Origin: an uncultured Candidatus Saccharibacteria bacterium
GTDB lineage: Bacteria > Patescibacteriota > Minisyncoccia > Phycocordibacterales > UBA9973
Direction of reading: 5' to 3'
Assembly: GCA_964468315.1 (NCBI GenBank)
Contig: CAYXTA010000005.1
Coordinates: forward strand, 1 to 42,963
Length of the DNA stretch: 42,963 bases
Shown: positions 1 through 42,963 of the stretch, in pieces
Layout of the letters: each line of letters opens with the position of its first letter
How positions within the stretch are numbered: the first letter of the stretch is position 1
Program-made: the position numbers and the translations under genes
Notes under the pieces: model-generated
Database searches by the model: none
What the model was told of the DNA's origin: nothing
The model's input: the letters and a program-made list of their open reading frames with translations, nothing else

Positions 1-395
1 CAGACTTTCGTCCATTGTCGAATATTCTCGGCTGCAGCCACCCGTAGGTGTATGGTCCGTGTCGCAGTACCATCGGTGGGGGTCCGCCTCTCAGCGCCCC
101 TAGACGTCATAGCCTTGGTGAGCCTTTACCTCGCCAACTAGCTGATATCGAACAGGCCAATCCCTTAGCGTTAAAACTTTACTCTTGCGAGACCATCGTG
201 TATTACTCTGCCTTTCGGCAGGCTATTCACGACTAAGGGGTTTGTTCCTATTTTGTACTACCTCGTTCGCCACTAAACTTAAACGACTTTTGACTTGATG
301 TAATCGCATCTCTAGAAAAATAAGTTCCGTTCGACTTGCATGCCTTATCCACACCGCCAGCGTTCATCCTGAGCTAGGATCAAACTCTAACGTAA
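1..395 (-). rRNA. rrs: 16S rRNA gene, 5' part (continues off the left edge)
   Basis: Minus strand reads AGAGTTTGATCCTAGCTCAGGATGAACGCTGGCGG from 388 (27F region) and ACACCTACGGGTGGCTGCAG at 51-32 (338F region), consistent with Parcubacteria. The mature 5' end is estimated. Confidence 0.97.
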
Positions 396-624
396 AATTA
401 GATTTCAACCGAAGTTGATTAGAACGAAACAAAACAAAAAACAGCATTGATTTTTGTTTTACTTTTCGATCCTAGCTCTTAACAGAATTATTGAAAAAAC
501 TAAACTAGAACTTGCATCCCTCCGATATAAATCGAAGGGGTTCTCAAACTATTCTTTTTTCAAGGTTTTATATCAAATTTATTGAAATAAAAACGTCCTA
601 TCCACTTGGATTAGACGTGGTTGT

Positions 625-653
625 AGTATATATGAAGAGAAAATCAAAGTCAA
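625..653 (-). promoter_or_regulatory. sigma70-type rRNA promoter
   Basis: Minus strand TTGACT-17 nt-TATACT, about 230 nt upstream of the 16S 5' end. Confidence 0.8.
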
Positions 654-686
654 GCACCTAAATAGCCTTATTTTACAATATAAAAA

Positions 687-911
687 CTAGTCCAAATCGA
701 GAGTCAAAAGCTTGCTTTTATGGGTGTGGCCGTTAATAATTCTGACTTTATTTTTAGGTAATTTAAAATAATCTGCAACAAGTTCTATAGCTTTTATATT
801 TGCCATGTTTCTTTCAGCTTTTTCTTTAACAAAAACATCAAAATGATCTTTATTCTTTTTGATAAAACTTTCCTTATTTGCTCCAGCTATAACTGTGAGT
901 TTTATATACAT
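687..911 (-). CDS. DUF167 (YggU/UPF0235) family protein
   Basis: 74 aa with V..KAE...AN...IELVADYF.LPK..V.II.GH..K.K pattern. Confidence 0.8.
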   Translation of the reverse strand: MYIKLTVIAGANKESFIKKNKDHFDVFVKEKAERNMANIKAIELVADYFKLPKNKVRIINGHTHKSKLLTLDLD

Positions 912-915
912 ATTT

Positions 916-1485
916 TTATTCTAAAACTGCACTAGTTAATTCTTTGATACCAACTTTGGTTTCTGAAGAGAAGAAAATGATCGGGTGGCCTACGGTAGTG
1001 TCTTCTATTTTTTTAACTTGTTTTTTGTATTCTGAATTTTTCAATTTATCTATTTTGTTTGCGAGAATTATCACATCCTTACCATGTTCTTCTAATGCTC
1101 GTAGCATATCGAGATCAGTATCAGTAAGGCCGATAGATGCATCGATTATTAAAACAACTTTTTTCTGTTTATAAAGTGAATGGAAAAAATATGAATCAAT
1201 AAGGTCGGTAATAGCTTCCCTTTCTACGTGGGACAATCTTGCAAAACCATAACCAGGTAAATCTACGAAATACGTATTACCATTTATTAAAAATAAATTT
1301 ATTCTTTGTGTTCTACCTGGGAAAGAACTAGTACGCGCCAAATCTTTCACTTTGGTTAAAGTATTTATAACAGTAGACTTTCCTACATTAGAGCGGCCAA
1401 TAAAAGCAACCTGAGGAATACCATTCCCCAAGATCTCATCATCAGATGCTATTTCTTTTATGAATTTCGCTGAATTTACTTTCAT
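916..1485 (-). CDS. engB: Ribosome biogenesis GTPase YsxC/EngB
   Basis: G1 GRSNVGKS, G2 PGRT, G3 DLPGYG, G4 NKID. Confidence 0.95.
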   Translation of the reverse strand: MKVNSAKFIKEIASDDEILGNGIPQVAFIGRSNVGKSTVINTLTKVKDLARTSSFPGRTQRINLFLINGNTYFVDLPGYGFARLSHVEREAITDLIDSYFFHSLYKQKKVVLIIDASIGLTDTDLDMLRALEEHGKDVIILANKIDKLKNSEYKKQVKKIEDTTVGHPIIFFSSETKVGIKELTSAVLE

Positions 1486-1505
1486 ACAAACATCATAGCA
1501 GATAT

Positions 1506-2072
1506 TTAGTATTTACGTATGACTGCCTTCACGACTGCTGTGATCTGTAAATCATGTTTCGGGATTATCGGTTTAAAATTTTTATTGGCTGGTTCGAGCC
1601 AAACTTTGTCACCATTCTTTTTAAAATATTTCATAGTGAATTCTCCATCGACATGTGCGATGACAATATCACCATCTTTTGCTTTGTCAGTGCGTTCAAC
1701 GAGGACCATATCACCGTCTTTGATATGTGCGTCAATCATTGAGTCACCATCGACTTCAAGCATGTATGTATTTTCTTTTTTCTGTATTAAAAAATCTTCT
1801 ATGTTTACTGTATCAGTTAGTTCTGCTTCTACATCAGAAGGAAAACCAGCTTTCACAGAACCAAGAAGAGGTATCTCATCAAATGATGCATTTGGTATCA
1901 ATCTACCAAGATGATCTTTTGCTACTACGCCAGCTTCAAGCATCTTCTCCACAACGCGTGCTACAGCATTCTTTGATTTGAAAGAGAAGAGCTTCATCAT
2001 CTCTGTGTATGTAGGCATTCTCTTGTTTGAAGAATAGAACGAAGTTAATTTATTTTTGTAATCGTTTTGCAT
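1506..2072 (-). CDS. lexA: LexA repressor (wHTH + S24 peptidase)
   Basis: N-terminal PTYTEM..LF..KS..AV HTH, Ala-Gly cleavage site (GSVKAGFP), catalytic Ser (GDSM) and Lys (FTMK). Confidence 0.9.
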   Translation of the reverse strand: MQNDYKNKLTSFYSSNKRMPTYTEMMKLFSFKSKNAVARVVEKMLEAGVVAKDHLGRLIPNASFDEIPLLGSVKAGFPSDVEAELTDTVNIEDFLIQKKENTYMLEVDGDSMIDAHIKDGDMVLVERTDKAKDGDIVIAHVDGEFTMKYFKKNGDKVWLEPANKNFKPIIPKHDLQITAVVKAVIRKY

Positions 2073-2080
2073 TTTTAAAA

Positions 2081-2278
2081 TTAAGCGTGTGAGAAACTAA
2101 AAGAAAATAATTTTGACCAAAAACTCTTTGGGCTAAACTGTCGTGCTTTGCGAAGGAGGAGTTTGTGTTCTCGTGCTTCTCTGAAGTATGCTTCACCTTT
2201 TAATATTTTAACATCTATTTTTTTATTTATCGCCTGGATTTCTTTTTCTACTATCTTTAAACATTGTTCTCTTGTCAT
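2081..2278 (-). CDS. Small hypothetical protein, first gene of the lexA operon
   Basis: 65-aa ORF between the SOS-box promoter and lexA, 8 nt from the lexA start. Confidence 0.65.
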   Translation of the reverse strand: MTREQCLKIVEKEIQAINKKIDVKILKGEAYFREAREHKLLLRKARQFSPKSFWSKLFSFSFSHA

Positions 2279-2326
2279 ATTTTTATAAAAAATTATTTTT
2301 TTAATTACCTACGTTCGACTGTATTT

Positions 2327-2355
2327 AGTATAAGTGAACGTTCGTTCACAGTCAA
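2327..2355 (-). promoter_or_regulatory. Promoter of the lexA operon with a LexA (GAAC-N4-GTTC) box in its spacer
   Basis: Minus strand TTGACT-17 nt-TATACT. GTGAAC-gttc-GTTCAC (2334-2349) fills 16 of the 17 spacer nt. A degenerate second site TTAC-N4-GTTC lies at 2305-2316. Confidence 0.85.
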
Positions 2356-2395
2356 CACAAATCTGTGGATAACTATTAAAAACAACTTATTTAAA

Positions 2396-3019
2396 CTATT
2401 TATTCTTTTTCCATTCAGTAATTTTCCCCACTTCTATTTCTATTTTGTCTGCCTTGCGAAGATTTTTTAGAATACTTTTTGATGCTATATCATAGTATTT
2501 TATTTCTTGAAGTTCTTCTCCTATCCCCCAAAGATTTTCTTCTGCTATCGGCCAATCATCTTCAAAAATATTTAAATTAAGTGGCGCAGAATATTTTCGT
2601 AAAGTTTTTTCTCCATCATCTGTAAAGTATTCATGAAAATAAGAAAGTGCTAATTCACGAATATTTTTATAAACTGGTTCACGGTAACGCAAAGAATAAT
2701 GATTACTTTTTGAAATAGCTCCGAAGTAACCTTTGTCTCTGAAAAGAGCTATAGTGTGGTCGAAATCTTTTTTATTTGATTTCAAATTCATTAAAAGTGG
2801 TTGTTTACCTTGAATAGAAAAAATATAAGCAGCTAGTATTGCACCTTCTATGCAGTGCGCATTTTTTGTACGAAAAACTGAAAGAGGAGATTTCAATGTA
2901 TCTATTCCATCTTCTTCAAAATTAATTGCAATAGTATCTAAAAAATCTTGCACTTTTTTAGGAGTGTTTAATTTCTTCATAAATGCAATTTCTTCTTTAG
3001 AAAAATTTAAATATTTCAT
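2396..3019 (-). CDS. Conserved hypothetical protein, possible transglutaminase-like Cys-His fold
   Basis: 207 aa with AHCIEGAILAA and DHTIALF segments; fold assignment is inference. Confidence 0.55.
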   Translation of the reverse strand: MKYLNFSKEEIAFMKKLNTPKKVQDFLDTIAINFEEDGIDTLKSPLSVFRTKNAHCIEGAILAAYIFSIQGKQPLLMNLKSNKKDFDHTIALFRDKGYFGAISKSNHYSLRYREPVYKNIRELALSYFHEYFTDDGEKTLRKYSAPLNLNIFEDDWPIAEENLWGIGEELQEIKYYDIASKSILKNLRKADKIEIEVGKITEWKKNK

Positions 3020-3028
3020 TTTAAAAAT

Positions 3029-3568
3029 TTATTCGCTCCAATTTATATGTTTTTCTTCCCGAATTTTACAAGTACCTTGAACGAATTCTTCTCTACCACT
3101 ACCAACACGATAACGCATATAATATTCTGGGTTCTTTTCAGCAAAATCTTGATGTTCTTCTTCTGCCTTAAAAAATTTTTGTTCTTTGATAATTTCTATC
3201 GCTGATGGCTTATCGTATACGCCACTATTATTTAATTCATCAAGTACACCTTGAGAAATCTTTTTTTCTTCTTCATTTGTATAATATATTGCAGGCAAGT
3301 ATGAATTACCTCTATCAGTAAATTGTCCACCTGTATCTGTAGGGTCTATATGATCAATAAAGAACTGAAGGAGTTTTTTATAGGTAATTTTATTTTCATC
3401 ATACTCAACAAGAATTGATTCTCTAAATCCTTTATGATTATGATAACTTGGAACAAAATCTTCACCACCCATATAGCCCGAAATTACAGAAATTACTCCT
3501 TCTACCGTTCTCATGTCATGTTCAACACACCAAAAACATCCTCCTGCTAAATATGCTTTTTTAATCAT
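3029..3568 (-). CDS. msrA: Peptide methionine-S-sulfoxide reductase MsrA
   Basis: GGCFWC active site, [14 protein letters not shown]. Confidence 0.95.
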
Positions 3569-3926
3569 TTTCTTTTCCTGGAATAAATTTTAAAGATATT
3601 GAATTTACACAATGTCTTAGATTTTTATCAGTTAAATGTTCACCTTCAAATACATGCCCTAAATGCCCGCCACAATTTGCACACGTGATCTCAGTACGAA
3701 TACTATCTGCATCAAGTGTCTTTTTTACAGCACCTTCTATTTCATCATCGAAACTCGGCCAGCCGCACATAGATTCGAATTTATCTTTTGAGTTATACAA
3801 AGGCGCATTACATTGCCTACATACATAAACCCCAGTCTCTTTATTGTTTACATATTCGCCAGTAAACGGAGCTTCTGTACCTTTGTCGATAATTACTCTT
3901 TTTTCTTCGTTTGTTAATTCATTCAT
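3561..3926 (-). CDS. msrB: Peptide methionine-R-sulfoxide reductase MsrB
   Basis: GTEAPFTG, two CxxC motifs, CGWPSF, HLGHVF, RHCVNS. Confidence 0.95.
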
Positions 3927-3947
3927 ATATAAATTGTAGCATAAAAC

Positions 3948-3973
3948 AAAAAAGACCCGAGAGGGTCTTTTTT
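3948..3973 (-). terminator. Intrinsic terminator
   Basis: AAAAAAGACCC-gaga-GGGTCTTTTTT perfect 11-bp stem with T-tails both ways. Confidence 0.85.
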
Positions 3974-3982
3974 GTTAAGCAA

Positions 3983-4093
3983 TTATGCAGCTGCTTCTTC
4001 TGTTGTTTCTTCAGCTGGCATTTCTTCTGTAGCTGGAGCTTCCATTTCTGGAGCCATTTCACCTTCAACCTTTGTTTCTTCTGTTTCGTCCAT
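3983..4093 (-). CDS. 36-aa very acidic small protein (absent from the ORF track)
   Basis: MDETEETKVEGEMAPEMEAPATEEMPAEETTEEAAA; strongly biased codons (GAA/GCT/CCA/ACA); terminator 9 nt downstream. Confidence 0.7.
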   Translation of the reverse strand: MDETEETKVEGEMAPEMEAPATEEMPAEETTEEAAA

Positions 4094-4168
4094 ATAATTT
4101 AAAAATTAAAATCCTTATAAAGCGACTATGGACAAACATTAACACATAAAAAAATAATTAGCTAGTTT

Positions 4169-6007
4169 TTAAACAAAGTTCACGCGCAAAGCATTGAGTA
4201 TTATTGCCACATCTAGTGCTTCTTGTATCAAAGCTCCGTATATAGGAGATATGTATCCAAACGCAGCGATAATCATAAGTAAGATACTTATACCTATACC
4301 AAAGAAGATTCCTTGTTTAGCTATTTTCAATGTTTTCTTTGCAATAGTATAAGCTTCACCTACACGCTCCAAATTATCCACCATAATAACAATATCACCG
4401 CTATCCGTTGTACTACTACCATGCCCACCTAAAGCAATGCCTACGTCTGCTGTGGTCAGCGCAGGAGCATCATTCACACCGTCTCCTATCATTGCGACTC
4501 TGCCAAATTGTTTTTTGTGATCGAGAACTTCATGAACTTTATTTTCAGGTAATGCTTCTGCATGCACATCATCGATACCTAATTCTTTTGCTATAACTTC
4601 TGCTACAGATTTTTTGTCACCAGTTAGCATTACTATATTTTGTACACCTTCTTTTCTTAAATTTGAAAAAAGATTTTTTATTTCTGGTCTCACGATATCT
4701 GCAAAAACAACTATTCCAAGTATAGAATCTTTGTTACCACAATAAACTGTTATATTACCTTTTTCTTTAAACAAAATATGCTTCGCTAAAACATCTTCTG
4801 ATATCTTTATTCCTTTTTCTTCCAAGAATTTTAATTTACCAAAAAAGAAAGTCTCACCATTTATATCGCCCACTACTCCTTCTCCGAAATTTTCTTTGAA
4901 ATTTGTAGGTATAGTGAGATCTATTTTATTTTTCAAAGCATAAGATTGCAAAGAACGAGCAAGCACATGCAAAGACATTTGATCGAGTGATGCAGATATT
5001 TTTATTATTTCATTTTTATCTTTATTTTCGAAAGTTATAACATCGACTATTTCTGGTTGGCCTAAAGTCAGTGTTCCTGTTTTATCGAAAATAAAAGAAT
5101 GTGTTTCAGCAAGGACTTCCAATGCTCCACCATTTTTCACAATAATTCCTCTTTTTGCACTACGGCTAATACCTGAGATCATTGCTATTGGTGTCGCTAA
5201 AATAAGTGGACAAGGTGTAGCGACGACAAGCACAGCGAGTAAACGCACTGAATCTTTCGCTAAAAACCAAGCACCTAAAGCAAGTACAAAAGTCACCAAT
5301 GTAAACCAAACACTATATTTGTCAGCCAAGCGTACTACTGGAGCGCGATTCTCTTCTGCTTTTTTTATCAAAGCAATTATTTGTTCGTATTTACTTTCTG
5401 CTGGTGACCGGATGACTTTCACTTCCAAGATATCACTTTTATTTATACTTCCAGAAAAAACATTAGAACCAATTTCTTTTTCAGAAGGTAGGCTTTCTCC
5501 AGTGAGAGCGGATTCATCTACTTGAGATTTACCTAAAATCACGATGCCGTCTGCAGCTATTATCTCACCTGTTTTTATTAAAATAATATCTCCGACTTTT
5601 ACTTCATGAACATCAACTTTTATTAAATTTCCATCTTTTTTTATATGAGCAAAAGTCGGGGCGTTGGAAATAAGGGAAGAGAGTTCTCTTCTAGCTCTTT
5701 TTAAAGCGTATGCTTCGAGAGCTTCTCCACCAGAGAGCATAAGCAATACTATGTTTCCTGCTAAATATTGCCCCATAGCAAAAGACGCGATGATGGCAAT
5801 TATTGCGATGATATCAATACCAAAATGACCTCTGAAAATATCTTTCAAGATTTTCCAAACAAGAGGAATTATTCCTATGATGATAGTCGTCATCCATATA
5901 TAATTTTCGAAATTTGTTTTTGTAAATAAATAAAAAAACAAACCACTTATCAAACCAACAAAAGCAAAAGAAGGTAACAAATATTCAGATATTTTTTTAT
6001 TTTTCAT
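4169..6007 (-). CDS. Heavy-metal P1B-type ATPase (P1B-5-like)
   Basis: TGES, TPCPL, DKTGTLT, GDGVND and C-terminal QEALD motifs. Confidence 0.92.
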   Translation of the reverse strand: MKNKKISEYLLPSFAFVGLISGLFFYLFTKTNFENYIWMTTIIIGIIPLVWKILKDIFRGHFGIDIIAIIAIIASFAMGQYLAGNIVLLMLSGGEALEAYALKRARRELSSLISNAPTFAHIKKDGNLIKVDVHEVKVGDIILIKTGEIIAADGIVILGKSQVDESALTGESLPSEKEIGSNVFSGSINKSDILEVKVIRSPAESKYEQIIALIKKAEENRAPVVRLADKYSVWFTLVTFVLALGAWFLAKDSVRLLAVLVVATPCPLILATPIAMISGISRSAKRGIIVKNGGALEVLAETHSFIFDKTGTLTLGQPEIVDVITFENKDKNEIIKISASLDQMSLHVLARSLQSYALKNKIDLTIPTNFKENFGEGVVGDINGETFFFGKLKFLEEKGIKISEDVLAKHILFKEKGNITVYCGNKDSILGIVVFADIVRPEIKNLFSNLRKEGVQNIVMLTGDKKSVAEVIAKELGIDDVHAEALPENKVHEVLDHKKQFGRVAMIGDGVNDAPALTTADVGIALGGHGSSTTDSGDIVIMVDNLERVGEAYTIAKKTLKIAKQGIFFGIGISILLMIIAAFGYISPIYGALIQEALDVAIILNALRVNFV

Positions 6008-6022
6008 ATTTTATATAAACAA

Positions 6023-6565
6023 CTATTTATTAATTTTTTTATTTTTCTTTAAAAATATTCCACCCCATACGAAAAGCAGTGCTGTGTAATTTATCATCAT
6101 ATACCATTGATTACTCCATTGCACACCATAAGGAAAACGATAATCAGACAAAGGGAAAAGAAATGGTGTCGGATAAAAAGAAAGTGCATGAGAAGGAATG
6201 TCTATGAGTATATGCAATGCCCAACCAAAAAGCTCGTATCTAGGACGTTTGTAAATAATCCATACGAGAATAAATACAAAAGCCCATATTACGAGCGAAT
6301 GACTGTATTGATACAAATAATGCGCAAGATCAAAACCAGCGACAGCTCCATGATGCTCGCCAAAAGATTTTAAAGTTAAATCACCAAAAATTATTTTATA
6401 AATTGCAATAACAAAAGGAATAGTAAAAGCAAAAAGATCTGGAAAAATTCCCCAAAATGCCGCCCAACCCACATTCACATGTATCTTTTTATTATTTTTC
6501 TCTGCAAGTGCATTTGCTCCGCGAGCTCCTGCATTCGTCCACAATGTATGTGCGAAAATATCCAT
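6023..6565 (-). CDS. Membrane-bound metal-dependent hydrolase (YdjM-like)
   Basis: N-terminal HTLW, PDL, HS and LHILID motifs within hydrophobic helices. Confidence 0.65.
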   Translation of the reverse strand: MDIFAHTLWTNAGARGANALAEKNNKKIHVNVGWAAFWGIFPDLFAFTIPFVIAIYKIIFGDLTLKSFGEHHGAVAGFDLAHYLYQYSHSLVIWAFVFILVWIIYKRPRYELFGWALHILIDIPSHALSFYPTPFLFPLSDYRFPYGVQWSNQWYMMINYTALLFVWGGIFLKKNKKINK

Positions 6566-6575
6566 AAATAATTAT

Positions 6576-7310
6576 TTATTTATTTGTAATATTATTAACT
6601 GTTATCGAACCATTAGATGATGTATAAGAAAAATTCGCAGATTCGTGTAAATGACCATCTTCGTATTCCATAACACCGATCTTTGCACTTGGATCAATGT
6701 GCAAAGAGGTCACATACCATGCACCACCGAGTACTGGTTTGCTTAAGACAAGCATCTTTATATTTTCACGAATATATTTCTCTACAGCAACTCTTTCAGA
6801 AAGATCATTACAGCTCACATCAGTCATACTTTCTCCATAAGTTATCTTATTTGCGTCTTTGTAAACATAAACTCCATCTCCACGGTCTACCATTTCACCG
6901 AAACCTGCCTGTGCATTTCCTTCACCGAAGACAATACGCAATTGTTCTTTATTTTGCATTCCTTCAGCCATAGAATTCCACCAGACATCTGCTGTACGAG
7001 CCATAGCCATTTTGTCTACGGCTCCTACTGTACCTTCGAAAGTACCAGTTTTTCTGTCCTTTTCTGCTGGTAAATAATAAAATTCTCCTGTAACTTTCTC
7101 ACCAACAAGTTTCATCTTTATCCAAGAAACATCATAAAGAGCCTGAGCTATTTTCTTTTCTTTATAAAAACAAAGTTCTATTGGCTGTTGTGTCACCACC
7201 TCTGTGTCATCGTCATTTATTACTATTTCTTTTTTATCGTTATAAGAAACAAAAAAATAAATACCTACAAAAAACAAAACAATTAAAATAATTGGAAGAA
7301 TTTTTTTCAT
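6576..7310 (-). CDS. Membrane-anchored hypothetical protein, two domains
   Basis: N-terminal TM anchor, Cys-bracketed domain (C..VTG..EG..NKE..SC), C-terminal LGGAWYV..YEDGH domain. Confidence 0.7.
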   Translation of the reverse strand: MKKILPIILIVLFFVGIYFFVSYNDKKEIVINDDDTEVVTQQPIELCFYKEKKIAQALYDVSWIKMKLVGEKVTGEFYYLPAEKDRKTGTFEGTVGAVDKMAMARTADVWWNSMAEGMQNKEQLRIVFGEGNAQAGFGEMVDRGDGVYVYKDANKITYGESMTDVSCNDLSERVAVEKYIRENIKMLVLSKPVLGGAWYVTSLHIDPSAKIGVMEYEDGHLHESANFSYTSSNGSITVNNITNK

Positions 7311-7317
7311 AAAAATA

Positions 7318-7470
7318 TTATTGAATAGGATTTTTACCTTGAATTATTCTAATTAGAAACATTACGACTGCGATAACGAGAAGTATGTGAATAAAACTTC
7401 CAAGAACATGGAAACCGACAAAACCGATAATCCATAGTATTAATAAAATCCAAGCGATTGTGATGAGCAT
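7318..7470 (-). CDS. Small membrane protein, lmo0937/DUF5670-like (50 aa)
   Basis: MLITIAWILLILWIIGF...IHILLVIAVV pattern. Start moved from the track's 7617 to the ATG at 7470. Confidence 0.75.
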   Translation of the reverse strand: MLITIAWILLILWIIGFVGFHVLGSFIHILLVIAVVMFLIRIIQGKNPIQ

Positions 7471-7517
7471 AATAGTTATTTGTTTTAAAGTTACTAATAC
7501 ATTAATTATAGCATATT

Positions 7518-8396
7518 TTACCAACTTGAGCTCGAACCTCCGCCTCCGGAAGAGCCTCCTCCAAAACCACCAAATCCTCCCCCACCACCGAAACCACCTC
7601 CACCACCAAACCACCAAGGGAAATGGCCCGAATTTCTTTTTTGTGTATGAGCTCTAGAAACGATGAAATCAAACAATAATCCTACAGAGACAAAGCCTAT
7701 GACAGACAAAATTGCTATTAATATTGAAGATATAAAAAAATGCCAAACGACAAGCCCTACGATACCTCCGAGTACTCCTCCTGCCCACCAAGATTTTGAT
7801 GGAGCTAGTATTGCTATGAGGATTTGAAAAACAACAATAATCAAAAAGAAAATAAAATCCCAAGATATTTTTGAATTTTTCTGATTCGCATTATAATCTT
7901 CCGGTACGATATTATTTCCTCCGAGTGCTTCAATCATTTTATCAACTGCACCATTTATTCCAATATAATAATCACCATTTTTGAATGCTGGAATAAGCAC
8001 ATCATTTTGTATGTATGAAGTGCCTATGTCTGTCAGATCGCCTTCTACCCCGTATCCTGTATGAATACGAGCTTTATGATCGGCTAAAGAAACTATCAAG
8101 AGTACTCCGTTATTTTTATCTTTTTTACCTATACCCCATTTTGTAAATATTTCTTGAGCGAAGTTTTCTATTGTATCTCCATCGAGAGACGTCACTGTGA
8201 CGACAGCTATTTCATTGGTTGTATTTTTCTCGAAACTTTCGATTTTGTTTTCTAGATTTTTTACTTGTTCAAGAGAAAGCATCTTCGCATAATCTTGTAC
8301 GAAAGCATTTGGCCGAGCAGGTATATCAAAAGCGTACGAAGAAAAAGGTAGAAAAAAAGAAATGATCAAAAAAGCTCGAGATATGATATATTTCAT
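7518..8396 (-). CDS. TPM domain protein with Gly-rich tail (YgcG-like)
   Basis: VQDYAKML, WGIGKK..NNGVL, TGYGVEG, GGGSSGGGGSSSSW end; downstream of lemA. Confidence 0.9.
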   Translation of the reverse strand: MKYIISRAFLIISFFLPFSSYAFDIPARPNAFVQDYAKMLSLEQVKNLENKIESFEKNTTNEIAVVTVTSLDGDTIENFAQEIFTKWGIGKKDKNNGVLLIVSLADHKARIHTGYGVEGDLTDIGTSYIQNDVLIPAFKNGDYYIGINGAVDKMIEALGGNNIVPEDYNANQKNSKISWDFIFFLIIVVFQILIAILAPSKSWWAGGVLGGIVGLVVWHFFISSILIAILSVIGFVSVGLLFDFIVSRAHTQKRNSGHFPWWFGGGGGFGGGGGFGGFGGGSSGGGGSSSSW

Positions 8397-8408
8397 TTTA
8401 TTTTAAAA

Positions 8409-8993
8409 CTAATTACTGAAATCTACTTTTGGATTTGCTTGATTTTCTTTTGGAACTTCAAAATAAGCTCTTTCTTTGACTCCGAAAATTTTCGCTATTA
8501 TAGATGAAGGGAAAGTTTTTACACTTGTATCATACACACGCACTATGTCGTTGTATTTTTGTCTTTCGACTGAAATACGATTTTCTGTACCTTCGAGTGT
8601 TACTATAAGATCTCTGTATGCTTGAGAAGATTGAAGCACAGGATAATTTTCTGTGATAACAAGAAGGCGACTAAGTGCAGATTCTACTTGTGATGCAGCT
8701 TGTGCTTTTTCATCAGAATTTGTCGCACCAGCATAACGTGAACGCGCATCAGCTATCGCTCCAAATACATCTTTTTCTTGTTTTGCTACACCTTTGACTG
8801 TGTTTACGATATTTGGGATCAAATCAAAACGGCGTTGGTATTGGTTTTCTACTTGCGCCCATTGTGCAGTTATTTGTTCACCATTTTTTATAAAAAAGTT
8901 ATATTTTGAAATAGCCCAGAGTAAAATGATCGCTAAGATACCTAGAATGACAACCCATTTTTTATTTTTTTGGAAAAAATTTTGTTCTTGCAT
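8409..8993 (-). CDS. lemA: LemA family protein
   Basis: QYQRRFDLIPN, ENYP.L, EGTENRISVERQKYN. Confidence 0.93.
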   Translation of the reverse strand: MQEQNFFQKNKKWVVILGILAIILLWAISKYNFFIKNGEQITAQWAQVENQYQRRFDLIPNIVNTVKGVAKQEKDVFGAIADARSRYAGATNSDEKAQAASQVESALSRLLVITENYPVLQSSQAYRDLIVTLEGTENRISVERQKYNDIVRVYDTSVKTFPSSIIAKIFGVKERAYFEVPKENQANPKVDFSN

Positions 8994-9019
8994 ATTATTT
9001 TAGTTTTTAGAATTAATAA

Positions 9020-9208
9020 TTACTTCATCATAGCCTCACCGTCAGCTGCAGACATAAATTTAAACATATTACCTCCACACTTCTCACATGTACCCTTTGC
9101 TGAGTATCGGCCTTTGTCGTTCTTAGTTACGACTGGGTTTACCATAGTCTGCATAGTTGGTTTATTATTTTCTCTACACTTCATACATAATGCTTTTAAT
9201 TCTTTCAT
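9020..9208 (-). CDS. DUF5679-like small zinc-binding protein
   Basis: CMKC...GTCEKCG..MFKF pattern. Confidence 0.7.
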   Translation of the reverse strand: MKELKALCMKCRENNKPTMQTMVNPVVTKNDKGRYSAKGTCEKCGGNMFKFMSAADGEAMMK

Positions 9209-9282
9209 AATTTTTTATTTTTAAATTAATAAATAATACTATCATTATACCATAAATTTTTAGTTTTATAGCAAAATAATCG

Positions 9283-9783
9283 TTAAATAACGCAATCCAC
9301 CCTTATATAATCTAGTGTTTTGTATTCTTTTGTCGTATCAGGAATGAGCATATTCTTGCCTTCTATCAAAGGGTAACGCAACTTCTGTAAAATGTCTTTT
9401 TTTACTAAATATATTTCTTTTTCTTTATTCGCTGAGCCTTCAATTACATAAGAAAATACAATATTCATGACATCTTTATCTAAAATCCCATTCAGACTTC
9501 CTTCATAACCATTCGTCATATCTGGACCAGCTTGTGTACCCTTTTTTGTACCAGTGACTACACTACCGGATACATTTATATCTATCGTCTCGCTCACTTT
9601 GTATGGTTCGTCTTTTGTCGCTTCGTGTTTATAGGCAAAACAATTCCTTCCTTCTATTTTTTCTTCTACCACAGGCGATACTTTTATTTCTTCTGTAGGT
9701 GCTATTACTTTTTTATTTTTTAAAAATATTCCAGAAGCGATAATCAGAACGATAAGCACAATAAACAAAATAGCTTTTTTCAT
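9283..9783 (-). CDS. Membrane-anchored hypothetical protein, paralog of the 6576-7310 N-domain
   Basis: TM anchor, then C..VTG..EG..NKE..DC. Confidence 0.7.
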   Translation of the reverse strand: MKKAILFIVLIVLIIASGIFLKNKKVIAPTEEIKVSPVVEEKIEGRNCFAYKHEATKDEPYKVSETIDINVSGSVVTGTKKGTQAGPDMTNGYEGSLNGILDKDVMNIVFSYVIEGSANKEKEIYLVKKDILQKLRYPLIEGKNMLIPDTTKEYKTLDYIRVDCVI

Positions 9784-9800
9784 ATATACATTATACCACC

Positions 9801-9833
9801 AAATAAAAATCCCCGTTTAGGGGATTTTTATTT
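9801..9833 (-). terminator. Intrinsic terminator
   Basis: AAATAAAAATCCCC-gttta-GGGGATTTTTATTT 14-bp stem at the stop of 9833-10081. Confidence 0.8.
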
Positions 9834-10081
9834 TATTTTTTCCAACGAGGGGCGAAGCGTATCATCCAAGTATAAAACTTTGCCAAGATAAATGGAGTTC
9901 CATTTGCTCTCATATTTTTATAACAAACTTTTTGAAATTCTTTTAGATCGTATCCGTCATAACACAATTTGCCATTTTTGAAACAATAACTACAATATTT
10001 ATCACTTTCTCTTTTTCCAGGATCTTTCACAAAAGGCATCATACAACTCTCGCAAGTATTACATTTTTTATTTTGTTCCAT
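9833..10081 (-). CDS. Putative zinc-ribbon domain protein
   Basis: CESCMMP...YCSYCFKNG and C-terminal PRWKK. Confidence 0.7.
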   Translation of the reverse strand: MEQNKKCNTCESCMMPFVKDPGKRESDKYCSYCFKNGKLCYDGYDLKEFQKVCYKNMRANGTPFILAKFYTWMIRFAPRWKK

Positions 10082-10118
10082 AATTTGATTATACCACGCA
10101 AAAGGTTATACTAATTAA

Positions 10119-10355
10119 ATGGAAAATGAAGACGAAGAAGTAATAACGAAAGACGCTCATGGCAATATTCTCGCAAATGGCGACAGTGTAATCGTGATAA
10201 AAGATTTGAAAGTGAAAGGCACTTCATCTACCCTCAAACAAGGCACAAAAATAAAAAACATTCGCCTCACTGGTGATGAAGAATTGATAGAATGCAGTGC
10301 CGATGGCATGAAAGGCCTCGTCCTCCGTACTGAATTTTTGAAGAAGAGTAATTAA
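10119..10355 (+). CDS. PhnA/YjdM C-terminal-domain protein
   Basis: DAHGNILANGDSVIVIKDLKVKG...KQGTKIKNIRL; no N-terminal zinc ribbon. Confidence 0.85.
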   Translation: MENEDEEVITKDAHGNILANGDSVIVIKDLKVKGTSSTLKQGTKIKNIRLTGDEELIECSADGMKGLVLRTEFLKKSN

Positions 10356-10366
10356 TTATTTATCTA

Positions 10367-10408
10367 AAACAATATCCTTACAAACTCCAGTATGTAAGGA
10401 TATTGTTT
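10367..10408. repeat. 16-bp perfect inverted repeat; copy 1 of a 31-bp direct repeat (10374-10404)
   Basis: AAACAATATCCTTACA-aactccagta-TGTAAGGATATTGTTT. Confidence 0.9.
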
Positions 10409-10415
10409 GTTAAAG

Positions 10416-10706
10416 TTATTGAGTGAGGTTTTGAAATGCTTTGAGAAAATTATAAAAAGTCTTTCCATATGGAGACAATGAATGCTCTACAAATCGGCCT
10501 TTGTACTTTTTATTTACCAAACCAGCAACACATAAACGTCGAGTATGCTCACCTATTGTCTTTGGATTAGCATCGAGCGTATTAATAATCTGATAGAGCG
10601 TAATACCATTTTTTTTTCCTATTAATAATAAAATCTCAATACGATGATGGTTTGACATGCCTTTCAAATGTCGCTCCATTTGTTTTGCAGTTTTTAATTT
10701 TGTCAT
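10416..10706 (-). CDS. ArsR-like winged-helix regulator
   Basis: HLKGMSNHHRIEILLLI...IGEHTRRLCVAGLV.K. Confidence 0.8.
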   Translation of the reverse strand: MTKLKTAKQMERHLKGMSNHHRIEILLLIGKKNGITLYQIINTLDANPKTIGEHTRRLCVAGLVNKKYKGRFVEHSLSPYGKTFYNFLKAFQNLTQ

Positions 10707-10725
10707 ACTTATATTATATTACGAC

Positions 10726-10756
10726 ATCCTGACAAACTCCAGTATGTAAGTATGTT
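10726..10756. repeat. Copy 2 of the 31-bp direct repeat bracketing the ArsR-like gene
   Basis: ATCCTGACAAACTCCAGTATGTAAGTATGTT vs ATCCTTACAAACTCCAGTATGTAAGGATATT: 28/31 identical, 19-nt exact core. Confidence 0.9.
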
Positions 10757-10758
10757 AA

Positions 10759-11022
10759 TTAAAGGAAAACTTCCAGCGCGCCTTCCCCGCCGTCTTGGAT
10801 CTTTGACTGGTTGTAATGCACTCCGCGAGCATTCAAATAATTCCGTACAAAGCTTGGTAATACGGGACCATTCTCACTATTCTTGCCTTTACCAGTGATT
10901 ATACGCACATGTTTATATTTCATTTCCTTAAACAACGCATTCAAAATATCCTCCGCCTCATGCATCGTGTGCCCATGTAGATCAATCTCCACCTCCGCCT
11001 TTTGTTCGTATTTGTTTGGCAT
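10759..11022 (-). CDS. Stand-alone Smr/MutS2 domain protein
   Basis: IDLHG, IITGKGKNS, GGEGALEV. Confidence 0.9.
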   Translation of the reverse strand: MPNKYEQKAEVEIDLHGHTMHEAEDILNALFKEMKYKHVRIITGKGKNSENGPVLPSFVRNYLNARGVHYNQSKIQDGGEGALEVFL

Positions 11023-11023
11023 T

Positions 11024-11803
11024 TTAATTAATTAATTTTATTTTTTCTATTTTTGGATAGAGTGGTTTGTTATTAAAAGTAACTTTGTAAGAAGAGTGCC
11101 TATGTATTCCTTCTAGTGAGTTAATATACGCAAAGTACTTTAAAGTGAATTTACTTTCACTTTTTGAATATAACTCGAAGCAAACTTTCCACTCGTTATC
11201 AGCTTTATTTTCATATTTAAAAATTCTGATAATTTCCTTTTGTCCTTTTGCTTGAAACATTGTAATGCCACCTCCTTTTACATTAGTACGTGCGACTTTT
11301 CCTTTATTAAAACCAAAGTCAGTTTTCTTAATACCTTTTGCTGCTTTTTTAGCTCCTTTATCAACATTATTTAAAATTTCACTTTCTTTTCCTTTATGCC
11401 ATCTAACTTCTAGAGCAGCTGAGACTTTTTGTCGTGCAGATAAAAATTCATTCCAAAGATCAGAATTATCTACTGGTCTACCGTCTCTATTTTTCCATTT
11501 ATCTTTTTTCCAATAATTTGCCCTTTGTTGATTATCATAAACATACTGAGAATCTGTTATAATAAGAATATGATTTATTCTAATACGCTCGACTTCTTTA
11601 CGAGCAAATTTAAAAGCTTCAATACAAGCTTTTAGTTCCATTCTATTGTTTGTTGTTTCTCCGTATGCACCACTACACACTTCATAACTTTCAATATCAA
11701 AAGAATCAGGATATTCAGCAAAAACAGAATAGCCGCCTTCGTGGCCTGGGTTTCGATAAGCAGAACCATCAACATATAATTTTAAAGCATGTGGTTCATT
11801 CAT
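11024..11803 (-). CDS. Ribonuclease HI family protein with a C-terminal extension
   Basis: YVDGS, TNNRMEL, ITDSQYV, N.DLW, WHKG, N..VDK; about 100 extra residues at the C-terminus. Confidence 0.85.
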   Translation of the reverse strand: MNEPHALKLYVDGSAYRNPGHEGGYSVFAEYPDSFDIESYEVCSGAYGETTNNRMELKACIEAFKFARKEVERIRINHILIITDSQYVYDNQQRANYWKKDKWKNRDGRPVDNSDLWNEFLSARQKVSAALEVRWHKGKESEILNNVDKGAKKAAKGIKKTDFGFNKGKVARTNVKGGGITMFQAKGQKEIIRIFKYENKADNEWKVCFELYSKSESKFTLKYFAYINSLEGIHRHSSYKVTFNNKPLYPKIEKIKLIN

Positions 11804-11814
11804 AATTTGGTAAT

Positions 11815-12588
11815 CTATTTTTCCGCTCTTTTTTGAGCATTTTTAAATCTATCAAGACTCATTAGTTCATTTTTTAAACGATGGTTTTCTATTTCAAGTT
11901 CTTTTAAACGAGGAATGAAGTCATCTGTAAATTTTATTACCCCAAGATTTTGATTCACTCCATAAAATAAATCCATTAGACCCATAGCGATATTACCGAT
12001 CTGCCAAAGGTCTGTTTTCACAAGATACTCATCTTCAATATCAAAAAATGGAGTAACAAATTTCCAATTTTCATCATCAAGTCTAAAGTTATTGTGTGCA
12101 TAAATTATATTAGAGTGAGCAGTAGATTTATTTATTTCACTTTTCATATTTTTTATGGCATCTGACCCTTTTTTAAAATTATCTTCCAACCACTTATATC
12201 TTTTATTTGTAAGTTCTTGTGAAGAATTGATAATTCCATTTTCGTCAACACCAGCAAAACCACTTTGGTTTGGATTAGAAATTGCATATGCGGCACAGGA
12301 TCCCGCCTCAAGTTCTTGACGTAAATCCATCATTGCTTGAATGTGATGCAATCTAAGAGTAGAAAAAATTGCAAGAGTATTGTGCTTTTTTATCTGTGCC
12401 ATGAACATTGCAAAAATAAAACACTCAGGATCTATAGATTTAATAAATTCTCCAAGTAAATTATTAAATTCAACTGCATTTTTAAAATAAGATCCGTAGC
12501 GTTCTTCGCCAAATAAAATCATTTGTTTTTCACTTTCTAGAATATCTTCGACTGTTTCTTGTTTAAATTCCATTATTTTATTCTTCAT
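11815..12588 (-). CDS. Hypothetical protein, HEPN-like (DUF5677-like)
   Basis: All-helical character with LRQELE and KSTAHSN motifs; family assignment is inference. Confidence 0.5.
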   Translation of the reverse strand: MKNKIMEFKQETVEDILESEKQMILFGEERYGSYFKNAVEFNNLLGEFIKSIDPECFIFAMFMAQIKKHNTLAIFSTLRLHHIQAMMDLRQELEAGSCAAYAISNPNQSGFAGVDENGIINSSQELTNKRYKWLEDNFKKGSDAIKNMKSEINKSTAHSNIIYAHNNFRLDDENWKFVTPFFDIEDEYLVKTDLWQIGNIAMGLMDLFYGVNQNLGVIKFTDDFIPRLKELEIENHRLKNELMSLDRFKNAQKRAEK

Positions 12589-14608
12589 CTATTAATTTAA
12601 TGGTTTCTTGCACTATACCCTGCACACTATCCCCTTCTTCCGGAATTATAGGTTGATGGTTTTTGTTTGTACTTTTTGGTAACAAAATTCTTCGTCCGTC
12701 TTTTTTATCATAAAATTTAATCGTAACATTTTCACCACCAAGCAAAGCTACTACTCGATCTCCTGTTTCCCCTTTTTCAGCATAACGACATAAAACTAAA
12801 TCTCCATCATTAATACCTGCAAGATTCATAGAATCACCACTCGCTCGTACTATAAAGTATTGAACACCTGCTCTGATCTTGCTTTTCTCAACTGGTATCA
12901 TTTCTTCAATATTACTTTCTCCTAAAAGTGGCTCTCCGCAAGGAGCAGAACCAACCAAAGGGATACTAACCATTTCAACTGTATAAGGAGAAATAATTTT
13001 TTCTTTCTTAATTATTTCTTTAATAGGACTTATATTTCCTATTTTATCTTTAAAATACTTTCTTAAATTTTCATCACAGATATAAATATATGTCCCTTTT
13101 ATTCCACGAGTAAGCAAAGTTTTATAAATATTTATTACATATCTTTCAAGCTCATTTGGGTCTGTTATACCATTACGTCCATTAGTATCAAAATATTTTT
13201 CTTTATCTACTTTAAGTTTTTTATTTTCAATATCATATGAAAATTCTGGACCAATAATTACTCCAACATAATTCAAGTCATAACCTTGAACAGTATGAAT
13301 ACAGCCAACTTCATTTATTGCATTTGGAGAATTAACCCAATCCTGAGCTGTTGAATTCCAAATCAATTTTAAACCATTTATTTCAATATCATGTTTTTGT
13401 GTAGATCTACTTCCTGGTTTTGTATGCCAAGGCCAAGCATAACCAGCTACAACACGAGCAAGTTTATGTTTTTTATCTTTTTCTTTTATATCAGAAACCA
13501 TTTTATCTGCATTATCATAGATTTTAAAATCGTAATTTCCAAAATTATTTTGTTTTGGTGTTTTTAAGTCAAAAATATCTTCAATAAATTTTATGTACTC
13601 TCCTCCTGCTTCCACACGCATTTGTGAACTTAATTCGTATTTTTTAGTAGTTAACTTTCTAAAATCTTCTGGTCTCACATCTGCTGGTTTTATACTTTGA
13701 TTTTCATCATAAAAAAATATTTGGTGTTTTGAAGATTTCATAATCCAATCAAGCTGATTTCCGCTATTATCTAAACCTAATTTTTTATTTACTTGATCAA
13801 AAGAACCATAACCCATAATTCCCTTTCTTCTTTGTAATCTATGAGATTCGTCCACGATCAGTAAGTCGTATTGTTCTTTTACAACATCATTTGGTCCAAT
13901 AACCATGCTTGACTTTAAACCTTTTATTTTTGAAAAAACTTTACCAATAGTTCGACGAAGTGAAGACATAGGCACAACAAGTCCTATTTTCATATTCTTT
14001 GTTTCATCTTGTTCTTTTAAATACTTAAAAAGATAAGTCGCTAAAATCGTTTTACCTGTTCCTGGTTTCCCATTCACAACAAAAGTATTAAATTCATTTT
14101 TCTTTATATCTTTAAAAATCTGCTTAGCAATAAAATATTGATCTTCTGTAAGAGATTTATAAGGTGAATATTTAAATAAGTCACTATTTTTAAGATCTGC
14201 AAGAGTATTTTTAGCTAAACCCATTTCTCTTAAATTATCCCATGCAACTTCAAATTTTGTTTTATATTTAACTTTATCGTAGTAATTATGATTTTTTAAA
14301 CCACCAGTTAAATTTTGTAGTACATACTGACCATCAGCCTGAATATGCTGAATTAACCAAGATTCAATATCAAAAGCGGCAGAAATATTAAATTCTTCAT
14401 CTGTAATAATATGAATATCTTTCAATTTTCTTCTTTCTGGATTTTCAAAATGTTGTTTACTTCTATAATATGCATTTACAGTTTGACCTATATAAATTTC
14501 TTTTTTATCTTCAATAATATATACAACAGGCCAATTGTGACCAAATTTATATTCTTTTATTTGACTAAAATCTTCTTTGTTAAAAGGGAAAGTTTTTATT
14601 TCAGACAT
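12578..14608 (-). CDS. GIY-YIG nuclease + DUF2075 (Schlafen group 3-like SF1 helicase) + LexA-type S24 peptidase fusion
   Basis: VY..YIGQT..R..H; GKPGTGKT; IVDESHRL; QMR; HTVQGYDL; LLTRG; C-terminal VGSAPCGEP, GDSM, VTIK. Confidence 0.88.
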   Translation of the reverse strand: MSEIKTFPFNKEDFSQIKEYKFGHNWPVVYIIEDKKEIYIGQTVNAYYRSKQHFENPERRKLKDIHIITDEEFNISAAFDIESWLIQHIQADGQYVLQNLTGGLKNHNYYDKVKYKTKFEVAWDNLREMGLAKNTLADLKNSDLFKYSPYKSLTEDQYFIAKQIFKDIKKNEFNTFVVNGKPGTGKTILATYLFKYLKEQDETKNMKIGLVVPMSSLRRTIGKVFSKIKGLKSSMVIGPNDVVKEQYDLLIVDESHRLQRRKGIMGYGSFDQVNKKLGLDNSGNQLDWIMKSSKHQIFFYDENQSIKPADVRPEDFRKLTTKKYELSSQMRVEAGGEYIKFIEDIFDLKTPKQNNFGNYDFKIYDNADKMVSDIKEKDKKHKLARVVAGYAWPWHTKPGSRSTQKHDIEINGLKLIWNSTAQDWVNSPNAINEVGCIHTVQGYDLNYVGVIIGPEFSYDIENKKLKVDKEKYFDTNGRNGITDPNELERYVINIYKTLLTRGIKGTYIYICDENLRKYFKDKIGNISPIKEIIKKEKIISPYTVEMVSIPLVGSAPCGEPLLGESNIEEMIPVEKSKIRAGVQYFIVRASGDSMNLAGINDGDLVLCRYAEKGETGDRVVALLGGENVTIKFYDKKDGRRILLPKSTNKNHQPIIPEEGDSVQGIVQETIKLIDEE

Positions 14609-14610
14609 AA

Positions 14611-14958
14611 TTATAATTCTGTATATTTAGTATGTTTTCCTTTAGCTTTTTTTATAGGATATTTTTTACCATTTTTTTGCATTTTTAACATAAAAGCTTT
14701 TTCAATATCAACATCTAAATCATGAGAAAGTAATAAAACCCAGTAAAAAACATCCGCTAATTCTTCAGCAATATCTTTTTTATTTTCTTTTATATATTTT
14801 TTAATTTCTTCAGGAGATTTCCATTGAAAATGTTCAAGTACTTCACTAGCTTCGAGAGATAAAGAAATAGCTAAGTCTTTAGGATTGTGAAATTGCCTCC
14901 AATCACGAGCATCTCGGAAATCATTAATTACTTTAGTTAGAGCCTTAATTTGATTCAT
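14611..14958 (-). CDS. MazG-like nucleotide pyrophosphohydrolase (DCTPP1/RS21-C6 type)
   Basis: RDWRQFHNPKDLAISLSLEASEVLEHFQW, EELADV. Confidence 0.9.
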   Translation of the reverse strand: MNQIKALTKVINDFRDARDWRQFHNPKDLAISLSLEASEVLEHFQWKSPEEIKKYIKENKKDIAEELADVFYWVLLLSHDLDVDIEKAFMLKMQKNGKKYPIKKAKGKHTKYTEL

Positions 14959-15037
14959 AACCCCTAAATTCTACCTTATTTTAAAGCATTTTTCAATATT
15001 AAAATAACCTCAAATACTATTTTCACAAATAATTGAC

Positions 15038-15066
15038 TTTACTTACAAATGTAAACAGTATATAAT
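15038..15066 (+). promoter_or_regulatory. Candidate promoter with overlapping inverted repeats
   Basis: TTTACT-17 nt-TATAAT; TTACA-aa-TGTAA at 15043-15054; TGTAAA (15050-55) and TTTACA (15070-75) form an inverted pair. Confidence 0.55.
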
Positions 15067-15072
15067 GTATTT

Positions 15073-15124
15073 ACAAAGTGCCGAAAGGCTCCGAGAAAGC
15101 CCCCGTAAGGGGGCTTTCGATTTT
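15073..15124 (+). ncRNA. Candidate ~50-nt small RNA convergent on the MazF-like gene
   Basis: GCC-GAAA-GGC hairpin, then GAAAGCCCCC-GTAA-GGGGGCTTTC followed by gatttt; no ORF. Ends are estimated. Confidence 0.45.
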
Positions 15125-15517
15125 CTAAAGGAATTTCTTTAATTTCTCTTTTATTTCCTTTAACTGCTCGTCTGGTAATTCATATAACTTTCTTTTTAAT
15201 CTTTTAACACTGAGTAATTTTAATTGAGCCAAAATAGCTGAAACTTTATTATTATCTAAATCAGTAAAATTATAATAAAAGTCAAAATCTTTTTGTTTCG
15301 TAGATAATGGAACAATCCAAAACATATGATTGTTAAATTTCTTAATAATTAATATTGGGCGAGAAAAATTTTCACCACTACCATTTTGTTCATAACCAAT
15401 ATTTTTTCCTAAACTGCTCATCCACACTTCACCTTCTTTAGGAAAACGATCAGGTTTATTCTCTTCGAAATCAATTTTCTTTTTTAATTCATTCCAATTA
15501 TTAAAATCTGTTTCCAT
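15125..15517 (-). CDS. PemK/MazF-like toxin, no adjacent antitoxin gene
   Basis: GEVWM..LG.NIGYEQ, RPILIIKK, IVPLST. Confidence 0.8.
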   Translation of the reverse strand: METDFNNWNELKKKIDFEENKPDRFPKEGEVWMSSLGKNIGYEQNGSGENFSRPILIIKKFNNHMFWIVPLSTKQKDFDFYYNFTDLDNNKVSAILAQLKLLSVKRLKRKLYELPDEQLKEIKEKLKKFL

Positions 15518-15551
15518 ACTTAAATTTTAAAACATTTTATAAATAAATCAA

Positions 15552-16076
15552 TTATATCTTCCTACTATCATACGCCCAATGGAGGAGGGCTTGGCGTTGG
15601 CGAGGACGGCAAAAAATGTCCCCTACTCGGCAGTTTTTCTTTATTTGTGCAGTGTGTCGCAAGATCATGCGCCAGCGTTTTATTTGTCTTTTGTCTTCAT
15701 CTGGGATTCTACGCCCCATGTAATATCGGCAATACCATTGGAACCATCCTCTAGGATCTTCGGAATAAATCCATCCATTTTTCTTCCAGACAGAAAGTGG
15801 TTGGCTCGCATCCACACCGAAATAATTTAATTTCTTATCATGTTTGTCTTTCGCAAATTTTGCTTTTGTAAACCAATCTTTCGGAAATTCTTTTTTGCAA
15901 TCGCGCATGTAGCGTCCGCCGAAGACGCCCAAGGAAAGCATTTCCTTGGGCGTCAGGTCTGGTTTGAATTCTATATCAAAATTTTTACCCACAGGTTCAG
16001 TCAAAAAGTATGTATACTTTTTCTGCATCTTATCATTCACTATTACTTTTTTCTTTTTGAAAGGCATTTTATTCAC
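15552..16076 (-). CDS. Conserved hypothetical protein (DPRGWFQWYCRYY.GRR family)
   Basis: LTPKEML.LGVFGG.Y, W...GW....DPRGWFQWYCRYYMGRR, RQALLHWAYD. Confidence 0.75.
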   Translation of the reverse strand: MNKMPFKKKKVIVNDKMQKKYTYFLTEPVGKNFDIEFKPDLTPKEMLSLGVFGGRYMRDCKKEFPKDWFTKAKFAKDKHDKKLNYFGVDASQPLSVWKKNGWIYSEDPRGWFQWYCRYYMGRRIPDEDKRQIKRWRMILRHTAQIKKNCRVGDIFCRPRQRQALLHWAYDSRKI

Positions 16077-16327
16077 CCCGTTAGATAATTTTTAAGTCGA
16101 CTTTTAATATATCGTTTACCCCATGCTGTTTTTAAATATTTTTCTCTATGTGTAGCATCTTGTTGATTCAAACAAGCTTCGTAATATACTAATTCCATTG
16201 GTAAACGATTTTTAGTGGAAAAAACTTTTCCACTATTATGTTCTTTAAGTCGACTTTTTAAGTCTTTAGTATAACCAGTATAGAACAATTTATCTTTTTT
16301 ACTTTTTAGTATGTAAGTATAATACAT
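16073..16327 (-). CDS. GIY-YIG nuclease (UPF0213/YazA-like)
   Basis: YTYIL...YTGYT.DL..RLKEHNSG, A..REKYLK. Confidence 0.9.
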   Translation of the reverse strand: MYYTYILKSKKDKLFYTGYTKDLKSRLKEHNSGKVFSTKNRLPMELVYYEACLNQQDATHREKYLKTAWGKRYIKSRLKNYLTG

Positions 16328-16329
16328 AA

Positions 16330-16590
16330 CTATCTAATGGGGTAAACGCCCTCAGCTTTTAATTTTTTTATTTTTTCATCTCTTCCTCTGTTGTATTCAC
16401 CTATAACTCCATCACTACGAATAACTCGATGACAAGGAATATCAGGATTATAATTCTTTTTCAAAACAGAACCAACAGCACGAGAAGCATTTATGTTTCC
16501 GCTTTTACGTGCAACTTCTTTATAAGTCAGCACTTTGCCTTTTGGAATTTTACGCACAACATCTAATACTTTTTCTGTAAAAGTTTTCAT
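16330..16590 (-). CDS. O6-alkylguanine DNA alkyltransferase, C-terminal domain only (MGMT family)
   Basis: IPKGKVLTY, RAVG, IPCHRV with active-site Cys. Confidence 0.9.
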   Translation of the reverse strand: MKTFTEKVLDVVRKIPKGKVLTYKEVARKSGNINASRAVGSVLKKNYNPDIPCHRVIRSDGVIGEYNRGRDEKIKKLKAEGVYPIR

Positions 16591-17031
16591 TTACCTTGTT
16601 ATAATATAATAAACCAAAACTGCTAAATTCCCCCACCAAGAAATAAAAGATAGGATGAAAGAAAAAATTATTTTATTTTGCCAAGACTGTGGCAAGAGTT
16701 CTCTTTGTCTTCCTTCTTTCTCACGAGCAAGCAAAAAAGGACTAACAGAAAAAGAAAGAAAAATTCCATTCAAAAGCATAATAGGTACAGAGATAACGTG
16801 GAAAAGTAAAATACCAGTAAAAGGTACACCACGATAAAAAAATATTCCACCAATGATGACGAGGAACATTCCAATCCATATCAAAGGCTTTGTGACTTTA
16901 TGTGTACGAGTCGTAGCTTCTGTCCAATATGCTGATTTGCGTCCAAGGAATCCATGCAAGTCTATGACTATCACAGCTCCGAGCCCAATAATAAAACCAG
17001 CTAAAAGTATAAACAAAGATATTGTTTGCAT
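16591..17031 (-). CDS. 4-TM membrane protein, paralog of 27573-28163
   Basis: Hydrophobic helices; shared G.G....D, LIW, NG, SW motifs. Confidence 0.7.
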   Translation of the reverse strand: MQTISLFILLAGFIIGLGAVIVIDLHGFLGRKSAYWTEATTRTHKVTKPLIWIGMFLVIIGGIFFYRGVPFTGILLFHVISVPIMLLNGIFLSFSVSPFLLAREKEGRQRELLPQSWQNKIIFSFILSFISWWGNLAVLVYYIITR

Positions 17032-17032
17032 A

Positions 17033-17428
17033 CTACTTATTTAAAAAATAAATTGATAATTGTAATACTGTCGCAAAAGAAACCCAAATAAGATATGGGA
17101 TTTGCATATACGTTACAGAACGCATATATGGAAATATTGCTATCATCATCCAAATGATAGTACCGAGGACGAGTAAAATATCTATAGATGCGAGAGTATT
17201 ATTTTTCAAACCAAACATAAGAGGTGTATAAGCAAAATTAAAAATTAAATTCAAAATAAAAGGTAAAGCTACGATGAATGGAATATTTTTATCATAAACA
17301 CCCATGAAGACTTTACTAAAAGAAATAAAAATCAAAACATATAGAAAAGTCCAAACTGGACCAAATAAATAAGAAGGCGGAGCAAAACTCGGCTTTACCA
17401 ATGCTTGATATGATTCATATGTTTTCAT
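17033..17428 (-). CDS. tspO: TspO/MBR family protein
   Basis: KPSFAPP..LFGPVWT.LY, PYLIWV.FA..L. Start moved to 17428 because TATAAT lies 6 nt upstream. Confidence 0.9.
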   Translation of the reverse strand: MKTYESYQALVKPSFAPPSYLFGPVWTFLYVLIFISFSKVFMGVYDKNIPFIVALPFILNLIFNFAYTPLMFGLKNNTLASIDILLVLGTIIWMMIAIFPYMRSVTYMQIPYLIWVSFATVLQLSIYFLNK

Positions 17429-17473
17429 ATATACATTATACTCCTTTTTCAAAAAACAATTTGGTAATAAAAA

Positions 17474-17494
17474 AGCCCATCTGAAAGATGGGCT
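17474..17494 (-). terminator. Probable intrinsic terminator
   Basis: AGCCCATC-tgaaa-GATGGGCT, with a T-run on the minus strand. Confidence 0.65.
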
Positions 17495-17517
17495 AAATTT
17501 TAAAAAACTTTCTTTTA

Positions 17518-17832
17518 CTAAGCTACAAGTTTTACTTCTAATGAAAAGTAATGAACTATTGCTTTAGAAATTTCTGTTACGGAATCGTGTTTTCCTGCTT
17601 TTTTCATTTCATAACATTCTTCATTTCGTTTCTGGATTTGTATCTTTTCAAAAATACTATCCAATTGTTCTTCTGTAGGTATCATCAAGTATTTTCCACC
17701 TTCAATCTCAACGAAGGCTGATTCAAATAAACGATGATAAATCATAACTTTTTTTGATACACCAATCTTTTTTTTCAAAAGATTATAAGCTCGGGTCTTT
17801 GTATAGACCCCTTCGGAATTACTGTCTTGCAT
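17518..17832 (-). CDS. Hypothetical protein
   Basis: 104-aa ORF followed by a terminator; no recognised motif. Confidence 0.55.
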   Translation of the reverse strand: MQDSNSEGVYTKTRAYNLLKKKIGVSKKVMIYHRLFESAFVEIEGGKYLMIPTEEQLDSIFEKIQIQKRNEECYEMKKAGKHDSVTEISKAIVHYFSLEVKLVA

Positions 17833-17945
17833 AGTCTAAGGTTTTAAAATGTTTAACAAAATAACAAATGTCCCAAATATCATACCACCCAAGGATAAAA
17901 AATCAATAGGAAGATTACTTACCTAACAACTCCAAATGAGTAATT

Positions 17946-18596
17946 TTAAATTTTTACAAACCTATGAACTTCGCTTTTTGGTAAAACCTCAGCACGGAAA
18001 CAGCAACAAAATTCCCCAGAAGCTAATTTTTTTAGATTAATTTCATCAATACGAAGTGCTTCTGTTTTATCATTTTGATACATTAAAGTTTGATCATTTT
18101 TTAATTCTTCCAAAATTCTCTCATAAGAATGAATACCGTAAATAATAAGATCAGTATAAACTGAAAGCATACCGCCACTCTTTAATGAATTAATAGCTTC
18201 AGAAATCATTTTTTTTCTTTCAATATAAAAAGGGTCTTCTATGTTTTCTTTTTCTTTTATAGGTCTCTCTATTGTTTTACCTTCCTTTGTAATTTTAAAA
18301 ACATTACCATCACGATCCCAAGATTTATGGATTGGAGCAGAGATCGTATTACTTATAACAATCTCATCAAAGTTATTTAACGGCAGATACATTTCACTTG
18401 CATCACCAAAAGTAAAAGATAAATCTGCTGGGCAAGTGTTTCCTTTTTCTTGATATTTTTTTATTGAACTCTTTGCAAGCTCAATATTTTCTTCATCAAG
18501 ATCAATAGCTTGATAACTATCTTCAGTAGATAACGGAATATTGTAACGCATGAAATATGGCGTCCTTCCACCACCGATTTCCAAAATTTTTCTCAT
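17946..18596 (-). CDS. Class I SAM-dependent methyltransferase-like protein
   Basis: ILEIGGG, IDLD, GDAS, FDEIV. Confidence 0.7.
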   Translation of the reverse strand: MRKILEIGGGRTPYFMRYNIPLSTEDSYQAIDLDEENIELAKSSIKKYQEKGNTCPADLSFTFGDASEMYLPLNNFDEIVISNTISAPIHKSWDRDGNVFKITKEGKTIERPIKEKENIEDPFYIERKKMISEAINSLKSGGMLSVYTDLIIYGIHSYERILEELKNDQTLMYQNDKTEALRIDEINLKKLASGEFCCCFRAEVLPKSEVHRFVKI

Positions 18597-18617
18597 GCAA
18601 AAATTATATCATGAAAA

Positions 18618-19997
18618 TTATTTAGTATTTTTCTCTTTCCATTCTCCACCTAATGCGAGGATGAAATTTTTGTGCATTTTACTCAATTCTTTTTTAGAAA
18701 GTTCACAAAAAGTTTTCTCTGCTGTTTCAGATTCTTTCCTGAAAATTTTATCTTGTTCTAAAATAAATGGATGTACTTTGAGTGCTTGATGATTTATTCC
18801 TAAAAGATAAACTCCGGAAAGTCTTCGCACACGAGAAAGCGCTACATAGCCTTGCCCGTATTCAAATACACCAGATAAATCCATAACAGCTGCATCCATA
18901 CTCATACCCTGGCTTTTGTGTATAGTCACAGCCCAAGCGAGACGAAGAGGTATTTGTGTTATCTGTGCTTTTATTTTTCCATTTTCTTCTACAACCCAAT
19001 CCATAGGTGTGATCTGTATCGTCTTTCCATTACGAGTTCTGATAATAGGATTTCCAGTATATTCATCGAATTCTTCTACGACACCGAGAGTTCCATTTAC
19101 AAAATGTTCTTTTGGATTATTTTTTGTACACATAACGACAGCACCTCTTTTCAAAAGCAATGTCTCAGGAGAAAGACAACCTTTCTTGAGCATCGTAATA
19201 AGTGCTTCGTTACCTTCGCTATCCATAAGGAAAGGAATTTCTTCTTCATCTTCTATTTTCGAAAGCATTTCTTCATTCACTTTATCGACATTCAAATTGT
19301 GTGAATAAAGTTTTGTAGTATTTTCTGGAATTTCAGTTTTTTCAATAAATCTTTCTTTCATGTATTCATAATGTTCTTCTTCGACACTATCACTACGAAT
19401 AGCAGAAAGTAATTCAAGAAAAGCTTTATCGTCTTGGCGATGTTGTTCACTGATATAACAAACAACAGGTTTCAATCTTTTCCATGCATTTGATTCATAA
19501 GCAAAGTGCGCCTTTTTTTCTGCTATCAGTGCACTTTGCTTTTCGATAGTTTCTTTTTTAAAAATAGGCGGAAGCTGAAAAAAATCTCCGACAAGAATAA
19601 CTTGTATACCACCAAATGGTTCAGAGTTTTGTTTTATCTCTCTACAAACTGCGTCCACCATGTCGAGCGTGTCAGCACGAAGCATAGATATTTCATCGAT
19701 GATAAGTACATGTGTTTTTCTTACTCGACGACTGACGTATTCACTACTCGCTATTTTATCCAAATCATATGGAGTCAAAGTATCTTTAATACCGATAGCA
19801 CTCCAAGAATGTATCGTCATACCTCCTATGTGTGTAGCTGCAATTCCAGTACTCGCTGTTATGGCTGGCTCTATACCATTCTCACGAAGATATGAAACGA
19901 AACTATTTATAGTATATGTCTTTCCTGCGCCGGGTTCTCCAGTAAGGAAAACACTTGCGCCAGTCTTGAGTATTGAAAGTGCTTCATTTTGAGTCAT
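18618..19997 (-). CDS. PIF1-family (SF1B) DNA helicase
   Basis: GEPGAGKT, IIDEISML, GDFFQLPP, QIPLRLAWAVTIHKSQGMS, YVALSR. Confidence 0.93.
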   Translation of the reverse strand: MTQNEALSILKTGASVFLTGEPGAGKTYTINSFVSYLRENGIEPAITASTGIAATHIGGMTIHSWSAIGIKDTLTPYDLDKIASSEYVSRRVRKTHVLIIDEISMLRADTLDMVDAVCREIKQNSEPFGGIQVILVGDFFQLPPIFKKETIEKQSALIAEKKAHFAYESNAWKRLKPVVCYISEQHRQDDKAFLELLSAIRSDSVEEEHYEYMKERFIEKTEIPENTTKLYSHNLNVDKVNEEMLSKIEDEEEIPFLMDSEGNEALITMLKKGCLSPETLLLKRGAVVMCTKNNPKEHFVNGTLGVVEEFDEYTGNPIIRTRNGKTIQITPMDWVVEENGKIKAQITQIPLRLAWAVTIHKSQGMSMDAAVMDLSGVFEYGQGYVALSRVRRLSGVYLLGINHQALKVHPFILEQDKIFRKESETAEKTFCELSKKELSKMHKNFILALGGEWKEKNTK

Positions 19998-20054
19998 TGG
20001 CCTAATTATAACAGACTAGTTGTTTTTTTATCTATAATATGCAATAATAGAACC

Positions 20055-20297
20055 ATGCAGACAATTACTAAATTTCTTCCATACATGCAAATAGTGGCTT
20101 CAGTTATACTTATAACAGCAATTCTTCTCCAGCAGTCAGCTTCTGGAATGGGTGGTGCGCTAGGTGGTGGTGATGGTGGTTCATTTCACCACACTCGCAG
20201 GGGTTTTGAAAAATTCCTCTTTATTCTTTCAATTGTGTTAGGTGTTTTGCTTGTGGCATTAGCTCTTTTTGCTATAATTATAAAAGCAAAGATATAA
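20055..20297 (+). CDS. secG: Preprotein translocase subunit SecG
   Basis: ILLQQ...GG.LGG...TRRGFEK with two TMs. Start moved to the ATG at 20055. Confidence 0.9.
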   Translation: MQTITKFLPYMQIVASVILITAILLQQSASGMGGALGGGDGGSFHHTRRGFEKFLFILSIVLGVLLVALALFAIIIKAKI

Positions 20298-20319
20298 GCT
20301 TAAGCTAATCTATTTCATT

Positions 20320-22080
20320 ATGGAAAATTTCTTTAATCGAATAAAGCGTTTGTTGCCGTCCAAAAGTGAAATGCGGACCGCTCTTTCCTCTTTTTCTACA
20401 AAAGAAAGAAGAGTTTTAGTATTACTTTTTTGTGTTTTATTTGTAACGACACTCACTATAGTACAAAACATAAACAAAAGTTTTATGGTAACAGTACCAC
20501 TTCGTGGTGGAAGTCTTAATGAAGGTATTGTCGGCACACCAAGATTCATAAATCCAGTACTCGCACTATCAGATGCAGACAAGGACCTGACTTCTCTCGT
20601 GTATTCTGGTCTAACAAGAAAATACCAAAGTGGACAATTTATTCCTGATCTAGCAGAAAGTTATACTGTATCTAAAGATGGTCTTTCATACACTTTTGTA
20701 CTTAAAGATAAAATATATTTTCATGATGGAACACCAGTCACAGCAGATGACATAATATTTACAATAAATGAAATAAAAGATCCTCTTACAAAAAGTCCTC
20801 GCAAGAGTAACTGGGATGGTATAACCGTACAAAAAATAGATGAGAAGACTATCGAATTTAATTTGAAACAACCTTATGAATCTTTCTTGGAAAATGCAAC
20901 AGTAGGAATATTACCGGCAAGTATTTGGAAAGGTACACCGATAGAATTAAATGATGCAAATACAAATCCAATAGGTTCTGGTCCTTACAAAGTGACAGGC
21001 GTTAGTAAACAATCTTCTGGTATTATCGATTATTACACTCTAAAAGAATTCAACAAATTTGTCTTAGGTACACCATACATAAAAAATCTAACATTGAAAT
21101 TTTATCCAAATGAGAACGATCTCATCTCTGCTTTAAAAAATGGTAATGTGGATCAAGTAAGTGGTTTGACTCCAGAAAATGCAGAAAAATTAAAAAATAT
21201 CGGATACAATATACAATCTTCTGTATTGCCTCGTGTATTCGGTCTTTTCTTTAATCAAAACCAAGCACAAATCTTCACAGACAAAAAGATAATAGAAGCT
21301 ATGAATCAAGCTATCGATAAAGATAGAATAGTAAATGAAGTTTTGAAAAATTATGGTGTTACAATCAATGACCCAATACCACCAAACATGCTCGCATATC
21401 AAAAATTAAACAACGATACAAATACATCAAGAGAAGAAAATGTTAAAAAAGCTATAGCTATTTTAACTAAAGATGGTTGGGTCAAAGGCGAAGATGGATA
21501 TTTACACAAAACAACAACGACAAAAAAGAATAAAAAAACAACAAAATCTACTTCTGATTTAGCTTTCGTTATATCTACTGGTAACGCTCCAGAACTTTCA
21601 AAAACTGCAAATATAATAAAAGAAAATCTTACAGAAATAGGAATGAAAGTAGAAATACAAACATTTGAAATCGGTAACTTAAACCAAAGTGTAATACGCC
21701 CAAGAAAATACGATGCATTACTCTTTGGACAAATAATCAATCATGAATCTGACCTTTTTGCATTCTGGCATTCTTCACAAAGACTCGATCCAGGTCTCAA
21801 TGTAGCAATGTATACAAATGCTAAAGTAGATAAAATTTTAGAAGACGCGCTCGTCACCGTCGATGAAAAAAATAGAGTAAAAAAATACGCTTCATTTGAA
21901 GATGAAATCAATCGTGATATGCCAGCTGTATTTTTATATAGCCCAAGCTTTATATATATAGTATCTAAAAGTTTAGATGGACTTAATATAGATCACATCA
22001 CTACACCAGAAGATCGTTTCTTAAACATCTATGAATGGTCAGTAGAAAAAGATGGTGTATGGAAAATATTCTCTAAATAA
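20320..22080 (+). CDS. ABC-type peptide-binding protein (SBP family 5) with N-terminal anchor
   Basis: PRFINP, LVYSGL, PDLAE, FHDGTP.TADD, PIGSGPY. Confidence 0.88.
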   Translation: MENFFNRIKRLLPSKSEMRTALSSFSTKERRVLVLLFCVLFVTTLTIVQNINKSFMVTVPLRGGSLNEGIVGTPRFINPVLALSDADKDLTSLVYSGLTRKYQSGQFIPDLAESYTVSKDGLSYTFVLKDKIYFHDGTPVTADDIIFTINEIKDPLTKSPRKSNWDGITVQKIDEKTIEFNLKQPYESFLENATVGILPASIWKGTPIELNDANTNPIGSGPYKVTGVSKQSSGIIDYYTLKEFNKFVLGTPYIKNLTLKFYPNENDLISALKNGNVDQVSGLTPENAEKLKNIGYNIQSSVLPRVFGLFFNQNQAQIFTDKKIIEAMNQAIDKDRIVNEVLKNYGVTINDPIPPNMLAYQKLNNDTNTSREENVKKAIAILTKDGWVKGEDGYLHKTTTTKKNKKTTKSTSDLAFVISTGNAPELSKTANIIKENLTEIGMKVEIQTFEIGNLNQSVIRPRKYDALLFGQIINHESDLFAFWHSSQRLDPGLNVAMYTNAKVDKILEDALVTVDEKNRVKKYASFEDEINRDMPAVFLYSPSFIYIVSKSLDGLNIDHITTPEDRFLNIYEWSVEKDGVWKIFSK

Positions 22081-22114
22081 AATTATTAAATAAAAATTAA
22101 AAAGAAAAAACAAA

Positions 22115-24091
22115 ATGATAAGAAAAAAAACAAGACTGTCTTTCAGTGATATAAGTATTGAAGGAAAAAAAGAAGAAAGTCAAAAAATAAACCAAGAAAA
22201 GACAAATACTCATAGTTCCCATCCACATGCTCACCCACACACAGGTGGCCACCAACAAAAAAAACACCCTCAAGAGAAAAGAAGTCCCAAGAGTTCAACT
22301 TTCCAATATTCAAAATTTGGCAAAGGCCGTGGACGTTCACAAGTAGGATCAAATACAAATTCAAAACCATTTGTATCAAAAAATAGTGTAAGCAAAATTC
22401 CAGAACTTCCAGCAGGAAATATCCGTATAATACCACTCGGAGGTGTAGAAGAAATCGGAAAAAACATGACAGCGATAGAAATCGGCAACGACATCATCGT
22501 TATAGATGCTGGTATGCACTTCTCTACAGAAGACACACCAGGAGTAGACTATGTTATACCAAACACTACATACCTAGAAGAACATAAAGACAAAATCCGT
22601 GCGCTTTTTATAACACATGGACACTTAGACCACATAGGTGGAGTACCGATAGTACTTTCACGTATTGGTAATCCTCCTGTATACTCTCGTAATCTTTCAA
22701 TTCTTATGATGCGTAAACGTGCATCAGAATTCCCTCACCTACCAGAAATGAAAACAGTTACGGTAGAAAGAGATGAAGTTGTAACAGTTGGAAACATGCG
22801 TGTTAGATTCTTCGGGGTTACTCACACTATTCCAGATTCAATGGGTATAATAATTGAAACTCCACACGGATGGATCGTAAACCCAGGCGACTACAAGCTT
22901 GATCAAATCGACGGTATTGTCTCAGACGAAGAAGAAAAAGAATATGAGATTTTCGATAAAGCAAAAGTATTGTTACTTATGACAGACTCTACAAATATCG
23001 AAAACGAAGGTTTTGCTCTTCCGGAAATAAAAGTTCATCAAGGTTTAGAAAATCTTTTGAAAAAAATTTCTGGACGTATCATCATCGCAGCTTTCGCTTC
23101 ACACATAAGTCGTTTAATAAAAGTAATACAAATAGCTGAAGGATTGGGAAAGAAAATAGTTCTCAATGGACGCTCAATGAAAGCAAACATGGAAGTTTCT
23201 TTTGAAGCAGGACTTTATACTCCTAAAAAAGGAACTATTATAACAATGGAAGAAGTAGATAACTACCCTCCTGGAAAAGTTGTTATCTTAACAACAGGCG
23301 GACAAGGTGAAGAATTCTCTGGCCTTAATCGTGCTGCAAATAAAACAGACAAAAAATTCTCAATAAAACCCGGTGATACTATCATCCTTTCTGCATCCAT
23401 CGTCCCAGGTAATGAACGCCAAGTACAAAAAATGAAAGACGGTCTTTCAAGACAAGGAGTGAAGATAATCAGTTACCGTACAACAGGTGAAGATTTCGTT
23501 CACGCTACAGGACACGGAAACAAAGAAGATATAAAATGGCTCCACAATAAAGTTCATCCAAAATTCTTTATACCAATTCATGGACACCACTATCACCTAG
23601 AACTTCACAAGCTCCTTGCAATGGAACTCGGTATGGCAGAAGATCGTATTGTCGTTCCTGATAACGGATCTATCATAGAAATATCTGCTGACGGAGAAAA
23701 AATAAATGTAAGAAAAGAAAAAGCTCCAAGTGCACCAATGATGGTGGACGGTATGTCAGTCGGAGATTCACAAGATGTCGTTATCAGAGACCGCCAAATG
23801 CTCGCACAAGATGGTATGTTCGTTATCATCGCTGTAGTAGATGCACAAACTGGTAAATTGAAAAAATCCCCTGATCTTATATCTCGTGGATTCGTATACT
23901 TAAAAGAAAATCAAGAATTACTTCGTGCTTGTCGTATCATAATAAAGAAATCAATCGAAGATTCTACAGCTCGCGGACCTGTATCTGATTTTGATAATAT
24001 AAAAAACAATCTCGGTGAACAAGTTTCAAAATTCTTATTCCAAAAAACAGCGAAGCGTCCTCTTGTAATACCTGTCATATTGAGCGTATAA
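22115..24091 (+). CDS. rnj: Ribonuclease J
   Basis: PLGGVEEIGKNM, THGHLDHIG, HTIPDS, HATGH, KRPLVIP. Confidence 0.95.
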   Translation: MIRKKTRLSFSDISIEGKKEESQKINQEKTNTHSSHPHAHPHTGGHQQKKHPQEKRSPKSSTFQYSKFGKGRGRSQVGSNTNSKPFVSKNSVSKIPELPAGNIRIIPLGGVEEIGKNMTAIEIGNDIIVIDAGMHFSTEDTPGVDYVIPNTTYLEEHKDKIRALFITHGHLDHIGGVPIVLSRIGNPPVYSRNLSILMMRKRASEFPHLPEMKTVTVERDEVVTVGNMRVRFFGVTHTIPDSMGIIIETPHGWIVNPGDYKLDQIDGIVSDEEEKEYEIFDKAKVLLLMTDSTNIENEGFALPEIKVHQGLENLLKKISGRIIIAAFASHISRLIKVIQIAEGLGKKIVLNGRSMKANMEVSFEAGLYTPKKGTIITMEEVDNYPPGKVVILTTGGQGEEFSGLNRAANKTDKKFSIKPGDTIILSASIVPGNERQVQKMKDGLSRQGVKIISYRTTGEDFVHATGHGNKEDIKWLHNKVHPKFFIPIHGHHYHLELHKLLAMELGMAEDRIVVPDNGSIIEISADGEKINVRKEKAPSAPMMVDGMSVGDSQDVVIRDRQMLAQDGMFVIIAVVDAQTGKLKKSPDLISRGFVYLKENQELLRACRIIIKKSIEDSTARGPVSDFDNIKNNLGEQVSKFLFQKTAKRPLVIPVILSV

Positions 24092-24096
24092 TTCTA

Positions 24097-25248
24097 TTGA
24101 TGAAAAATAATAGGAAAGTTTTATACATAGCTGGATTTTTATTCTCAATAAATATCGCTCTTACTTCTTATATCAGTTCTAGTTTTTTAGATGTTTTTGT
24201 AAATGAAAAATATTTAGGAATAATATACGCAGTATCTGCAATACTAACTATTTGGGGTCTTTTTGAGATGCCAAAAATGATGTCTAAATATGGCAATACT
24301 CAAACTTCAATCTTTTCTAGTATTTTATCTTTTATTTCTCTTATTGTTTTAGCTTTTGGAAATAATGCTTACTTAGTAATTCCCGCATTTATATTTTATT
24401 TCATAACAAGTAATTTTCTTATTATGAATTTTGATATATTTATAGAAGAATTATCTCCATCAAAACATATAGGTAAATCAAGGGGGATATACCTTTTAGT
24501 GATAAATGGGGCTTGGGTTTTAGCACAATTAGTTTCTGGTTCTATTATCGCAAAAAGTTCTTATCAAGGAATATTTCTTTTTTCTGCATCTCTCATAATA
24601 CTTACAACAGGAATGTTTATATTATTTTTCCAAAAGTTTAAAGATCCAATATATAAAAAAATATCTATATTGAAAAATCTTCGTTTTTTCATAAAACAAA
24701 AAAATATTTTTAGAATTTATATGTTAAATTTTTTATTGAAATTCTTTTTTGCTTGGATGGTAATATATACACCAATATATTTACACGAATACATACTTTT
24801 CTCTTGGGATAAAATTGGTATCATCTTCACCGTAATGCTTTTACCTTTCGTAATACTCGACTACCCTATGGGAAAATTATCTGACAAAATAGGTGAGAAA
24901 AAAATGCTTATTTTGTCTTTCACACTTACTGCGATATTTGTACTCATGATTCCTTTAATAAAAAATAATTCACTATTTGTATGGGCGGGCATACTTTTCT
25001 TCACTCGTGTCGGAGCCGCTATTATAGAAATAATGTCTGAGAGTTATTTTTTCAAAGCAGTAAATGTAGACAATTCTGAAGCAATTAGTTTTTTTAGAAA
25101 TACCGGACCTATGTCATATCTTATAGCGCCAATAATCGCTACGATAATACTAGCAACAACTCCATCTTTTAAATATATATTTTATATACTAACCCCAATA
25201 ATGCTTCTAGGAACTCTCATAAGTTTGAGGCTCAAAGACATAAAATAA
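24097..25248 (+). CDS. MFS transporter
   Basis: About 12 TMs, GKLSDKIGEKK loop motif. Confidence 0.85.
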   Translation: MMKNNRKVLYIAGFLFSINIALTSYISSSFLDVFVNEKYLGIIYAVSAILTIWGLFEMPKMMSKYGNTQTSIFSSILSFISLIVLAFGNNAYLVIPAFIFYFITSNFLIMNFDIFIEELSPSKHIGKSRGIYLLVINGAWVLAQLVSGSIIAKSSYQGIFLFSASLIILTTGMFILFFQKFKDPIYKKISILKNLRFFIKQKNIFRIYMLNFLLKFFFAWMVIYTPIYLHEYILFSWDKIGIIFTVMLLPFVILDYPMGKLSDKIGEKKMLILSFTLTAIFVLMIPLIKNNSLFVWAGILFFTRVGAAIIEIMSESYFFKAVNVDNSEAISFFRNTGPMSYLIAPIIATIILATTPSFKYIFYILTPIMLLGTLISLRLKDIK

Positions 25249-25273
25249 AAACCCTCTTTCGAGGGGTTTTTAT
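25245..25273. terminator. Bidirectional terminator between convergent genes
   Basis: ATAAAAACCCTC-tttc-GAGGGGTTTTTAT (one bulge). Confidence 0.7.
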
Positions 25274-25281
25274 AGTTTTAA

Positions 25282-25653
25282 TTAAAGTGAACTTACTAAG
25301 TAAAACAACATAAGTAGTGCACCGATCAAAGCAACATTTTTATAGAAATTTACATTTTCACCCATTCTTTGCATGGGATCAACAATTTTCCAATATTTAT
25401 GCATCATTATTGTTGTAGGAACTAAGAATACCACAAGCATAAGAGTAGCGAGCTGTGTATATGGACCAAAAATAAGCCCTAAACCACCGAATAGCATCAT
25501 AAGACCTGTAACAAATACAGCTAATTTTGGTGCTGGTACGCCTTTAGATTGAGCATATCCTGTAAGCATACCCAAATTCTTTATGTGATTATAACCACTT
25601 CTCATAAAATAACCTCCAAACAAAATCTTACCTAAGATGAAAATGTATACCAT
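25282..25653 (-). CDS. DoxX family membrane protein
   Basis: GKILFGGYF..SG.NH, H.YW, NFYKNVALIGALL. Confidence 0.85.
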   Translation of the reverse strand: MVYIFILGKILFGGYFMRSGYNHIKNLGMLTGYAQSKGVPAPKLAVFVTGLMMLFGGLGLIFGPYTQLATLMLVVFLVPTTIMMHKYWKIVDPMQRMGENVNFYKNVALIGALLMLFYLVSSL

Positions 25654-25718
25654 ATTTTTATTTATTAATTAGAATAATACTCATATTATAATCTTTTATA
25701 GGTACACAATGCAAACAA

Positions 25719-25748
25719 TAAAAAATGCCCATTTTAGGGCATTTTTTA
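25719..25748 (-). terminator. Intrinsic terminator
   Basis: TAAAAAATGCCC-atttta-GGGCATTTTTTA 12-bp stem. Confidence 0.8.
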
Positions 25749-25750
25749 GA

Positions 25751-25813
25751 TTACTTTTTCTTTTCTTTTTTAGGTTTTTTTACTTCCTTTTTGTGAGACA
25801 TTCCTTTTGCCAT
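25751..25813 (-). CDS. 20-aa Lys-rich micropeptide (absent from the ORF track)
   Basis: MAKGMSHKKEVKKPKKEKKK; terminator 2 nt downstream; TG-a-TATAAT upstream near 25856-25864. Confidence 0.55.
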   Translation of the reverse strand: MAKGMSHKKEVKKPKKEKKK

Positions 25814-25876
25814 ATATTTTAAAAAAATTAAATTTATAATTTACTTACAAATAAATTATATCACAAGTAATAAAAA

Positions 25877-26278
25877 TTATTCTAATTTTGTAGTACAAAA
25901 AGCGCAACGTGTTGCTTGTATTGGAATTTCACTTAAACATTCAATGCATTTTTTACTAGTTGGATCAACAGGAGCTTCTTTTTTACTTCTTGAAATTAAC
26001 ATATTTATAGGTACAACAACAAAAAAGTACACAGCTACAGCAATGATAATAAAAGAAATAAGTGCATTTAAAAATTCACCGTACATAAATTTACTTTCGT
26101 TTATAGTAAAATACAAATTTGAAAAATCAGGTGATTTTGCTATAGCTCCGATAAGTGGAGTAAGTAAATCTTTAACCATTGCACTAACAACAGCACCGAA
26201 AGCAGAACCGATAACGACACCCACAGACAGATCAACTACATTCCCTCTTAAAATAAATTGTTTGAATCCTTTTAACAT
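25877..26278 (-). CDS. mscL: Large-conductance mechanosensitive channel
   Basis: FKQFILRGNVVDLSVGVVIGSAF, YGEFLNALI; C-terminal CxxC..CxxC tail. Confidence 0.95.
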   Translation of the reverse strand: MLKGFKQFILRGNVVDLSVGVVIGSAFGAVVSAMVKDLLTPLIGAIAKSPDFSNLYFTINESKFMYGEFLNALISFIIIAVAVYFFVVVPINMLISRSKKEAPVDPTSKKCIECLSEIPIQATRCAFCTTKLE

Positions 26279-26328
26279 ATTTTTTAATTAAAATAATTAT
26301 AATAATAATTCATTATATCACAATCTGT

Positions 26329-27576
26329 TTATATATCTATTCCTGCTACATATCCTGTAGTCCAACAAAGTTGTAAGGAATATCCACCTGAAGGTCTGTT
26401 TATATGAAGTAAATCCCCTGTTATATATAAGTTTTCATATTTTAGCGACTTCATTGTACGAGTATCTATCTCTTTCAGAGATACACCACCGTCAGCAACT
26501 ACAGCTCTGTCAAAACCCATAAGCCCTACGATAGTGACAGGTAGAGCTTTTAATAAATCTACAATACTTTTGCGTTCTTGTTTCGTAATACTATGAACTT
26601 TTGTATCAAAATTTATATTTGGCAATAATTTCATAATACCCAAAGAAGTACCATGAGGAACTATATCTTTAAAAACAGTTCTTAGAATTTTATTTTTATT
26701 TGCATCAAAAATTTTTATAATATTTTTTTCAAGAGCACCATGGTCTGTATCTGGGTATGCATCTATAAATGCTGTGACTAATCCTTCATGAAGCAATTTA
26801 CTTACTTTACCAGCACTGTTTAATATGAGTGGTCCTGAAAGTCCAAAATGTGTAAACAATATTTTACCTATTTCTTTAAAAGATTTTTTGCCATCAACAT
26901 AAAAAGTTATTTTCATAAAAGAAAGAGACGTACCTGAAAGCATTTTTATCCATTCATCTTCAACTTCCAAAGGTACTATGGTCGGAGTTGGGTTTTGAAC
27001 TTTATGACCCAAATCAGTAAGCCACTTGAAACCATCTCCAGTAGAACCAGTTTCTGGATGAGAAAGTCCTCCTGTGGCTAGGATATATGATTTCGCAGTA
27101 AAGACTCCTTCTTTTGTGTCAACACCTGTGACTATTCCATTTTGAGTCAGAATTTTTTTGACGCCACAACTTGTTTTTATTTTCACACCACTTTTTACAA
27201 GTGAATTATATAAAACATTATATACGTCTATGGCTTTTTCTGTTTTAGGAAAAACCCTATTGCGAGCCTGTGTAACCAAAGGCAAACCTCTTGATTCAAA
27301 AAACTCAAAAGTGTCTTTAGCGCTAAATTTTGAAAAAGCAGAACTTAAAAACTTACCATCATCTCCGTAAATTTTCAAAAATTCTTTTATATTAAACTGT
27401 GCATTTGTGATATTACATCTTCCTCCACCAGTTATTTTCAATTTTTCTCCGAGGTTTTTATTCTTTTCTATTATAAGTACTCTTTTACCATTTTTCGCAG
27501 CAACACAAGCAGACATAAGGCCAGAAGCCCCACCACCAATAACGATAACATCAAAAACCTCAGTATTTAATCTCAT
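26329..27576 (-). CDS. HI0933/YhiN (BaiN) family flavoprotein
   Basis: GGGASG, GEKLKITGGGRCNITN, ATGG.S.P.TGSTGDG, GGY.LQ. Confidence 0.92.
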   Translation of the reverse strand: MRLNTEVFDVIVIGGGASGLMSACVAAKNGKRVLIIEKNKNLGEKLKITGGGRCNITNAQFNIKEFLKIYGDDGKFLSSAFSKFSAKDTFEFFESRGLPLVTQARNRVFPKTEKAIDVYNVLYNSLVKSGVKIKTSCGVKKILTQNGIVTGVDTKEGVFTAKSYILATGGLSHPETGSTGDGFKWLTDLGHKVQNPTPTIVPLEVEDEWIKMLSGTSLSFMKITFYVDGKKSFKEIGKILFTHFGLSGPLILNSAGKVSKLLHEGLVTAFIDAYPDTDHGALEKNIIKIFDANKNKILRTVFKDIVPHGTSLGIMKLLPNINFDTKVHSITKQERKSIVDLLKALPVTIVGLMGFDRAVVADGGVSLKEIDTRTMKSLKYENLYITGDLLHINRPSGGYSLQLCWTTGYVAGIDI

Positions 27577-28163
27577 TTATTTTTACTCAATCTGTGATTA
27601 AATATTTGGCTACTAAGAATAGCGACAAAAAGTATTCCTAAATAAATTAGTATAAATTGATTAAAATTTAAAGTAAATTTCCTAAGTGATCCAAGAATAA
27701 AAATAAAATACCAAGAACTAATTGAAATGGCACCAAAAGCAAAAGCAAAACTACGAAGCATATTATATTTATTTTCTCTTTGTGTATTTTCTTTAAATGA
27801 AATAAGGGGTAATTTTGGAGCAATAAAAACATTTAAAATAATTCCATTAATAAATAATACAGCAATTGCAATTATTTTTGTAAGAAATTTTACAGAATCA
27901 TTCAGACGAGCATTTTCAGGTAAATATAATGCAATACCAGAAATTATTAACATGAACAAAGCGATCCAAATAAGAGCAGAAATAGAATTCATTATATCTG
28001 CTTCTGATTTTGTAATTTTAAAATCTTTCAAGAACTTAAAAAACAAAAGATCTGTAACTGTAGCTCCCCCTACTCCAACAGCAGCAGATAGAAGATGTAT
28101 TATAACAATAATAGACTTATATTCTACAAAAAATGGTACCAAAGTTTCTTTAAATATATGCAT
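27573..28163 (-). CDS. Membrane protein, paralog of 16591-17031
   Basis: 4-5 TMs with shared motifs. Confidence 0.7.
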   Translation of the reverse strand: MHIFKETLVPFFVEYKSIIVIIHLLSAAVGVGGATVTDLLFFKFLKDFKITKSEADIMNSISALIWIALFMLIISGIALYLPENARLNDSVKFLTKIIAIAVLFINGIILNVFIAPKLPLISFKENTQRENKYNMLRSFAFAFGAISISSWYFIFILGSLRKFTLNFNQFILIYLGILFVAILSSQIFNHRLSKNK

Positions 28164-28168
28164 GTCAA

Positions 28169-28735
28169 TTATGAATTTTCTTTATTTAAAAAATGTCCTA
28201 CCAACACAAGGACTATTAGTACGAAGAATGCTGTCAGTGCAAGCATTGGAATTGAAATATATCCACCATATTCAGATACGAGTTGTTGATAACAAGAAAT
28301 ACCAGAAGCATCACAAGGTAGATTACCTGTTTCACCAAAATAATATCTAAAATTTTGATATACAGAAACAACAAAACCAACAGACAAAAGAGGAAGAACA
28401 TAACGAATTATTTTTTTATCTTTATTCCAAAAAGCTACACCAAAAATAAAAACCAATGGGTAAAGAAAAATTCTTTGATACCAACAAAGCATACATGGAG
28501 CGAAATTTATTACTTCTGAATATACGAGAGAGAAAAGTGAACCAGAAAGAGAAATTAGAAAACCAATGATTAGGAAATGCTTCTCTATGTATTGCAAAAA
28601 AGCATGTTTTTTATCAGTAAAGAAAAGTAAAAATAAAGCTACTATCGCAACTATTTGCAAAATAATAGCCCCTGCACCGAGAAACATATTTAGATAATGT
28701 ACTGTATCTGGATTCATATTACTCTGGAAGAACAC
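28169..28735 (-). CDS. Disulfide bond formation protein DsbB/BdbC family
   Basis: PCMLCWYQRIFLYPL plus a second Cys pair. Confidence 0.88.
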   Translation of the reverse strand: MFFQSNMNPDTVHYLNMFLGAGAIILQIVAIVALFLLFFTDKKHAFLQYIEKHFLIIGFLISLSGSLFSLVYSEVINFAPCMLCWYQRIFLYPLVFIFGVAFWNKDKKIIRYVLPLLSVGFVVSVYQNFRYYFGETGNLPCDASGISCYQQLVSEYGGYISIPMLALTAFFVLIVLVLVGHFLNKENS

Positions 28736-29111
28736 AAGAAGTTTTCTCTGCTAATTTTACTAGTGGTACTTCACCTGTTTCTTTTGAACCATCTGCGAAG
28801 ATCCATGTTGGGTAACTTTCAATTTTCTTTGCTATACATTCTGCAGTTTGAGAATTACCATCTGGAGTCGAACATTCTACATATGGAAGAAGTTTTACAG
28901 AAGATCCGAAAAGTTTCTTTTGAGCTTTACAATGAGGACACCAAAAAGCACCATAAAAAGTCGCACCCTTGTCTTTTAGACATTGAGCAAAACCATCGTA
29001 TTTATTTAAAGTTGATGGTGAATTAGCGGATTTTGAATCCATTACCACCATAGTAATACCTCCTAAAATGAGTAACCCTATAATTGAAAAAAATATTTTT
29101 ACATTTGTCAT
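28719..29111 (-). CDS. Membrane-anchored thioredoxin-fold protein
   Basis: YGAFWCPHC..QKKLFG, YVECS, YPTW; overlaps the dsbB start. Confidence 0.85.
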   Translation of the reverse strand: MTNVKIFFSIIGLLILGGITMVVMDSKSANSPSTLNKYDGFAQCLKDKGATFYGAFWCPHCKAQKKLFGSSVKLLPYVECSTPDGNSQTAECIAKKIESYPTWIFADGSKETGEVPLVKLAEKTSCVLPE

Positions 29112-29155
29112 ATATTTAATAATATCACAATAATGACCAAAAACAAGAAATAAAA

Positions 29156-29182
29156 AAGCCCTGCTACATCGTAGCAGGGCTT
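29156..29182 (-). terminator. Intrinsic terminator
   Basis: AAGCCCTGCTAC-atc-GTAGCAGGGCTT 12-bp stem. Confidence 0.8.
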
Positions 29183-29206
29183 AAAGTTGTGTTCTAAACA
29201 ACTATT

Positions 29207-30922
29207 TTAATTAACAATGAACTTACATCGCTGTAATGATTTGTCCGGTTCAATCGAGATAGCAATATAATAACCAGGTTTCAAAGAATTGAAATTTTCA
29301 ATAACTCTTCCTGATAAATCATAAATCGTTACTTCAGATTCATTTGTTGGTTTAGTTATAACCAGATTTTCTTGATTGTAATAAACTTTCAAAATTTGAA
29401 CTGGAACATCTAAATTTGATTCAGTAGCTGGTAAAGATTTCCTTACAGTTTCCTCAACCAAATTAGGGTCAGCAACAACACGATCAATAGCCGGAGTAAC
29501 AGGCGTTGGTACAGGTCCAAACACATGAGGTGTAGGAGGAGTGTATAGCTTAAATAACCATAATTCTGTTGTCGATTTAACAACACCATTAATAGTCACA
29601 GTGTGACCTACGCTCGTAACGTCTCCGTTTGCACTAGACTTTGTCTGACCAAAAACTACATAACCACCATCAGATGAAACAATAATACAAGTAGGAAGTT
29701 CAGCATCATTTCCACCGTAACATTTCTGCGCAGTAAGAACTCCATTTTTATTTACTTTTCCTACCCAGAAATCATTTGAAGTAGGATGGTAGTTACCACC
29801 TGCAACATTTGAATCATTTGAGTTTGTAATAGCATTAAAAACAAGACCACTATCAGGTGTAAGTGCCAATGAATAAATATTGTCATCTTTTGAACCACCA
29901 TATGGTTTTGCCCATATAACACTTCCTGAAGAAGTTATTTTGATAATCATACCATCATGAAGTCCACCTTTATATCCAGTAATACCACCTTTTGGATTTC
30001 CACAAACATAATAACCTCCTTCTAAGTTTGGTATTATACCCCAACCAAATTCTTGAGTCGTAGTTCCAAAAGATTTAGCCCAAGAAATTACATCATTTTT
30101 GGTCATTTTAACAGTAAAAATATCTCCACTGCCAACTGAGTTCGTAATATCTCCATTTGTTGAAGTTGTGTAACCATTTAATATGTAACCACTATCGCTA
30201 GTAGCAATAACACCTCTAAACTCATCAGTAAGAGAACCACCAATACATTTATATCCTATAAGGCTACCATTTTTACTATAATGAGCTACATAGCCATCTG
30301 ATTGACCTCCATGATACCCGGTAAGAGAAGTAGTGCTTGTTTGACCGCATACAATGTAAGATGAATCAAGTAATTGAGTAACAGATTGACCAGTAGCACA
30401 AGTTTCTGAGCTTGATCCAGGAAGACAAGTCTGCCAAATTATAGTTCCAGAAGAATCTGTTTTTACAATCCAAATATCATTACTACCATTGTAACCTGAC
30501 ACATCTCCATTATTCGATGTTGTTGTAACTGCGGAAAAAAAATATCCACCATCTTTTGTAACAATAATTGATTTACCATCATCATATCCTGTTCCACCAA
30601 GTAGTTTTGTCCACATAACATTACCTGTAGCATTATATTTTACAAGACCAACATCACTAGAAAGACTTGAACCAGATGCGTGATTTCCGCTAAAATCTCC
30701 ATTTTTTGAATTTATAGAACTAACAGCAATATAACCACCATCTGGTGTTTGTGCGAAACCTCCAGCAGCATCGTAATTGTCATTAGTAAATGGCCCACTA
30801 CAAGTATTACCACCTGAACTCTTATTCCATTGAAGATTAGGCATTTGTGCAAAAACTGTACTCGTTGTTCCATAAAGGAACGCACATAATAAAATGTGCA
30901 AAATAGATTTTTTTGTTTTCAT
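29207..30922 (-). CDS. Secreted repeat (beta-propeller-like) protein with T9SS-CTD-like end
   Basis: Signal peptide ending VFAQ; repeated W.K..GG...D....I..T.DGGY units; C-terminal IYDLSGR...L.PGYY...KF. Confidence 0.75.
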   Translation of the reverse strand: MKTKKSILHILLCAFLYGTTSTVFAQMPNLQWNKSSGGNTCSGPFTNDNYDAAGGFAQTPDGGYIAVSSINSKNGDFSGNHASGSSLSSDVGLVKYNATGNVMWTKLLGGTGYDDGKSIIVTKDGGYFFSAVTTTSNNGDVSGYNGSNDIWIVKTDSSGTIIWQTCLPGSSSETCATGQSVTQLLDSSYIVCGQTSTTSLTGYHGGQSDGYVAHYSKNGSLIGYKCIGGSLTDEFRGVIATSDSGYILNGYTTSTNGDITNSVGSGDIFTVKMTKNDVISWAKSFGTTTQEFGWGIIPNLEGGYYVCGNPKGGITGYKGGLHDGMIIKITSSGSVIWAKPYGGSKDDNIYSLALTPDSGLVFNAITNSNDSNVAGGNYHPTSNDFWVGKVNKNGVLTAQKCYGGNDAELPTCIIVSSDGGYVVFGQTKSSANGDVTSVGHTVTINGVVKSTTELWLFKLYTPPTPHVFGPVPTPVTPAIDRVVADPNLVEETVRKSLPATESNLDVPVQILKVYYNQENLVITKPTNESEVTIYDLSGRVIENFNSLKPGYYIAISIEPDKSLQRCKFIVN

Positions 30923-30996
30923 TGTTTTTTATTTTTTTATGTCAGAGAACATCCTCTTTCAAAAAGATAATAGCATATTTTAGAAATAAAAGCAAG

Positions 30997-33900
30997 TTAT
31001 AAATAGTTTAATATCTTTTTACTAATGGGTTTTGTACAATTAAGCAAATTAATTTTGCTACGAGTATATTGAGCTACTATTCCTGTTGTTTTTTTACCAT
31101 TAAATGGAGAAATGATATCTTTAAAATATTTTTGCTGAAAACGTTTTACTGCTTCAAAATCTTTTTTTTCATAAATACCATTCACAGCCAGCTTTTCTCC
31201 CTGAGAATCATTTAAAAAAGTTTCAAGTTTTTTAACATCATTAATATTATTTATCTTACCTAAAACGATACTTTTTTTTGTAGAAAAAATATTTGTACAA
31301 AGTGAAACATCTTGAATTTTTTCTACTGCAATTTCTTTTGCTTGAACAGGATAATAAGGACGCGACTTTCCATAAGAAGAACGATGAGAAGCTCCTGAAA
31401 CAGTTATTGGGGTTGTAATTGTAAAAGTTGTCACGCTTAAAAGATTACTTGTATTAGTAGCAGTATCAGTAACAATGATAGTACAATCACTATAAATTCC
31501 ATCAACGAGTGTATTAAAACTTATTGTATTATTTCCCACACTTGCTGAGGTTGTAACTGAAGAACAAGAACCTCCGTATGTTATAGTTCCTGCTTCATCT
31601 GTAGAAAAAACATAATCCGGTGTATGGTCCGTCGTTAGATTTGTAACAGGTGTAATTTCAGAAAGTGTTGGACTAGTAGTATCAACAACAAAAGTAGTAA
31701 CACTAAGTGGAGTACTTGCATTAAGTGCAGTATCAGTAACAGTAACAGTACAATTATTGTACGTTCCATCCGACAATGTATTAAACGTAATTGTATTACT
31801 ACCTACTGAAGCTGATGTTGTAGCTGAAGAACAAGAACCTCCATATGAAATATTTCCTGCTTCGTCTGTAGTAAATGTATAGTTTGGAGTACTATCATTT
31901 GTTGGAGTTGAGACTGGAGTAACTTCAGAAATAATTGGTGCAGTAATATCTGGTGCATAGGTTACAGTATTGTCCGTAGATGTCGCAGCAGTATTGTTGT
32001 TATTAGAAGGATCAGTTACTTTGTTTGCATCAAGAGAGGCAATAATAGTACCGCCTGACGTTGCAGTAACTGGGACAGTCCATGTAATATTATCTGAAGT
32101 TGTAGGAGTTCCCACTGTGGCAGTGCCTGTACCAGAAATTGTAATATCACCAGCTATAAATGTTGTTGGATCAATTGCTTCGCTAAATACTACAGTGAAA
32201 TTAATTGGGTTTGAGCCTGTTGGATCAGACTGTCCTACAGCTTGGTTGATAGTAGCAGTAGGCGCAGTTGTATCAGGTAAAGACACATCATAAATAGTTA
32301 TTCTATTATTATTTGTCACAAATAATTTAGTATTTGTAACATCATATGCCAAAGGTCCTGGTCCATTCATCCCCGCTTGTGTAACTGCTCCCGTACTTCC
32401 CGTAAAAGTCGTCTGTCCTAAGACATTTATTGCATTTTCTCCATCAGTGATGGAAGCGACGTCGTAGACGGTGACGCGGTTACTTGTTGATTGGGAAACA
32501 AACAATCTATTATTAGTAGCATCATAGACAATGTCTTGAGGAATATTCATTCCTCCTTGTGTAGTAGCTCCCGTACTTCCCGTAAAAGTCGTCTGTCCTA
32601 AGACATTTATTGCATTTTCTCCATCAGTGATGGAAGCGACGTCGTAGACGGTGACGCGGTTGGCGGAAGTTGCTTGGGCGACGAAAAGTCGGCTGTTGGT
32701 AGAATCATATGCAAGACCTTTTGGATTATTCATCCCCGCTTGTGTAACTGCTCCAGTACTTCCTGTAAAAGTTGTCTGTCCCAAGACATTGATTGCATTC
32801 TCTCCATCAGTGATGGAGGCGACGTCGTAGACGGTGACGCGGTTACTATTGGAAACAAAAAGTCGACTATTGGTGGAATCATAAGCAAGTGCTTGTGGGC
32901 TACTCATCCCCGATTGTGTTACGGCTGCACCACTTGCAGTAAAAGTATTCTGTCCCAAGACATTGATTGCATTTTCTCCATCAGTGATGGAGGCGACGTC
33001 GTAGACAGTGACACGGTTAGCTGCTGTTTGAGCAACAAAGAGTCTATTGTTTACAGAATCATATGCAAGACCGAAAATAGAACTTACGCCTGCTTGAGTT
33101 ACTGCTCCAGTATTTGAATTAAAATCTGTTTGACCTAAAACATTGTCAGGTGTCTTGTCTACAAGCTGATTGCTTGAATTAAGATTATAAACAAGAACGC
33201 GATTATTAGTAGAATCATTCACAAATAAACGGTGATTCGTAGAATCAATAATATTATTACCAACACCTGCACCACTCAGGCCGAGTAAACTCGGTGCATT
33301 ATTTGTCGCTGATTTTGTGTAATTTACTGTCGAGCCTGATAGATCGGAATATTGACCAATCAAATCTACCGCATTTTCTCCATCAGTGATGGAGGCGACG
33401 TCGTAGACGGTGACGCGGTGCGCTCCTGTTTGTGAAACAAATAAAAGACCATTTATATTGTCGTAAAGTAAACCAGTTGGTGTACTCATACCTCCCTGTG
33501 TCACCGCTGCAGTACTTCCCGTAAAAGTCGTCTGTCCTAAAACATTGATTGCATTCTCTCCATCAGTTATGGAAGCGACGTCGTAGACGGTGACACGATG
33601 ATTTCCTGACTGAGCAACAAAGAGTCTGTCATTAGTTGAATCATATGCAAGACCAGTAGGACTTTTCACTCCTGCCTGCGTTGTGGCTGCTGTATTTACC
33701 GTAAACGTCGTCTGTCCTAAAACATTGATTGCATTCTCTCCATCAGTTATGGAAGCGACGTCGTAGACGGTGACGCGGTTACCATTTGCAACAAATAACC
33801 TACTGTTAGCATTATCATATGCCATACCTTGTGGACCACCAGTAGCCATTCCTCCCTGCGTAACCGCTGCACTAGATCCCGTAAAAGTCGTCTGTCCTAA

Positions 33901-34614
33901 AACATTGATTGCATTTTCTCCATCAGTAATAGAGGCGACGTCGTAGACGGTGATGCGGTTTGAAGAAGATTGCGAAACAAAGAGTCTATTGTTTGTGGAG
34001 TCAAAAGCAAGACCGAAAATATTACCCATGCCTGCTTGAGTAACTGCTGAAGTAGATGTTGTAAACGTCGTCTGTCCCAAGACATTGATTGCATTCTCTC
34101 CATCAGTGATGGAGGCGACGTCGTAGACGGTGACGCGTCGAGCATTTGTATTTGCAACAAAAAGTCTATTGCCATTAGGATCATAAACAAGACTGGAAGG
34201 ACTAGACATACCTGCTTGAGTTATTGCTCCTGTAGTTGTAGAAAAAGTTGTTTGCCCTAAAACATTATCGGCTACTTTATCAACCAACTGATCACTTGAG
34301 TTTAAATTGTAAACAAGAACACGATTATTCGCAGAATCAGATACAAACAATCTGTGATGCACATGATCAATATCAGTACTAAAATTACCAGAGCCACTGA
34401 ATCCAAGTAAGTTTGGAGAATTATTTGAGCCTGACTTTGTATAAATTACGGTTGAACCTGCGGTGTCAGTATATTGTCCAATTAAGTCTGAAGCATTTTC
34501 TCCATCAGAAATTGCAGCAGACGTAGTTTGAGTAAAAGTAAAAAAAGCAACTACTAGAAAAGAATAGATAAGAAATGCCGATTTTTTATTTTTTTTATAA
34601 AAAAGTTTTTTCAT
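30997..34614 (-). CDS. Large surface protein: NHL repeats, Ig-like domains, C-terminal peptidoglycan-binding-like domain
   Basis: About 60-aa NHL-type repeats (GLAYD..N.RLFV....NRVTVYD), DTTAP Ig modules, AVKRFQ..Y...TG.V...TR tail. Likely start MKKLF at 34614. Confidence 0.85.
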   Translation of the reverse strand: MKKLFYKKNKKSAFLIYSFLVVAFFTFTQTTSAAISDGENASDLIGQYTDTAGSTVIYTKSGSNNSPNLLGFSGSGNFSTDIDHVHHRLFVSDSANNRVLVYNLNSSDQLVDKVADNVLGQTTFSTTTGAITQAGMSSPSSLVYDPNGNRLFVANTNARRVTVYDVASITDGENAINVLGQTTFTTSTSAVTQAGMGNIFGLAFDSTNNRLFVSQSSSNRITVYDVASITDGENAINVLGQTTFTGSSAAVTQGGMATGGPQGMAYDNANSRLFVANGNRVTVYDVASITDGENAINVLGQTTFTVNTAATTQAGVKSPTGLAYDSTNDRLFVAQSGNHRVTVYDVASITDGENAINVLGQTTFTGSTAAVTQGGMSTPTGLLYDNINGLLFVSQTGAHRVTVYDVASITDGENAVDLIGQYSDLSGSTVNYTKSATNNAPSLLGLSGAGVGNNIIDSTNHRLFVNDSTNNRVLVYNLNSSNQLVDKTPDNVLGQTDFNSNTGAVTQAGVSSIFGLAYDSVNNRLFVAQTAANRVTVYDVASITDGENAINVLGQNTFTASGAAVTQSGMSSPQALAYDSTNSRLFVSNSNRVTVYDVASITDGENAINVLGQTTFTGSTGAVTQAGMNNPKGLAYDSTNSRLFVAQATSANRVTVYDVASITDGENAINVLGQTTFTGSTGATTQGGMNIPQDIVYDATNNRLFVSQSTSNRVTVYDVASITDGENAINVLGQTTFTGSTGAVTQAGMNGPGPLAYDVTNTKLFVTNNNRITIYDVSLPDTTAPTATINQAVGQSDPTGSNPINFTVVFSEAIDPTTFIAGDITISGTGTATVGTPTTSDNITWTVPVTATSGGTIIASLDANKVTDPSNNNNTAATSTDNTVTYAPDITAPIISEVTPVSTPTNDSTPNYTFTTDEAGNISYGGSCSSATTSASVGSNTITFNTLSDGTYNNCTVTVTDTALNASTPLSVTTFVVDTTSPTLSEITPVTNLTTDHTPDYVFSTDEAGTITYGGSCSSVTTSASVGNNTISFNTLVDGIYSDCTIIVTDTATNTSNLLSVTTFTITTPITVSGASHRSSYGKSRPYYPVQAKEIAVEKIQDVSLCTNIFSTKKSIVLGKINNINDVKKLETFLNDSQGEKLAVNGIYEKKDFEAVKRFQQKYFKDIISPFNGKKTTGIVAQYTRSKINLLNCTKPISKKILNYL
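32387..34140. repeat. Intragenic coding repeats of about 180 bp (9 core copies)
   Basis: Core CCATCAGT(G/T/A)AT(G/A)GA(A/G)GCGACGTCGTAGAC(G/A)GTGA at 32441, 32621, 32804, 32978, 33380, 33560, 33740, 33920, 34100. Confidence 0.92.
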
Positions 34615-34663
34615 ATTAACGACGAATATTAATACATTATAACACAATAAACAGTACAAAAAA

Positions 34664-34689
34664 AACACCCTTACAATTGTAAGGGTGTT
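34664..34689 (-). terminator. Perfect 26-bp palindrome, likely a terminator
   Basis: AACACCCTTACAATTGTAAGGGTGTT, followed by a T-run on the minus strand. Confidence 0.75.
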
Positions 34690-34722
34690 AGTATAATTAC
34701 TTTTTAAATAATAAAAATTTAA

Positions 34723-35520
34723 CTATTTAAAGAGCTTATTTCTCTCGAGAATATTGCCTTCCTTGTCATAACTGACAAGGATATATATACCTGAACTGAG
34801 AGTATTCATGTCTACGACTTCCCGACCTTGGGTATCATAGAGGATCGTTTTGACGACTTGCTTGTCGTCAGTAAACTCGATTGCAATTGGTGGAAAAGTT
34901 TCATTATCACCATTATAATCGGTCTGACTGAGACGATAGTACGCAACACCGTGAAATGGATTATCATCAAAAAATGAGTAATTAAGTGTTTGGCTACTGT
35001 TTCCAGCGCCAGATACTTGACCAATTTCTTGGTAGTTGTATCCATCAATACTTTTTTCAATACTGAAATAGTTATTGTTGATTTCTGATGCTGTACTCCA
35101 AGTAATTTGCACTTTGTCTTTTGTTGGTTTGGCTTTGAAAGAAATTAATTCAATAGGCAAAGGCGGTGGCGGATCCATGAGTTTAACAATCCAAATATCA
35201 TTACTTCCAGCATTATGTTGAGCTGGATTACACCCAGGAACAGTAATATTAGAAAGAGTAGAAGTTTCAAAAATATAACCCTTGTCTCGCGTTTGAATAA
35301 TCCAAGGAATAGCTTCTGTGTTTGTTCCACCGTAACATTTTTGGTATTTAAGAACACCAGAACTGTCTAATTTTATTAACCAAACATCAGAGGAACCGCC
35401 ATTATAAGTAAAACCTCCATTTACCAAAAAATTTCCACCAGTCAAAGTGGAAGCAAAAACACTAAGTGGCATAATGCCAAATAAAATAAATAGAAATTTA
35501 ATAAAATAATTTTTACTCAT
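34723..35520 (-). CDS. Secreted protein: truncated propeller repeat + LPIEL..F Ig-like domain + T9SS-CTD-like end
   Basis: LPIELISFKA..ITWSTASEINNNYFSIEKSIDG..YYRLSQTDYNG; LYDTQGR..LSSGIYIL. Confidence 0.8.
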   Translation of the reverse strand: MSKNYFIKFLFILFGIMPLSVFASTLTGGNFLVNGGFTYNGGSSDVWLIKLDSSGVLKYQKCYGGTNTEAIPWIIQTRDKGYIFETSTLSNITVPGCNPAQHNAGSNDIWIVKLMDPPPPLPIELISFKAKPTKDKVQITWSTASEINNNYFSIEKSIDGYNYQEIGQVSGAGNSSQTLNYSFFDDNPFHGVAYYRLSQTDYNGDNETFPPIAIEFTDDKQVVKTILYDTQGREVVDMNTLSSGIYILVSYDKEGNILERNKLFK

Positions 35521-35617
35521 ATAAGAATATATTTATTATTGTATCACAAAATAGAGTTGAATAAATAGCCTTTTTGGGTTAATCTTACAGTGTAATAGTC
35601 TTAAAACAGTTTAATTT

Positions 35618-35691
35618 TGCCAGATCGTCTAATGGTAGGACACCTCCCTCTGGAGGAGGTTATCTTGGTTCGAGTCCAAGTCTGGCAGCCA
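35618..35691 (+). tRNA. tRNA-Gln (anticodon CTG), CCA encoded
   Basis: Acceptor TGCCAGA/TCTGGCA, D-arm GTC..GAC, anticodon stem CCTCC/GGAGG with loop CTCTGGA, T-arm CTTGG-TTCGAGT-CCAAG. Confidence 0.96.
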
Positions 35692-37191
35692 GCTTGTACA
35701 GTCCGCTAATTCTAGGACTAGATTAAATGGAGAAGCTATTGCAAACTCTAGCTTTTTTCCGTTTACAGTCGGGTTCTGAAGTAGAGAGTTCAAAAATGCT
35801 CTTTTTCCTGCAACATCAGAACTATTTTCAAAAATTGTTTTTGCTCTGCGTGCTACAGAAACAATCATAGCAACGGTAGTTTGATAATCGTAGTCTGCTT
35901 TTCTATGCTCGGACATTTCAATTTCTAGTAGCTGTATTTTATCAGTGTACTCTTGGTGCTTTTTGTCATAAGTATCCTTAGTAATACTCGTATCTAAAAA
36001 TGCTTCAAGTAATCTATTCTTTTTTGCTTCTAAGTTATCGTGGTCTGTGCGTATGCGATTTATCTGTGCCTTATGAAAAACTATTTCAGCTTCAGTATTC
36101 TTGCGTAGGTCATTTACAAGCTCGTTCTGTGCTTCCTCTGTAATGCTCTCAAATCGCTCTAAAACCTCGTACACGGGCTTCAAGAGGTCGTTCTCGTTGA
36201 TGTATATCCTCTTACAAATACGCTTTGCGTTAGTGCAAGAATAATAGATAAAAATAAGTCCACTTTTCTTAGTCTTGGTTTCAGCTGTCATTGCACAACC
36301 GCAGTTTTGACACTTAAGCAAACCCTTGAATATAAAATCTTTAGAATGTGCCTTATAGGGCAAATTGGTGCGTTTAAGGCGTACCTGTTTGCATTTATCA
36401 AACAATTCTTTGCTTATAAGACGAGGGTATTTATGTGCATACGCACCGTATTTTTCTGATACAGCAATACCACAAAAGAAGCTATCCTTTAAGATATTTT
36501 CAATACTACTTCTTCCAAGCTCGTTCCCATTTAGAGTGCGTAGCCCAAGCTCTGTGATTTTTATTCGTATCGTTTCTAGTGAGTGTTCGTCTGTTGCGTA
36601 AAGCTCAAACATTTTTGCAACTAAATGTCCTCGTTCAGGGTCAATTATTATATCTTTGCGTAATCTTCTTTCTGTATCTAAAGAAACATTAAGATAACCC
36701 AAGCGTACTCCGCCAGTCCATTCGCCATTTCTTCGTTTGTTTTCAAATGCTCGTCTTACATTGTCGCCAATAGCATCGGAATAGTATTTTGCCAAACCCA
36801 AGCTCATACCAAATTGGAACTTCTCAACAGCAGACATTTGAGTATTTATAATCTGTCCTTCTGATACAAAGTGAAGTTCAATCTTATCAGCAATCGCAAG
36901 TTCGTAGAGCCGAGCAACTCTTTTATCAAAAACACTTCTTGAAAGTCGGTCTACTTTATCAAAGCAAACAGATATTTTTTCTTTTTTAATTATATCCTCA
37001 ACATACTCAAGCAATTTATCAAACTCATCTCGTTTATCTTTATACGCACTTTCATCAAAACTGAAAGATTTTATTATCTCAAAAGATTTCTTTTTACAGT
37101 AACTATTGATACGCTCAATTTGAGCAGGCAACGAGTTTCCAGCTTCTTTTTGTTCTTCAGTTGATACTCGTGATACATTTATTGCTTTCAT
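35629..37191 (-). CDS. Large serine recombinase (resolvase + recombinase + zinc ribbon + coiled coil)
   Basis: SRVSTEEQ catalytic motif, DKVDRLSR, LG.LN, CQNCG..YYSC; the C-terminus overlaps the tRNA antisense. Confidence 0.92.
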   Translation of the reverse strand: MKAINVSRVSTEEQKEAGNSLPAQIERINSYCKKKSFEIIKSFSFDESAYKDKRDEFDKLLEYVEDIIKKEKISVCFDKVDRLSRSVFDKRVARLYELAIADKIELHFVSEGQIINTQMSAVEKFQFGMSLGLAKYYSDAIGDNVRRAFENKRRNGEWTGGVRLGYLNVSLDTERRLRKDIIIDPERGHLVAKMFELYATDEHSLETIRIKITELGLRTLNGNELGRSSIENILKDSFFCGIAVSEKYGAYAHKYPRLISKELFDKCKQVRLKRTNLPYKAHSKDFIFKGLLKCQNCGCAMTAETKTKKSGLIFIYYSCTNAKRICKRIYINENDLLKPVYEVLERFESITEEAQNELVNDLRKNTEAEIVFHKAQINRIRTDHDNLEAKKNRLLEAFLDTSITKDTYDKKHQEYTDKIQLLEIEMSEHRKADYDYQTTVAMIVSVARRAKTIFENSSDVAGKRAFLNSLLQNPTVNGKKLEFAIASPFNLVLELADCTSWLPDLDSNQDNLLQREVSYH

Positions 37192-37193
37192 AA

Positions 37194-38366
37194 TTAAAAT
37201 ACTTTTTCTAATTTCTTTTTTGAAATTGAAGTTTTTTTGAGTTTATTTATTTGTGTTTTTTCCATTAAAAATAAGTACTCTTTATGAGCATCATTTTCGT
37301 TGGAAGCGTTGAGCCATTCATTCGTCCAACGCATACTTGCCATTATGTTTTTCTTATAGTCAATTTCTATTATTTTAAGAACTTTCCCCGTTTCATTTAA
37401 GATTGTTTCAAGCTCTTTTTTTGTTGCCCTCCCTCCAGAGCTGTAAGAAAGCATAACGTATTTTGCATTAGTTTTTTGTATGAGTGTTCTAATCGCTTCC
37501 ATAGCGATAAAATTACCATTATCATTTTTTCTGAACTCTTCAAAAATTGAGCCAGCGATTAAATCTCTACTATCTTCTCGTCTGTTTACCTTACCAAAAA
37601 GTTTTGGTTTATCATTTTTAATAACAGTTGTCCAAATGTGGTAATAAGAAGCATATCTAACACGACTAGGGGGCATTTTCTCATTGTTTGAACCATAAGG
37701 GGGGTCAAAATAAGCTAGGTCAAAAGAGTGTTTCTCTACCACCTTGTAAATATCATCTTTGATTATCTTATGTTTACCAGTTGTCTTTTTTAGATTTGGC
37801 AATTTAAGAAAAAGGTCATTATAGGAACGAGCAGACCACTTGGAAAGATAAGAAACGAAGTGTCCAAGGGTACTGTCTACAGCATCAAGTGCGAACAATA
37901 AACTTGTTAGCACAACTGCTTTGTCTGTGTCATTTAATTTTAATTCATCAATTCTATCTCTTATCGCATCTAGCTTTCTTGTATTTTTCTTTTGAAAAGG
38001 CATCTTTACTTCCATTTCCTCATCACCTCCGTAGTGCTTTGTAAACCAACCATCGTAACCCTTAAGAGCGTTCAACTCATCAAGTATTGTTTGGTAGTAT
38101 TCTCTATCTTTATCGTGCAAGAGAAAACATTTTGCACAAACTTCAGACCAATCTGCTATATCACTAGAGGTAACATCGTAACCAGCTTGAGCAAGTGCTT
38201 GACTTACTCTAGTTGAACCACTAAAACCATCCAAAACGGTTTTAATTTCTAGGTCTTTTATAGTTTCTAATATGTAAGGAATTATTTTGAGCTTAGAGCC
38301 AGCATATTTAATTCCTTGTGTTTTTATATCAGAAAAATCTTTTTGATTAAATAATGTTTTTGACAT
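37194..38366 (-). CDS. N6-adenine DNA methyltransferase (D12/FokI-like class)
   Basis: KYAGSK, LDGFSGS (motif I), YFDPPY (motif IV), LSYS. Confidence 0.88.
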   Translation of the reverse strand: MSKTLFNQKDFSDIKTQGIKYAGSKLKIIPYILETIKDLEIKTVLDGFSGSTRVSQALAQAGYDVTSSDIADWSEVCAKCFLLHDKDREYYQTILDELNALKGYDGWFTKHYGGDEEMEVKMPFQKKNTRKLDAIRDRIDELKLNDTDKAVVLTSLLFALDAVDSTLGHFVSYLSKWSARSYNDLFLKLPNLKKTTGKHKIIKDDIYKVVEKHSFDLAYFDPPYGSNNEKMPPSRVRYASYYHIWTTVIKNDKPKLFGKVNRREDSRDLIAGSIFEEFRKNDNGNFIAMEAIRTLIQKTNAKYVMLSYSSGGRATKKELETILNETGKVLKIIEIDYKKNIMASMRWTNEWLNASNENDAHKEYLFLMEKTQINKLKKTSISKKKLEKVF

Positions 38367-38368
38367 AA

Positions 38369-39220
38369 TTATAATTTTTTCAATCTATCTATATCTTTTT
38401 GTAGAATGATATTTGCTTCCTTGTGGCTTTCTTCAGTGCTATTTAATGCCAAACTAAACAACTTAACTAGCGTGTGATTATGAGAGTAGTCAATCCACCC
38501 ATTTGTAAGACTATCAAAGTAATTTAGTGCGTTTTTTGTATTTGTCCAAAGACCTCTCTGAAGTGCATTTGCTGAAGCACCTCCGTAACGTACTTCACAT
38601 ATATATTCACCATTACTATCTAAAAACATAAAGATTGGATGTTGTCTTGTTTTTCCTGTCTTCTTACCACTATGACTTTCTCCATTACCAATATATTTAA
38701 TTCTAGCAGTTTCATTCATTGCTTTTTCGTGGTCAAAAACCATAATGTTACATTGTTTCTTTTTTTCATTATAAATCAGAGGCATTACATTTATATTATT
38801 GAAATCTGCAAATGCAGGAGACGCAAATATATCTTTTATTTTCTTTTTATCCGTAATGTCCTTGCCTTGTATTTCAAGGAATGGAAACATTTTTTGTTCA
38901 CTATCTGTTGAAAGTTGTAAGGGACCGTCTCCGTATGCTTTTAAGCTTACAGGGAATTGAGATTTTGTTACTTCATTGATAATCATAATATCCTCCTCTC
39001 TTTCTTTTGCTCTGAAAAGGTCTTTACCGACGTGTATACTTCTGAAGTCATACATAAACTGATTGATAAACTCAGCAATTCCTATTTCTGCTAAATCCCC
39101 GTGAGTTTTGTTACCAATAAGTCTCATAGTAAATATGTTAGACAAGGTATTTATAACCAAATGCCTGTGCTTACTTACTAGTAACTTAAATCTATCTTTG
39201 AAATCTTTATATGGGTTCAT
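38369..39220 (-). CDS. Putative type II restriction endonuclease
   Basis: 2 nt upstream of the MTase; GDLAE...EDI...SLKAY resembles a PD-(D/E)xK variant. Confidence 0.6.
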   Translation of the reverse strand: MNPYKDFKDRFKLLVSKHRHLVINTLSNIFTMRLIGNKTHGDLAEIGIAEFINQFMYDFRSIHVGKDLFRAKEREEDIMIINEVTKSQFPVSLKAYGDGPLQLSTDSEQKMFPFLEIQGKDITDKKKIKDIFASPAFADFNNINVMPLIYNEKKKQCNIMVFDHEKAMNETARIKYIGNGESHSGKKTGKTRQHPIFMFLDSNGEYICEVRYGGASANALQRGLWTNTKNALNYFDSLTNGWIDYSHNHTLVKLFSLALNSTEESHKEANIILQKDIDRLKKL

Positions 39221-39240
39221 AATTTTAATTTATATAATAA

Positions 39241-39420
39241 TTATTTTGTACTTACTTTTTTAAGAAAAGTATTAAACTCTACTTTATCAATCCTAAAATC
39301 ACGACCGATTTTGTGTGCTTTCAAACGACCTGCTTTTATGTAGCGGTAAATGGTCATAATGTTTACCTCTAGTAATTCAGCTAAGTCTTCTGCTTTATAA
39401 AACTCTTTTTCTTTAATCAT
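39241..39420 (-). CDS. Excisionase-like helix-turn-helix protein, 59 aa (absent from the ORF track)
   Basis: MIKEKEFYKAEDLAELLEVNIMTIYRYIKAGRLKAHKIGRDFRIDK. Confidence 0.88.
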   Translation of the reverse strand: MIKEKEFYKAEDLAELLEVNIMTIYRYIKAGRLKAHKIGRDFRIDKVEFNTFLKKVSTK

Positions 39421-39443
39421 AAATGTTTTGTATTTACCTAATA

Positions 39444-39472
39444 ATTATACTTTACTCCGCTTTACATAGCAA
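39444..39472 (-). promoter_or_regulatory. Promoter for the HTH-REase-MTase-recombinase run
   Basis: Minus strand TTGCTA-17 nt-TATAAT. Confidence 0.65.
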
Positions 39473-39632
39473 CTTTATCGTCAGTGAACAACTTTTTCCT
39501 TCGTATTCCTTGTTTTATGCGTTCTGATAATTGTCTTCTGTATTCAAGATTTAGCTCTCGTGTCATTGCTTCACGAAAGAAGTTTCTTTTGAGCTTTCTT
39601 TTAGCATTTTGTTTTTCTTTATTGTTTTTCAT
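39462..39632 (-). CDS. 56-aa basic small protein (absent from the ORF track)
   Basis: MKNNKEKQNAKRKLKKKLLREAMTRELNLEYRRQLSERIKQGIRRKKLFTDDKVAM; start overlaps the Rep 3' end. Confidence 0.6.
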   Translation of the reverse strand: MKNNKEKQNAKRKLKRNFFREAMTRELNLEYRRQLSERIKQGIRRKKLFTDDKVAM

Positions 39633-40734
39633 AAGTTTTAATTTTATATGGTTTATAATCTTCCAATGCTTTATCTATCTGCATTACCCAATCTCGGAGA
39701 TTATTTTTGGTTATAAGCTTGCCAGCGTGTTGCATATCTTTGGCTATACGATACCAAGTCATAACATTACACTTTTTAGATATGATTGAGCGTAATTCTC
39801 GCATTCCATTTTCGTCCCTACCAAGCATATACAATCCTAAAAGGTATATAGCTCGGTTTGGTTTGATTTTGCTGTCAGCTAAATAAATGGTTCTTATGGC
39901 ATCTTTTACACTTAACGAGATTGAAAACAGTCCAAGATTGCGTTCTTTGATGAGTTTTTGCCAATAATCTTTTACCACCTTTTGAGACATTTCTTTATTG
40001 AAAACATCTTTGAAAAGGGGGTTCTTCTGATAGCCCAATTTTTCAAGTACGCTGTTCATTTTTTGTTTTTGGATTAAGCGGATTTCAAAGCGTATAACTT
40101 CAAACATTTCTTTCTTTTTAATTTCACCAAACAAACTTCGTTGATAAAGTGTTTGGTCTTTATCTATTGCTCGCTTCTTATCCTTACCCAAGTCAGCTAC
40201 TTTGTCGTAAATAACAAGCTCGTGCGAGGCGGTATGAGCGTACAAACTTTGTCCGTCATTGATAAATCTTGCCTTTGCAAAATCAAAACTCTTTCGTAGG
40301 TCTATCTTACCAATTTCGCTAATAATGTGGCTTGCGGTATATCCGCCTTCAAGTTTTATGTTCTTTGAAAAATGAACAGAGCTTACTGAAGCATTTTCAA
40401 GAACTAACCTTGTAACTATTACGCCCATAGTTTTAAGTCTTTCCTGTAAGGTTTCAATTACTTTAGGAAAATCTTTTTCTTCAAGTTCGTCTAGGTTATT
40501 TAGGTATAACAACTTAGGGACTGAAAACTCCATACGAACATTCGCATCTTGAGAAAACCGCCGTTTATATCCAGTCAGTCTGGGAAAATAATTTCCTGTA
40601 TCTTTTTCCGCTTTATTCGGATTACGAACAAACTTCGCATAGTCGTCTGTCTTAGAATACAACTCCCAACTCACTACTCCCGAAAGGTAAATCATTTTTT
40701 CTTTTGGTATGAGTAAACATATTGTATCAATCAT
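39619..40734 (-). CDS. Putative rolling-circle replication initiator (Rep_trans / phage CRI-like)
   Basis: MIDTI, MEFSVPKLLYLNN, ELVIYDK, IRFEIRL. Confidence 0.65.
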   Translation of the reverse strand: MIDTICLLIPKEKMIYLSGVVSWELYSKTDDYAKFVRNPNKAEKDTGNYFPRLTGYKRRFSQDANVRMEFSVPKLLYLNNLDELEEKDFPKVIETLQERLKTMGVIVTRLVLENASVSSVHFSKNIKLEGGYTASHIISEIGKIDLRKSFDFAKARFINDGQSLYAHTASHELVIYDKVADLGKDKKRAIDKDQTLYQRSLFGEIKKKEMFEVIRFEIRLIQKQKMNSVLEKLGYQKNPLFKDVFNKEMSQKVVKDYWQKLIKERNLGLFSISLSVKDAIRTIYLADSKIKPNRAIYLLGLYMLGRDENGMRELRSIISKKCNVMTWYRIAKDMQHAGKLITKNNLRDWVMQIDKALEDYKPYKIKTYEKQ

Positions 40735-40894
40735 AATTTTCTGTCTTTTTAATCTGATAAATATCTAACGCAGGATTTTGTTTTTTGTCTTCCTGAATAA
40801 GCCATCCAAAAGCACCGACCAACCTCGCCCTTTCATCAAAAGAGAGGTCTTTCATTCTGAACGGCTTTTTCAGTTGTTCATTAACTTCCTGCAT
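40727..40894 (-). CDS. 55-aa small protein coupled to Rep (absent from the ORF track)
   Basis: MQEVNEQLKKPFRMKDLSFDERARLVGAFGWLIQEDKKQNPALDIYQIKKTENYD; its stop overlaps the Rep ATG by 8 nt. Confidence 0.6.
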   Translation of the reverse strand: MQEVNEQLKKPFRMKDLSFDERARLVGAFGWLIQEDKKQNPALDIYQIKKTENYD

Positions 40895-40899
40895 AGAAA

Positions 40900-40923
40900 A
40901 CCCCGAAGGGTTATCTTCAGGGT
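40900..40923 (-). terminator. Hairpin between the 422-aa gene and the Rep operon
   Basis: Minus strand ACCCUGAAG-auaacc-CUUCGGGGU then UUUCU; an alternative AACCC-UUCG-GGGUU stem overlaps it. Confidence 0.5.
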
Positions 40924-40947
40924 ATTAGATACGGTACTTAAGTTTGC

Positions 40948-42216
40948 TTAATTTTTATTTATATATTTTGTGTTCAATCTTGCAGAATGTTTGGTTAGTT
41001 CAAATATATTTTCTACTTCGGGGATTGATAACTTTACCTTTCTATTGAATTGATAGATTGCATTTTTTACAGCAGTTTCGTTTACATCATTACCACCCAG
41101 TAACTCGCTTATGTCATACAAACTCCATTCTGTATAAGTGTTTTTTGGGTTCTGAAAGATAACTCTTAGAACTTCTTTTTGTACTTGCCCTTGAACTTTT
41201 ACCTTGTATTCTTTACCTTCTTGGTCAGATAAAGTCATCGTTCCTGTTTGGGAAGAAAAACTTAAGTTCAGCTTAAGTCCTTTGGTTTTTTCTGTTTCAA
41301 CTGCATCTTTTTTTACTTGCCCAAGTAGAGAAGGAAGTGTTATCGGGGTCTGATGGAACTTAACATTCCAAAGCTCTGTATCATTCCAATTTCTAACTTT
41401 TATTCTTGTTTCTCTTTCTAGGTAAGACATTATTTTAATCACTTCAAAACCCTGCTCTAATAAAGCAGAAAATGGTATGTTTACGCACCCATCAATTTCA
41501 GGTAATGCCTTTATGTATCCAAAAAAGTTTTCAAGTTGTTTTGAAAAATAGAACCTCTTACTTTTATAGATGGGTTTCTTATCAATAAAATCGTCTTGTG
41601 AGAAAGAAAAAAGTAAATCATCAATGTCTTTATTAAGTTGGTCTACTCCTTTTTGGTCAAAATCTATTTCAATTTCAATAAAAGGTGCGGAGATAGAGGA
41701 AATGTATTGTATATATCTATGAAAATCGTTTTCAGTAAAATTAACTCCATTTGTATTTATATTACCGAAAGTAGCTTTTTTATTCGTTCTGAAGTACGCT
41801 TCTCGTTGCCTCTCCTGTAGCTTATCAAGGTCTGATATTTCTTTTATAATACCAGTGTAATACATAACAGTATCTTCCGTGCATTCTTTATTATTTAATG
41901 CTTCCCGTATAACTTTTTCTCGTAACGCATCTAAATCAGTAACGCTTATCCTTTTGATTTTACCTAACTTCAAATCTCTAGTAATTTGTACCACCTGACG
42001 AAGAACTAAATCCTCAACAGAGCCATAGTCATTGGTATCTTGCACTTCTTCTGTTATTTCCTCAATCTTCCAATACTCACCTTTAAGAAATTGCTCTAAT
42101 GTAAGTATATTTTGCCCTCTATAATATCCCTCAAGTAGTATATGAAGTGTAAGTAGGTTTATATCGCTATTGAAGTAATCAAAAGGTTTTAAGTAAAAGT
42201 CTTCATCTTCTTCCAT
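40948..42216 (-). CDS. Hypothetical protein with a C-terminal winged-helix-like domain
   Basis: C-terminal QKEVLRVIFQ..WSLYDISELL..AVKNAIYQFNRKVK; N-terminal part not recognised. Confidence 0.65.
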   Translation of the reverse strand: MEEDEDFYLKPFDYFNSDINLLTLHILLEGYYRGQNILTLEQFLKGEYWKIEEITEEVQDTNDYGSVEDLVLRQVVQITRDLKLGKIKRISVTDLDALREKVIREALNNKECTEDTVMYYTGIIKEISDLDKLQERQREAYFRTNKKATFGNINTNGVNFTENDFHRYIQYISSISAPFIEIEIDFDQKGVDQLNKDIDDLLFSFSQDDFIDKKPIYKSKRFYFSKQLENFFGYIKALPEIDGCVNIPFSALLEQGFEVIKIMSYLERETRIKVRNWNDTELWNVKFHQTPITLPSLLGQVKKDAVETEKTKGLKLNLSFSSQTGTMTLSDQEGKEYKVKVQGQVQKEVLRVIFQNPKNTYTEWSLYDISELLGGNDVNETAVKNAIYQFNRKVKLSIPEVENIFELTKHSARLNTKYINKN

Positions 42217-42269
42217 TTATATAGTTTACTTTAGTTTACAATACTTTTCAAGATTGTTATTATAATCTT

Positions 42270-42827
42270 ATGCCCAAAAAGCAAAAAACGATTGAAATAA
42301 AGTATGAGGAAATGGAGCAATATGATACCTCTTGGGACGATGAAGTAATGGCAAAAAAGGAAGAACGATATTCTTCACTCATAGGTTCATTCTTAATATG
42401 GTTCAGTAATCTTGAACATAGCTTAGATATAGAGTTGGCTAATATTATCAACGAGCGTGCACACGATGAGGGCTATATAATAATCAAAGATTTAGAAATG
42501 TTTGAAAAGATTGAGCTTTTTTACAATCTTGCATTTCCTAGAATTAACTTTTCAGATAAGAAGAAGACACAGAAATTAAAACAATTAAATAAAATCAGAA
42601 AAGAACTAGAAGATTTAAGTATTATAAGGAATAAGATAGCACACGCAAAGTGGAATACTTTAGACAAAGATGGATATGTAAGAGTAGATACTAAAACTAA
42701 TAAAGAAAATGGGCTTATCAAGTTTAGAAAGTTCAAGATTACACCAATAATAATGAAGCAAGGTGTTAGACAAATTGAAGGGCTAACTGAAAGACTTTCT
42801 ATATTTAGAGAGAACATATTTCGGTAG
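42270..42827 (+). CDS. HEPN-domain protein
   Basis: Helical protein with F..LE motif and RNKIAH (R-X4-H). Confidence 0.65.
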   Translation: MPKKQKTIEIKYEEMEQYDTSWDDEVMAKKEERYSSLIGSFLIWFSNLEHSLDIELANIINERAHDEGYIIIKDLEMFEKIELFYNLAFPRINFSDKKKTQKLKQLNKIRKELEDLSIIRNKIAHAKWNTLDKDGYVRVDTKTNKENGLIKFRKFKITPIIMKQGVRQIEGLTERLSIFRENIFR

Positions 42828-42871
42828 GAAAAAGGTTTAATATACCACTAAACTGCAATTCACTTTTAATA

Positions 42872-42926
42872 CTAGCCCAGTTTGCGGTTCTGAACCTGTC
42901 CACTACTGCCAGCAAACTTGAGCTAG
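42872..42926. other. Long imperfect stem-loop in non-coding DNA
   Basis: Minus strand CTAGCTCAAGTTTGC...GCAAACTGGGCTAG: 14 bp with one bulge and G-U pairs. Confidence 0.6.
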
Positions 42927-42963
42927 CACGAGATGCTTATAAATTGAGCTTTCGAATTAGCAA

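What the first reader, a model, noticed from the sequence alone, without database searches (positions are those of the whole stretch)
10759..14958. Five-gene nucleic-acid-degrading operon: candidate anti-phage system
The MazG/DCTPP1-like, GIY-YIG-helicase-S24, HEPN-like, RNase H and Smr genes are co-oriented with gaps of 2, -11, 11 and 1 nt. Each product is predicted to act on nucleotides, DNA, RNA or hybrids. MazG-like enzymes and HEPN RNases are established defence components. I do not recognise this combination as a named system. The Smr gene looks more GC-rich and may be a separate addition.
Basis: partly seen in the sequence, partly recalled or inferred. Interest (0 to 1): 0.75.

Follow-up and report, generated by a model that had tools for sequence, protein, structure and literature searches.

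The report
Defence island around MazG–helicase gene pair
The five genes are real, but they are not one five-part machine: a widely conserved pair (a nucleotide-cleaning enzyme plus a DNA-cutting helicase carrying a self-cleaving LexA-type switch) is followed by two independently mobile defence-type genes and an ordinary housekeeping gene.

Summary
All five ORFs, their strand and their spacing are confirmed. Four of the five domain calls hold: MazG/DCTPP1-like, GIY-YIG/Schlafen-type SF1B helicase/S24, RNase H and Smr. "HEPN-like" found no support.

The five genes occur together only in this strain and a sister species. Across 25 genomes, only the MazG-like gene and the helicase stay adjacent (22 of 24 informative loci). 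That pairing recurs in Bacillus megaplasmids, a Clostridiales genome, and Halomonas and Nocardiopsis plasmids.

In a close relative, P3 and RNase H are replaced by a methyl-directed restriction enzyme and an AriA/PtuA-like ATPase. Elsewhere that slot holds Abi_alpha/PDC-S47, TIR/PDC-S35, PIN, NYN or DUF3800 genes. P3 homologues lie inside type I R-M operons. Full-length RNase H homologues lie beside restriction, OLD, GmrSD and SIR2 genes. Smr travels with ArsR as a flanking gene.

Best reading: a compact defence island in a candidate-phyla-radiation (CPR, Patescibacteria) bacterium. Its core is an undescribed two-gene relative of the Nhi/AbiO nuclease-helicases. In this lineage the helicase carries an intact LexA/UmuD-type autoprotease (Cys557-Gly558, Ser593, Lys631). 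Function is inferred, not shown.

Interest 0.6; a new variant of a known kind.

The parts
14968..14996 (-). Sigma-70-like promoter candidate (TTGAAA-17-TAGAAT) just upstream of the MazG start
   Evidence: 10 of 12 matches, the best in the region. The total number of such sites is not above the shuffled expectation, so this is suggestive only.
14611..14958 (-). MazG-like / DCTPP1-type all-alpha (d)NTP pyrophosphohydrolase, 115 aa. It is the conserved partner of the helicase.
   Evidence: PF12643 1.9e-18. PDB 4qgp 1e-20 and DCTPP1 3e-17. The acidic motifs E36-x2-E39 and E66-x2-D69 are conserved in all 23 loci and in Bacillus. The gene lies directly upstream of the helicase in 22 of 24 informative genome loci.
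12578..14608 (-). 676-aa three-domain protein: GIY-YIG nuclease, Schlafen-group-3/DUF2075 SF1B helicase and S24 (LexA/UmuD-type) autoprotease
   Evidence: Pfam. AF2 model (pLDDT 78) matches RecD2, Dda, RecD, Upf1, SLFN11 and LexA C-domains. More than 120 relatives at 69-90% identity in CPR bacteria.
14309..14533 (-). GIY-YIG nuclease domain (residues ~26-100): Y30, Y39-I-G41, R49, E82, N99
   Evidence: Pfam E 2e-4, just under the cut-off. PADLOC PDC-S14 1e-6. The motifs are invariant in alignments. NCBI names a Bacillus paralogue 'GIY-YIG nuclease family protein'.
13040..14155 (-). SF1B helicase core (residues ~152-523): Walker A G180-KPGTGKT, Walker B D253-E-S-H
   Evidence: PF09848 1.5e-71. 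PADLOC Nhi 1.2e-18 and AbiO 9e-17, over this part only. Fold matches.
12596..12976 (-). S24 autoprotease domain (residues ~545-671): cleavage site Cys557-Gly558 (codons 12935-12940), nucleophile Ser593 (GDSM), base Lys631
   Evidence: PF00717 2.7e-19. LexA/UmuD in the PDB at 1e-10. TM about 0.8 to LexA C-domains, including RecA-bound LexA 8trg. C-G and the Ser are invariant and the Lys is in a nearly invariant (>=90%) column of A2; all three are kept in every S24-bearing homologue aligned.
11815..12573 (-). P3: 252-aa all-alpha protein of an uncharacterised family. It is independent defence-island cargo and was not shown to be HEPN.
   Evidence: 370 homologues without any Pfam domain. Found between hsdM and hsdS in L031 and L058, next to serine recombinases in L033 and L059, and before a TIR gene in L061. 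Model pLDDT 91 with no fold match.
11024..11803 (-). RNase HI domain (D12, E56, D84, D148) with a ~100-aa C-terminal domain of unknown family. It is independent defence-associated cargo.
   Evidence: PF00075 1.4e-20. Full-length homologues lie next to R.HinP1I+Vsr, a UvrD helicase, a phage integrase, an OLD ATPase-TOPRIM, and GmrSD_N+SIR2_2. Absent from the same slot in L019.
10759..11022 (-). Stand-alone Smr domain protein, 87 aa. It is a flanking gene and not part of the module.
   Evidence: PF01713 1.6e-13. GC3 of 0.49 is the highest in the window. It stays with ArsR/g174 in L013 and L019, away from or on the other side of the pair.
15125..15517 (-). Orphan MazF/PemK-like toxin gene upstream, separated from MazG by a GC hairpin (15095-15118). 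It is a loose, recurrent neighbour.
   Evidence: PF02452 5.6e-11 and phrog_9567 9e-18. MazF-like genes lie near the pair in L004, L012, L014, L015, L019 and L028-30. Hairpin.

Best explanation
The cluster is a small defence island in a CPR (Paceibacteria/Nomurabacteria-like) genome. It is made of separable modules that are probably co-transcribed here.

The core is a conserved two-gene module. Its first gene is a DCTPP1-type MazG pyrophosphohydrolase. Its second is a nuclease-helicase with the same architecture as the experimentally validated single-gene defences Nhi, AbiO and Nhi-like (nuclease plus DUF2075 SF1B helicase). Here the nuclease is GIY-YIG, and in this lineage a C-terminal LexA/UmuD-type S24 autoprotease is added.

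Proposed mechanism (inferred, not shown):
1. The helicase loads on phage replication intermediates or damaged DNA, and the GIY-YIG domain cuts them.
2. The S24 domain acts as a switch. RecA-ssDNA filaments that form during phage replication or DNA damage stimulate self-cleavage at Cys557-Gly558. This frees the nuclease-helicase from its dimerising tail, or alternatively marks it for turnover.
3. MazG hydrolyses dNTPs, possibly base-modified ones as DCTPP1 does. This starves or sanitises the pool used for phage DNA synthesis.

P3 and the RNase H with its extra C-terminal domain are autonomous defence-type cargo occupying a variable slot 3' of the helicase. Smr is a neighbouring housekeeping gene.
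For: Pair conservation:
- MazG lies directly upstream of the helicase in 22 of 24 informative genome loci.
- The pair sits 147 nt apart in B. thuringiensis pBMB431, with MazG 52% and the helicase 34% identical to the window's.
- MazG lies directly upstream of the helicase in 30 of 38 plasmid records listed for both genes. Four more have an inserted GIY-YIG paralogue between them.
- The pairing is also seen in Halomonas and Nocardiopsis plasmids.

No co-conservation of the other three genes.

Variable slot after the helicase:
- L019 shares g174 (85%), MazF (90%), MazG (98%) and Smr (86%) with the window. In place of P3 and RNase H it carries an mREase_II (6e-61) and an AriA/PtuA-like ATPase.
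- Other loci carry Abi_alpha/PDC-S47, DUF3800, NYN, TIR/PDC-S35, PIN_12, SocA-HTH or zeta toxin there. Dcm+HATPase and Wadjet JetC/D lie upstream in two loci.

Family link: PADLOC Nhi 1e-18 and AbiO 9e-17. Nhi, Nhi-like and AbiO are described as nuclease plus DUF2075 helicase defences.

Catalytic residues are intact in every domain. The S24 fold matches LexA C-domains at TM about 0.8.

Independent contexts of P3 and of the RNase H. MazG and the helicase have the lowest GC3 in the window.
Against: - No experiment exists.
- The S24-fused helicase is unusually conserved for a defence gene. It forms one 50%-identity cluster, at 70-90% identity across many CPR lineages. It is more conserved than its neighbours, which is more typical of a housekeeping gene.
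- Similarity to Nhi/AbiO is limited to the helicase core. The tested Nhi-like protein shares only the Walker A region.
- The pair was not found in IMG/VR contigs by the pattern scan, which detects close relatives only. The Bacillus plasmid records are largely one lineage, so they are not independent observations.
- RecA dependence, the direction of the S24 switch and the MazG substrate are all guesses.
- Prevalence among complete CPR genomes could not be measured.
Confidence: 0.55

Rival explanations
1. The MazG-helicase-S24 pair is a DNA-damage response or repair module of CPR bacteria and not an immune system. RecA-stimulated S24 cleavage releases a GIY-YIG/SF1B enzyme that processes stalled forks or lesions, and MazG removes damaged dNTPs. 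Defence genes merely accumulate beside this conserved anchor.
For: - Very high conservation of the helicase: one 50% cluster, 70-90% identity.
- An intact LexA/UmuD-type switch.
- DCTPP1-type house-cleaning relatives of MazG.
- The pair is present in every close relative seen.
- From general knowledge, not tested here: human SLFN11, which shares the helicase fold, responds to replication stress.
Against: - The S24 tail is absent from most of the family (about 12 of the 150 best representatives) and from the Bacillus, Clostridiales, Halomonas and Nocardiopsis pairs, which still keep MazG.
- The flanks differ from genome to genome.
- The pair lies on megaplasmids beside HNH, zeta and SocA genes.
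- The helicase core was exchanged for a 54%-identical allele in L019 within otherwise 85-98% identical flanks.
- The experimentally characterised relatives with this architecture named in the sources read here (Nhi, Nhi-like, AbiO) are anti-phage.
Confidence: 0.23
2. The conserved pair is a sensor/regulator module, and the gene immediately downstream is its exchangeable effector. That gene is P3 here, and Abi_alpha, TIR, PIN, NYN, DUF3800 or a restriction enzyme elsewhere. This would resemble the swappable effectors of CBASS or Lamassu.
For: A different nuclease or toxin-type gene follows the helicase on the same strand, with gaps of 1-26 nt, in at least 9 genomes.
Against: - The downstream genes match autonomous single-gene candidates or known enzymes: PDC-S47, PDC-S35 and mREase_II.
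- P3 occurs without the pair inside type I R-M operons.
- Some loci have a toxin-antitoxin pair or non-defence genes in that position.
- Tight spacing is the genome's norm.
- The Bacillus pairs have no such downstream gene.
Confidence: 0.12
3. All five genes form one dedicated five-component anti-phage system.
For: - Same strand, gaps of 1-11 nt, and no terminator-like site between the helicase and Smr.
- The same order is kept in a sister species, with the helicase 84% and P3 96% identical.
Against: - The five occur together only in this lineage.
- P3 and RNase H are replaced in L019.
- Smr stays with ArsR elsewhere.
- Each family has its own independent contexts.
Confidence: 0.05

Closest known systems
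Nhi (S. epidermidis), the Nhi-like protein (B. cereus FSL H8-0482) and AbiO (Lactococcus): single-gene nuclease-helicase defences
   Same: N-terminal nuclease followed by a DUF2075/Schlafen-group-3 SF1B helicase. The PADLOC Nhi and AbiO models hit the helicase core (1e-18, 9e-17). The setting is defence-island or plasmid.
   Different: - The nuclease is GIY-YIG, not PD-(D/E)XK.
- A MazG-like partner gene is conserved.
- An S24 autoprotease is fused in CPR bacteria.
- There is no detectable sequence similarity to the tested Nhi-like protein outside Walker A.
- The PADLOC hits do not cover the whole protein.
LexA / UmuD (S24 self-cleaving proteins)
   Same: The Ser-Lys dyad and the (Ala/Cys)-Gly cleavage site sit in a VGSAPCGEPLL context. 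The site is Cys-Gly as in UmuD (from general knowledge). The fold matches LexA C-domains at TM about 0.8.
   Different: There is no winged-helix DNA-binding domain and no polymerase-V context. The cargo released by cleavage would be a 540-aa nuclease-helicase. No description of such a fusion was found in the paper library.
DCTPP1 / RS21-C6 and the archaeal 4qgp pyrophosphatase (all-alpha MazG-like NTP pyrophosphatases)
   Same: Sequence matches of 1e-20 to 3e-17. The four acidic metal ligands and the C-terminal KYP...KY.EL tail are conserved.
   Different: The gene is encoded as the fixed upstream partner of a nuclease-helicase. Its substrate is unknown.
Human SLFN11 / SLFN14 helicase domain
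   Same: Same Pfam family (PF09848) and a fold match at E 1e-9.
   Different: There is no Schlafen AlbA_2 RNase domain. The recently described bacterial Schlafen defences concern that RNase domain, not this helicase.
Defence hotspots and islands, and accessory genes embedded in type I R-M operons
   Same: Known or candidate defence genes vary at one position next to conserved genes. P3 sits between hsdM and hsdS.
   Different: The setting is small CPR genomes, and the anchor is itself a candidate defence pair.

Membership tests
Nhi/AbiO-type nuclease-helicase defence | DUF2075 / SLFN-g3 SF1B helicase core with Walker A and B | tested here: met
   PF09848 1.5e-71. GKPGTGKT and DESH are invariant. 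Fold matches to RecD2, Dda, Upf1 and SLFN11.
Nhi/AbiO-type nuclease-helicase defence | N-terminal PD-(D/E)XK nuclease | tested here: not met
   The N-terminus is GIY-YIG. The architecture is analogous, but the nuclease superfamily differs.
Nhi/AbiO-type nuclease-helicase defence | Full-length match to the family models or to tested proteins | tested here: not met
   PADLOC Nhi and AbiO hits cover residues ~142-475 only. BLASTP against the available 399 residues of the 611-aa tested Nhi-like protein gives E 0.014, around Walker A only.
Nhi/AbiO-type nuclease-helicase defence | Protects against phage when expressed | not testable with these tools
   Needs experiments.
MazG-like / DCTPP1 NTP pyrophosphohydrolase | Family model above the curated cut-off, and the acidic ExxE...ExxD metal ligands | tested here: met
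   PF12643 66.9 bits against a cut-off of 27. E36, E39, E66 and D69 are conserved in all partners. PDB relatives.
S24 (LexA/UmuD) autoprotease | Ser-Lys dyad and an Ala/Cys-Gly cleavage site | tested here: met
   S593 (GDSM), K631 and C557-G558 are kept in all S24-bearing homologues aligned; in A2, S593 and C557-G558 are invariant and K631 is in a nearly invariant column. PF00717 69.4 bits against a cut-off of 23.3.
S24 (LexA/UmuD) autoprotease | RecA-filament-stimulated self-cleavage | not testable with these tools
   Inferred from family knowledge only.
LexA repressor | N-terminal winged-helix DNA-binding domain | tested here: not met
   TIGR00498 matches residues 548-667 only, at 69 bits against a cut-off of 111.
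HEPN RNase (claimed for P3) | HEPN family model hit, Rx4-6H motif, four-helix HEPN fold | tested here: not met
   No significant hit in Pfam, NCBIfam, PADLOC or PHROGs. Only 1 of 36 members gives a weak HEPN_AbiU2 hit, at 0.017. The conserved residues are R74-x-H76 and N148-x4-H153, not Rx4-6H. Foldseek gives no match at E<0.1 in the PDB or BFVD. A very remote relationship cannot be excluded.
RNase HI | Family model and the DEDD catalytic residues | tested here: met
   PF00075 74.4 bits against a cut-off of 25.8. D12, E56, D84 and D148 are present. It scores below the NCBIfam equivalog cut-off (89.9 vs 160) and carries an extra C-terminal domain.
Single five-gene defence system | Co-conservation of the five genes across genomes | tested here: not met
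   The five occur together only in the window strain and a sister species. They are not together in 25 genome loci, 19 RNase H loci or 7 P3 contexts.

The most novel reading that the evidence does not exclude
The MazG-like enzyme plus the GIY-YIG/Schlafen-type helicase fused to an S24 autoprotease is a new immune module gated by RecA filaments. It would be a bacterial counterpart of SLFN11's response to replication stress. Self-cleavage would arm the nuclease-helicase, and the gene directly downstream (P3, Abi_alpha, TIR, PIN, NYN and others) would be its exchangeable effector.
Probability: 0.12. Interest if true: 0.85.

Novelty: new variant of a known kind. Interest (0 to 1): 0.6.

Why it matters
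- It defines a two-gene module conserved across phyla: a MazG-type dNTP pyrophosphatase plus a nuclease/DUF2075 helicase. No paper in the searchable library mentions this pairing, and PADLOC does not model it.
- The CPR form adds a LexA-type self-cleaving switch to an enzyme and not to a repressor. That gives a directly testable way for a cell to couple DNA-damage or phage-replication signals to a nuclease.
- It shows that ultra-small CPR genomes keep a defence hotspot with exchangeable cargo.
- It flags two uncharacterised defence-associated families. One is P3, which has a confident model with no fold match in the PDB or BFVD. The other is an RNase H with a C-terminal domain of unknown family.

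Tried and rejected
- HEPN identity of P3 was tested several ways. Pfam was run on the protein and on 36 family members. A PDB profile search was run. Foldseek was run against the PDB and BFVD with a pLDDT-91 model. Nothing usable came back.
- Membership in the experimentally tested Nhi-like family was rejected.
- CMoRE, a GIY-YIG type IV restriction enzyme (PMC12923530), was looked at and is unrelated in architecture.
- The recent bacterial Schlafen papers concern the RNase domain, not this helicase.
- Literature searches for DUF2075+MazG, MazG+Nhi, and S24/LexA-like defence fusions found nothing relevant.
- The viral-contig scan for the helicase found nothing.
- Searches for att-like direct repeats around the block found only short AT-rich chance matches, plus a palindrome pair around ArsR.
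- GC3 shows MazG and the helicase as the lowest in the window. The contrast is modest, so it is not used as proof of horizontal transfer.
- The third homologue search was left unused, because only the closest 120 hits are listed and they would not have added context.

Full report
**Observation.** The five ORFs exist as described, all on the minus strand.

| Gene | Coordinates | Length |
|---|---|---|
| MazG-like | 14611-14958 | 115 aa |
| Three-domain helicase | 12578-14608 | 676 aa |
| P3 | 11815-12588 | 257 aa |
| RNase H | 11024-11803 | 259 aa |
| Smr | 10759-11022 | 87 aa |

- The gaps are 2, -11, 11 and 1 nt. The -11 overlap is probably an artefact of the longest-ORF rule. Gene callers and the family alignment begin P3 at 12573 (252 aa), which leaves a 4-nt gap.
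- Domain calls are confirmed for four genes:
  - MazG-like PF12643, 1.9e-18.
  - SLFN-g3/DUF2075 helicase 1.5e-71, plus Peptidase_S24 2.7e-19.
  - RNase H 1.4e-20.
  - Smr 1.6e-13.
- GIY-YIG falls just under Pfam's cut-off. Its GIY...YIG...R...E...N motifs are nevertheless conserved in the homologues that share this N-terminus.
- Co-orientation and tight spacing say little here. 29 of the 31 ORFs picked between 0.7 and 20 kb are on the minus strand, and small gaps are usual.
- A promoter-like site lies just before MazG. A strong GC hairpin follows the upstream MazF-like gene. No terminator-like site lies between the helicase and Smr. Co-transcription in this strain is therefore plausible.

**Organism.** Exact and near copies of the helicase are on metagenomic contigs. 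Relatives are named Nomurabacteria, Paceibacteria, Pacebacteria and Roizmanbacteria. The window is therefore a CPR/Patescibacteria chromosome fragment. It also carries ordinary genes: RNase J, a solute-binding protein and MsrA/B.

**Co-conservation test.** I fetched 25 genome loci that encode relatives of the helicase and searched them with all window proteins.
- MazG lies directly upstream, on the same strand, in 22 of the 24 informative loci. The two exceptions are a contig that begins inside the helicase and an Acholeplasmataceae genome.
- The loci with MazG include a Clostridiales genome and several whose helicase has no S24 tail.
- P3 and the RNase H were never next to the pair, except in the same strain (L001/L002) and a sister species (L028-L030).
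- Smr appeared twice, several kb away and linked to ArsR.
- The pairing reaches far beyond CPR bacteria.
  - On B. thuringiensis HD-1 plasmid pBMB431, a "nucleotide pyrophosphohydrolase" 52% identical to the window's MazG sits 147 nt upstream of a "DUF2075 domain-containing protein" 34% identical to the helicase.
  - In 30 of 38 plasmid records listed for both genes, the two are adjacent in that order. Four more have an inserted GIY-YIG paralogue between them. These records are mostly one B. cereus-group lineage.
  - A Halomonas plasmid and a Nocardiopsis plasmid also have a MazG homologue beside their DUF2075 gene. A Hymenobacter plasmid does not.

**The slot after the helicase is variable and full of defence genes.**
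- L019 is a close relative: g174 85%, MazF 90%, MazG 98% and Smr 86% identical. In place of P3 and RNase H it has two other genes:
  - a methyl-directed restriction enzyme (PADLOC mREase_II, 6e-61);
  - an AriA/PtuA-like AAA_21 ATPase.
- The L019 helicase is a mosaic. It is 40-62% identical over residues 1-550 but 92-98% over the S24 domain.

| Locus | Genes next to the pair |
|---|---|
| L004 | Abi_alpha / PDC-S47 |
| L006 | DUF3800 downstream; weak HNH_5 upstream |
| L008 | HTH-SocA/Panacea |
| L009 | NYN |
| L010 | CAP12-type TIR / PDC-S35 |
| L011 | PDC-M36A-like protein, then a zeta toxin |
| L013 | PIN_12 |
| L024 | Dcm plus HATPase_c_3/Hypoth_Ymh, upstream |
| L025 | Wadjet JetC/JetD, upstream |

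Many of the neighbours match autonomous single-gene candidates. That favours a hotspot reading over a dedicated-effector reading.

**P3.**
- The family has 370 detectable members of about 252 aa in CPR bacteria, a Schekmanbacteria genome and a record labelled Pacearchaeota. None has a Pfam domain.
- It lies between hsdM and hsdS in two different type I R-M operons (L031, L058). It lies beside large serine recombinases (L033, L059). It lies in front of a TIR_2 gene (L061).
- An AlphaFold model is confident (pLDDT 91, all-alpha). It has no Foldseek match better than E 0.18 in the PDB or BFVD.
- Profile searches give nothing. The one exception is a weak HEPN_AbiU2 hit in 1 of 36 members.
- The invariant polar residues (H64, R74, H76, Q79, R85, Q86, N148, H153, D178, D181, D201) suggest an enzyme. 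They do not form an Rx4-6H motif.
- "HEPN-like" is therefore unsupported. P3 is best described as an uncharacterised, mobile, defence-associated protein.

**RNase H.**
- The DEDD residues are present.
- A C-terminal domain of about 100 aa, with no family hit, is conserved in full-length homologues down to 30% identity.
- Those homologues lie next to R.HinP1I plus Vsr, a UvrD-type helicase, a phage integrase, an OLD-type AAA_15/TOPRIM protein, and GmrSD_N plus SIR2_2. None has any other window gene nearby.
- This gene too is independent cargo of defence or mobile regions.

**Smr.** Smr has GC 0.44 and GC3 0.49, the highest in the window. The flanking genes g174 and YjdM are next highest. MazG (0.12) and the helicase (0.14) are the lowest. 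With its linkage to ArsR in other genomes, Smr is a neighbour and not a component.

**The core pair.**
- MazG is closest to an archaeal pyrophosphatase (4qgp, 1e-20) and to DCTPP1/RS21-C6 (3e-17). All four acidic ligands are conserved in every partner.
- The helicase model (pLDDT 78) matches the SF1B helicases RecD2, Dda, RecD, Pif1, Upf1 and Dna2, and the helicase part of human SLFN11 and SLFN14. Its tail matches LexA C-domains at TM about 0.8, including LexA bound to a RecA filament.
- The S24 part keeps the cleavage site (VGSAP-C557-G558-EPLL), the nucleophile Ser593 and the base Lys631 in all S24-bearing homologues aligned. The site is Cys-Gly, as in UmuD by general knowledge. The domain is most likely catalytically competent.
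- The S24 fusion is a minority form. The whole highly conserved CPR clade collapses into one 50%-identity cluster. Only about a dozen of the best 150 representatives extend into S24.
- PADLOC gives only partial hits: Nhi 1e-18, AbiO 9e-17, and PDC-S14 on the N-terminus.
- Nhi, the Nhi-like protein and AbiO are described as nuclease plus DUF2075 helicase defences with PD-(D/E)XK nucleases. The tested Nhi-like protein shares only the Walker A region with the window protein.
- No paper in the library contains both DUF2075 and MazG. Searches for S24-type fusions in defence found nothing.

**Interpretation.**
- Shown: the pair is the conserved unit. The other three genes are separable. The surroundings are rich in known or candidate defence genes. 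All catalytic motifs are intact.
- Inferred: the pair is an Nhi/AbiO-like defence. The S24 tail senses RecA-ssDNA filaments and arms or retires the nuclease-helicase by self-cleavage. MazG depletes or sanitises dNTPs.
- Main rival: a DNA-damage repair module that serves as the anchor of a hotspot. The unusually high conservation of the helicase fits this reading. I could not measure prevalence in complete CPR genomes, and that would separate the two.
- A more novel reading treats the downstream gene as an exchangeable effector of the pair. It is not excluded. It is disfavoured by the autonomy of those genes.

**Verdict.** The five-gene-system interpretation is not. What is there is a CPR defence island built around an undescribed MazG plus GIY-YIG/DUF2075 helicase(-S24) pair, a new variant of the nuclease-helicase kind of defence. 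It also carries two uncharacterised cargo families worth testing.

Noticed in passing
window 15125-15517 (-): An orphan MazF/PemK-like toxin gene has no antitoxin ORF beside it. MazF-like genes (32-90% identical) recur within 0.2-4 kb of the MazG-helicase pair in L004, L012, L014, L015, L019 and L028-30.
   Followed up: partly
window 10369-10404 and 10721-10756: A 36-nt imperfect palindrome is present twice (86% identical), flanking the ArsR-like gene. The second copy lies directly after the Smr stop codon. It could be a terminator or an ArsR operator.
   Followed up: no
window 35618-38366: tRNA-Gln (35618-35691, +) abuts a large serine recombinase (35629-37191, -), which is followed by a D12 N6-adenine DNA methyltransferase (37194-38366, -). 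This may be the edge of an integrated element.
   Followed up: no
window 30997-34668 (-): A 1223-aa NHL-repeat protein occupies the only GC-rich stretch of the window (0.42-0.43 against 0.33 overall).
   Followed up: no
window 10119-10355, 10759-11022, 15552-16076: YjdM, Smr and the conserved 174-aa protein that flank the low-GC block have the three highest GC3 values in the window (0.40-0.49, median 0.24).
   Followed up: partly
L019 8016-12211: In a close relative the helicase is a mosaic: a divergent nuclease-helicase core with a near-identical S24 tail. It is followed by a methyl-directed restriction enzyme and an AriA/PtuA-like ATPase in place of P3 and RNase H.
   Followed up: yes
L031 5105-9503; L058 3445-7064: P3 homologues sit between hsdM and hsdS of two unrelated type I restriction-modification operons. 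In L031 they lie beside a DUF2321 gene and other genes with no known family.
   Followed up: partly
L053 2036-6662 (Bacillus sp. PGP15 plasmid p1): An extra 686-aa GIY-YIG paralogue lies between MazG and the DUF2075 gene. It shares the first ~148 residues with the helicase. A remnant of a second MazG copy lies at 4665-4829, which suggests a tandem duplication.
   Followed up: partly
window 16073-16590 (-): A stand-alone 84-aa GIY-YIG protein and an 86-aa MGMT-type DNA_binding_1 protein lie side by side just upstream of the block. Their order is reversed in the sister species (L028).
   Followed up: no
L006 3932-4630; L021 5517-6203: A ~230-aa protein with a weak HNH_5 match (67% identical between the two loci) lies next to the pair in two genomes, upstream in one and downstream in the other. 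Bacillus plasmids also have an HNH endonuclease upstream of the pair, with no detectable similarity to it.
   Followed up: partly

What the first reader, a model, noticed from the sequence alone, without database searches (positions are those of the whole stretch)
12578..14608. Nuclease-helicase fused to an intact LexA self-cleavage domain: a possible RecA-triggered switch
The last ~130 aa (12578-12973) are a complete S24 domain with a Cys-Gly scissile-type loop (GSAPCGEP), Ser (GDSM) and Lys (VTIK), but no DNA-binding HTH. In LexA, UmuD and cI this domain dimerises and self-cleaves on RecA-ssDNA filaments. Fused to a GIY-YIG/SF1 helicase, it could switch nuclease activity post-translationally when ssDNA accumulates during phage replication or DNA damage. 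The switch role is inference. This is the strongest candidate for a novel mechanism in the window.
Basis: partly seen in the sequence, partly recalled or inferred. Interest (0 to 1): 0.82.

Follow-up and report, generated by a model that had tools for sequence, protein, structure and literature searches.

The report
Nuclease-helicase with LexA-type self-cleaving tail
A 676-residue DNA-cutting, DNA-unwinding enzyme ends in an apparently intact LexA-type self-cleaving domain and always travels with a small nucleotide-hydrolysing partner gene, which suggests an unstudied, probably mobile module whose activity is switched by the cell's DNA-damage signal (RecA on single-stranded DNA).

Summary
ORF 12578-14608 (-) encodes GIY-YIG nuclease + SF1B/DUF2075 (Schlafen-type) helicase + a disordered linker + a complete Peptidase_S24 domain with no HTH. 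Cys557-Gly558, Ser593 and Lys631 align exactly with LexA Ala84-Gly85, Ser119 and Lys156, and are invariant in 120 close homologues. It is not an assembly artefact: the fusion recurs in more than 120 protein clusters, and in Bacteroidota and Gammaproteobacteria including cultured Pseudomonas.

New points:
- The gene is the second gene of a conserved two-gene cassette, behind a DCTPP1-like MazG pyrophosphohydrolase (14611-14958). The pairing is seen in about 73 of 87 loci across phyla.
- Most relatives lack S24 and end at the helicase core. S24 is an add-on, acquired at least twice from different S24 lineages.
- The cassette has lower GC than its flanks in 48 of 55 loci, with variable neighbours, so it looks mobile.
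- The same window encodes a canonical LexA with an SOS box, but the cassette has no such box.

Best reading: a mobile nuclease-helicase/dNTPase module, probably anti-phage, in which RecA*-stimulated self-cleavage removes a dimerising tail and yields the form that S24-less relatives have constitutively. Cleavage, its trigger and its direction are all inferred. I found no description of it in the searchable literature.

The parts
14611..14958 (-). MazG-like (DCTPP1-like) nucleoside-triphosphate pyrophosphohydrolase, 115 aa. It is the first gene of the cassette; its stop codon lies 2 nt before the ATG of the helicase gene.
   Evidence: Pfam MazG-like PF12643, 66.9 bits against a cutoff of 27. The nearest solved structures are 4qgp pyrophosphatase (1.3e-20) and mammalian dCTP pyrophosphatase 1/RS21-C6 (3e-17). 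It sits adjacent to the helicase gene in about 73 of 87 loci. Its E-x-x-E and E-E-x-x-D motifs are conserved in 76 partners.
12578..14608 (-). Whole ORF, 676 aa: GIY-YIG nuclease, SF1B/DUF2075 helicase, linker and S24 autoprotease.
14189..14608 (-). N-terminal GIY-YIG nuclease domain with a helical extension (aa 1-140).
   Evidence: Pfam GIY-YIG 22.1 bits here, and above threshold in relatives (P0129 31.3 bits, P0256 36.2 bits). Y30, Y39, G41, R49, E82 and N99 are invariant and H53 is nearly so. PADLOC PDC-S14 matches aa 2-139.
13037..14188 (-). SF1B helicase of the DUF2075/Schlafen group III type (aa 141-524). Walker A is GKPGTGKT at 180-187; Walker B is DESHR at 253-257.
   Evidence: Pfam PF09848, 241.9 bits. 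Foldseek matches RecD2, RecD, SLFN11, SLFN14, Upf1, nsp13 and Dda. Motifs are invariant.
12974..13036 (-). Flexible, poorly conserved linker (aa 525-545).
   Evidence: pLDDT is below 50 for residues 525-542. Mean column conservation is 0.475, against 0.80-0.85 in the domains. S24-less relatives end here.
12578..12973 (-). Peptidase S24 (LexA/UmuD-type) domain, aa 546-676, plus the stop codon.
   Evidence: Pfam 69.4 bits. LexA structures score 1e-10 to 1e-11. TM 0.80-0.83 to LexA C-terminal domains.
12935..12940 (-). Codons of the predicted scissile bond Cys557-Gly558.
   Evidence: They align to LexA Ala84-Gly85. Cys is 120/120 and Gly 119/120 in close homologues. Translation checked.
12830..12832 (-). 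Codon of the predicted nucleophile Ser593 (in GDSM).
   Evidence: Aligns to LexA Ser119. Conserved 120/120 and 45/45. Translation checked.
12716..12718 (-). Codon of the predicted general base Lys631 (in VTIK).
   Evidence: Aligns to LexA Lys156. Conserved 120/120 and 44/45. Translation checked.
14968..14996 (-). Best promoter-like site of the cassette (TTGAAA-17-TAGAAT), lying downstream of a GC-rich hairpin at 15095-15118.
   Evidence: sequence. This is a consensus match only. Upstream regions are not conserved between loci.
11815..12588 (-). Downstream ORF of 257 aa that overlaps the end of the S24 gene by 11 nt. It is probably co-transcribed but is not a conserved part of the cassette.
   Evidence: No Pfam, NCBIfam or PADLOC hit. 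No homologue in any other fetched locus.
1506..2072 (-). Canonical LexA repressor of the host, 188 aa. This is context: it shows that an SOS-type RecA/LexA axis exists in this organism.
   Evidence: TIGR00498 lexA equivalog, 139.2 bits against a cutoff of 110.95, covering model positions 15-201 of 203. It aligns with LexA structures over both domains. It is 35% identical to the fused S24 domain.
2336..2347 (.). The only perfect GAAC-N4-GTTC (Cheo-type LexA box) in the window. It lies inside a TTGACT...TACTAA promoter upstream of a small ORF and lexA.
   Evidence: No such box lies upstream of the MazG-helicase cassette.

Best explanation
The feature is the second gene of a horizontally mobile two-gene cassette. 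The first gene encodes a DCTPP1-like MazG dNTP pyrophosphohydrolase. The second encodes a GIY-YIG nuclease fused to an SF1B (DUF2075/Schlafen-type) helicase. In this lineage the enzyme has gained a C-terminal LexA-type S24 autoprotease domain on a flexible tether of about 20 residues.

Proposed mechanism:
1. The full-length protein is a latent or restrained form, held as a dimer through its S24 domains, as LexA and UmuD are.
2. RecA-ssDNA filaments accumulate, either on phage replication or recombination intermediates or on damaged host DNA.
3. The S24 domain docks in the filament groove, and RecA Phe203 enters the conserved hydrophobic pocket.
4. The Cys557-Gly558 loop closes onto Ser593/Lys631 and the bond is cut.
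5. This releases a 557-residue nuclease-helicase that is essentially the form S24-less relatives have constitutively. It then unwinds and cuts the offending DNA.
6. Meanwhile the MazG partner hydrolyses (possibly modified) dCTP-type nucleotides.

The most likely biological role is defence against phages or other mobile DNA, of the nuclease-helicase kind (Nhi, Hna, Hachiman).

Shown by the data: the domain anatomy, intact catalytic and cleavage residues, the conserved operon, the accessory and repeatedly acquired nature of S24, and the presence of LexA in the host.

Inferred: self-cleavage, RecA* as the trigger, activation rather than inactivation, the defence role, and the MazG substrate.

The confidence of 0.4 is for the whole chain. 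Taken separately, I put 'the S24 domain self-cleaves' at about 0.75, 'RecA* is the trigger' at about 0.6 and 'the role is defence' at about 0.5.
For: - Anatomy and residues.
- Structure: an S24 fold on a disordered tether and an SF1B helicase.
- Purifying selection on Ser, Lys and [A/C]-Gly in 43-45 of 45 S24-bearing members from CPR, Bacteroidota and Gammaproteobacteria.
- The RecA-Phe203 pocket residues of LexA (V79, V82, F111, L113, V146, V153; Cory et al., bioRxiv 10.1101/2023.10.30.564768) correspond to V552, A555, F585, V587, V620 and V628. F585 is kept in 44 of 45 members.
- S24 was acquired independently. The window-type S24 scores 49-52 bits against the E. coli LexA C-terminal domain and 74 bits against the host LexA. 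It scores only 5-17 bits against the S24 of the Bacteroidota/Proteobacteria fusions, which form their own group.
- S24 presence is scattered on the core-domain tree, and a Saccharibacteria relative 70% identical over residues 1-519 lacks it.
- S24-less relatives end a median of 4 aa after the helicase core, so the cleaved product mimics them.
- The host has a canonical LexA and an SOS box, but the cassette has no such box, which argues for post-translational rather than transcriptional control.
- The MazG partner is adjacent in about 73 of 87 loci, including Pseudomonas putida (1-nt overlap) and Bacillus plasmids. It is DCTPP1-like with conserved metal-binding motifs.
- Signs of mobility and accessory character: GC is lower than the flanks in 48 of 55 loci. 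Flanking genes differ in every locus. Identity is 70-90% between proteins named from Pacebacteria, Nomurabacteria and Roizmanbacteria. In Bacillus the neighbours include a zeta toxin, an HNH endonuclease and ImmA/IrrE.
- Remote PADLOC hits to Nhi, AbiO and the defence candidates PDC-S14 and PDC-S41.
- Nuclease-helicase defences are known to respond to ssDNA-protein complexes or DNA damage (PMC10732053; bioRxiv 10.1101/776245).
Against: - No experiment bears on this protein: cleavage, the RecA dependence of cleavage and any phenotype are all untested.
- RecA itself is not in the 43-kb window. Its presence is inferred from the presence of LexA.
- The pocket residues are also part of the hydrophobic core of the fold, so their conservation is weak evidence for RecA binding.
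- The direction of the switch is not determined. In LexA, cleavage inactivates the protein, and the new C-terminus ending in Ala-Ala (seen in many relatives) resembles the LexA ClpXP degron.
- No PADLOC 2.0 model covers the family at full length, and the MazG partner hits nothing in PADLOC.
- Only 13 relatives were found on viral contigs.
- The window neighbourhood is rich in DNA-repair-type genes (Atl-like, small GIY-YIG, Smr, RNase H, Pif1, LexA). This fits a genome-maintenance role as well as a defence role.
- The AlphaFold model gives no confident placement of S24 relative to the enzyme (pTM 0.68; the linker is disordered). There is therefore no structural evidence for autoinhibition.
Confidence: 0.4

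Rival explanations
1. The anatomy is the same but the sign is opposite: the S24 domain is a safety off-switch. The full-length, S24-dimerised enzyme is the active form. When RecA* signals that the host's own DNA is damaged or undergoing recombinational repair, self-cleavage monomerises the enzyme and exposes a degron. The nuclease-helicase is thereby removed, just as LexA is inactivated.
For: - LexA, the closest relative of this S24 domain, is inactivated by cleavage.
- GIY-YIG nucleases have one active site, so dimerisation through S24 could be what allows double-strand cutting (established knowledge about the family; not tested here).
- Many relatives would end in ...Ala-Ala after cleavage, like the LexA N-terminal fragment that ClpXP recognises (my own knowledge; not tested here).
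Against: - S24-less relatives are the majority and end at the helicase core. The core enzyme therefore presumably functions without S24-mediated dimerisation.
- The window protein would end in ...Ala-Pro-Cys, which is not an obvious degron.
Confidence: 0.22
2. The cassette is a genome-maintenance module of the SOS network rather than a defence system. The MazG-like enzyme would sanitise the dNTP pool. The GIY-YIG helicase would process stalled forks or excise lesions. The S24 domain would couple its activity or its recruitment to RecA filaments, by analogy with UmuD/UmuD' and with SLFN11 at RPA-coated ssDNA.
For: - DCTPP1-type enzymes are house-cleaning pyrophosphatases.
- GIY-YIG is the UvrC/Cho/Slx1 nuclease fold (established knowledge).
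- The window neighbourhood holds Atl-like, small GIY-YIG, Smr, RNase H, Pif1-like helicase, MsrA/MsrB and LexA genes.
- L004 has DNA_alkylation, RmuC and NUDIX genes nearby.
- In Pseudomonas the cassette sits among metabolic genes, not in a defence island.
Against: - The distribution is patchy and the flanks differ in every locus.
- GC is lower than the flanks in 48 of 55 loci.
- Identity is very high across CPR classes.
- The family occurs on Bacillus megaplasmids beside toxin, HNH and ImmA genes.
- These features are typical of accessory, horizontally moving genes rather than core repair functions.
Confidence: 0.25
3. The S24 domain serves only as a permanent dimerisation or RecA-filament-docking module, and self-cleavage plays no regulatory role.
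For: - S24 C-terminal domains are dimerisation domains in LexA, UmuD and cI (established knowledge).
- Two of 45 members have lost the [A/C]-Gly site or the Lys (P0155, L068), so the fusion can persist without catalysis.
Against: - Ser is kept in 45 of 45 members, Lys in 44 of 45 and [A/C]-Gly in 43 of 45, across lineages only 35-50% identical overall.
- The residues are invariant in 120 close homologues.
- Such conservation is not expected if catalysis were dispensable.
Confidence: 0.08
4. The fusion is an assembly or gene-calling artefact that joins a helicase gene to a separate LexA-like gene.
For: None found.
Against: - The same uninterrupted architecture is seen in more than 120 clusters from independent NCBI, JGI, ENA and Logan assemblies.
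- It is also seen in isolate genomes of Pseudomonas, Pedobacter, Chitinophaga, Marinobacter, Alcanivorax and Nitrincola.
- There is no HTH and no start codon context between the domains.
Confidence: 0.01

Closest known systems
LexA repressor (Peptidase S24; E. coli LexA, PDB 1jhh/7b5g/8trg)
   Same: - The C-terminal domain has the same fold (TM about 0.8).
- The Ser-Lys dyad and the scissile loop align residue for residue.
- The RecA-Phe203 pocket is hydrophobic and largely identical.
- The window-type S24 is closer to LexA than to any other S24 group tested.
   Different: - There is no winged-helix DNA-binding domain.
- The piece released by cleavage would be a 557-residue nuclease-helicase, not a repressor domain.
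- The protein scores below the LexA equivalog cutoff (69 against 110.95 bits).
- The real LexA of this organism is a separate gene at 1506-2072.
UmuD to UmuD' (polymerase V accessory subunit)
   Same: - It has a Cys-Gly scissile bond like UmuD.
- UmuD sets the precedent for S24 cleavage that activates rather than inactivates, and for an S24 protein that regulates an enzyme rather than a promoter.
   Different: - UmuD is a stand-alone 139-residue protein that works with UmuC. Here S24 is covalently fused to the enzyme it would regulate, and no umuC is adjacent.
- The NCBIfam UmuD model scores 51.5 bits against a cutoff of 110.
Nhi (SERP2475, Staphylococcus epidermidis) and the 'Nhi-like' protein of Millman et al. 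2022
   Same: - It is a single polypeptide with an N-terminal nuclease and a DUF2075 helicase.
- Nhi is an experimentally shown anti-phage enzyme linked to phage ssDNA-binding protein and replication intermediates (bioRxiv 10.1101/776245; bioRxiv 10.1101/2022.05.11.491447).
   Different: - The Nhi nuclease is PD-(D/E)xK, whereas here it is GIY-YIG.
- The PADLOC Nhi model matches only part of the helicase (65 bits, model positions 173-436 of 470).
- Nhi has no S24 domain and no MazG partner.
Schlafen group III proteins (human SLFN11, SLFN14, SLFN5)
   Same: - They share the same Pfam helicase family (PF09848) and a similar helicase fold.
- SLFN11 is recruited to ssDNA coated by RPA at stressed forks (my own knowledge). 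This is conceptually parallel to sensing RecA-coated ssDNA.
   Different: - There is no N-terminal Schlafen (AlbA_2-type) RNase core.
- The nuclease here is GIY-YIG.
- The sensor would be a self-cleaving S24 domain.
Nuclease-helicase defence systems that sense DNA damage or ssDNA-protein complexes (Hachiman HamAB, AbpAB, Hna)
   Same: They follow the same logic: a helicase plus a nuclease, activated by aberrant DNA or ssDNA-protein intermediates (PMC12278908 abstract; PMC10732053).
   Different: - The protein families are unrelated.
- Activation of AbpAB was shown to be independent of RecA and LexA. Here a RecA-responsive domain is built into the enzyme.
dCTP pyrophosphatase 1 (DCTPP1/RS21-C6) and MazG-like house-cleaning enzymes (for the partner gene)
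   Same: It is an all-alpha MazG-like fold family. E-values to DCTPP1 structures are 3e-17, and the acidic metal-binding motifs are conserved.
   Different: It is a 115-residue bacterial protein translationally coupled to a nuclease-helicase gene. Its substrate is unknown.

Membership tests
Peptidase S24 autoproteases (LexA/UmuD/cI) | Profile and fold of the S24 catalytic domain | tested here: met
   Pfam PF00717, 69.4 bits against a cutoff of 23.3. Foldseek TM 0.80-0.83 and rmsd 2.5-2.8 A to LexA C-terminal domains.
Peptidase S24 autoproteases (LexA/UmuD/cI) | Ser-Lys catalytic dyad | tested here: met
   Ser593 aligns to LexA Ser119 and Lys631 to Lys156. Both are invariant in 120 homologues. 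Across all S24-bearing relatives, Ser is 45/45 and Lys 44/45.
Peptidase S24 autoproteases (LexA/UmuD/cI) | Ala/Cys-Gly scissile bond in the loop preceding the catalytic core | tested here: met
   Cys557-Gly558 aligns to LexA Ala84-Gly85. Cys is 120/120 and Gly 119/120. [A/C]-Gly is present in 43 of 45 members.
Peptidase S24 autoproteases (LexA/UmuD/cI) | Surface that accepts RecA Phe203 (LexA V79, V82, F111, L113, V146, V153) | tested here: inconclusive
   The equivalents are V552, A555, F585, V587, V620 and V628: 4 of 6 identical, all hydrophobic. These residues also belong to the fold's core, so they do not prove RecA binding.
Peptidase S24 autoproteases (LexA/UmuD/cI) | Demonstrated self-cleavage (alkaline pH or RecA/ssDNA/ATP) | not testable with these tools
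   This needs biochemistry.
LexA transcriptional repressor (TIGR00498) | N-terminal winged-helix DNA-binding domain and a score above the equivalog cutoff | tested here: not met
   Only model positions 79-196 of 203 match, at 69 bits against a cutoff of 110.95. The residues N-terminal of S24 are helicase. A separate true LexA lies at 1506-2072.
UmuD (NF007621) | Score above the family cutoff | tested here: not met
   51.5 bits against a cutoff of 110. Nothing among the annotated neighbours resembles UmuC, though I ran no dedicated search for umuC.
GIY-YIG nuclease superfamily | GIY...YIG motifs followed by conserved Arg, Glu and Asn | tested here: met
   VVY at 28-30, YIG at 39-41, and R49, H53, E82 and N99 are invariant or nearly so. 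Pfam is marginal for this protein (22.1 against 22.6 bits) but above cutoff in relatives.
DUF2075 / Schlafen group III helicase (PF09848), SF1B | Profile match, Walker A/B motifs and an SF1B fold | tested here: met
   241.9 bits. GKPGTGKT and DESHR are invariant. Foldseek matches RecD2, RecD, SLFN11, Upf1 and Dda.
Eukaryotic Schlafen proteins | N-terminal Schlafen core (AlbA_2-type) nuclease domain | tested here: not met
   No such Pfam hit. The N-terminus is GIY-YIG.
Nhi anti-phage nuclease-helicase | PD-(D/E)xK N-terminal nuclease plus a full-length match to the Nhi profile | tested here: not met
   The PADLOC Nhi model matches only helicase residues 142-475 (model positions 173-436 of 470; 65 bits). 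Nhi's nuclease is PD-(D/E)xK, whereas here it is GIY-YIG.
Nhi anti-phage nuclease-helicase | Protection against phage | not testable with these tools
   This needs plaque assays.
MazG-like / DCTPP1-type NTP pyrophosphohydrolase (partner gene 14611-14958) | Profile match and acidic metal-binding motifs | tested here: met
   PF12643, 66.9 bits against a cutoff of 27. DCTPP1 structures score 3e-17. E-x-x-E and E-E-x-x-D are conserved in 76 partners. The substrate is not testable here.

The most novel reading that the evidence does not exclude
RecA-ssDNA filaments directly activate an effector enzyme, without transcription, through a built-in LexA-type self-cleaving domain. On this reading the S24 module, known so far as the switch of repressors and of UmuD, has been recruited at least twice independently as a pro-enzyme lock on a Schlafen-type nuclease-helicase. 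That enzyme works together with a DCTPP1-like dNTPase as a widespread, so far undescribed two-gene immune (or fork-surveillance) system. It would be a bacterial counterpart of SLFN11 sensing RPA-coated ssDNA.
Probability: 0.35. Interest if true: 0.85.

Novelty: new variant of a known kind. Interest (0 to 1): 0.7.

Why it matters
Every well-studied S24 autoprotease I know of controls transcription (LexA, phage and ICE repressors) or a polymerase accessory factor (UmuD). If the proposal holds, this family would show the same RecA-sensing switch wired directly onto a DNA-degrading motor enzyme. That would give a fast route from 'ssDNA is accumulating' to nuclease action, without going through transcription.

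Three observations make a functional link likely and give clear hypotheses to test:
- The fusion arose more than once.
- It is kept with intact catalytic residues from CPR bacteria to Pseudomonas.
- It is always paired with a dCTPase-like enzyme.

The family also offers tractable hosts (Pseudomonas putida/bharatica, Pedobacter, Marinobacter) in which to study a bacterial Schlafen-type helicase. In addition, it would add a candidate defence system to CPR/Patescibacteria, whose immune repertoire is poorly known. Finally, the conserved MazG-helicase pairing is a new lead in itself for how dNTP-pool enzymes cooperate with nucleases.

Tried and rejected
- **Assembly artefact.** Rejected: more than 120 independent clusters and several isolate genomes carry the fusion.
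- **Membership in Nhi, AbiO or any PADLOC 2.0 system.** Only partial helicase hits were found. The MazG partner and the neighbours gave no hits.
- **The downstream overlapping 257-aa ORF as a third component.** Rejected: it has no homologue in any other locus.
- **Transcriptional SOS control of the cassette.** The only perfect GAAC-N4-GTTC box is at lexA (2336-2347). None lies upstream of the cassette, and upstream regions are not conserved between loci.
- **RecA in the window or in fetched loci.** None found, so RecA presence rests on the LexA gene and on general knowledge.
- **Phage or plasmid carriage of the S24 form.** No hit of 80% coverage or more in the phage or plasmid collections. Only S24-less relatives occur on Bacillus and Paenibacillus plasmids, and 13 relatives on IMG/VR contigs, one of them with S24.
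- **Alternative C-terminal sensor domains.** Essentially none. S24 is the only common C-terminal extension, and a single representative has an HTH_3 instead.
- **Literature.** Ten full-text searches (DUF2075+S24, DUF2075+GIY-YIG, MazG+DUF2075, Schlafen+LexA, MazG-like+defence, Peptidase_S24+defence+helicase, and others) found no description of this architecture or gene pair. Papers that use the newer Pfam name or sit in closed journals could have been missed.
- **Interdomain docking of S24 on the enzyme.** The AlphaFold model gives no confident placement because the linker is disordered, so it offers no evidence for or against autoinhibition.
- **Parsimony count of 23 S24 gains or losses.** It comes from a crude NJ tree and should be read only as 'several'.

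Full report

Yes. The window holds an uninterrupted ORF at 12578-14608 on the minus strand, 676 aa long.

Pfam finds three domains:
- SLFN-g3_helicase (formerly DUF2075) at residues 175-512, E 1.5e-71.
- Peptidase_S24 at residues 550-659, E 2.7e-19, 69.4 bits against a cutoff of 23.3.
- A marginal GIY-YIG match at residues 28-60, 22.1 bits against a cutoff of 22.6.

NCBIfam's LexA equivalog matches only its C-terminal half (model positions 79-196 of 203). It scores 69 bits, below the 110.95 cutoff, so there is no DNA-binding domain.

A HMMER alignment to E. coli LexA structures puts Cys557-Gly558 on the Ala84-Gly85 scissile bond, Ser593 on Ser119 and Lys631 on Lys156.

An AlphaFold2 model built on 64 sequences has mean pLDDT 85.7 and pTM 0.68. 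It shows a compact N-terminal alpha/beta domain, a two-lobed helicase, a disordered linker (residues 525-542) and a beta-rich C-terminal domain. The cleavage loop (556-559) has low confidence, as expected for a mobile LexA-type loop. Foldseek matches the helicase part to RecD2, RecD, SLFN11, SLFN14, Upf1, nsp13 and Dda. It matches the C-terminal domain to LexA C-terminal domains at TM 0.80-0.83 and rmsd 2.5-2.8 A.

**2. It is not an artefact, and the residues are under selection.**

A search of 5.8 billion protein clusters returned 6727 relatives. The best 120 are 69-100% identical over their full length, and all carry both PF09848 and PF00717. They come from independent NCBI, JGI, ENA and Logan assemblies, and the names given include Pacebacteria, Nomurabacteria, Roizmanbacteria and Paceibacterota.

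In these 120:
- Cys557, Ser593 and Lys631 are invariant, and Gly558 is 119/120.
- The GIY-YIG residues (Y30, Y39, G41, R49, E82, N99; H53 119/120) and the Walker A/B motifs are invariant or nearly so.
- Only the linker is poorly conserved, with mean column conservation 0.475 against 0.80-0.85 in the three domains.

**3. The real unit is a two-gene cassette.**

In every locus I examined, a gene for a MazG-like protein of 106-115 residues lies directly beside the helicase gene:
- In the window it is 14611-14958, and its stop codon is 2 nt before the helicase ATG.
- The same holds in three other CPR contigs.
- In Pseudomonas putida the two genes overlap by 1 nt.
- It also holds for an S24-less relative on Bacillus thuringiensis and B. 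cereus megaplasmids, where the neighbour is annotated 'nucleotide pyrophosphohydrolase'.

I scanned 80 loci from one genome per GTDB species with my own HMMs. A MazG-like ORF lay directly upstream on the same strand for 62 of 90 helicase ORFs, including 23 of 26 with S24. In 11 further Bacillota loci it lay directly downstream. Several of the remaining loci are cut by contig ends.

The partner's nearest solved relatives are an archaeal-type pyrophosphatase (4qgp, 1.3e-20) and mammalian dCTP pyrophosphatase 1/RS21-C6 (3e-17). Its acidic metal-binding motifs are conserved in 76 partners, so it is an enzyme, not a scaffold.

The 257-aa ORF that overlaps the 3' end of the helicase gene (11815-12588) has no homologue in any other locus. 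It is not part of the conserved unit.

**4. S24 is an accessory that was acquired repeatedly.**

An exhaustive HMMER scan of 1.84 billion representatives found 7871 relatives, 488 of them below 1e-30. Most are 520-600 aa long and lack S24. About 20 of the best 150 are 700-820 aa long. All twelve of these longer proteins that I scanned end in Peptidase_S24, including the window's own clade.

S24-less relatives end a median of 4 residues after the helicase core. Every C-terminal tail longer than 149 residues is an S24 domain. Only one representative carries something else, an HTH_3 domain.

S24-bearing members occur in several groups:
- CPR/Patescibacteria.
- Bacteroidota: Pedobacter, Chitinophaga, Marivirga and Flavobacteriales.
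- Gammaproteobacteria and Betaproteobacteria: Pseudomonas putida/bharatica, Marinobacter, Alcanivorax, Nitrincola and Candidimonas.

On a tree of the core domains they are scattered among S24-less relatives. A Saccharibacteria protein that is 70% identical to the window protein over residues 1-519 has no S24.

The S24 domains themselves fall into separate types:
- The window type scores 49-52 bits against the E. coli LexA C-terminal domain and 74 bits against the host's own LexA. It scores only 5-17 bits against the S24 domains of the Bacteroidota/Proteobacteria fusions.
- Those fusions form their own coherent group (40-158 bits among themselves) and carry an insertion that the window type lacks.
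- A third type is represented by P0121.

The same helicase family has therefore captured S24 domains at least twice. Across 45 S24-bearing members, Ser is kept in 45, Lys in 44 and an [Ala/Cys]-Gly dipeptide at the aligned loop in 43. Convergent fusion together with retained catalytic residues is the strongest computational argument that self-cleavage matters for this enzyme.

**5. Context in the host.**

The window is chromosomal, with the 5' part of a 16S rRNA gene at 1-395.

It also encodes a canonical LexA at 1506-2072. This scores 139.2 bits on TIGR00498 against a cutoff of 110.95, both domains are aligned, and it has its own Ala-Gly, Ser and Lys. LexA is preceded by a small ORF and a promoter that contains the only perfect GAAC-N4-GTTC box in the window, at 2336-2347. 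This organism therefore has an SOS-type circuit, which implies a RecA co-protease. RecA itself is not within the 43 kb.

The cassette has its own promoter-like site (TTGAAA-17-TAGAAT, 14968-14996) after a hairpin. It has no LexA box, and its upstream regions are not conserved between loci.

**6. Is the cassette mobile, and is it defence or repair?**

Evidence for an accessory, horizontally moving module:
- Flanking genes differ in every locus.
- The cassette's GC content is lower than its flanks in 48 of 55 loci, by 4.6 points on average. In the window it is 0.285 against 0.335.
- Proteins named from different CPR classes are 70-90% identical.
- In Bacillus plasmids the neighbours include a zeta toxin, an HNH endonuclease, another dNTP pyrophosphohydrolase and ImmA/IrrE.
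- In a Paenibacillus plasmid the upstream gene is a DUF3578 protein instead of MazG.
- Lutz et al. noted DUF2075 NTPases next to modification-dependent restriction enzymes (PMC6765204).

PADLOC gives only partial hits: Nhi at 65 bits, AbiO, and the defence candidates PDC-S14 on the GIY-YIG domain and PDC-S41 on the helicase C-terminus. It gives nothing for the MazG partner. Few relatives lie on viral contigs.

Evidence that fits a genome-maintenance role: the window neighbourhood holds several repair-type genes, namely Atl-like, small GIY-YIG, Smr, RNase H and a Pif1-like helicase.

I judge defence more likely than repair, but not by a wide margin. Because the partner is DCTPP1-like, a role against phages that use modified cytosines is an attractive guess. 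It remains speculative.

**7. Mechanism.**

What is shown by the data:
- The anatomy.
- Intact catalytic and cleavage residues.
- A flexible tether.
- The conserved partner gene.
- The accessory and convergent nature of S24.
- A LexA-based SOS system in the host.

What is inferred:
1. The S24 domains dimerise the enzyme, as in LexA and UmuD.
2. RecA-ssDNA filaments bind the S24 domain. In LexA, RecA Phe203 inserts into a pocket formed by V79, V82, F111, L113, V146 and V153 (Cory et al., bioRxiv 10.1101/2023.10.30.564768). Here those positions are V552, A555, F585, V587, V620 and V628.
3. Cleavage at Cys557-Gly558 then releases residues 1-557.

That product is nearly the same as the natural S24-less enzymes. 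The simplest reading is therefore that cleavage produces the active form, following UmuD-to-UmuD' logic.

The opposite sign follows LexA logic: inactivation by monomerisation, or by exposure of a degron. It cannot be excluded and is listed as the main rival. A reading in which S24 only dimerises or docks the enzyme is unlikely, given the conservation of Ser, Lys and the scissile dipeptide.

**8. Comparison with known systems, and novelty.**

The protein passes the sequence and fold tests for the S24 family, the GIY-YIG superfamily and the DUF2075/SF1B helicases.

It fails the membership tests for four families:
- LexA: no HTH, and below the equivalog cutoff.
- UmuD: below the cutoff.
- Nhi: a different nuclease, and only a partial profile match.
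- Eukaryotic Schlafens: no Schlafen core domain.

It works like a hybrid of a nuclease-helicase defence enzyme and an S24 switch. Ten full-text literature searches found no description of the DUF2075-S24 architecture or of the MazG-DUF2075 pair. Database annotators call the protein only 'DNA/RNA helicase domain-containing protein' or 'DUF2075 family protein/SOS-response transcriptional repressor LexA'.

I rate it a new variant of known kinds, not a new category, because both modules and the general logic are known and nothing has been tested. Interest is high for specialists in the SOS response and in phage defence: it would put an S24 switch on an effector enzyme, it evolved convergently, and tractable hosts are available.

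Noticed in passing
window 1506-2395 (-): A canonical lexA (1506-2072) is preceded by a small ORF of about 65 aa (about 2080-2276). A TTGACT...TACTAA promoter upstream contains a perfect Cheo-type SOS box, GAACGTTCGTTC, at 2336-2347. This is evidence for an autoregulated SOS circuit in a CPR-like genome.
   Followed up: partly
L008 1-1539 (-): In a low-GC MAG labelled Gammaproteobacteria, a stop-to-stop ORF contains a complete LexA (HTH + S24) that runs in frame, with no intervening stop or Met, into a C5 cytosine DNA methyltransferase (motifs DLFAGVGG...ENV). It may be a LexA-Dcm fusion. It lies about 2 kb from an S24-less MazG-helicase cassette.
   Followed up: no
protein P0255 (700 aa), residues 634-693: One family representative carries a Cro/C1-type HTH_3 domain at the C-terminus, in the position where others carry S24. 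That is the other half of a cI/LexA-like repressor.
   Followed up: no
protein P0168 (730 aa), residues 72-135: One family representative has an extra N-terminal HSDR_N (type I restriction R-subunit N-terminal) domain ahead of the GIY-YIG domain.
   Followed up: no
window 15125-16327 (-): A run of three tightly packed genes lies upstream of the cassette: a small stand-alone GIY-YIG protein (16073-16327), a 174-aa protein with no family hit (15552-16076, overlapping by 4 nt) and a PemK/MazF-like toxin (15125-15517). No recognisable antitoxin is present.
   Followed up: partly
window 10759-11803 (-): An RNase H domain protein (11024-11803, 259 aa) has a C-terminal extension of about 100 residues with no family hit. 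It is directly followed by a small Smr-domain protein (10759-11022).
   Followed up: no
window 18618-19997 (-): A Pif1/RecD-like SF1 helicase of 459 aa gives PADLOC hits to the defence candidate PDC-S68 (72 bits), the type IV CRISPR-associated RecD model and RecD_like.
   Followed up: no
window 35618-42216: A large serine recombinase (35629-37191) has a 3' end that overlaps a tRNA-Gln gene (35618-35691, opposite strand). It is followed by a D12 N6-adenine methyltransferase (37194-38366) and several ORFs with no family hits. This may be an integrated mobile element.
   Followed up: no
window 30997-34668 (-): A 1223-aa NHL/arylesterase-repeat protein lies in a stretch with clearly higher GC (0.43) than the rest of the window (about 0.33).
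   Followed up: no
L100 6600-9659 (Paenibacillus amylolyticus plasmid pY5S7-1): An S24-less family member has a DUF3578-domain gene directly upstream in place of the MazG-like gene, so the partner may be exchangeable.
   Followed up: no

Follow-up and report, generated by a model that had tools for sequence, protein, structure and literature searches.

Thousands of bacterial genes are labelled "type II toxin-antitoxin system PemK/MazF family toxin" without any antitoxin being recognised beside them. One gene of this kind lies in a stretch of 42,963 nucleotides (hereafter the window) from an uncultured Candidatus Saccharibacteria bacterium (contig CAYXTA010000005.1), and it raises the question of what serves as the partner of such a toxin. 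A first-pass annotation of the window had proposed a small structured RNA encoded on the opposite strand as a candidate antitoxin. The comparison of related loci described here indicates that the missing partner in the present family is probably an unannotated small RNA. The features of the locus are collected in Table 1.

Table 1. Features of the toxin and small RNA locus, in positions of the window
Feature	Position	Strand	Description
Small-RNA promoter	15033-15066	+	-35 TTTACT (15038-15043), 17 nt, -10 TATAAT (15061-15066); 10/12 match
Small RNA, ~52 nt	15073 to about 15124	+	5'-ACAAAGU, GCC-GAAA-GGC hairpin, UCCGAGA linker, terminator hairpin and U-tail
Conserved single-stranded 5' end ACAAAGU	15073-15079	+	At the predicted transcription start; 92% pairwise identity
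Small hairpin GCC-GAAA-GGC	15080-15089	+	3-bp stem, GAAA (GNRA) tetraloop; 2/3 pairs change on both sides
Linker UCCGAGA	15090-15096	+	Nearly invariant, 98% pairwise identity
Terminator	15095-15126	+	10-bp stem GAAAGCCCCC/GGGGGCTTTC with GUAA loop (15095-15118), then GATTTTCT; adjoins toxin stop codon 15125-15127
Toxin gene	15125-15517	-	130-aa MazF/PemK-fold endoribonuclease; family-specific N-terminal helix (residues 5-17)
Predicted toxin promoter	15524-15551	-	TTGATT, 16 nt, TAAAAT; 9/12 match; -10 ends 6 nt before ATG

The MazF-like protein and its gene

Profile matches and a structural model indicate that the protein is a true member of the MazF-fold endoribonuclease family with both catalytic residues. 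The ORF matched the Pfam family PemK_toxin (PF02452) over the entire profile (1-109 of 109) with 43 bits for a cut-off of 23.1 (E 5.6e-11), and PHROG 9567, described as 'MazF-like growth inhibitor', over residues 2-128 (E 9e-18). An AlphaFold2 model built from a diverse alignment of 96 sequences reached a pLDDT of 87 and a pTM of 0.82, while 32 close sequences alone gave a pLDDT of 47. In Foldseek searches with this model, the top ~40 matches were all MazF structures (target-normalised TM 0.65-0.81), led by the MazF proteins of S. aureus, B. subtilis and E. coli at 0.7-0.8. R53-P54 of the toxin aligns with the RP of B. subtilis EndoA and S72-T73 with the EndoA T. R53, P54 and T73 are invariant among 32 close relatives, and R53 and P54 are also invariant among 96 diverse ones. 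By analogy with published MazF structures (R25 and T48, a Thr/Ser position, in B. subtilis), catalysis is predicted to depend on R53 and T73. In the additional N-terminal helix, W8 and K12 are invariant. Protein identity amounts to 70-80% across classes of Patescibacteria while synonymous sites are saturated, an unusual degree of conservation for a toxin. We infer that the protein is toxic to the cell.

The first-pass annotation had stated that no antitoxin ORF flanks this gene, and the comparison agrees with it. Sixty-five loci taken from GTDB species genomes were compared with the window, making 66 toxin-containing stretches, and 61 loci had enough 3' flank to be analysed on that side. No adjacent, co-transcribed gene for a MazE/PemI-type antitoxin was recognised: no ORF cluster occurs in more than 6 of the 66 stretches, and the shared ones correspond to spurious ORFs over a GC-rich repeat. 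The 174-aa ORF located upstream of the toxin gene matches no family and recurs only in one related locus, L001. The module is found in varying genomic contexts, often mobile, and as no protein neighbour is conserved across them, the toxin is the only constant candidate partner of the RNA.

The toxin gene is preceded by its own promoter-like elements. Of 44 related loci, 28 have a TAnnnT hexamer whose end lies 6-7 nt upstream of the ATG, 21 have a TG-extended -10 and only two a Shine-Dalgarno-like sequence. Since the -10 of the window ends 6 nt from the ATG, the toxin mRNA is probably leaderless, and this position of the -10 leaves no space for an upstream cistron.

The small RNA gene

On the strand opposite to the toxin, the promoter TTTACT-17-TATAAT reported by the first-pass annotation is present as described. 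A TTGACT at 15033-15038 corresponds to the usual -35 of the family and has been displaced in the window by a 5-nt insertion relative to L001; this TTGACT is the ancestral -35 of the small-RNA promoter. Hexamers of promoter type turn up fairly often in DNA this rich in AT, with 16 observed against 12.9 expected from shuffled sequence, so that the window alone proves nothing and the comparison across loci has to carry the proof. The same count could be taken in favour of a reading without any small RNA gene, in which the hairpin would merely be the terminator of the toxin and the promoter match a chance occurrence in AT-rich DNA. Against this stands the position of the promoter, which is fixed in 58 of 59 loci. 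The -10 ends 6 or 7 nt before an A(C/U)AAAG motif in 54 of these 58, a -35 TTGAC[A/T] is found at a distance of 16-18 nt in 48 loci, and the -10 is TG-extended in 45 of the 59. In parallel, the spacer between the two hexamers drifts at the neutral level, with 32% identity. The inverted repeats that had been reported over the promoter do exist (15050-15075), but they are not conserved; a role as operator was rejected, and they are probably incidental.

The 5' end of the RNA was inferred from the spacing to the -10 and its 3' end from the terminator. Both hairpins announced by the first-pass annotation, the GNRA-capped one and the 10-bp GNRA one, lie where it had placed them and form in the minimum-energy fold of the RNA (-25.6 kcal/mol, z -4.2). 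In the RNA alignment (A1), C22, G23, A24 and G25 as well as T46, T47, C48 and G49 are invariant. The linker UCCGAGA together with a 3' UUCGA (15116-15120) could, judging from these bases, extend the terminator stem via tandem G-A pairs. A peptide encoded by the RNA was considered and rejected, as there is no conserved start codon and the terminator loop, which ranges from 4 to 9 nt, breaks any reading frame.

A scan of the window for terminators reported the RNA terminator on the + strand only, and it had been claimed that the T-tail of this strand ends the small RNA and not the toxin mRNA. In the 10 nt that follow the stem, T occurs on average 4.5 times on the strand of the RNA and 2.9 times on that of the toxin. 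This asymmetry is only moderate, and the terminator hairpin probably works in both directions.

Conservation across related loci

The unit made of promoter, RNA and terminator was found at the same position in every one of the 61 related loci whose 3' flank is long enough, which ties the RNA element to the toxin family. A covariance model of the RNA (R1) matches 58 of the 61 at 26-88 bits, and the three divergent ones were recognised by eye. In the window, the model scores 76.3 bits at 15071-15130 on the + strand, and independent diverse members of the family score 35-82 bits. The convergent layout of toxin and RNA is also present in diverse Patescibacteria subfamilies and in Saprospiraceae, and the same architecture was observed on plasmids of Campylobacter, Helicobacter and Nitratiruptor and in a Campylobacter prophage. 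At 50% identity the module family comprises at least 1,900 clusters, and 4,347 at 90%.

The first-pass annotation had suggested that covariation be sought in the 3' flanks of homologs, and both stems were found to covary. Changes on both sides were observed in 8 of the 13 pairs, with 99.3% of the cells paired overall, values that none of 500 shuffles reached. In the terminator stem, compensatory changes affect 6 of the 10 pairs and 99.4% of the cells are paired. Seen from the toxin gene, the small hairpin and the 5' motif are situated past the terminator, and they too are conserved and covarying, which speaks against a terminator that serves the toxin alone. The strand is indicated by the loops, which among 53 sequences are GNRA in 47 and UUCG in two, on the RNA strand only, and by the G-U pairs, of which 10 form on the RNA strand and 2 on the opposite one. 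Both features point away from the strand of the toxin.

Conservation is not limited to paired bases. The unpaired segments of the RNA are 92-98% identical, compared with 33% at 4-fold synonymous sites (saturated), 32% in the promoter spacer and 27.5% in the far flank. Every Patescibacteria subfamily retains the motif A(C/U)AAA, as does Nitratiruptor, with U replacing C (AUAAAG) in about 13 loci, and the 5' ACA is absent from the RNAs of Helicobacter and C. jejuni. The conserved RNA sequence differs from one toxin subfamily to the other, each having its own, and in other subfamilies the stems of the small hairpin are longer or different. Terminator loops vary in both length and sequence across the alignment.

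A cultivable homologue is found in Campylobacter jejuni 81-176, whose plasmid pVir encodes CJJ81176_pVir0047, 44% identical to the toxin of the window over 104 residues (E 4e-24). Both proteins have the N-terminal FxxWNExKK helix as well as the catalytic motifs RP and S/T, and no antitoxin gene adjoins pVir0047. A small RNA of 77 nt, CJpv3 (31119 to 31043), was mapped there by dRNA-seq and is positive on Northern blot. An extended -10 promoter drives it towards pVir0047, in convergent orientation, and its 3' end lies 5 nt away from the stop codon (31038). Start-site heights on pVir are 16164 for CJpv3 and 28 for the toxin mRNA, that is a ratio of about 580. In addition, Shen et al. (2016, Mol Microbiol 101:909) are reported to have described on pVir an RNA antitoxin, CjrA, and a protein toxin, CjpT, the former being an antisense small RNA and the system being classed as type I. 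CjpT is probably pVir0047 and CjrA is probably CJpv3.

Taken together, the position of the promoter, the covariation of the stems, the GNRA and UUCG loops, the G-U pairs and the mapped C. jejuni equivalent lead us to conclude, on comparative grounds, that the small RNA gene is real and lies on the + strand. The convergent RNA of about 50 nt envisaged by the first-pass annotation is thus upheld. The absence of an RNA gene is highly improbable, being effectively refuted by the comparative data.

A putative RNA antitoxin

The recurrence of the pairing of toxin and RNA across hundreds of bacterial lineages suggests that the RNA is probably an antidote, and we consider it quite likely that it is the antitoxin of the MazF-like toxin. 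Strict linkage and co-conservation of the sequences reveal a functional pairing and not its sign, so that the RNA might also be a true partner of the protein in another capacity, as its cofactor, as a subunit that guides it or sets its specificity, or as its dedicated substrate, within a small ribonucleoprotein that is perhaps a defence effector. The conservation of the protein, unusual for a toxin, would fit such a role, as would the neighbouring gene at 12578-14608, whose matches to Nhi and AbiO profiles indicate domains of defence type. To our knowledge, MazF-fold proteins with an intact catalytic Arg and Thr are, wherever tested, growth-inhibiting RNases that need an inhibitor, and no other inhibitor is encoded nearby. 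Moreover, the large excess of the pVir RNA start signal over that of the toxin mRNA corresponds to the stoichiometry of an antidote, and pVir is reported to encode an RNA antitoxin. A partner that is not an antitoxin therefore appears improbable.

If the RNA is an antitoxin, it may act on the toxin protein or on the toxin mRNA. The first possibility, a direct binding of the protein similar to that of type III systems, is the one that we favour, while giving it at best an even chance. The argument comes from the conserved unpaired bases: an antisense RNA encoded in cis is complementary to its target automatically, whereas a contact surface needs conservation.

The alternative is a type I-like control. 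The RNA would anneal to the toxin mRNA at its 3' end, over the shared terminator or, in case of read-through, over the whole RNA gene, leading to RNase III cleavage and decay, and/or the strong convergent promoter would provoke collisions between polymerases, the protein never being contacted. The layout speaks for it, as the two genes converge and the terminator lies 5-8 nt from the stop codon in an arrangement that is invariant across subfamilies and phyla. Read-through into the RNA gene is plausible given the U-poor tail of the toxin strand. The assembled RNA contigs that cover the locus are unstranded and of flat depth and indicate neither ends nor strand; one metatranscriptome contig of 151 nt among them, which may be DNA carry-over, runs from the last part of the toxin gene across the RNA gene into the region of the RNA promoter. 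The pVir pair is itself reported to be a type I system with an antisense RNA. Nevertheless, this mechanism leaves unexplained the high identity of the unpaired bases and the existence of an RNA sequence specific to each subfamily. The RNA does not overlap the toxin ORF, its assured overlap with the mRNA being at most the terminator hairpin and more only if the mRNA extends further, and the C. jejuni RNA also ends beyond the stop codon. A kissing contact would have to start from the terminator loops, and neither their length nor their sequence is constant. Finally, the toxin is a soluble RNase and not a small membrane peptide. Control of the mRNA or of its transcription is consequently possible but doubtful.

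A pairing between the RNA and the interior of the toxin gene was also considered. CGAGAAA of the RNA is complementary to UUUCUCG at codons F51-S52-R53, but this complementarity is not kept in outgroups retaining CGAGA, and the candidate was rejected. These outgroups use GAA-AGA, GCT-AGA or GGA-AGA at codons 52-53, and one outgroup without CGAGA has TCT-CGG. As a separate observation, codon usage at these positions is strikingly biased in the core family: all 36 Ser codons at position 52 are TCN, compared with 58% elsewhere, and Arg53 is encoded by CGN in 31 of 37 cases, compared with 28% elsewhere.

According to the protein-binding model, the toxin would be made from its own weak, probably leaderless promoter on the minus strand. 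On the + strand, a strong sigma-70-type promoter would fire toward the end of the toxin gene and yield an RNA that stops at the toxin stop codon, in large excess over the toxin mRNA and presumably with a quick turnover. The RNA would neutralise the toxin protein directly through its 5' A(C/U)AAA and the CGAGA/UUCGA bases. When transcription drops, for instance because a phage attacks or the element is lost, the RNase would be freed. ACA is the classic recognition core of MazF. The RNA is predicted to start exactly at ACA, so that no nucleotide would precede the site, and it may sit in the active site like a product, without being cut. No avoidance of ACA was seen in the toxin ORFs of the own family (z +1.8 for ACA and +2.3 for ACAAA), and nothing here thus marks ACA as the target of the enzyme. 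Separately, the toxin ORFs contain fewer TTCGA and TCGA than expected (z about -4), which is a lead only, the genes being related.

As a whole, the best explanation of the locus is a self-contained two-gene module of toxin-antitoxin type whose RNA antitoxin binds the protein, an explanation that we hold to be about as probable as all others combined. In a wider and more tentative proposal, a single-copy convergent RNA that binds a MazF-fold toxin directly, with its 5' A(C/U)AAA as an uncuttable mimic, would represent a third way of restraining such toxins, namely a type III mechanism without the type III architecture. It would also be a major compact device of abortive infection or addiction in Patescibacteria, and the classification of the Campylobacter member as 'type I' would have to be revised. 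Patescibacteria have small genomes, and toxin-antitoxin systems are little known in this group, in which the module is likely to be a common addiction or defence element. It further offers a clean test case for distinguishing RNA antitoxins acting on mRNA from those acting on protein, as a cultivable homologue with an RNA detected by Northern blot exists on pVir.

Relationship to known toxin-antitoxin systems and RNA families

With type III systems (ToxIN, CptIN, TenpIN), the module shares an endoribonuclease toxin of a fold related to MazF/Kid and a small structured RNA, here the putative antitoxin, that is conserved in sequence as well as in structure, as one would expect of a ligand for a protein. 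CptN was among the Foldseek matches of the toxin (E 8.7e-5, rank 44, TM 0.50-0.59), behind type II MazFs, to which the fold is much nearer than to ToxN or CptN. The NCBIfam CptIN profile gave 15.8 bits with the toxin for a cut-off of 90 and PADLOC returned no match; the protein is not a member of the ToxN, CptN or TenpN families. The first-pass annotation had underlined that the layout departs from that of type III, and this proved correct. Type III antitoxins are encoded by an upstream, co-transcribed array of repeats, whereas the RNA of the window is single-copy, has its own promoter and is located downstream in convergent orientation. Tandem Repeats Finder detected only short AT-rich low-complexity runs and no tandem RNA repeats, and there was no sign of a type III-like processing of the RNA by the toxin.

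Convergent genes with overlapping 3' ends are known among type I systems, such as the Fst/par RNA I-RNA II of pAD1 and txpA/RatA and bsrG/SR4 of Bacillus subtilis. In these systems the toxins are hydrophobic peptides shorter than 60 aa, and the overlap between RNA and mRNA amounts to 75-120 nt. The module resembles them by its cis-encoded small RNA aimed at the 3' end of the toxin gene and by a shared, probably bidirectional terminator like that of par. It differs by its toxin, a soluble RNase of 130 aa instead of a small hydrophobic peptide, and by the unpaired bases of its RNA, conserved for no antisense reason. The invariant convergent and abutting geometry hints that geometry itself matters, and antisense or transcription interference explains it more naturally than a diffusing protein-binding RNA does.

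The toxin has in common with the type II MazEF/PemIK systems its fold, catalytic residues and Pfam family. Unlike them, the module has no MazE/PemI-type gene, and its toxin has its own promoter and an extra N-terminal helix. Among RNA families, the PemK RNA motif of Rfam is similarly a non-coding RNA associated with pemK/mazF genes. The covariance search of Rfam 15 gave no match at the gathering score and none that was credible at E up to 10, the best permissive score (25.9 bits for a cut-off of 50) belonging to an unrelated family and lying inside the ORF. The RNA is in no RNA library and forms a compact, well-covarying new family suitable for Rfam.

In the literature covered by the search, no description of a MazF-family toxin paired with a convergent small RNA was found for Patescibacteria. 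The layout is not wholly without precedent given the reported CjrA/CjpT pair, which is probably the homologous locus. The module is like pVir0047/CJpv3 in having a convergent, separately transcribed (in the window, predicted) small RNA that ends beside the toxin stop codon. The two RNAs differ, as CJpv3 has three hairpins and a 5' GUUUGAC while that of the window has two hairpins and a 5' ACAAAG; they are not alignable and R1 has no match in the 3' flank of the pVir toxin. The pVir toxin mRNA has in addition a leader of 26 nt, unlike the probably leaderless mRNA of the window. We regard the module of the window as a probable RNA-antitoxin module, new and widely distributed, of a kind that has hardly been described so far.

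A small RNA gene convergent with the toxin

The 166-nt gap between the toxin stop codon and the downstream gene houses, on the plus strand, everything that the first-pass annotation had described there, namely a promoter, a GNRA-capped hairpin, a 10-bp GNRA hairpin and a tail. The 64-nt stretch folds into two hairpins (-25.6 kcal/mol, z -4.2). Promoter-like hexamers are as frequent in the window as in shuffled sequence, and the window considered without comparison is only suggestive of a small RNA gene. It is the comparison with other genomes that settles the predicted unit as real.

Close relatives of the toxin number 870, most of them 70-80% identical, and come from many Patescibacteria (CPR) lineages. 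Sixty-five loci were drawn from species-representative genomes, and all 61 whose 3' flank extends to 60 nt or more carry the unit past the stop codon, on the strand opposite the toxin, so the element suspected earlier is indeed linked to the toxin family. It comprises, in order, TTGAC(A/T), 16-18 nt, (TGn)TAnnnT, 6-7 nt, A(C/U)AAAG(U/C)G, a short hairpin, (C/U)CGAGA, a GC-rich hairpin and UUCGA(G/U)UUU. A covariance model was derived from 53 non-identical copies; in 58 loci it scores the toxin 3' flank at 26-88 bits, and it misses three (L057, L062 and L064) in which the parts are the same, the sequence is different and the toxins are about 40-53% identical in aligned segments. Independent members retrieved with a distant-homologue profile also possess the unit (35-82 bits), one of them on a 540-kb contig with a protein cluster named Saprospiraceae at NCBI. 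The family amounts to 4,347 clusters when grouped at 90% identity and, at 50% identity, to 1,906 representatives (E at most 1e-3). The RNAs differ between toxin subfamilies yet are conserved within each; one subfamily RNA, ACAAAUGGAC-AUUA-GUCCAAUCGAGAAG, is found in locus L058 and the Saprospiraceae-type locus L066, with a close variant in L061.

Across 66 toxin-containing stretches (the 65 loci and the window), no cluster of ORFs near the toxin is common to more than six, which upholds the earlier statement that no antitoxin ORF flanks the gene. The most-shared clusters are spurious ORFs lying over a GC-rich repeat or over the small RNA itself. Judging from these predicted ORFs, a protein antitoxin encoded beside the toxin is absent, and a distal one, which a 43-kb window might miss, would need to lie apart from the toxin in dozens of unrelated settings.

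Features of the toxin locus, its surroundings and the pVir homologue
Feature	Position	Strand	Remark
Bacterial 16S rRNA gene, 5' part	1-395	-	runs off window start
676-aa fusion gene	12578-14608	-	GIY-YIG, Schlafen-type helicase, S24 peptidase
MazG-like pyrophosphatase gene	14611-14958	-	downstream of toxin
Small-RNA promoter	15038-15066	+	TTTACT-17-TATAAT
Small hairpin	15080-15089	+	GCC-GAAA-GGC
Perfect 10-bp stem	15095-15118	+	GUAA loop
Tail after 10-bp stem	into toxin stop codon	+	GATTTTCT
Codon-biased F51-S52-R53	15362-15370		same codons biased in 36 related loci
Unclassifiable 174-aa ORF	15552-16076	-	upstream of toxin
tRNA gene (one)	35618-35688	+	
CJJ81176_pVir0047, toxin homologue	pVir of C. 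jejuni 81-176, 30634-31038	+	

Structure, strand and constraint of the RNA

In the small-RNA alignment, standard pairs occupy 99.3% of cells and 8 of 13 pairs have changed on both sides (45 cells), while none of 500 shuffles reaches any observed pairing measure; the proposed fold is thus borne out by covariation in the 3' flanks of the homologues. Shifting partners by one column lowers pairing to 54-58%. The small hairpin covaries as well, with G-C replaced by U-A in two loci (L031 and L051) and with longer or different stems in other subfamilies. Of 53 sequences read on the plus strand, 47 cap the small hairpin with GAAA, GUAA or GCAA and 2 with UUCG, whereas on the toxin strand the same loops are an unremarkable UUUC, UUAC or UUGC. 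G-U cells number 10 on the plus strand versus 2 on the other. Of 59 loci, 58 have the -10 hexamer, and in 54 its end lies 6 or 7 nt ahead of A(C/U)AAAG; 48 loci have a -35 of TTGACT or TTGACA and 45 a TG extension, and the spacer between hexamers is 32% identical. On these sequence grounds the element is an RNA, read from the plus strand. A coding function was considered and ruled out, since no start codon is conserved anywhere in the aligned copies and the length of their terminator loop ranges between 4 and 9 nt.

In a set of 37 clean core-family genes, identity is 33% at 4-fold synonymous sites, which are saturated, 27.5% in the far flank and 37% in the stretch from -10 to start. Within the RNA it reaches 92% in the unpaired 5' segment ACAAAGU and 98% in the linker UCCGAGA, and TTCG on the 3' side is invariant. 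By this measure, the RNA is constrained in sequence beyond its structure.

The toxin

The toxin gene occupies 15125-15517 on the minus strand, and its 130-aa product matches the whole Pfam PemK_toxin profile (43 bits, cut-off 23.1) and, over residues 2 to 128, a phage MazF-like family. Its AlphaFold2 model (pLDDT 87, from a diverse 96-sequence alignment) has as top structural matches the MazF of S. aureus, B. subtilis, B. cereus, M. tuberculosis and E. coli, the type III toxin CptN first appearing at rank 44. Profile alignment with B. subtilis EndoA places R53-P54 at the catalytic Arg-Pro and S72-T73 at the catalytic Thr, positions that are invariant among close relatives, and reveals a family-specific 5-residue insertion in the loop preceding R53. 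Also specific to the family is an N-terminal helix in the model (residues 5-17), whose W8 and K12 are invariant even in distant members. The predicted fold and residues are those of a working-looking, catalytically intact MazF.

At the gene start, TAnnnT ends 6-7 nt ahead of the ATG in 28 of 44 loci, in 21 the -10 is TG-extended, and a Shine-Dalgarno-like sequence is seen in only 2. Because this -10 lies so close to the ATG and Shine-Dalgarno-like sequences are rare, the toxin gene is probably its own, leaderless transcription unit.

Codon usage is peculiar around the catalytic arginine of related loci. Serine 52 is encoded by TCN in 36 of 36 cases (TCT in 27), other Ser codons being 42% AGY, and Arg53 by CGN in 31 of 37, while AGR makes up 72% of the remaining Arg codons. 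No 5-mer is more enriched in toxin ORFs than TCTCG (38 versus 12.8 expected). In the toxin ORFs of the 44 loci, TTCGA (10 versus 26.8 expected) and TCGA (33 versus 53) rank among the words depleted most, statistics that are soft because the genes are related; this depletion may hint at the enzyme's recognition sequence, the small RNA having UUCGA as its invariant 3' motif.

Genomic setting and possible mobility

Genes from 916 to 19997 are all on the minus strand, so the toxin gene is flanked by two co-oriented genes. The ORF directly upstream stands out from the DNA around it by a visibly higher G+C content, has no match in Pfam, NCBIfam, PADLOC or PHROGs, and among the compared loci recurs only in L001, the closest relative; it is not a conserved toxin partner. 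L001, labelled Candidatus Nomurabacteria, is also the closest syntenic locus, its toxin being 90% identical. Downstream, the MazG-like gene has a good promoter of its own (TTGAAA-17-TAGAAT, 14996-14968). In the fusion protein, an N-terminal GIY-YIG nuclease is joined to a Schlafen-group-3/DUF2075-type helicase and a C-terminal LexA/UmuD-like S24 peptidase; its PADLOC matches (Nhi, E 1e-18; AbiO, E 9e-17) suggest a defence-island setting.

Several related loci have tRNA genes, a large serine recombinase and a LOOT RNA next to the module. Locus L007 has 297-nt inverted repeats (2661-2957 and 4674-4970, 99% complementary) enclosing a 1716-nt segment with toxin, small RNA and a 380-aa ORF; this segment, whose neighbours are a 533-aa large serine recombinase and tRNA genes, could be an invertible or mobile cassette. 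Similar GC-rich sequence shortly precedes the toxin gene in L004, L005, L009, L011 and L053. LOOT RNA (Rfam RF03000, 78-88 bits) occurs about 100 nt past the small-RNA promoter in three loci (L002 3132-3253, L009 3547-3670, L011 993-1114). The defence-type neighbour and the mobile settings fit a mobile addiction or defence cassette.

Two loci (L042 2260-3461 and L069 224-1415) contain two divergent MazF-like paralogues back to back, each with a convergent small RNA. Both have a third, orphan RNA copy (L042:2260-2321, 47.7 bits; L069:1354-1415, 43.6 bits) that lacks its own toxin and is directed at an NYN-domain gene; L066:203-263 is a further orphan copy. NYN-domain genes, predicted RNases, lie near the module in L001 (2041-2523), L003 (3816-4298), L042 (1693-2184 and 3708-4226) and L069 (1491-1982), unlike in the window, where none accompanies it. 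The toxin has in-frame stops in L061 (2284-2724) and an early stop in L035 (2994-3450), the small RNA gene being kept in both (25.9 and 81.9 bits), a pattern expected if an antidote outlives a toxin that is decaying.

Relatives in Campylobacterota

Searching plasmid and phage records at the protein level revealed homologues on plasmids of Campylobacter jejuni, Helicobacter and Nitratiruptor, as well as one in the CJIE4 prophage. Every one is annotated as a lone PemK/MazF toxin, and each has an opposite-strand promoter with an extended or near-extended -10, hairpins and a terminator adjoining its stop codon. The two Helicobacter RNAs show mutual covariation. The pVir homologue is 44% identical to the window toxin (E 4e-24), and its RNA was predicted from sequence to start near 31119(-). 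In the published primary transcriptome (PMC3656092, supplementary tables), CJpv3 is a 77-nt RNA from 31119 to 31043 on the minus strand, detected on Northern blot, with a start-site height of 16164 versus 28 for the toxin mRNA at 30608(+), a roughly 580-fold excess. The layout inferred here is therefore experimentally real in a homologue. Two papers pointing to a 2016 study mention that pVir carries CjrA, an antisense sRNA; CjpT/CjrA is very likely pVir0047/CJpv3.

Proposed function and mechanism

The genomes compared hold a MazF-fold gene, catalytically intact by prediction, and, strictly linked to it, a convergent structured small RNA gene with a strong promoter; we infer that this RNA is the antitoxin. 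It would bind the toxin protein directly, as in type III systems. Such binding is favoured over action at the RNA level since a cis-antisense RNA needs no conserved unpaired bases, every toxin subfamily retains its own RNA sequence, and a module moving between phyla must bring its own partner. ACA is the classic MazF core. An RNA beginning at ACA would offer no nucleotide 5' of the site, and its 5' end might, speculatively, fill the active site product-like and uncut. Direct binding has points against it: the RNA begins with AUAAAG in about 13 loci and lacks ACA in Helicobacter and C. jejuni; word counts reveal no ACA avoidance in toxin ORFs; and CjpT/CjrA, the probable pVir homologue, bears the label type I in print. 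An RNA-level or transcription-interference component is also suggested by the invariant convergent geometry and by the terminator shared between toxin and small RNA. The antisense pairing considered, of CGAGAAA in the RNA with UUUCUCG at codons 51-53, was rejected, the match being lost in outgroups.

Comparison with known systems

Lacking MazE, the window locus is not type II MazEF. Neither is it type III: in layout, repeats are absent and the RNA is convergent, and in toxin family, the match to the CptIN profile stays far below its cut-off; the departure from type III layout anticipated in the first-pass annotation thus stands. Nor is it typical of type I, its toxin being a 130-aa RNase and its RNA lying clear of the ORF. 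Rfam 15 has no family for the small RNA, and the literature searched offers no description of a widespread, mainly Patescibacteria module of toxin and convergent RNA. The pVir kind is already known, if barely described, and pVir0047/CJpv3 is the nearest relative. With a homologous toxin, an identical layout and an RNA not alignable with CJpv3, the window locus is a further case of that kind, and what appears new is how widely homologous toxins with convergent RNAs are spread, above all in Patescibacteria.

Follow-up and report, generated by a model that had tools for sequence, protein, structure and literature searches.

Putative secreted beta-propeller proteins with trimmed T9SS-like tails in a surface-protein locus of Candidatus Nomurabacteria

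The T9SS has been reported only in the FCB superphylum (PMC11205867). Its type A cargo with SBBP/delta-60-like propellers, known from Flavobacterium, Saprospiraceae, and Fulvivirga, commonly combines a Sec signal peptide, a propeller of about eight blades, an optional LPxEL FN3/Ig-like domain, and a C-terminal beta-sandwich tail, the C-terminal domain (CTD). Two genes in the 42,963-nucleotide stretch of DNA analyzed here (hereafter the window) encode proteins, p571 and p265, that share this architecture, yet the bacterium carrying them is a monoderm-type member of the CPR outside the FCB superphylum, which raises the question of where such proteins came from and what a secretion tag might be doing in a cell of this kind. 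A first, sequence-only reading had remarked on the shortened CTD-like ends of both proteins and offered several explanations, among them gene capture that would betray a present-day host, a decaying vestige, and cargo that engages a host's attachment machinery. We found no dedicated report of T9SS CTDs in CPR/Patescibacteria in the literature.

The window's RNase J is 67–83% identical to those of 55 GTDB genomes, all of them Patescibacteria and mostly Candidatus Nomurabacteria, which top the list. Judged by this similarity, the window is a genuine Candidatus Nomurabacteria (Patescibacteria, CPR) contig, consistent with its initial placement in a CPR genome, and no T9SS or outer-membrane genes were detected among the ORFs of its 43 kb. 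Its species is not among the GTDB representatives; a p571 search of genome contigs returned 39 pattern matches and no relative, and metagenome contigs searched with A4 (patterns in the signal peptide) and A5 (propeller core) likewise contained none.

Three genes on the minus strand make up the region of interest, and both of the ORFs first described are found among them: p571 (29207..30922, stop codon included; 571 aa), p1223 (30997..34668; 1223 aa), and p265 (34723..35520; 265 aa). On one side lie genes for a thioredoxin-like protein and DsbB (28169..29111, minus strand), identified by their thioredoxin and DsbB matches. This syntenic trx–DsbB pair is a conserved flank: most of the 55 related loci have it, whether or not propeller genes are present, and it serves as the anchor by which the locus is recognized in related Nomurabacteria. 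On the other side, a tRNA-Gln(CTG) (35618..35691, plus strand; ARAGORN) marks the right edge of the variable surface-protein region and is the attachment site of an integrated element, which probably runs off the window; only chance-level short repeats turned up when the window right of the tRNA was searched for att-type direct repeats. At one related locus (L009) only two small genes, across 1.3 kb, separate trx from the tRNA-Gln, and in GCA_040384165.1 two tandem 604-aa paralogues adjoin trx. The genome closest to the window by its flanking genes, L063 (trx 91% identical), has only 40%-identical paralogues, yet L001, more distant by its flanks, holds a 65%-identical p571 orthologue, and the history of the locus therefore includes loss, replacement, or further transfer. 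As part of the explanation that we favor below, the region between trx–DsbB and tRNA-Gln probably constitutes a variable surface-protein island formed by p1223, p571, and p265.

From its sequence, p571 is predicted to be a secreted beta-propeller protein whose T9SS type A CTD has eroded (AF2 model, mean pLDDT 84.4). Its putative Sec-type signal peptide (aa 1–26, MKTKKSILHILLCAFLYGTTSTVFA, followed by Q; 30845..30922, minus strand) includes an AF2 helix over aa 3–18, and the signal region is 81% identical in the orthologue P0002. The N-termini of p571 and p265 both read as a basic n-region, a hydrophobic core, and an A-x-A-like site, with an N-terminal helix in AF2, and both proteins thus appear to possess the Sec signal peptide of T9SS cargo. 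In p571 there follows a beta-propeller (aa 27–460; 29543..30844, minus strand), which the AF2 strand pattern resolves into about eight four-stranded blades with pLDDT mostly >90; the W.K..GG and T.DGGY repeats noted at the outset are indeed present in it, together with D.W.VK. A Pro-rich linker (aa 461–508; 29399..29542, minus strand), predicted to be disordered from its low pLDDT (<50 at aa 465–497 and 501–505) and 47% identical to that of P0002 with indels, leads to the reduced CTD (aa 509–571; 29210..29398, minus strand), which ends in ...VTIYDLSGRVIENFNSLKPGYYIAISIEPDKSLQRCKFIVN.

The closest solved structure for the p571 propeller is CylK (PDB 7FH6/7RON), a cyanobacterial Friedel-Crafts alkylating enzyme (family profile versus 7fh6, E 1.2e-40; Foldseek TM 0.60 over ~460 columns at 21–22% identity). 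CylK, unlike p571, acts in the cytoplasm as a biosynthetic enzyme, its N-terminal Ca-binding domain and its propeller together form the active site, and it has neither signal peptide nor CTD; the likeness concerns propeller fold and sequence only, and we do not class p571 as a CylK-like alkylase. The propeller also dominated the matches when whole p571 was submitted to Foldseek. A weak, repeat-level likeness links p571 to the LipL53-family SBBP beta-propeller lipoproteins (NF047494; E 4.4e-10, 38.8 bits), but the score is far under the 400-bit cut-off and p571 has no lipobox; this is a resemblance of repeats and not membership.

p265 is a truncated paralogue consisting of a signal peptide, about 1.5 blades, an FN3/Ig-like domain, and a CTD remnant; it aligns with L63b, and over aa 45–265 it shares 58% identity with the C-terminal portion of P0025 (604 aa). 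The 'LPIEL..F...TWSTASE.NN.YF' domain singled out in the first reading (aa 116–218; 34867..35175, minus strand) is borne out as an FN3/Ig-like beta-sandwich by columns almost invariant across 92 homologues and by AF2, which gives pLDDT 86–98 for aa 120–265 and 42–63 for aa 1–115, and it is 40–63% identical to the counterpart located directly before full CTDs in Bacteroidota-type proteins. Searches of Pfam and NCBIfam produced no model matching this domain, and Foldseek with the p265 model gave generic FN3/Ig matches alone, none specific to T9SS CTDs. The final 47 aa (aa 219–265; 34726..34866, minus strand), ending in ...ILYDTQGREVVDMNTLSSGIYILVSYDKEGNILERNKLFK, form the CTD remnant.

Between these two genes, p1223 is predicted to encode a beta-propeller repeat protein of the NHL type that also has Ig-like domains and, at its C-terminus, a weak PG_binding_1-like domain (Pfam: NHL 62 bits, Arylesterase 65 bits, PG_binding_1 16.7 bits for a C-terminal fragment). 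The orthologous C-terminus in L001 is 52% identical and scores 38.6 bits against PG_binding_1, and a PDB sequence search with the p1223 C-terminus gave no significant match. The gene contains tandem 174–180-nt repeats at 32365–33069 and 33487–34266. The protein lacks a T9SS-like tail and has the look of a typical surface protein associated with a monoderm wall, in the CPR style.

Are the ends of p571 and p265 truly related to CTDs? Both fall below the curated cut-offs for the T9SS type A CTD (23 bits for TIGR04183, 27 bits for PF18962): aa 519–570 of p571 cover TIGR04183 positions 11–71 of 72 (E 0.0025, 17.7 bits) with no match to PF18962, and aa 224–257 of p265 cover PF18962 positions 36–69 of 75 (E 0.041, 14.6 bits) with no match to TIGR04183. 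A custom CTD HMM scored p571 lower than TIGR04183 did. Compared by hhalign with 82 reference CTDs, the tails of p571 and P0002 gave a probability of 96% (E 3.4e-9, 61 columns) and those of p265 and L63a 87% (E 3.9e-6, 33 columns), in alignments that reach the last residues, and homologue alignments pass through the CTDs of the homologues. P0002, which is 65% identical to p571, scores above the TIGR04183 cut-off (25.4 bits, profile 2–72) and below that of PF18962 (21.1 bits). The family-level tail profiles also match solved T9SS CTDs, including the F. johnsoniae substrates 8GLJ/8GLK (8glj_D, 8glk_D), mirolase (8QB1), 7pzj, 5jvk, and the RgpB/PorZ-type 3+4 beta-sandwich. These comparisons indicate that both tails, as first suspected, are homologous to bona fide CTDs and occupy the extreme C-terminus.

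The tails are nevertheless reduced. The canonical T9SS CTD fold has seven strands (PMC11285876), and the complete 3+4 Ig-like beta-sandwich is lacking in the AF2 models, which predict five strands for p571 (512–516, 519–523, 530–535, 550–557, and 563–570; pLDDT 79–90) and three for p265, within aa 224–264 and equivalent to strands β3, β6, and β7 of type A CTDs. Unlike Bacteroidota cargo CTDs, both tails have lost the PNP motif (YNQ in p571, where the PNP/β1 motif is gone, and deleted in p265) and the β4–β5 hairpin, about 12 aa having dropped out after the 'D..G' turn and before the 'G.Y' strand. p265 and the L063 paralogues have additionally lost β1–β2, and by BLAST the p265 tail is short by ~21 aa (the N-terminal PNP region) and ~11 aa relative to P0153 and P0148. 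Like solved CTDs, the tails retain the β3 'D..G' turn, the G(I/Y)Y strand, and the C-terminal strand with its Lys. The CPR copies form a series of declining scores, from 49–51 bits in a Paceibacteria protein described below (P0119) through 25.4 in P0002, 17.7 in p571, and 14.6 in p265 to no match in the L063 paralogues.

We consider it likely that p571 and p265 are propeller proteins of Bacteroidota ancestry that Sec exports to the surface or the extracellular space, in which the CTD persists as a reduced β-sandwich module and not as a T9SS signal, a role that these tails cannot play in their own cell. An ancestor of this Nomurabacteria sublineage would long ago have received a gene for T9SS cargo from a donor in the Bacteroidota/FCB, and the gene would later have been duplicated, recombined, and partly truncated. 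In a cell with neither outer membrane nor T9SS, the N-terminal Sec signal peptide alone would export the protein, and the former secretion tag may have been kept as a small beta-sandwich that caps the structure, acts as a spacer, or mediates binding/retention behind a ligand-binding propeller, with cell-surface adhesion as the probable use.

Alternatively, the tails could be neutral, decaying relics without function and p265 a pseudogene fragment, their deletion not yet complete. Several observations fit such a process: HMM scores drop from 50 bits to undetectable over the CPR copies, deletions have removed canonical strands, the blade remnant of p265 is poorly folded in AF2, and the tail outpaces the propeller (46% versus 73% identity; dN 0.49 versus 0.20). 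Against it, the p571 tail has a dN/dS of 0.12 between two natural alleles, an estimate from 57 codons only, with 12 synonymous and seven conservative nonsynonymous codon changes relative to allele P0001. The p265 tail gives 0.25 versus L63b, equal to the p265 Ig domain, and values of 0.21 for the p571 propeller versus P0002 and 0.12 for RNase J provide a yardstick, with dS near saturation in the between-species comparisons. The frame also stays open to the CTD-aligned C-terminus in all five CPR copies, and AF2 is confident in the tails (pLDDT 79–94). By these estimates the tails are trimmed but under purifying selection, retained modules and not rotting sequence, and neutral decay seems unlikely. 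The earlier notion of a decaying vestigial CTD survives in part: the score gradient and deletions fit a vestigial CTD, but dN/dS of 0.12–0.25 speaks against decay. AF2 gives no confident fold for the ~1.5 blades left in p265, which as a whole may still be nonfunctional despite its low dN/dS.

The seven amino acids that distinguish p571 from allele P0001 are all in the tail. Tail-specific fast evolution was considered as the cause and rejected, because synonymous changes begin at the same point and extend into the downstream trx, which indicates a recombination breakpoint.

The affinity of both proteins to Bacteroidota T9SS cargo, proposed from the start, is upheld by their families. We found 1766 homologues for p571 and 1207 for p265, most of them carrying PF18962, and the named ones are Bacteroidota (Flavobacterium, Saprospiraceae, Fulvivirga, Chryseobacterium, Bacteroidales). 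A C-terminal CTD of at least 25 bits by the custom HMM is present in 74 of 118 homologues of p571 and 91 of 119 of p265. Propeller homology is full-length, with E values down to 1e-126 among non-CPR members, and the A3 profile gives 461.6 bits for p571 and 77.5 bits for p265. The family shows invariant W/G/D columns. Most homologues are unlabelled by taxon, and we infer donor lineage and direction of transfer from domain logic, the tag being T9SS-specific, and from the named minority.

Such a family, overwhelmingly of Bacteroidota-type T9SS cargo, might point to recent capture from a present-day Bacteroidota host or neighbor, in which case the genes would reveal host identity. Bacteroidota are enriched HGT donors to Patescibacteria (PMC12455944), the GC3 of p265 is slightly raised (0.271), and a younger-looking transfer into Paceibacteria exists in P0119, a 619-aa 'T9SS type A sorting domain-containing protein' encoded by the Paceibacteria MAG contig JBDRFV010000029.1 (GCA_043818335.1), whose DEAD-box helicase is 70–75% identical to Patescibacteria, Paceibacterota, and Parcubacteria proteins. 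P0119 resembles p571 in belonging to the same propeller family, residing in a CPR genome, and neighboring an NHL + PG_binding_1 surface protein; unlike the Nomurabacteria copies, it has an intact CTD (50.9 and 49.1 bits) and never groups with them. Its identity to homologues is about 61%; P0011, the one among them that was examined, comes from a diderm contig with LptF/G and several CTD genes. An intact CTD on a Paceibacteria contig, at this identity to diderm homologues, implies a second, independent, and younger transfer, which suggests that gene flow from Bacteroidota-type donors to CPR is recurrent.

For the Nomurabacteria genes themselves, the evidence runs against recent capture. The best non-CPR identity to p571 is ~41% in a 5.8-billion-protein database, and no donor lineage stands out, with many homologues flat at 35–41% and Bacteroidota T9SS cargo at 33–41%. 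Codon usage is that of the host, the GC3 of p571 (0.157) being typical of it (range 0.12–0.25). The diverged copies that three Nomurabacteria species have at this locus form one cluster, with neighbor-joining bootstrap values of 100% for p571, P0002, and L63a, 78% with L63b added, and 0% with P0119, in a tree whose long branches make long-branch attraction possible. We regard recent capture as improbable, and the idea that these genes expose a present-day host found no support; p571 and p265 appear to be an old, domesticated acquisition.

CPR bacteria are commonly epibionts, a lifestyle that would suit two further proposals. In one, the tails are functional ligands of the T9SS shuttle/attachment proteins (PorV/PorU/PorZ) of a Bacteroidota host, or are recognized by the host T9SS, and tether the epibiont or hijack attachment chemistry. 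In the other, their trimming is an adaptation that docks a Nomurabacteria epibiont onto host PorV/PorU-type proteins, with the host cargo-recognition surface as receptor. Purifying selection on the tails would be compatible with such roles, as would the parts that were kept: the C-terminal-most strands, namely the G.Y strand and the last one with its K, and the 'D..G' turn of β3. In published work, both the C-terminal motif and the loop from β3 to β4 were found to matter for T9SS function (PMC11285876). However, the tails score under curated thresholds, the seven-strand sandwich described as essential is incomplete in them, CTDs cannot be swapped even between two genera of Bacteroidota (PMC11285876), and homologue identities single out no donor or host lineage. 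Because the PNP motif and β4–β5 are lost and CTDs are species-specific (PMC11285876), engagement of a host T9SS is unlikely, and we give the ligand and the docking proposals, alike, very little credence.

Less plausible still is chance or convergence, with the tails as degenerate propeller blades that mimic the D..G / G.Y pattern of a CTD. The CTD profile does match true blades in P0119, p571, and L63a weakly (<5 bit), and short motif resemblance alone is therefore insufficient evidence for a CTD. But the tails lie at the extreme C-terminus after a disordered linker or an Ig domain, the P0002 tail matches TIGR04183 end to end above the cut-off, the hhalign E value reaches 3.4e-9, and Bacteroidota homologues align to the tails through bona fide CTDs, so that coincidence is hardly credible.

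Finally, the contiguity of these genes with CPR flanks, a point on which the first reading had asked for caution, is secure, with the same junctions seen in three independent assemblies and two related species syntenic. An identical p571 between identical CPR flanks is present in two independent Logan assemblies, ERR4405439 (0 mismatches over 13.2 kb) and SRR10398024, which both reproduce the p571–trx–DsbB–...–RNase J junction, and SRR26992859 carries a 65%-identical p571 orthologue in the same synteny. The repeats of p1223 break contigs in other assemblies and so make the region hard to assemble, but with that junction identical in two other assemblies, synteny kept in L001 and L063, the p265/p1223 junction independently recovered in L061, and GC and GC3 matching the host, a Bacteroidota fragment misjoined to or binned with CPR sequence can safely be set aside.

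Hosts and surface biology are unknown for most CPR bacteria, and the host clue offered here is weak: Bacteroidota/FCB ancestry is indicated, with no identifiable donor. As the acquisitions appear old and domesticated, they amount to a modest evolutionary curiosity and not a direct pointer to a host, though if the host-docking proposal were true, the host phylum of a CPR bacterium could be predicted from CTD-like tails in its genome sequence. For annotation, a 'T9SS sorting domain' label assigned automatically in a CPR MAG neither flags contamination nor gives evidence of a T9SS, and the motif resemblance between CTDs and propeller blades can mislead. Under the favored reading of Sec-exported proteins with a retained tail module, Paceibacteria would have taken up cargo genes of a secretion system that they cannot possess at least twice, and after long residence the secretion tag appears to have been trimmed, not discarded, and to be still under purifying selection. 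The resulting natural series of CTDs, running from 50 bits through 25, 18, and 15 to undetectable, offers a way of asking which parts of the T9SS signal serve secretion alone and which serve folding.

Two of the three minus-strand ORFs at this locus, p571 (571 aa, 29207-30922) and p265 (265 aa, 34723-35520), are homologues of Bacteroidota-type T9SS cargo, tails included. Homologue sets comprised 1766 sequences for p571 and 1207 for p265, most of them carrying PF18962, with named members from Flavobacterium, Flavobacteriales, Saprospiraceae, Chryseobacterium, Bacteroidales, Fulvivirga and Fluviicola and one labelled Patescibacteria, consistent with the Bacteroidota/T9SS ancestry proposed in the sequence-only reading. 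When homologues were scanned with a profile of the type A C-terminal sorting domain (CTD) made from 82 homologue tails, C-terminal matches of at least 25 bits were found for 74 of 118 sequences in the p571 set and for 91 of 119 in the p265 set, and the family profiles match solved T9SS CTDs (8GLK_D, 8GLJ_D, 7PZJ, 5JVK, 8H97, 5UYT, 8QB1). The nearest solved relative of the propeller is CylK (profile E 1e-40; Foldseek TM 0.60 for the p571 model). AF2 models p571 (mean pLDDT 84) with a signal helix, a propeller of about eight blades of four strands each, a Pro-rich linker (aa 465-505) that is disordered and, at the C-terminus, a unit of five strands predicted with confidence.

Both tails are eroded CTDs. 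Both match the CTD models, at scores below the curated cut-offs: 17.7 bits for p571 aa 519-570 against TIGR04183 (cut-off 23) and 14.6 bits for p265 aa 224-257 against PF18962 (cut-off 27). P0002, a 65%-identical p571 orthologue in a related Nomurabacteria locus (L001), matches TIGR04183 from end to end at 25.4 bits. Aligned to reference CTDs with hhalign, paired p571-type tails gave a probability of 96% (E 3.4e-9, 61 columns) and p265-type tails 87% (E 3.9e-6, 33 columns), and in BLAST Bacteroidota-type homologues align with the window tails through their own CTDs; tail homology to CTDs is thus solid despite the sub-threshold curated scores. Motif resemblance by itself is unreliable evidence, since the CTD profile also matches true propeller blades, very weakly. 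Relative to reference CTDs, the p571 tail reads YNQ in place of PNP and has a gap of ~12 aa at β4-β5, a segment presumably deleted in the window's lineage, as P0002 still retains it. A further ~21 aa spanning β1-β2 are missing from p265 and from L63a and L63b, tandem 604-aa paralogues on a contig (L063) of a close Nomurabacteria relative (GCA_040384165.1). In line with these missing segments, AF2 places five strands in the p571 tail and three in that of p265, compared with seven in the canonical fold (PMC11285876).

The suggestion that these are decaying vestigial CTDs therefore holds as far as reduction is concerned, but the tails are not rotting. Between p571 and a second allele (L060, GCA_020050275.1), the divergent tract of the tail contains 12 codon changes that are synonymous and 7 that are non-synonymous but conservative (dN 0.058, dS 0.47, dN/dS 0.12), and between p265 and L63b dN/dS is 0.25 in the blade remnant, 0.24 in the Ig domain and 0.25 in the tail. 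For p571 and P0002, dN/dS is 0.21 in the propeller and 0.48 in the linker, with a CTD dN of 0.49 and saturated dS. These values show purifying selection on what remains, so the tails, although faster-evolving than the propeller, have been trimmed and retained.

p265 is a truncated paralogue consisting of a signal peptide, ~1.5 blades, an LPIEL FN3/Ig-like domain and a short tail, because its aa 45-265 are 58% identical to the C-terminal 220 aa of P0025, a 604-aa propeller-family homologue whose first 435 aa align with p571. Its AF2 pLDDT is 42-63 in the blade remnant and 86-98 in the Ig domain and tail. The Ig-like domain (aa 116-218, window 34867-35175) follows the pattern LPxEL..F...W.T..E.NN.YF.IE.S.DG...GAGNS...Y.F.D..P..G..YYRL.Q.D.DG. 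Domains of this LPxEL type are very common directly before T9SS CTDs, with positions nearly invariant in 92 sequences; for the p265 domain, searches against Pfam-A, NCBIfam and PDB sequences gave no match, and Foldseek returned generic FN3 matches only.

Chimeric assembly can be set aside for practical purposes, because the identical 571-aa protein lies on two independent Logan contigs with its neighbours unchanged (trx, DsbB, HI0933-like, MscL, DoxX, MFS, RNase J, SBP, SecG, PIF1; 13.2 kb of one contig identical to the window), the p265/p1223 junction was recovered on a third, short contig, gene order is shared with P0002 and L063, and the GC3 of p571 (0.157) lies within the host range of 0.12-0.25. 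P0002 occupies the same position in a genome whose RNase J is ~80% identical, and in L063, where trx and DsbB are 91% and 89% identical to those of the window, L63a and L63b stand at the p571 position. The window RNase J retrieved 55 loci among GTDB species representatives, all 55 from Patescibacteria, with best matches (83% identity) in Candidatus Nomurabacteria MAGs. With the homologue sets and hhalign comparisons, this placement bears out the original description of Bacteroidota-style proteins with shortened CTD-like tails encoded in a CPR genome. The remaining ORFs are of the kinds usual in a small genome (housekeeping, stress, toxin-antitoxin), and no T9SS or outer-membrane genes were found in the 43-kb window. 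One group (12578-15517) resembles a cluster for defence or stress response: a 676-aa protein that joins a Schlafen-group-3-like helicase to an S24 (LexA-like) peptidase at its C-terminus adjoins MazG-like and PemK/MazF toxin genes. Another S24 peptidase is encoded by a gene of its own at 1506-2072.

A recent capture that would identify the host is not supported: the identity of p571 over the columns of the propeller is 73% with P0002 and 40% with L63a, no other sequence exceeds ~41%, the GC3 of p571 is host-like, and the Nomurabacteria copies group together (neighbour-joining bootstrap 100% for p571, P0002 and L63a, 78% with L63b). None of the 55 related trx-DsbB-RNase J loci contains a propeller-family member or CTD; the position instead holds other surface proteins or two small genes before tRNA-Gln. 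The trx-to-tRNA-Gln locus is thus a variable surface-protein island, and the propeller family is confined to a small Nomurabacteria sublineage, in which it was duplicated, truncated and recombined. The terminal 145 codons of the L063 paralogues are nucleotide-identical (L063 9089-9526 and 11037-11474) with unrelated sequence downstream, indicating gene conversion of an Ig-plus-tail module or assembly collapse. The L060 allele matches the window at every position for 3198 nt and then differs at 31 positions, beginning exactly at p571 codon 515 (window 29207-29380) and continuing into trx, to 28923, a pattern that marks a homologous-recombination breakpoint at the CTD start. Both patterns argue for recombination at the locus. 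The L063 island also encodes a 1968-aa protein (1130-7036) in which nine LVIVD repeats are combined with a beta-propeller and a Peptidase_S74 (endosialidase-chaperone) domain, a tail-spike-like architecture among CPR surface proteins.

To the right of p265, a large serine integrase gene (35629-37191; phrog_95, 250 bits) overlaps tRNA-Gln(CTG) (35618-35691) with its 3'-terminal 21 codons. The integrase gene is followed by a D12-class adenine methyltransferase (37194-38366) 82.5% identical to a gene of Nomurabacteria MAG fen_1327, and by four ORFs, with no family matches, before the window ends at 42963. GC3 in this region (35618-42963) is 0.26-0.32, above that of the host. As an independent contig (L061) stops within the tRNA at ~35646, the population may be polymorphic for an integrated element extending past the window end; a search for att repeats at tRNA-Gln found none.

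The intervening p1223 (1223 aa, 30997-34668, minus strand) is a different kind of protein: it combines NHL-type repeats and Ig-like domains with a PG_binding_1 domain that is weak here and clear in the L001 orthologue, an architecture that fits a monoderm wall-associated surface protein. Tandem repeats of 174-180 nt (71-81% matches; 32365-33069 and 33487-34266) encode 'VTVYDVASITDGENAINVLGQTTF' NHL-type units at a local GC of 43% versus 33% for the window, and contigs of three other assemblies break within the gene.

P0119, a propeller protein on a Paceibacteria contig (GCA_043818335.1), never joins the Nomurabacteria group. Its CTD is full (50.9 and 49.1 bits), it is ~61% identical to homologues including P0011, the one examined, whose contig carries LptF/G and several CTD genes, and its own contig encodes a DEAD-box helicase sharing 70-75% identity with proteins of Patescibacteria, Paceibacterota and Parcubacteria. 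These features support a second, probably younger acquisition and hence repeated gene flow into CPR from donors of Bacteroidota type, in agreement with the enrichment of Bacteroidota among donors to Patescibacteria (PMC12455944). The P0119 contig also encodes an NHL and PG_binding_1 protein. We found no dedicated literature on T9SS CTDs in CPR/Patescibacteria, and at least one CPR protein of this kind already bears a T9SS sorting-domain label in NCBI annotation.

Because T9SS machinery occurs only in the FCB superphylum (PMC11205867), recognition of the tails in cis would not be possible, and recognition in trans by a host T9SS appears unlikely, given the missing structural elements and the incompatibility of CTDs even between Porphyromonas and Tannerella (PMC11285876). 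To the left of p571, in the same orientation, lie DsbB and a membrane-anchored thioredoxin-like gene product with a CPHC motif (28169-29111). Mature p571 has nine cysteines, and export and disulfide formation may be functionally linked here, though relatives without propeller genes have the trx-DsbB pair too. p571 and p265 would be exported by Sec alone, with the propeller probably serving for binding at the cell surface or outside the cell and the reduced β-sandwich tail having a putative structural or retention role.

Follow-up and report, generated by a model that had tools for sequence, protein, structure and literature searches.

The window, by which we mean the whole 42,963-nucleotide stretch of DNA analysed here, contains a single tRNA gene, a tRNA-Gln(CTG) with an encoded CCA (ARAGORN), and the gene of a large serine recombinase (LSR) that enters this tRNA from the opposite strand. 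Both ends of the element carrying the recombinase lie inside the window, and the integrated copy is complete, occupying 35690-42913 (7,224 bp). The features are as follows.

35618..35691, plus strand: tRNA-Gln(CTG), the integration target and B arm of attL; intact (ARAGORN)
35629..37191, minus strand: large serine recombinase, integrated isoform, 520 aa (PF00239, PF07508, PF13408)
35629..35685, minus strand: tRNA-encoded tail with its TAG stop, the TAG at 35629-31 in the D-loop region of the tRNA
35632-35685, minus strand: the tRNA-encoded tail of the integrated isoform, PDLDSNQDNLLQREVSYH, 18 residues (translation)
35686..35689, no strand: attL core CAGC, tRNA positions 71-74 (attL compared with attR and the empty site)
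35690..35720, minus strand: P' arm, in the last conserved recombinase codons (..LVLELADCTSW), defined by identity to a related locus (L081)
37194..38366, minus strand: cargo, D12-class N6-adenine DNA methyltransferase (PF02086, E = 2e-19)
38369..39220, minus strand: cargo, 283-aa protein without a family match, a candidate restriction endonuclease by position only
39241..39420, minus strand: 59-aa HTH_17 excisionase-like protein, conserved backbone (PF12728; PHROG excisionase families)
39619..40734, minus strand: 371-aa conserved backbone protein, 72% identical to a 372-aa protein of a circular relative (L098)
40948..42827, both strands: cargo, a 422-aa ORF (minus) and a 185-aa ORF (plus), from the ORF list
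42805..42909, minus strand: detached recombinase tail with its TAA stop, the TAA at 42805-07
42808-42909, minus strand: the detached last 34 recombinase codons, AVVDRFRTANWASIKSELQFSGILNLFPTEICSL (translation; homologous tails in relatives)
42910..42913, no strand: attR core CAGC (attL compared with attR)
42914..42963, plus strand: B' arm, host sequence that normally lies directly after tRNA-Gln, as it does after unoccupied tRNA-Gln genes

The domains of the recombinase are those of a serine recombinase and not of an enzyme with tyrosine recombinase chemistry. A nucleophilic-serine catalytic domain (PF00239 Resolvase, E = 2.4e-21) covers residues 7-158, with R8 and S10 invariant in 70 homologues, and is accompanied by a recombinase domain (PF07508, E = 1.7e-12) and a zinc ribbon (Zn_ribbon_recom PF13408, E = 2.5e-10) whose C297, C300, C302, C322 and C329 are likewise invariant (70 homologues). 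A coiled coil within the zinc-ribbon domain is predicted by AlphaFold2 for the long homologue P0108, as helices 355-402 and 408-451 with pLDDT about 60-89. Elsewhere in the element, the 371-, 422-, 185- and 283-aa proteins had no significant matches in PHROG, Pfam or NCBIfam. The slot of the 283-aa gene holds other restriction-modification genes in relatives, and the 371-aa protein is possibly a replication protein of the circular form. The HTH_17 protein recurs in three related elements (L081, L097 and L098) and is a candidate directionality factor or regulator.

The preliminary description of this DNA had the recombinase ORF reading antisense into the tRNA with no stop codon ahead of it, and ARAGORN together with translation confirms this. 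It had also counted the last 21 codons as the reverse complement of 35629-35691. That interval corresponds to the final 20 codons plus the TAG stop (WLPDLDSNQDNLLQREVSYH, then stop); a small correction is that the serine preceding the tryptophan is encoded at 35692-35694, immediately outside tRNA-Gln. Within the overlap, W501 (TGG) is the antisense of CCA, L502 that of the discriminator plus tRNA positions 72-71, and a D-S-N stretch in the ORF tail that of the T-loop GTTCGAGTC. Recombinase residues 1-502 are element-encoded and terminate in ..CTSWL. The element also supplies the CA of CCA (35690-35691), the final two bases of tRNA-Gln; empty sites read ..GGCAGCAAACTTG, without an encoded CCA. 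Relatives located at tRNA-Gln share a tail ending in ..SYH and a stop. Because Logan contigs of three runs cross the tRNA-recombinase junction (at 35660-35857), this junction is not an assembly chimera.

Comparison of the two junctions with empty sites gave the following attachment sites, written in recombinase orientation with the core in the middle.

attL, observed in the window: AAGCTG-GCTG-CCAGAC
attR, observed in the window: AAGTTT-GCTG-GCAGTA
attB, observed as empty sites: AAGTTT-GCTG-CCAGAC
attP, inferred: AAGCTG-GCTG-GCAGTA

Since the 4-bp CAGC is the only sequence common to attL, attR, attB and the inferred attP, the crossover dinucleotide lies within it. The core comprises the third base of codon W501 and codon L502. 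The preliminary description had considered a crossover in or near the tRNA 3' end and had also allowed for an att core wholly outside the ORF; the placement of CAGC at tRNA positions 71-74, within codons W501-L502, bears out the former and not the latter. On the P' side, nucleotide identity (84%) with L081, the closest relative, whose recombinase (P0002) is 90% identical in protein, ends exactly past TGGCTG, beyond which L081 continues into non-tRNA sequence. The distal end was traced by a six-frame comparison in which the sequences past such non-tRNA junctions matched the last 150 bp of the window. There the recombinase strand from 42918 to 42805 reads S-L-L-AVVDRFRTANWASIKSELQFSGILNLFPTEICSL-stop, and long homologues end in the same type of tail (for example, P0108 ends ...WLPLVDKFRTANWANIKSDLQFSGILGFFPTLSLQN). 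The attR core accordingly falls at 42910-42913, Logan contig joints and loose ends sit at 42909/42910, and attP could be reconstructed. As the preliminary description had anticipated, the integrated and excised forms differ in their C-termini, with 18 tRNA-encoded residues in the one and the 34-residue native tail now stranded at attR in the other. The first ~25 bp of the detached tail double as the P arm and contain GTTCAGAAC. On the host side, B' forms the beginning of a conserved trailer of ~125 nt, composed of a hairpin plus a terminator; a search of Rfam returned no family matching this tRNA-Gln trailer.

No long direct repeat of the 3' end of the tRNA was found in the window, the real common core being just 4 bp. 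In relatives, a 15-24-nt outer repeat of the tRNA end was considered as the element boundary (L001, L007, L035 and L051) and rejected, as the true P arm lies 160-260 nt further in. A dyad-symmetry scan of attP-like junctions returned no clear centre for the central dinucleotide, and P' and B' contained no convincing symmetric motif.

The recombinase belongs to a large family: when 5.8 billion proteins were searched, more than 1,600 homologues came back. Among the best 120, identity is 71-90% and most entries are unnamed metagenome proteins, the few named ones coming mostly from Patescibacteria/CPR, which also account for most of the related genome loci. Homologues are conserved through ...SPFNLVLELADxPNWL and diverge after it. 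A survey of related serine recombinases for tRNA-antisense tails drew on 80 loci from species-representative genomes, 74 of them with enough downstream sequence. In 45 of the 74, an opposite-strand tRNA begins no more than 60 nt away from where the recombinase match stops (37 Asn, 3 Gln, 3 His, 1 Asp and 1 Arg). Judged from these loci, an ORF running into a tRNA is not a matter of chance, and the layout is a property of the family. The preliminary description had viewed tRNA targeting as out of the ordinary for a large serine recombinase, and this assessment still stands.

Closer inspection of the half-sites points to what the enzyme may recognise in its target. The T-loop GAAC keeps a fixed register, 17 nt past the L codon's first base in 33 of 35 tRNA arms, and GTTCAGAAC puts GAAC 22 nt from the L codon in 45 of 49 P arms; the T-loop motif TTCGAAC is therefore, on the P/B side only, 5 bp closer to the core than the attP copy. 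This matches the rule established for the LI integrase, in which the motif bound by the zinc-ribbon domain lies 5 bp further in at attB than at attP (Rutherford et al. 2013, PMC3783163). The T-loop is most likely the distal motif of the B half-site, which would explain how close relatives change between tRNAs (Asn, Gln, His, Asp and Arg).

The elements that have a full-length recombinase are 6.2-10.5 kb long. Joined junctions are also found on chromosomes, at places where elements are arranged in tandem at a single tRNA-Asn. At L017, the first element is separated from the tRNA by a second, distant LSR, and C-terminal gene fragments are present at L074 and L078-L080.

The tRNA-encoded tails of relatives range from 2 to about 30 residues, as set by the tRNA, the frame and the position of the antisense stop, and the commonest, WLRG followed by a stop, adds just two residues. 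Given that its length varies among relatives with tRNA and frame, the tRNA-encoded tail looks incidental; it is the native tail of the excised form that is conserved. With the true P arm located, the idea that the WLRG class yields an identical protein in both states no longer holds.

In 45 related elements, the distal end carries a homologous native tail, which lies on the recombinase strand and in frame with the core. Across 27 alignable copies, entropy at codon positions 1, 2 and 3 is 0.93, 0.70 and 1.25. In codons 13-28, which lie past any plausible half-site, pN/pS is 0.40 in the recombinase frame versus 1.14 and 1.65 in the other two frames. A second tail class (ALxDDFRTIDWAKEYPYPT...) has pN/pS of 0.14-0.36, similar to the 0.17-0.32 of its upstream gene body. 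From these substitution patterns, the native tail is under purifying selection at the protein level. The detached segment at attR has no start codon of its own; selection on such a start-less tail implies translation as the C-terminus of the recombinase once P' and P have been joined. In the window, the end of the tail (..PTEICSL) departs from the consensus ..P.LSLQN where the 185-aa ORF overlaps it, and the native tail of this element may be slightly eroded.

We weighed these observations against a neutral explanation, in which the att site merely overlaps the 3' end of the gene, neither tail matters to the enzyme, and the conservation of the detached segment reflects a separate small peptide or RNA or a DNA constraint on the P arm. 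The wide length range of the integrated tails, down to the two residues added by WLRG, fits such neutrality, as does the low AlphaFold2 confidence for the native tail, which in a natural long-form relative is modelled as two short helices with pLDDT 40-54. Tail codons 4-11 are moreover conserved at third positions too, as expected of a protein-binding DNA site. However, conservation extends over about 100 bp, far past a ~25-bp half-site, and beyond the att site the coding signature appears only in the recombinase frame. The segment is also always in frame with the core while lacking a start at attR, and circular relatives keep a single uninterrupted long ORF. We therefore regard neutral read-through as an unlikely account of the locus.

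An explanation at the level of RNA would hold that read-through from the operon produces RNA antisense to tRNA-Gln, or transcription interference, and so couples the element to host translation. The minus strand carries no terminator-like site between the recombinase and the tRNA, the first lying at 35479-35433, past the tRNA, and antisense transcription into tRNA-Gln is plausible on this basis; the convergent geometry of recombinase and tRNA would also suit such a function. Yet an attP at the end of the gene suffices to produce this layout, which needs no further explanation, and close relatives use five different tRNAs, which makes a function of this kind very improbable.

The target site was also recovered without the element. 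A 52-nt Logan unitig from public run X2, a run belonging to the same study as the one that best covers this DNA, joins 35660-35696 to AGCTAGCACGAGATG, exactly the sequence that follows attR; it differs from the window in two letters, inferred as 35690 and 35692. This unitig could stem from a co-resident strain with an identical tRNA-Gln, the depth of the tRNA unitig being 32.7 versus 14.2 for the host. Scanning JGI metagenomes for the stretch past attR yielded 12 loci. At 9 of these it directly follows an unoccupied tRNA-Gln (...CAGCAAACTTGAGC...), and at the remaining 3 it is preceded by the P arm of another element; the unoccupied tRNA-Gln followed by identical B' sequence is seen at L085, L087-L091, L093, L095 and L096. 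A scan of viral_contigs for the B' sequence gave no match. Unique host flank is covered at 14.2 versus ~7.2 for the element in run X1 and at 9.8 versus ~5.5 in X2, and as the flank has about twice the depth of the element, the insertion is polymorphic, with the element present in only part of the population. The contig itself ends 50 bp past attR. It stops at 42963 because the trailer is common to many genomes, the summed depth of the beyond-attR sequence being ~300 in run X1.

Relatives of the element also occur as circles. L098 and L099 are 9,436-nt contigs from two different runs, each with a 30-nt terminal repeat, and are exact circular permutations (0 mismatches) of one 9,406-bp molecule. 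This circle has no tRNA and encodes a 537-aa long-form recombinase that runs uninterrupted across attP. L097 (7,412 nt, 43-nt terminal repeat) appears to be circular likewise. The circles and the window element have a common backbone of the 371/372-aa protein, the HTH_17 protein, variable restriction-modification cargo and the recombinase. Among Logan contigs, none carries the circular (attP) junction of the window element, whose excised form as described here is a reconstruction. With both junctions, an empty site, population polymorphism and circular relatives, the window is a particularly clean case. The notion that the recombinase is a resident, domesticated gene beside the tRNA, or that the junction is an assembly artefact, could appeal to the scant host DNA beyond attR, where the contig ends after 50 bp, but it is scarcely credible against the empty sites, the element-to-host depth ratio of about 0.5, the attR of other elements at the same B', the circular relatives and the contigs of three runs that span the tRNA-recombinase junction, and the contig end is itself accounted for by the widely occurring trailer.

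We consider it highly probable that the window contains a single, complete and integrated copy of a small patescibacterial integrative element whose attP lies inside its LSR gene and whose recombinase exists in two isoforms; the two-isoform design is established at the level of sequence. On the sequence evidence, attP lies within the recombinase's own frame at codons W501-L502, with P' formed by the last conserved coding sequence and P by the start of the final 34 codons. Crossover between attP and attB takes place in the shared CAGC; one side of attB is made up of the T-arm and acceptor 3' strand of tRNA-Gln, and the other is the conserved trailer. Integration leaves tRNA-Gln intact and gives it an encoded CCA, and cuts the recombinase gene after L502, so that the ORF continues antisense through the tRNA for 18 codons to the TAG while the native 34 codons are stranded at attR without a start codon. 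The circular element would then make a long form of 536 aa, with the tail that is under purifying selection, and the integrated element makes the 520-aa form, with a tail dictated by the tRNA.

The tRNA-encoded residues themselves would have no selected role. By analogy with the Mx8 system discussed below, the long form may be the integration-proficient enzyme, and loss of the native tail may alter or attenuate the enzyme of the integrated state, in the way of IntP and IntX. Excision would then rest on the short form, probably acting together with the HTH_17 protein. We further speculate that the tail swap serves as an inbuilt sensor of whether the element is integrated and as a true regulatory switch, a reading that we hold only tentatively and find somewhat doubtful. 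Under it, the 34-residue tail would be produced solely from an intact attP and would be needed for, or license, integration between attP and attB, or else mark the enzyme for a different lifetime, and the tail-less or tRNA-tailed chromosomal enzyme would be locked or biased towards excision.

The domain architecture of the recombinase, with resolvase, recombinase, zinc ribbon and inserted coiled coil, is that of phage LSRs such as the Listeria A118/LI integrase, phiC31, Bxb1, SPbeta SprA and TP901-1. The att sites are also alike, being short with a tiny common core and having the distal motif 5 bp nearer the centre in attB (PMC3783163). Unlike those phage enzymes, however, the family described here targets the 3' tip of tRNAs with the T-loop most likely serving as the distal B-arm motif, has attP inside its own integrase ORF so that the gene is cut on integration, and is extended at the C-terminus by about 60 residues in addition to the swappable 34-residue tail. 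Its members are also not phages but cassettes of 6.2-10.5 kb with restriction-modification genes.

The nearest precedent, by analogy of layout, is IntP/IntX of myxophage Mx8. According to the account in PMC6070905, which cites Tojo 1996 and Magrini 1999, the Mx8 attP lies in the integrase coding sequence, and integration yields a recombinant gene whose 3' end is new and whose enzyme product is altered. The window element likewise has its attP core inside the integrase ORF and acquires a new 3' end on integration; it resembles Mx8 in layout but is outside the Mx8 family, as Mx8 uses a tyrosine recombinase with other chemistry and a longer overlap region, and is a single phage as opposed to a family of thousands. 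The attB sites of Mx8 are also at tRNA-Asp genes. In the SSV1-type integrases of Sulfolobus viruses and plasmids, attP is inside int, and integration at a tRNA partitions the gene to both ends of the element. Those enzymes are archaeal tyrosine recombinases, split in the gene body and non-functional in the integrated copy, whereas here only the last 34 codons are removed. In the integration-dependent immunity of the mycobacteriophages BPs, Brujita and Charlie, which Broussard et al. reportedly described in 2013, attP is said to lie in a coding gene from which integration removes a C-terminal peptide, changing stability. In that system, it is the repressor gene that is cut, and a tyrosine recombinase acts as the integrase. 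The tail of the window element shows no evident degradation tag.

Tycheposons of Prochlorococcus are comparable as small, cargo-carrying integrative elements next to tRNA genes, and in the searched text of bioRxiv 10.1101/2020.12.28.424599, 27 of 937 are reported to use a large serine recombinase. They belong to another phylum and nearly all use tyrosine recombinases, and neither an attP within the ORF nor a tail swap is described in that text. Our literature search found no description of CPR LSRs that target tRNA ends or have attP in their own ORF.

In genome engineering, serine integrases are tools of major importance, and it is believed that coiled-coil contacts, together with a separate directionality factor, make them act in one direction only. 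That so large a natural family, with more than 1,600 homologues from a single search, has a self-cutting gene and 34 codons kept under selection suggests an extra, self-encoded layer of integrase control. If the sensor reading were true, directionality would be set in part by the structure of the gene itself, beyond any separate directionality factor, and a serine integrase would read a universal feature of an RNA gene, the T-loop, as a half-site, with relatives hopping between tRNAs. The near-universal tRNA T-loop and acceptor end would be usable as the attB half-site of a serine integrase, and such a target exists in every genome. For the biology of the CPR, these findings point to small elements that shuttle restriction-modification and other defence genes, that occur in circular as well as inserted form, and that are polymorphic in a single population.

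Inspection of unoccupied tRNA-Gln genes among the metagenome loci that match sequence beyond attR (L085-L096) revealed that these genes encode C74 alone of the CCA end, with AAA coming next. The CA at window positions 35690-35691 is instead element-derived and is added on integration, and the occupied tRNA-Gln gene therefore carries an encoded CCA because the integrated element contributes this dinucleotide.

The B' half of attB is itself a conserved sequence, extending ~125 nt directly 3' of tRNA-Gln in many CPR genomes (window 42914-42963; L085-L096, e.g. L089:273-412). This trailer comprises an imperfect ~50-nt hairpin (AGATCTATAC), then a small hairpin and then a terminator, and a comparison against Rfam matched no family. 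Its first 31 nt reached a summed depth of ~300 in the public sequencing run X1. The conserved sequence could represent a novel small RNA or a tRNA trailer.

At the other side of attR, the detached recombinase tail converges with a 185-aa ORF (42270-42827, + strand), such that its final ~7 codons overlap the 3' end of that ORF at window 42805-42827. The tail ends ..PTEICSL as opposed to the family consensus ..P.LSLQN, and the divergence falls exactly within this overlap.

Among related recombinases at tRNA-Asn, we observed additional forms of the ORF end. At L010, L036 and L055 (also L012 and L024), the ORF continues into the antisense strand of the tRNA in another frame (...GRIRTCDQSINSRPLYH) and spans nearly all of tRNA-Asn. 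At eight further loci (L009, L022, L026, L027, L030, L053, L070 and L072), the tail covers the tRNA-Asn 3' half to the anticodon loop and then continues into unrelated sequence; ARAGORN called no tRNA at these ORF ends, which may reflect a tRNA-Asn interrupted by an intron, or only part of a tRNA. In four tRNA-Asn relatives, the true P arm is separated from an outer 15-24-nt repeat of the tRNA-Asn 3' end by an additional module of ~160-260 nt:

L001:1806-2060, extra module
L007:3783-4000, extra module
L035:2409-2610, extra module
L051:2536-2715, extra module

The module is conserved and flanked by terminator-like hairpins in the first three loci, more weakly in L051. It could be a scar left by some earlier insertion, or else a miniature non-autonomous element.

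Canonical serine integrases avoid inserting at an already occupied site; however, tandem arrays at a single tRNA-Asn (L017:10001-19735; L074, L078, L079 and L080) imply repeated insertion at an occupied site. Each array runs from a recombinase, or only the last ~100 codons of one, through a P arm and a further element or fragment to tRNA-Asn.

In the window's own samples (runs X1-X3), and also at L094, the different P arm of another element (..GGTTCCAACTTCATCCCACAACC, then CAGC) adjoins the same tRNA-Gln trailer, at the junction corresponding to window 42909/42910. This site type is thus contested by two or more related elements within one community.
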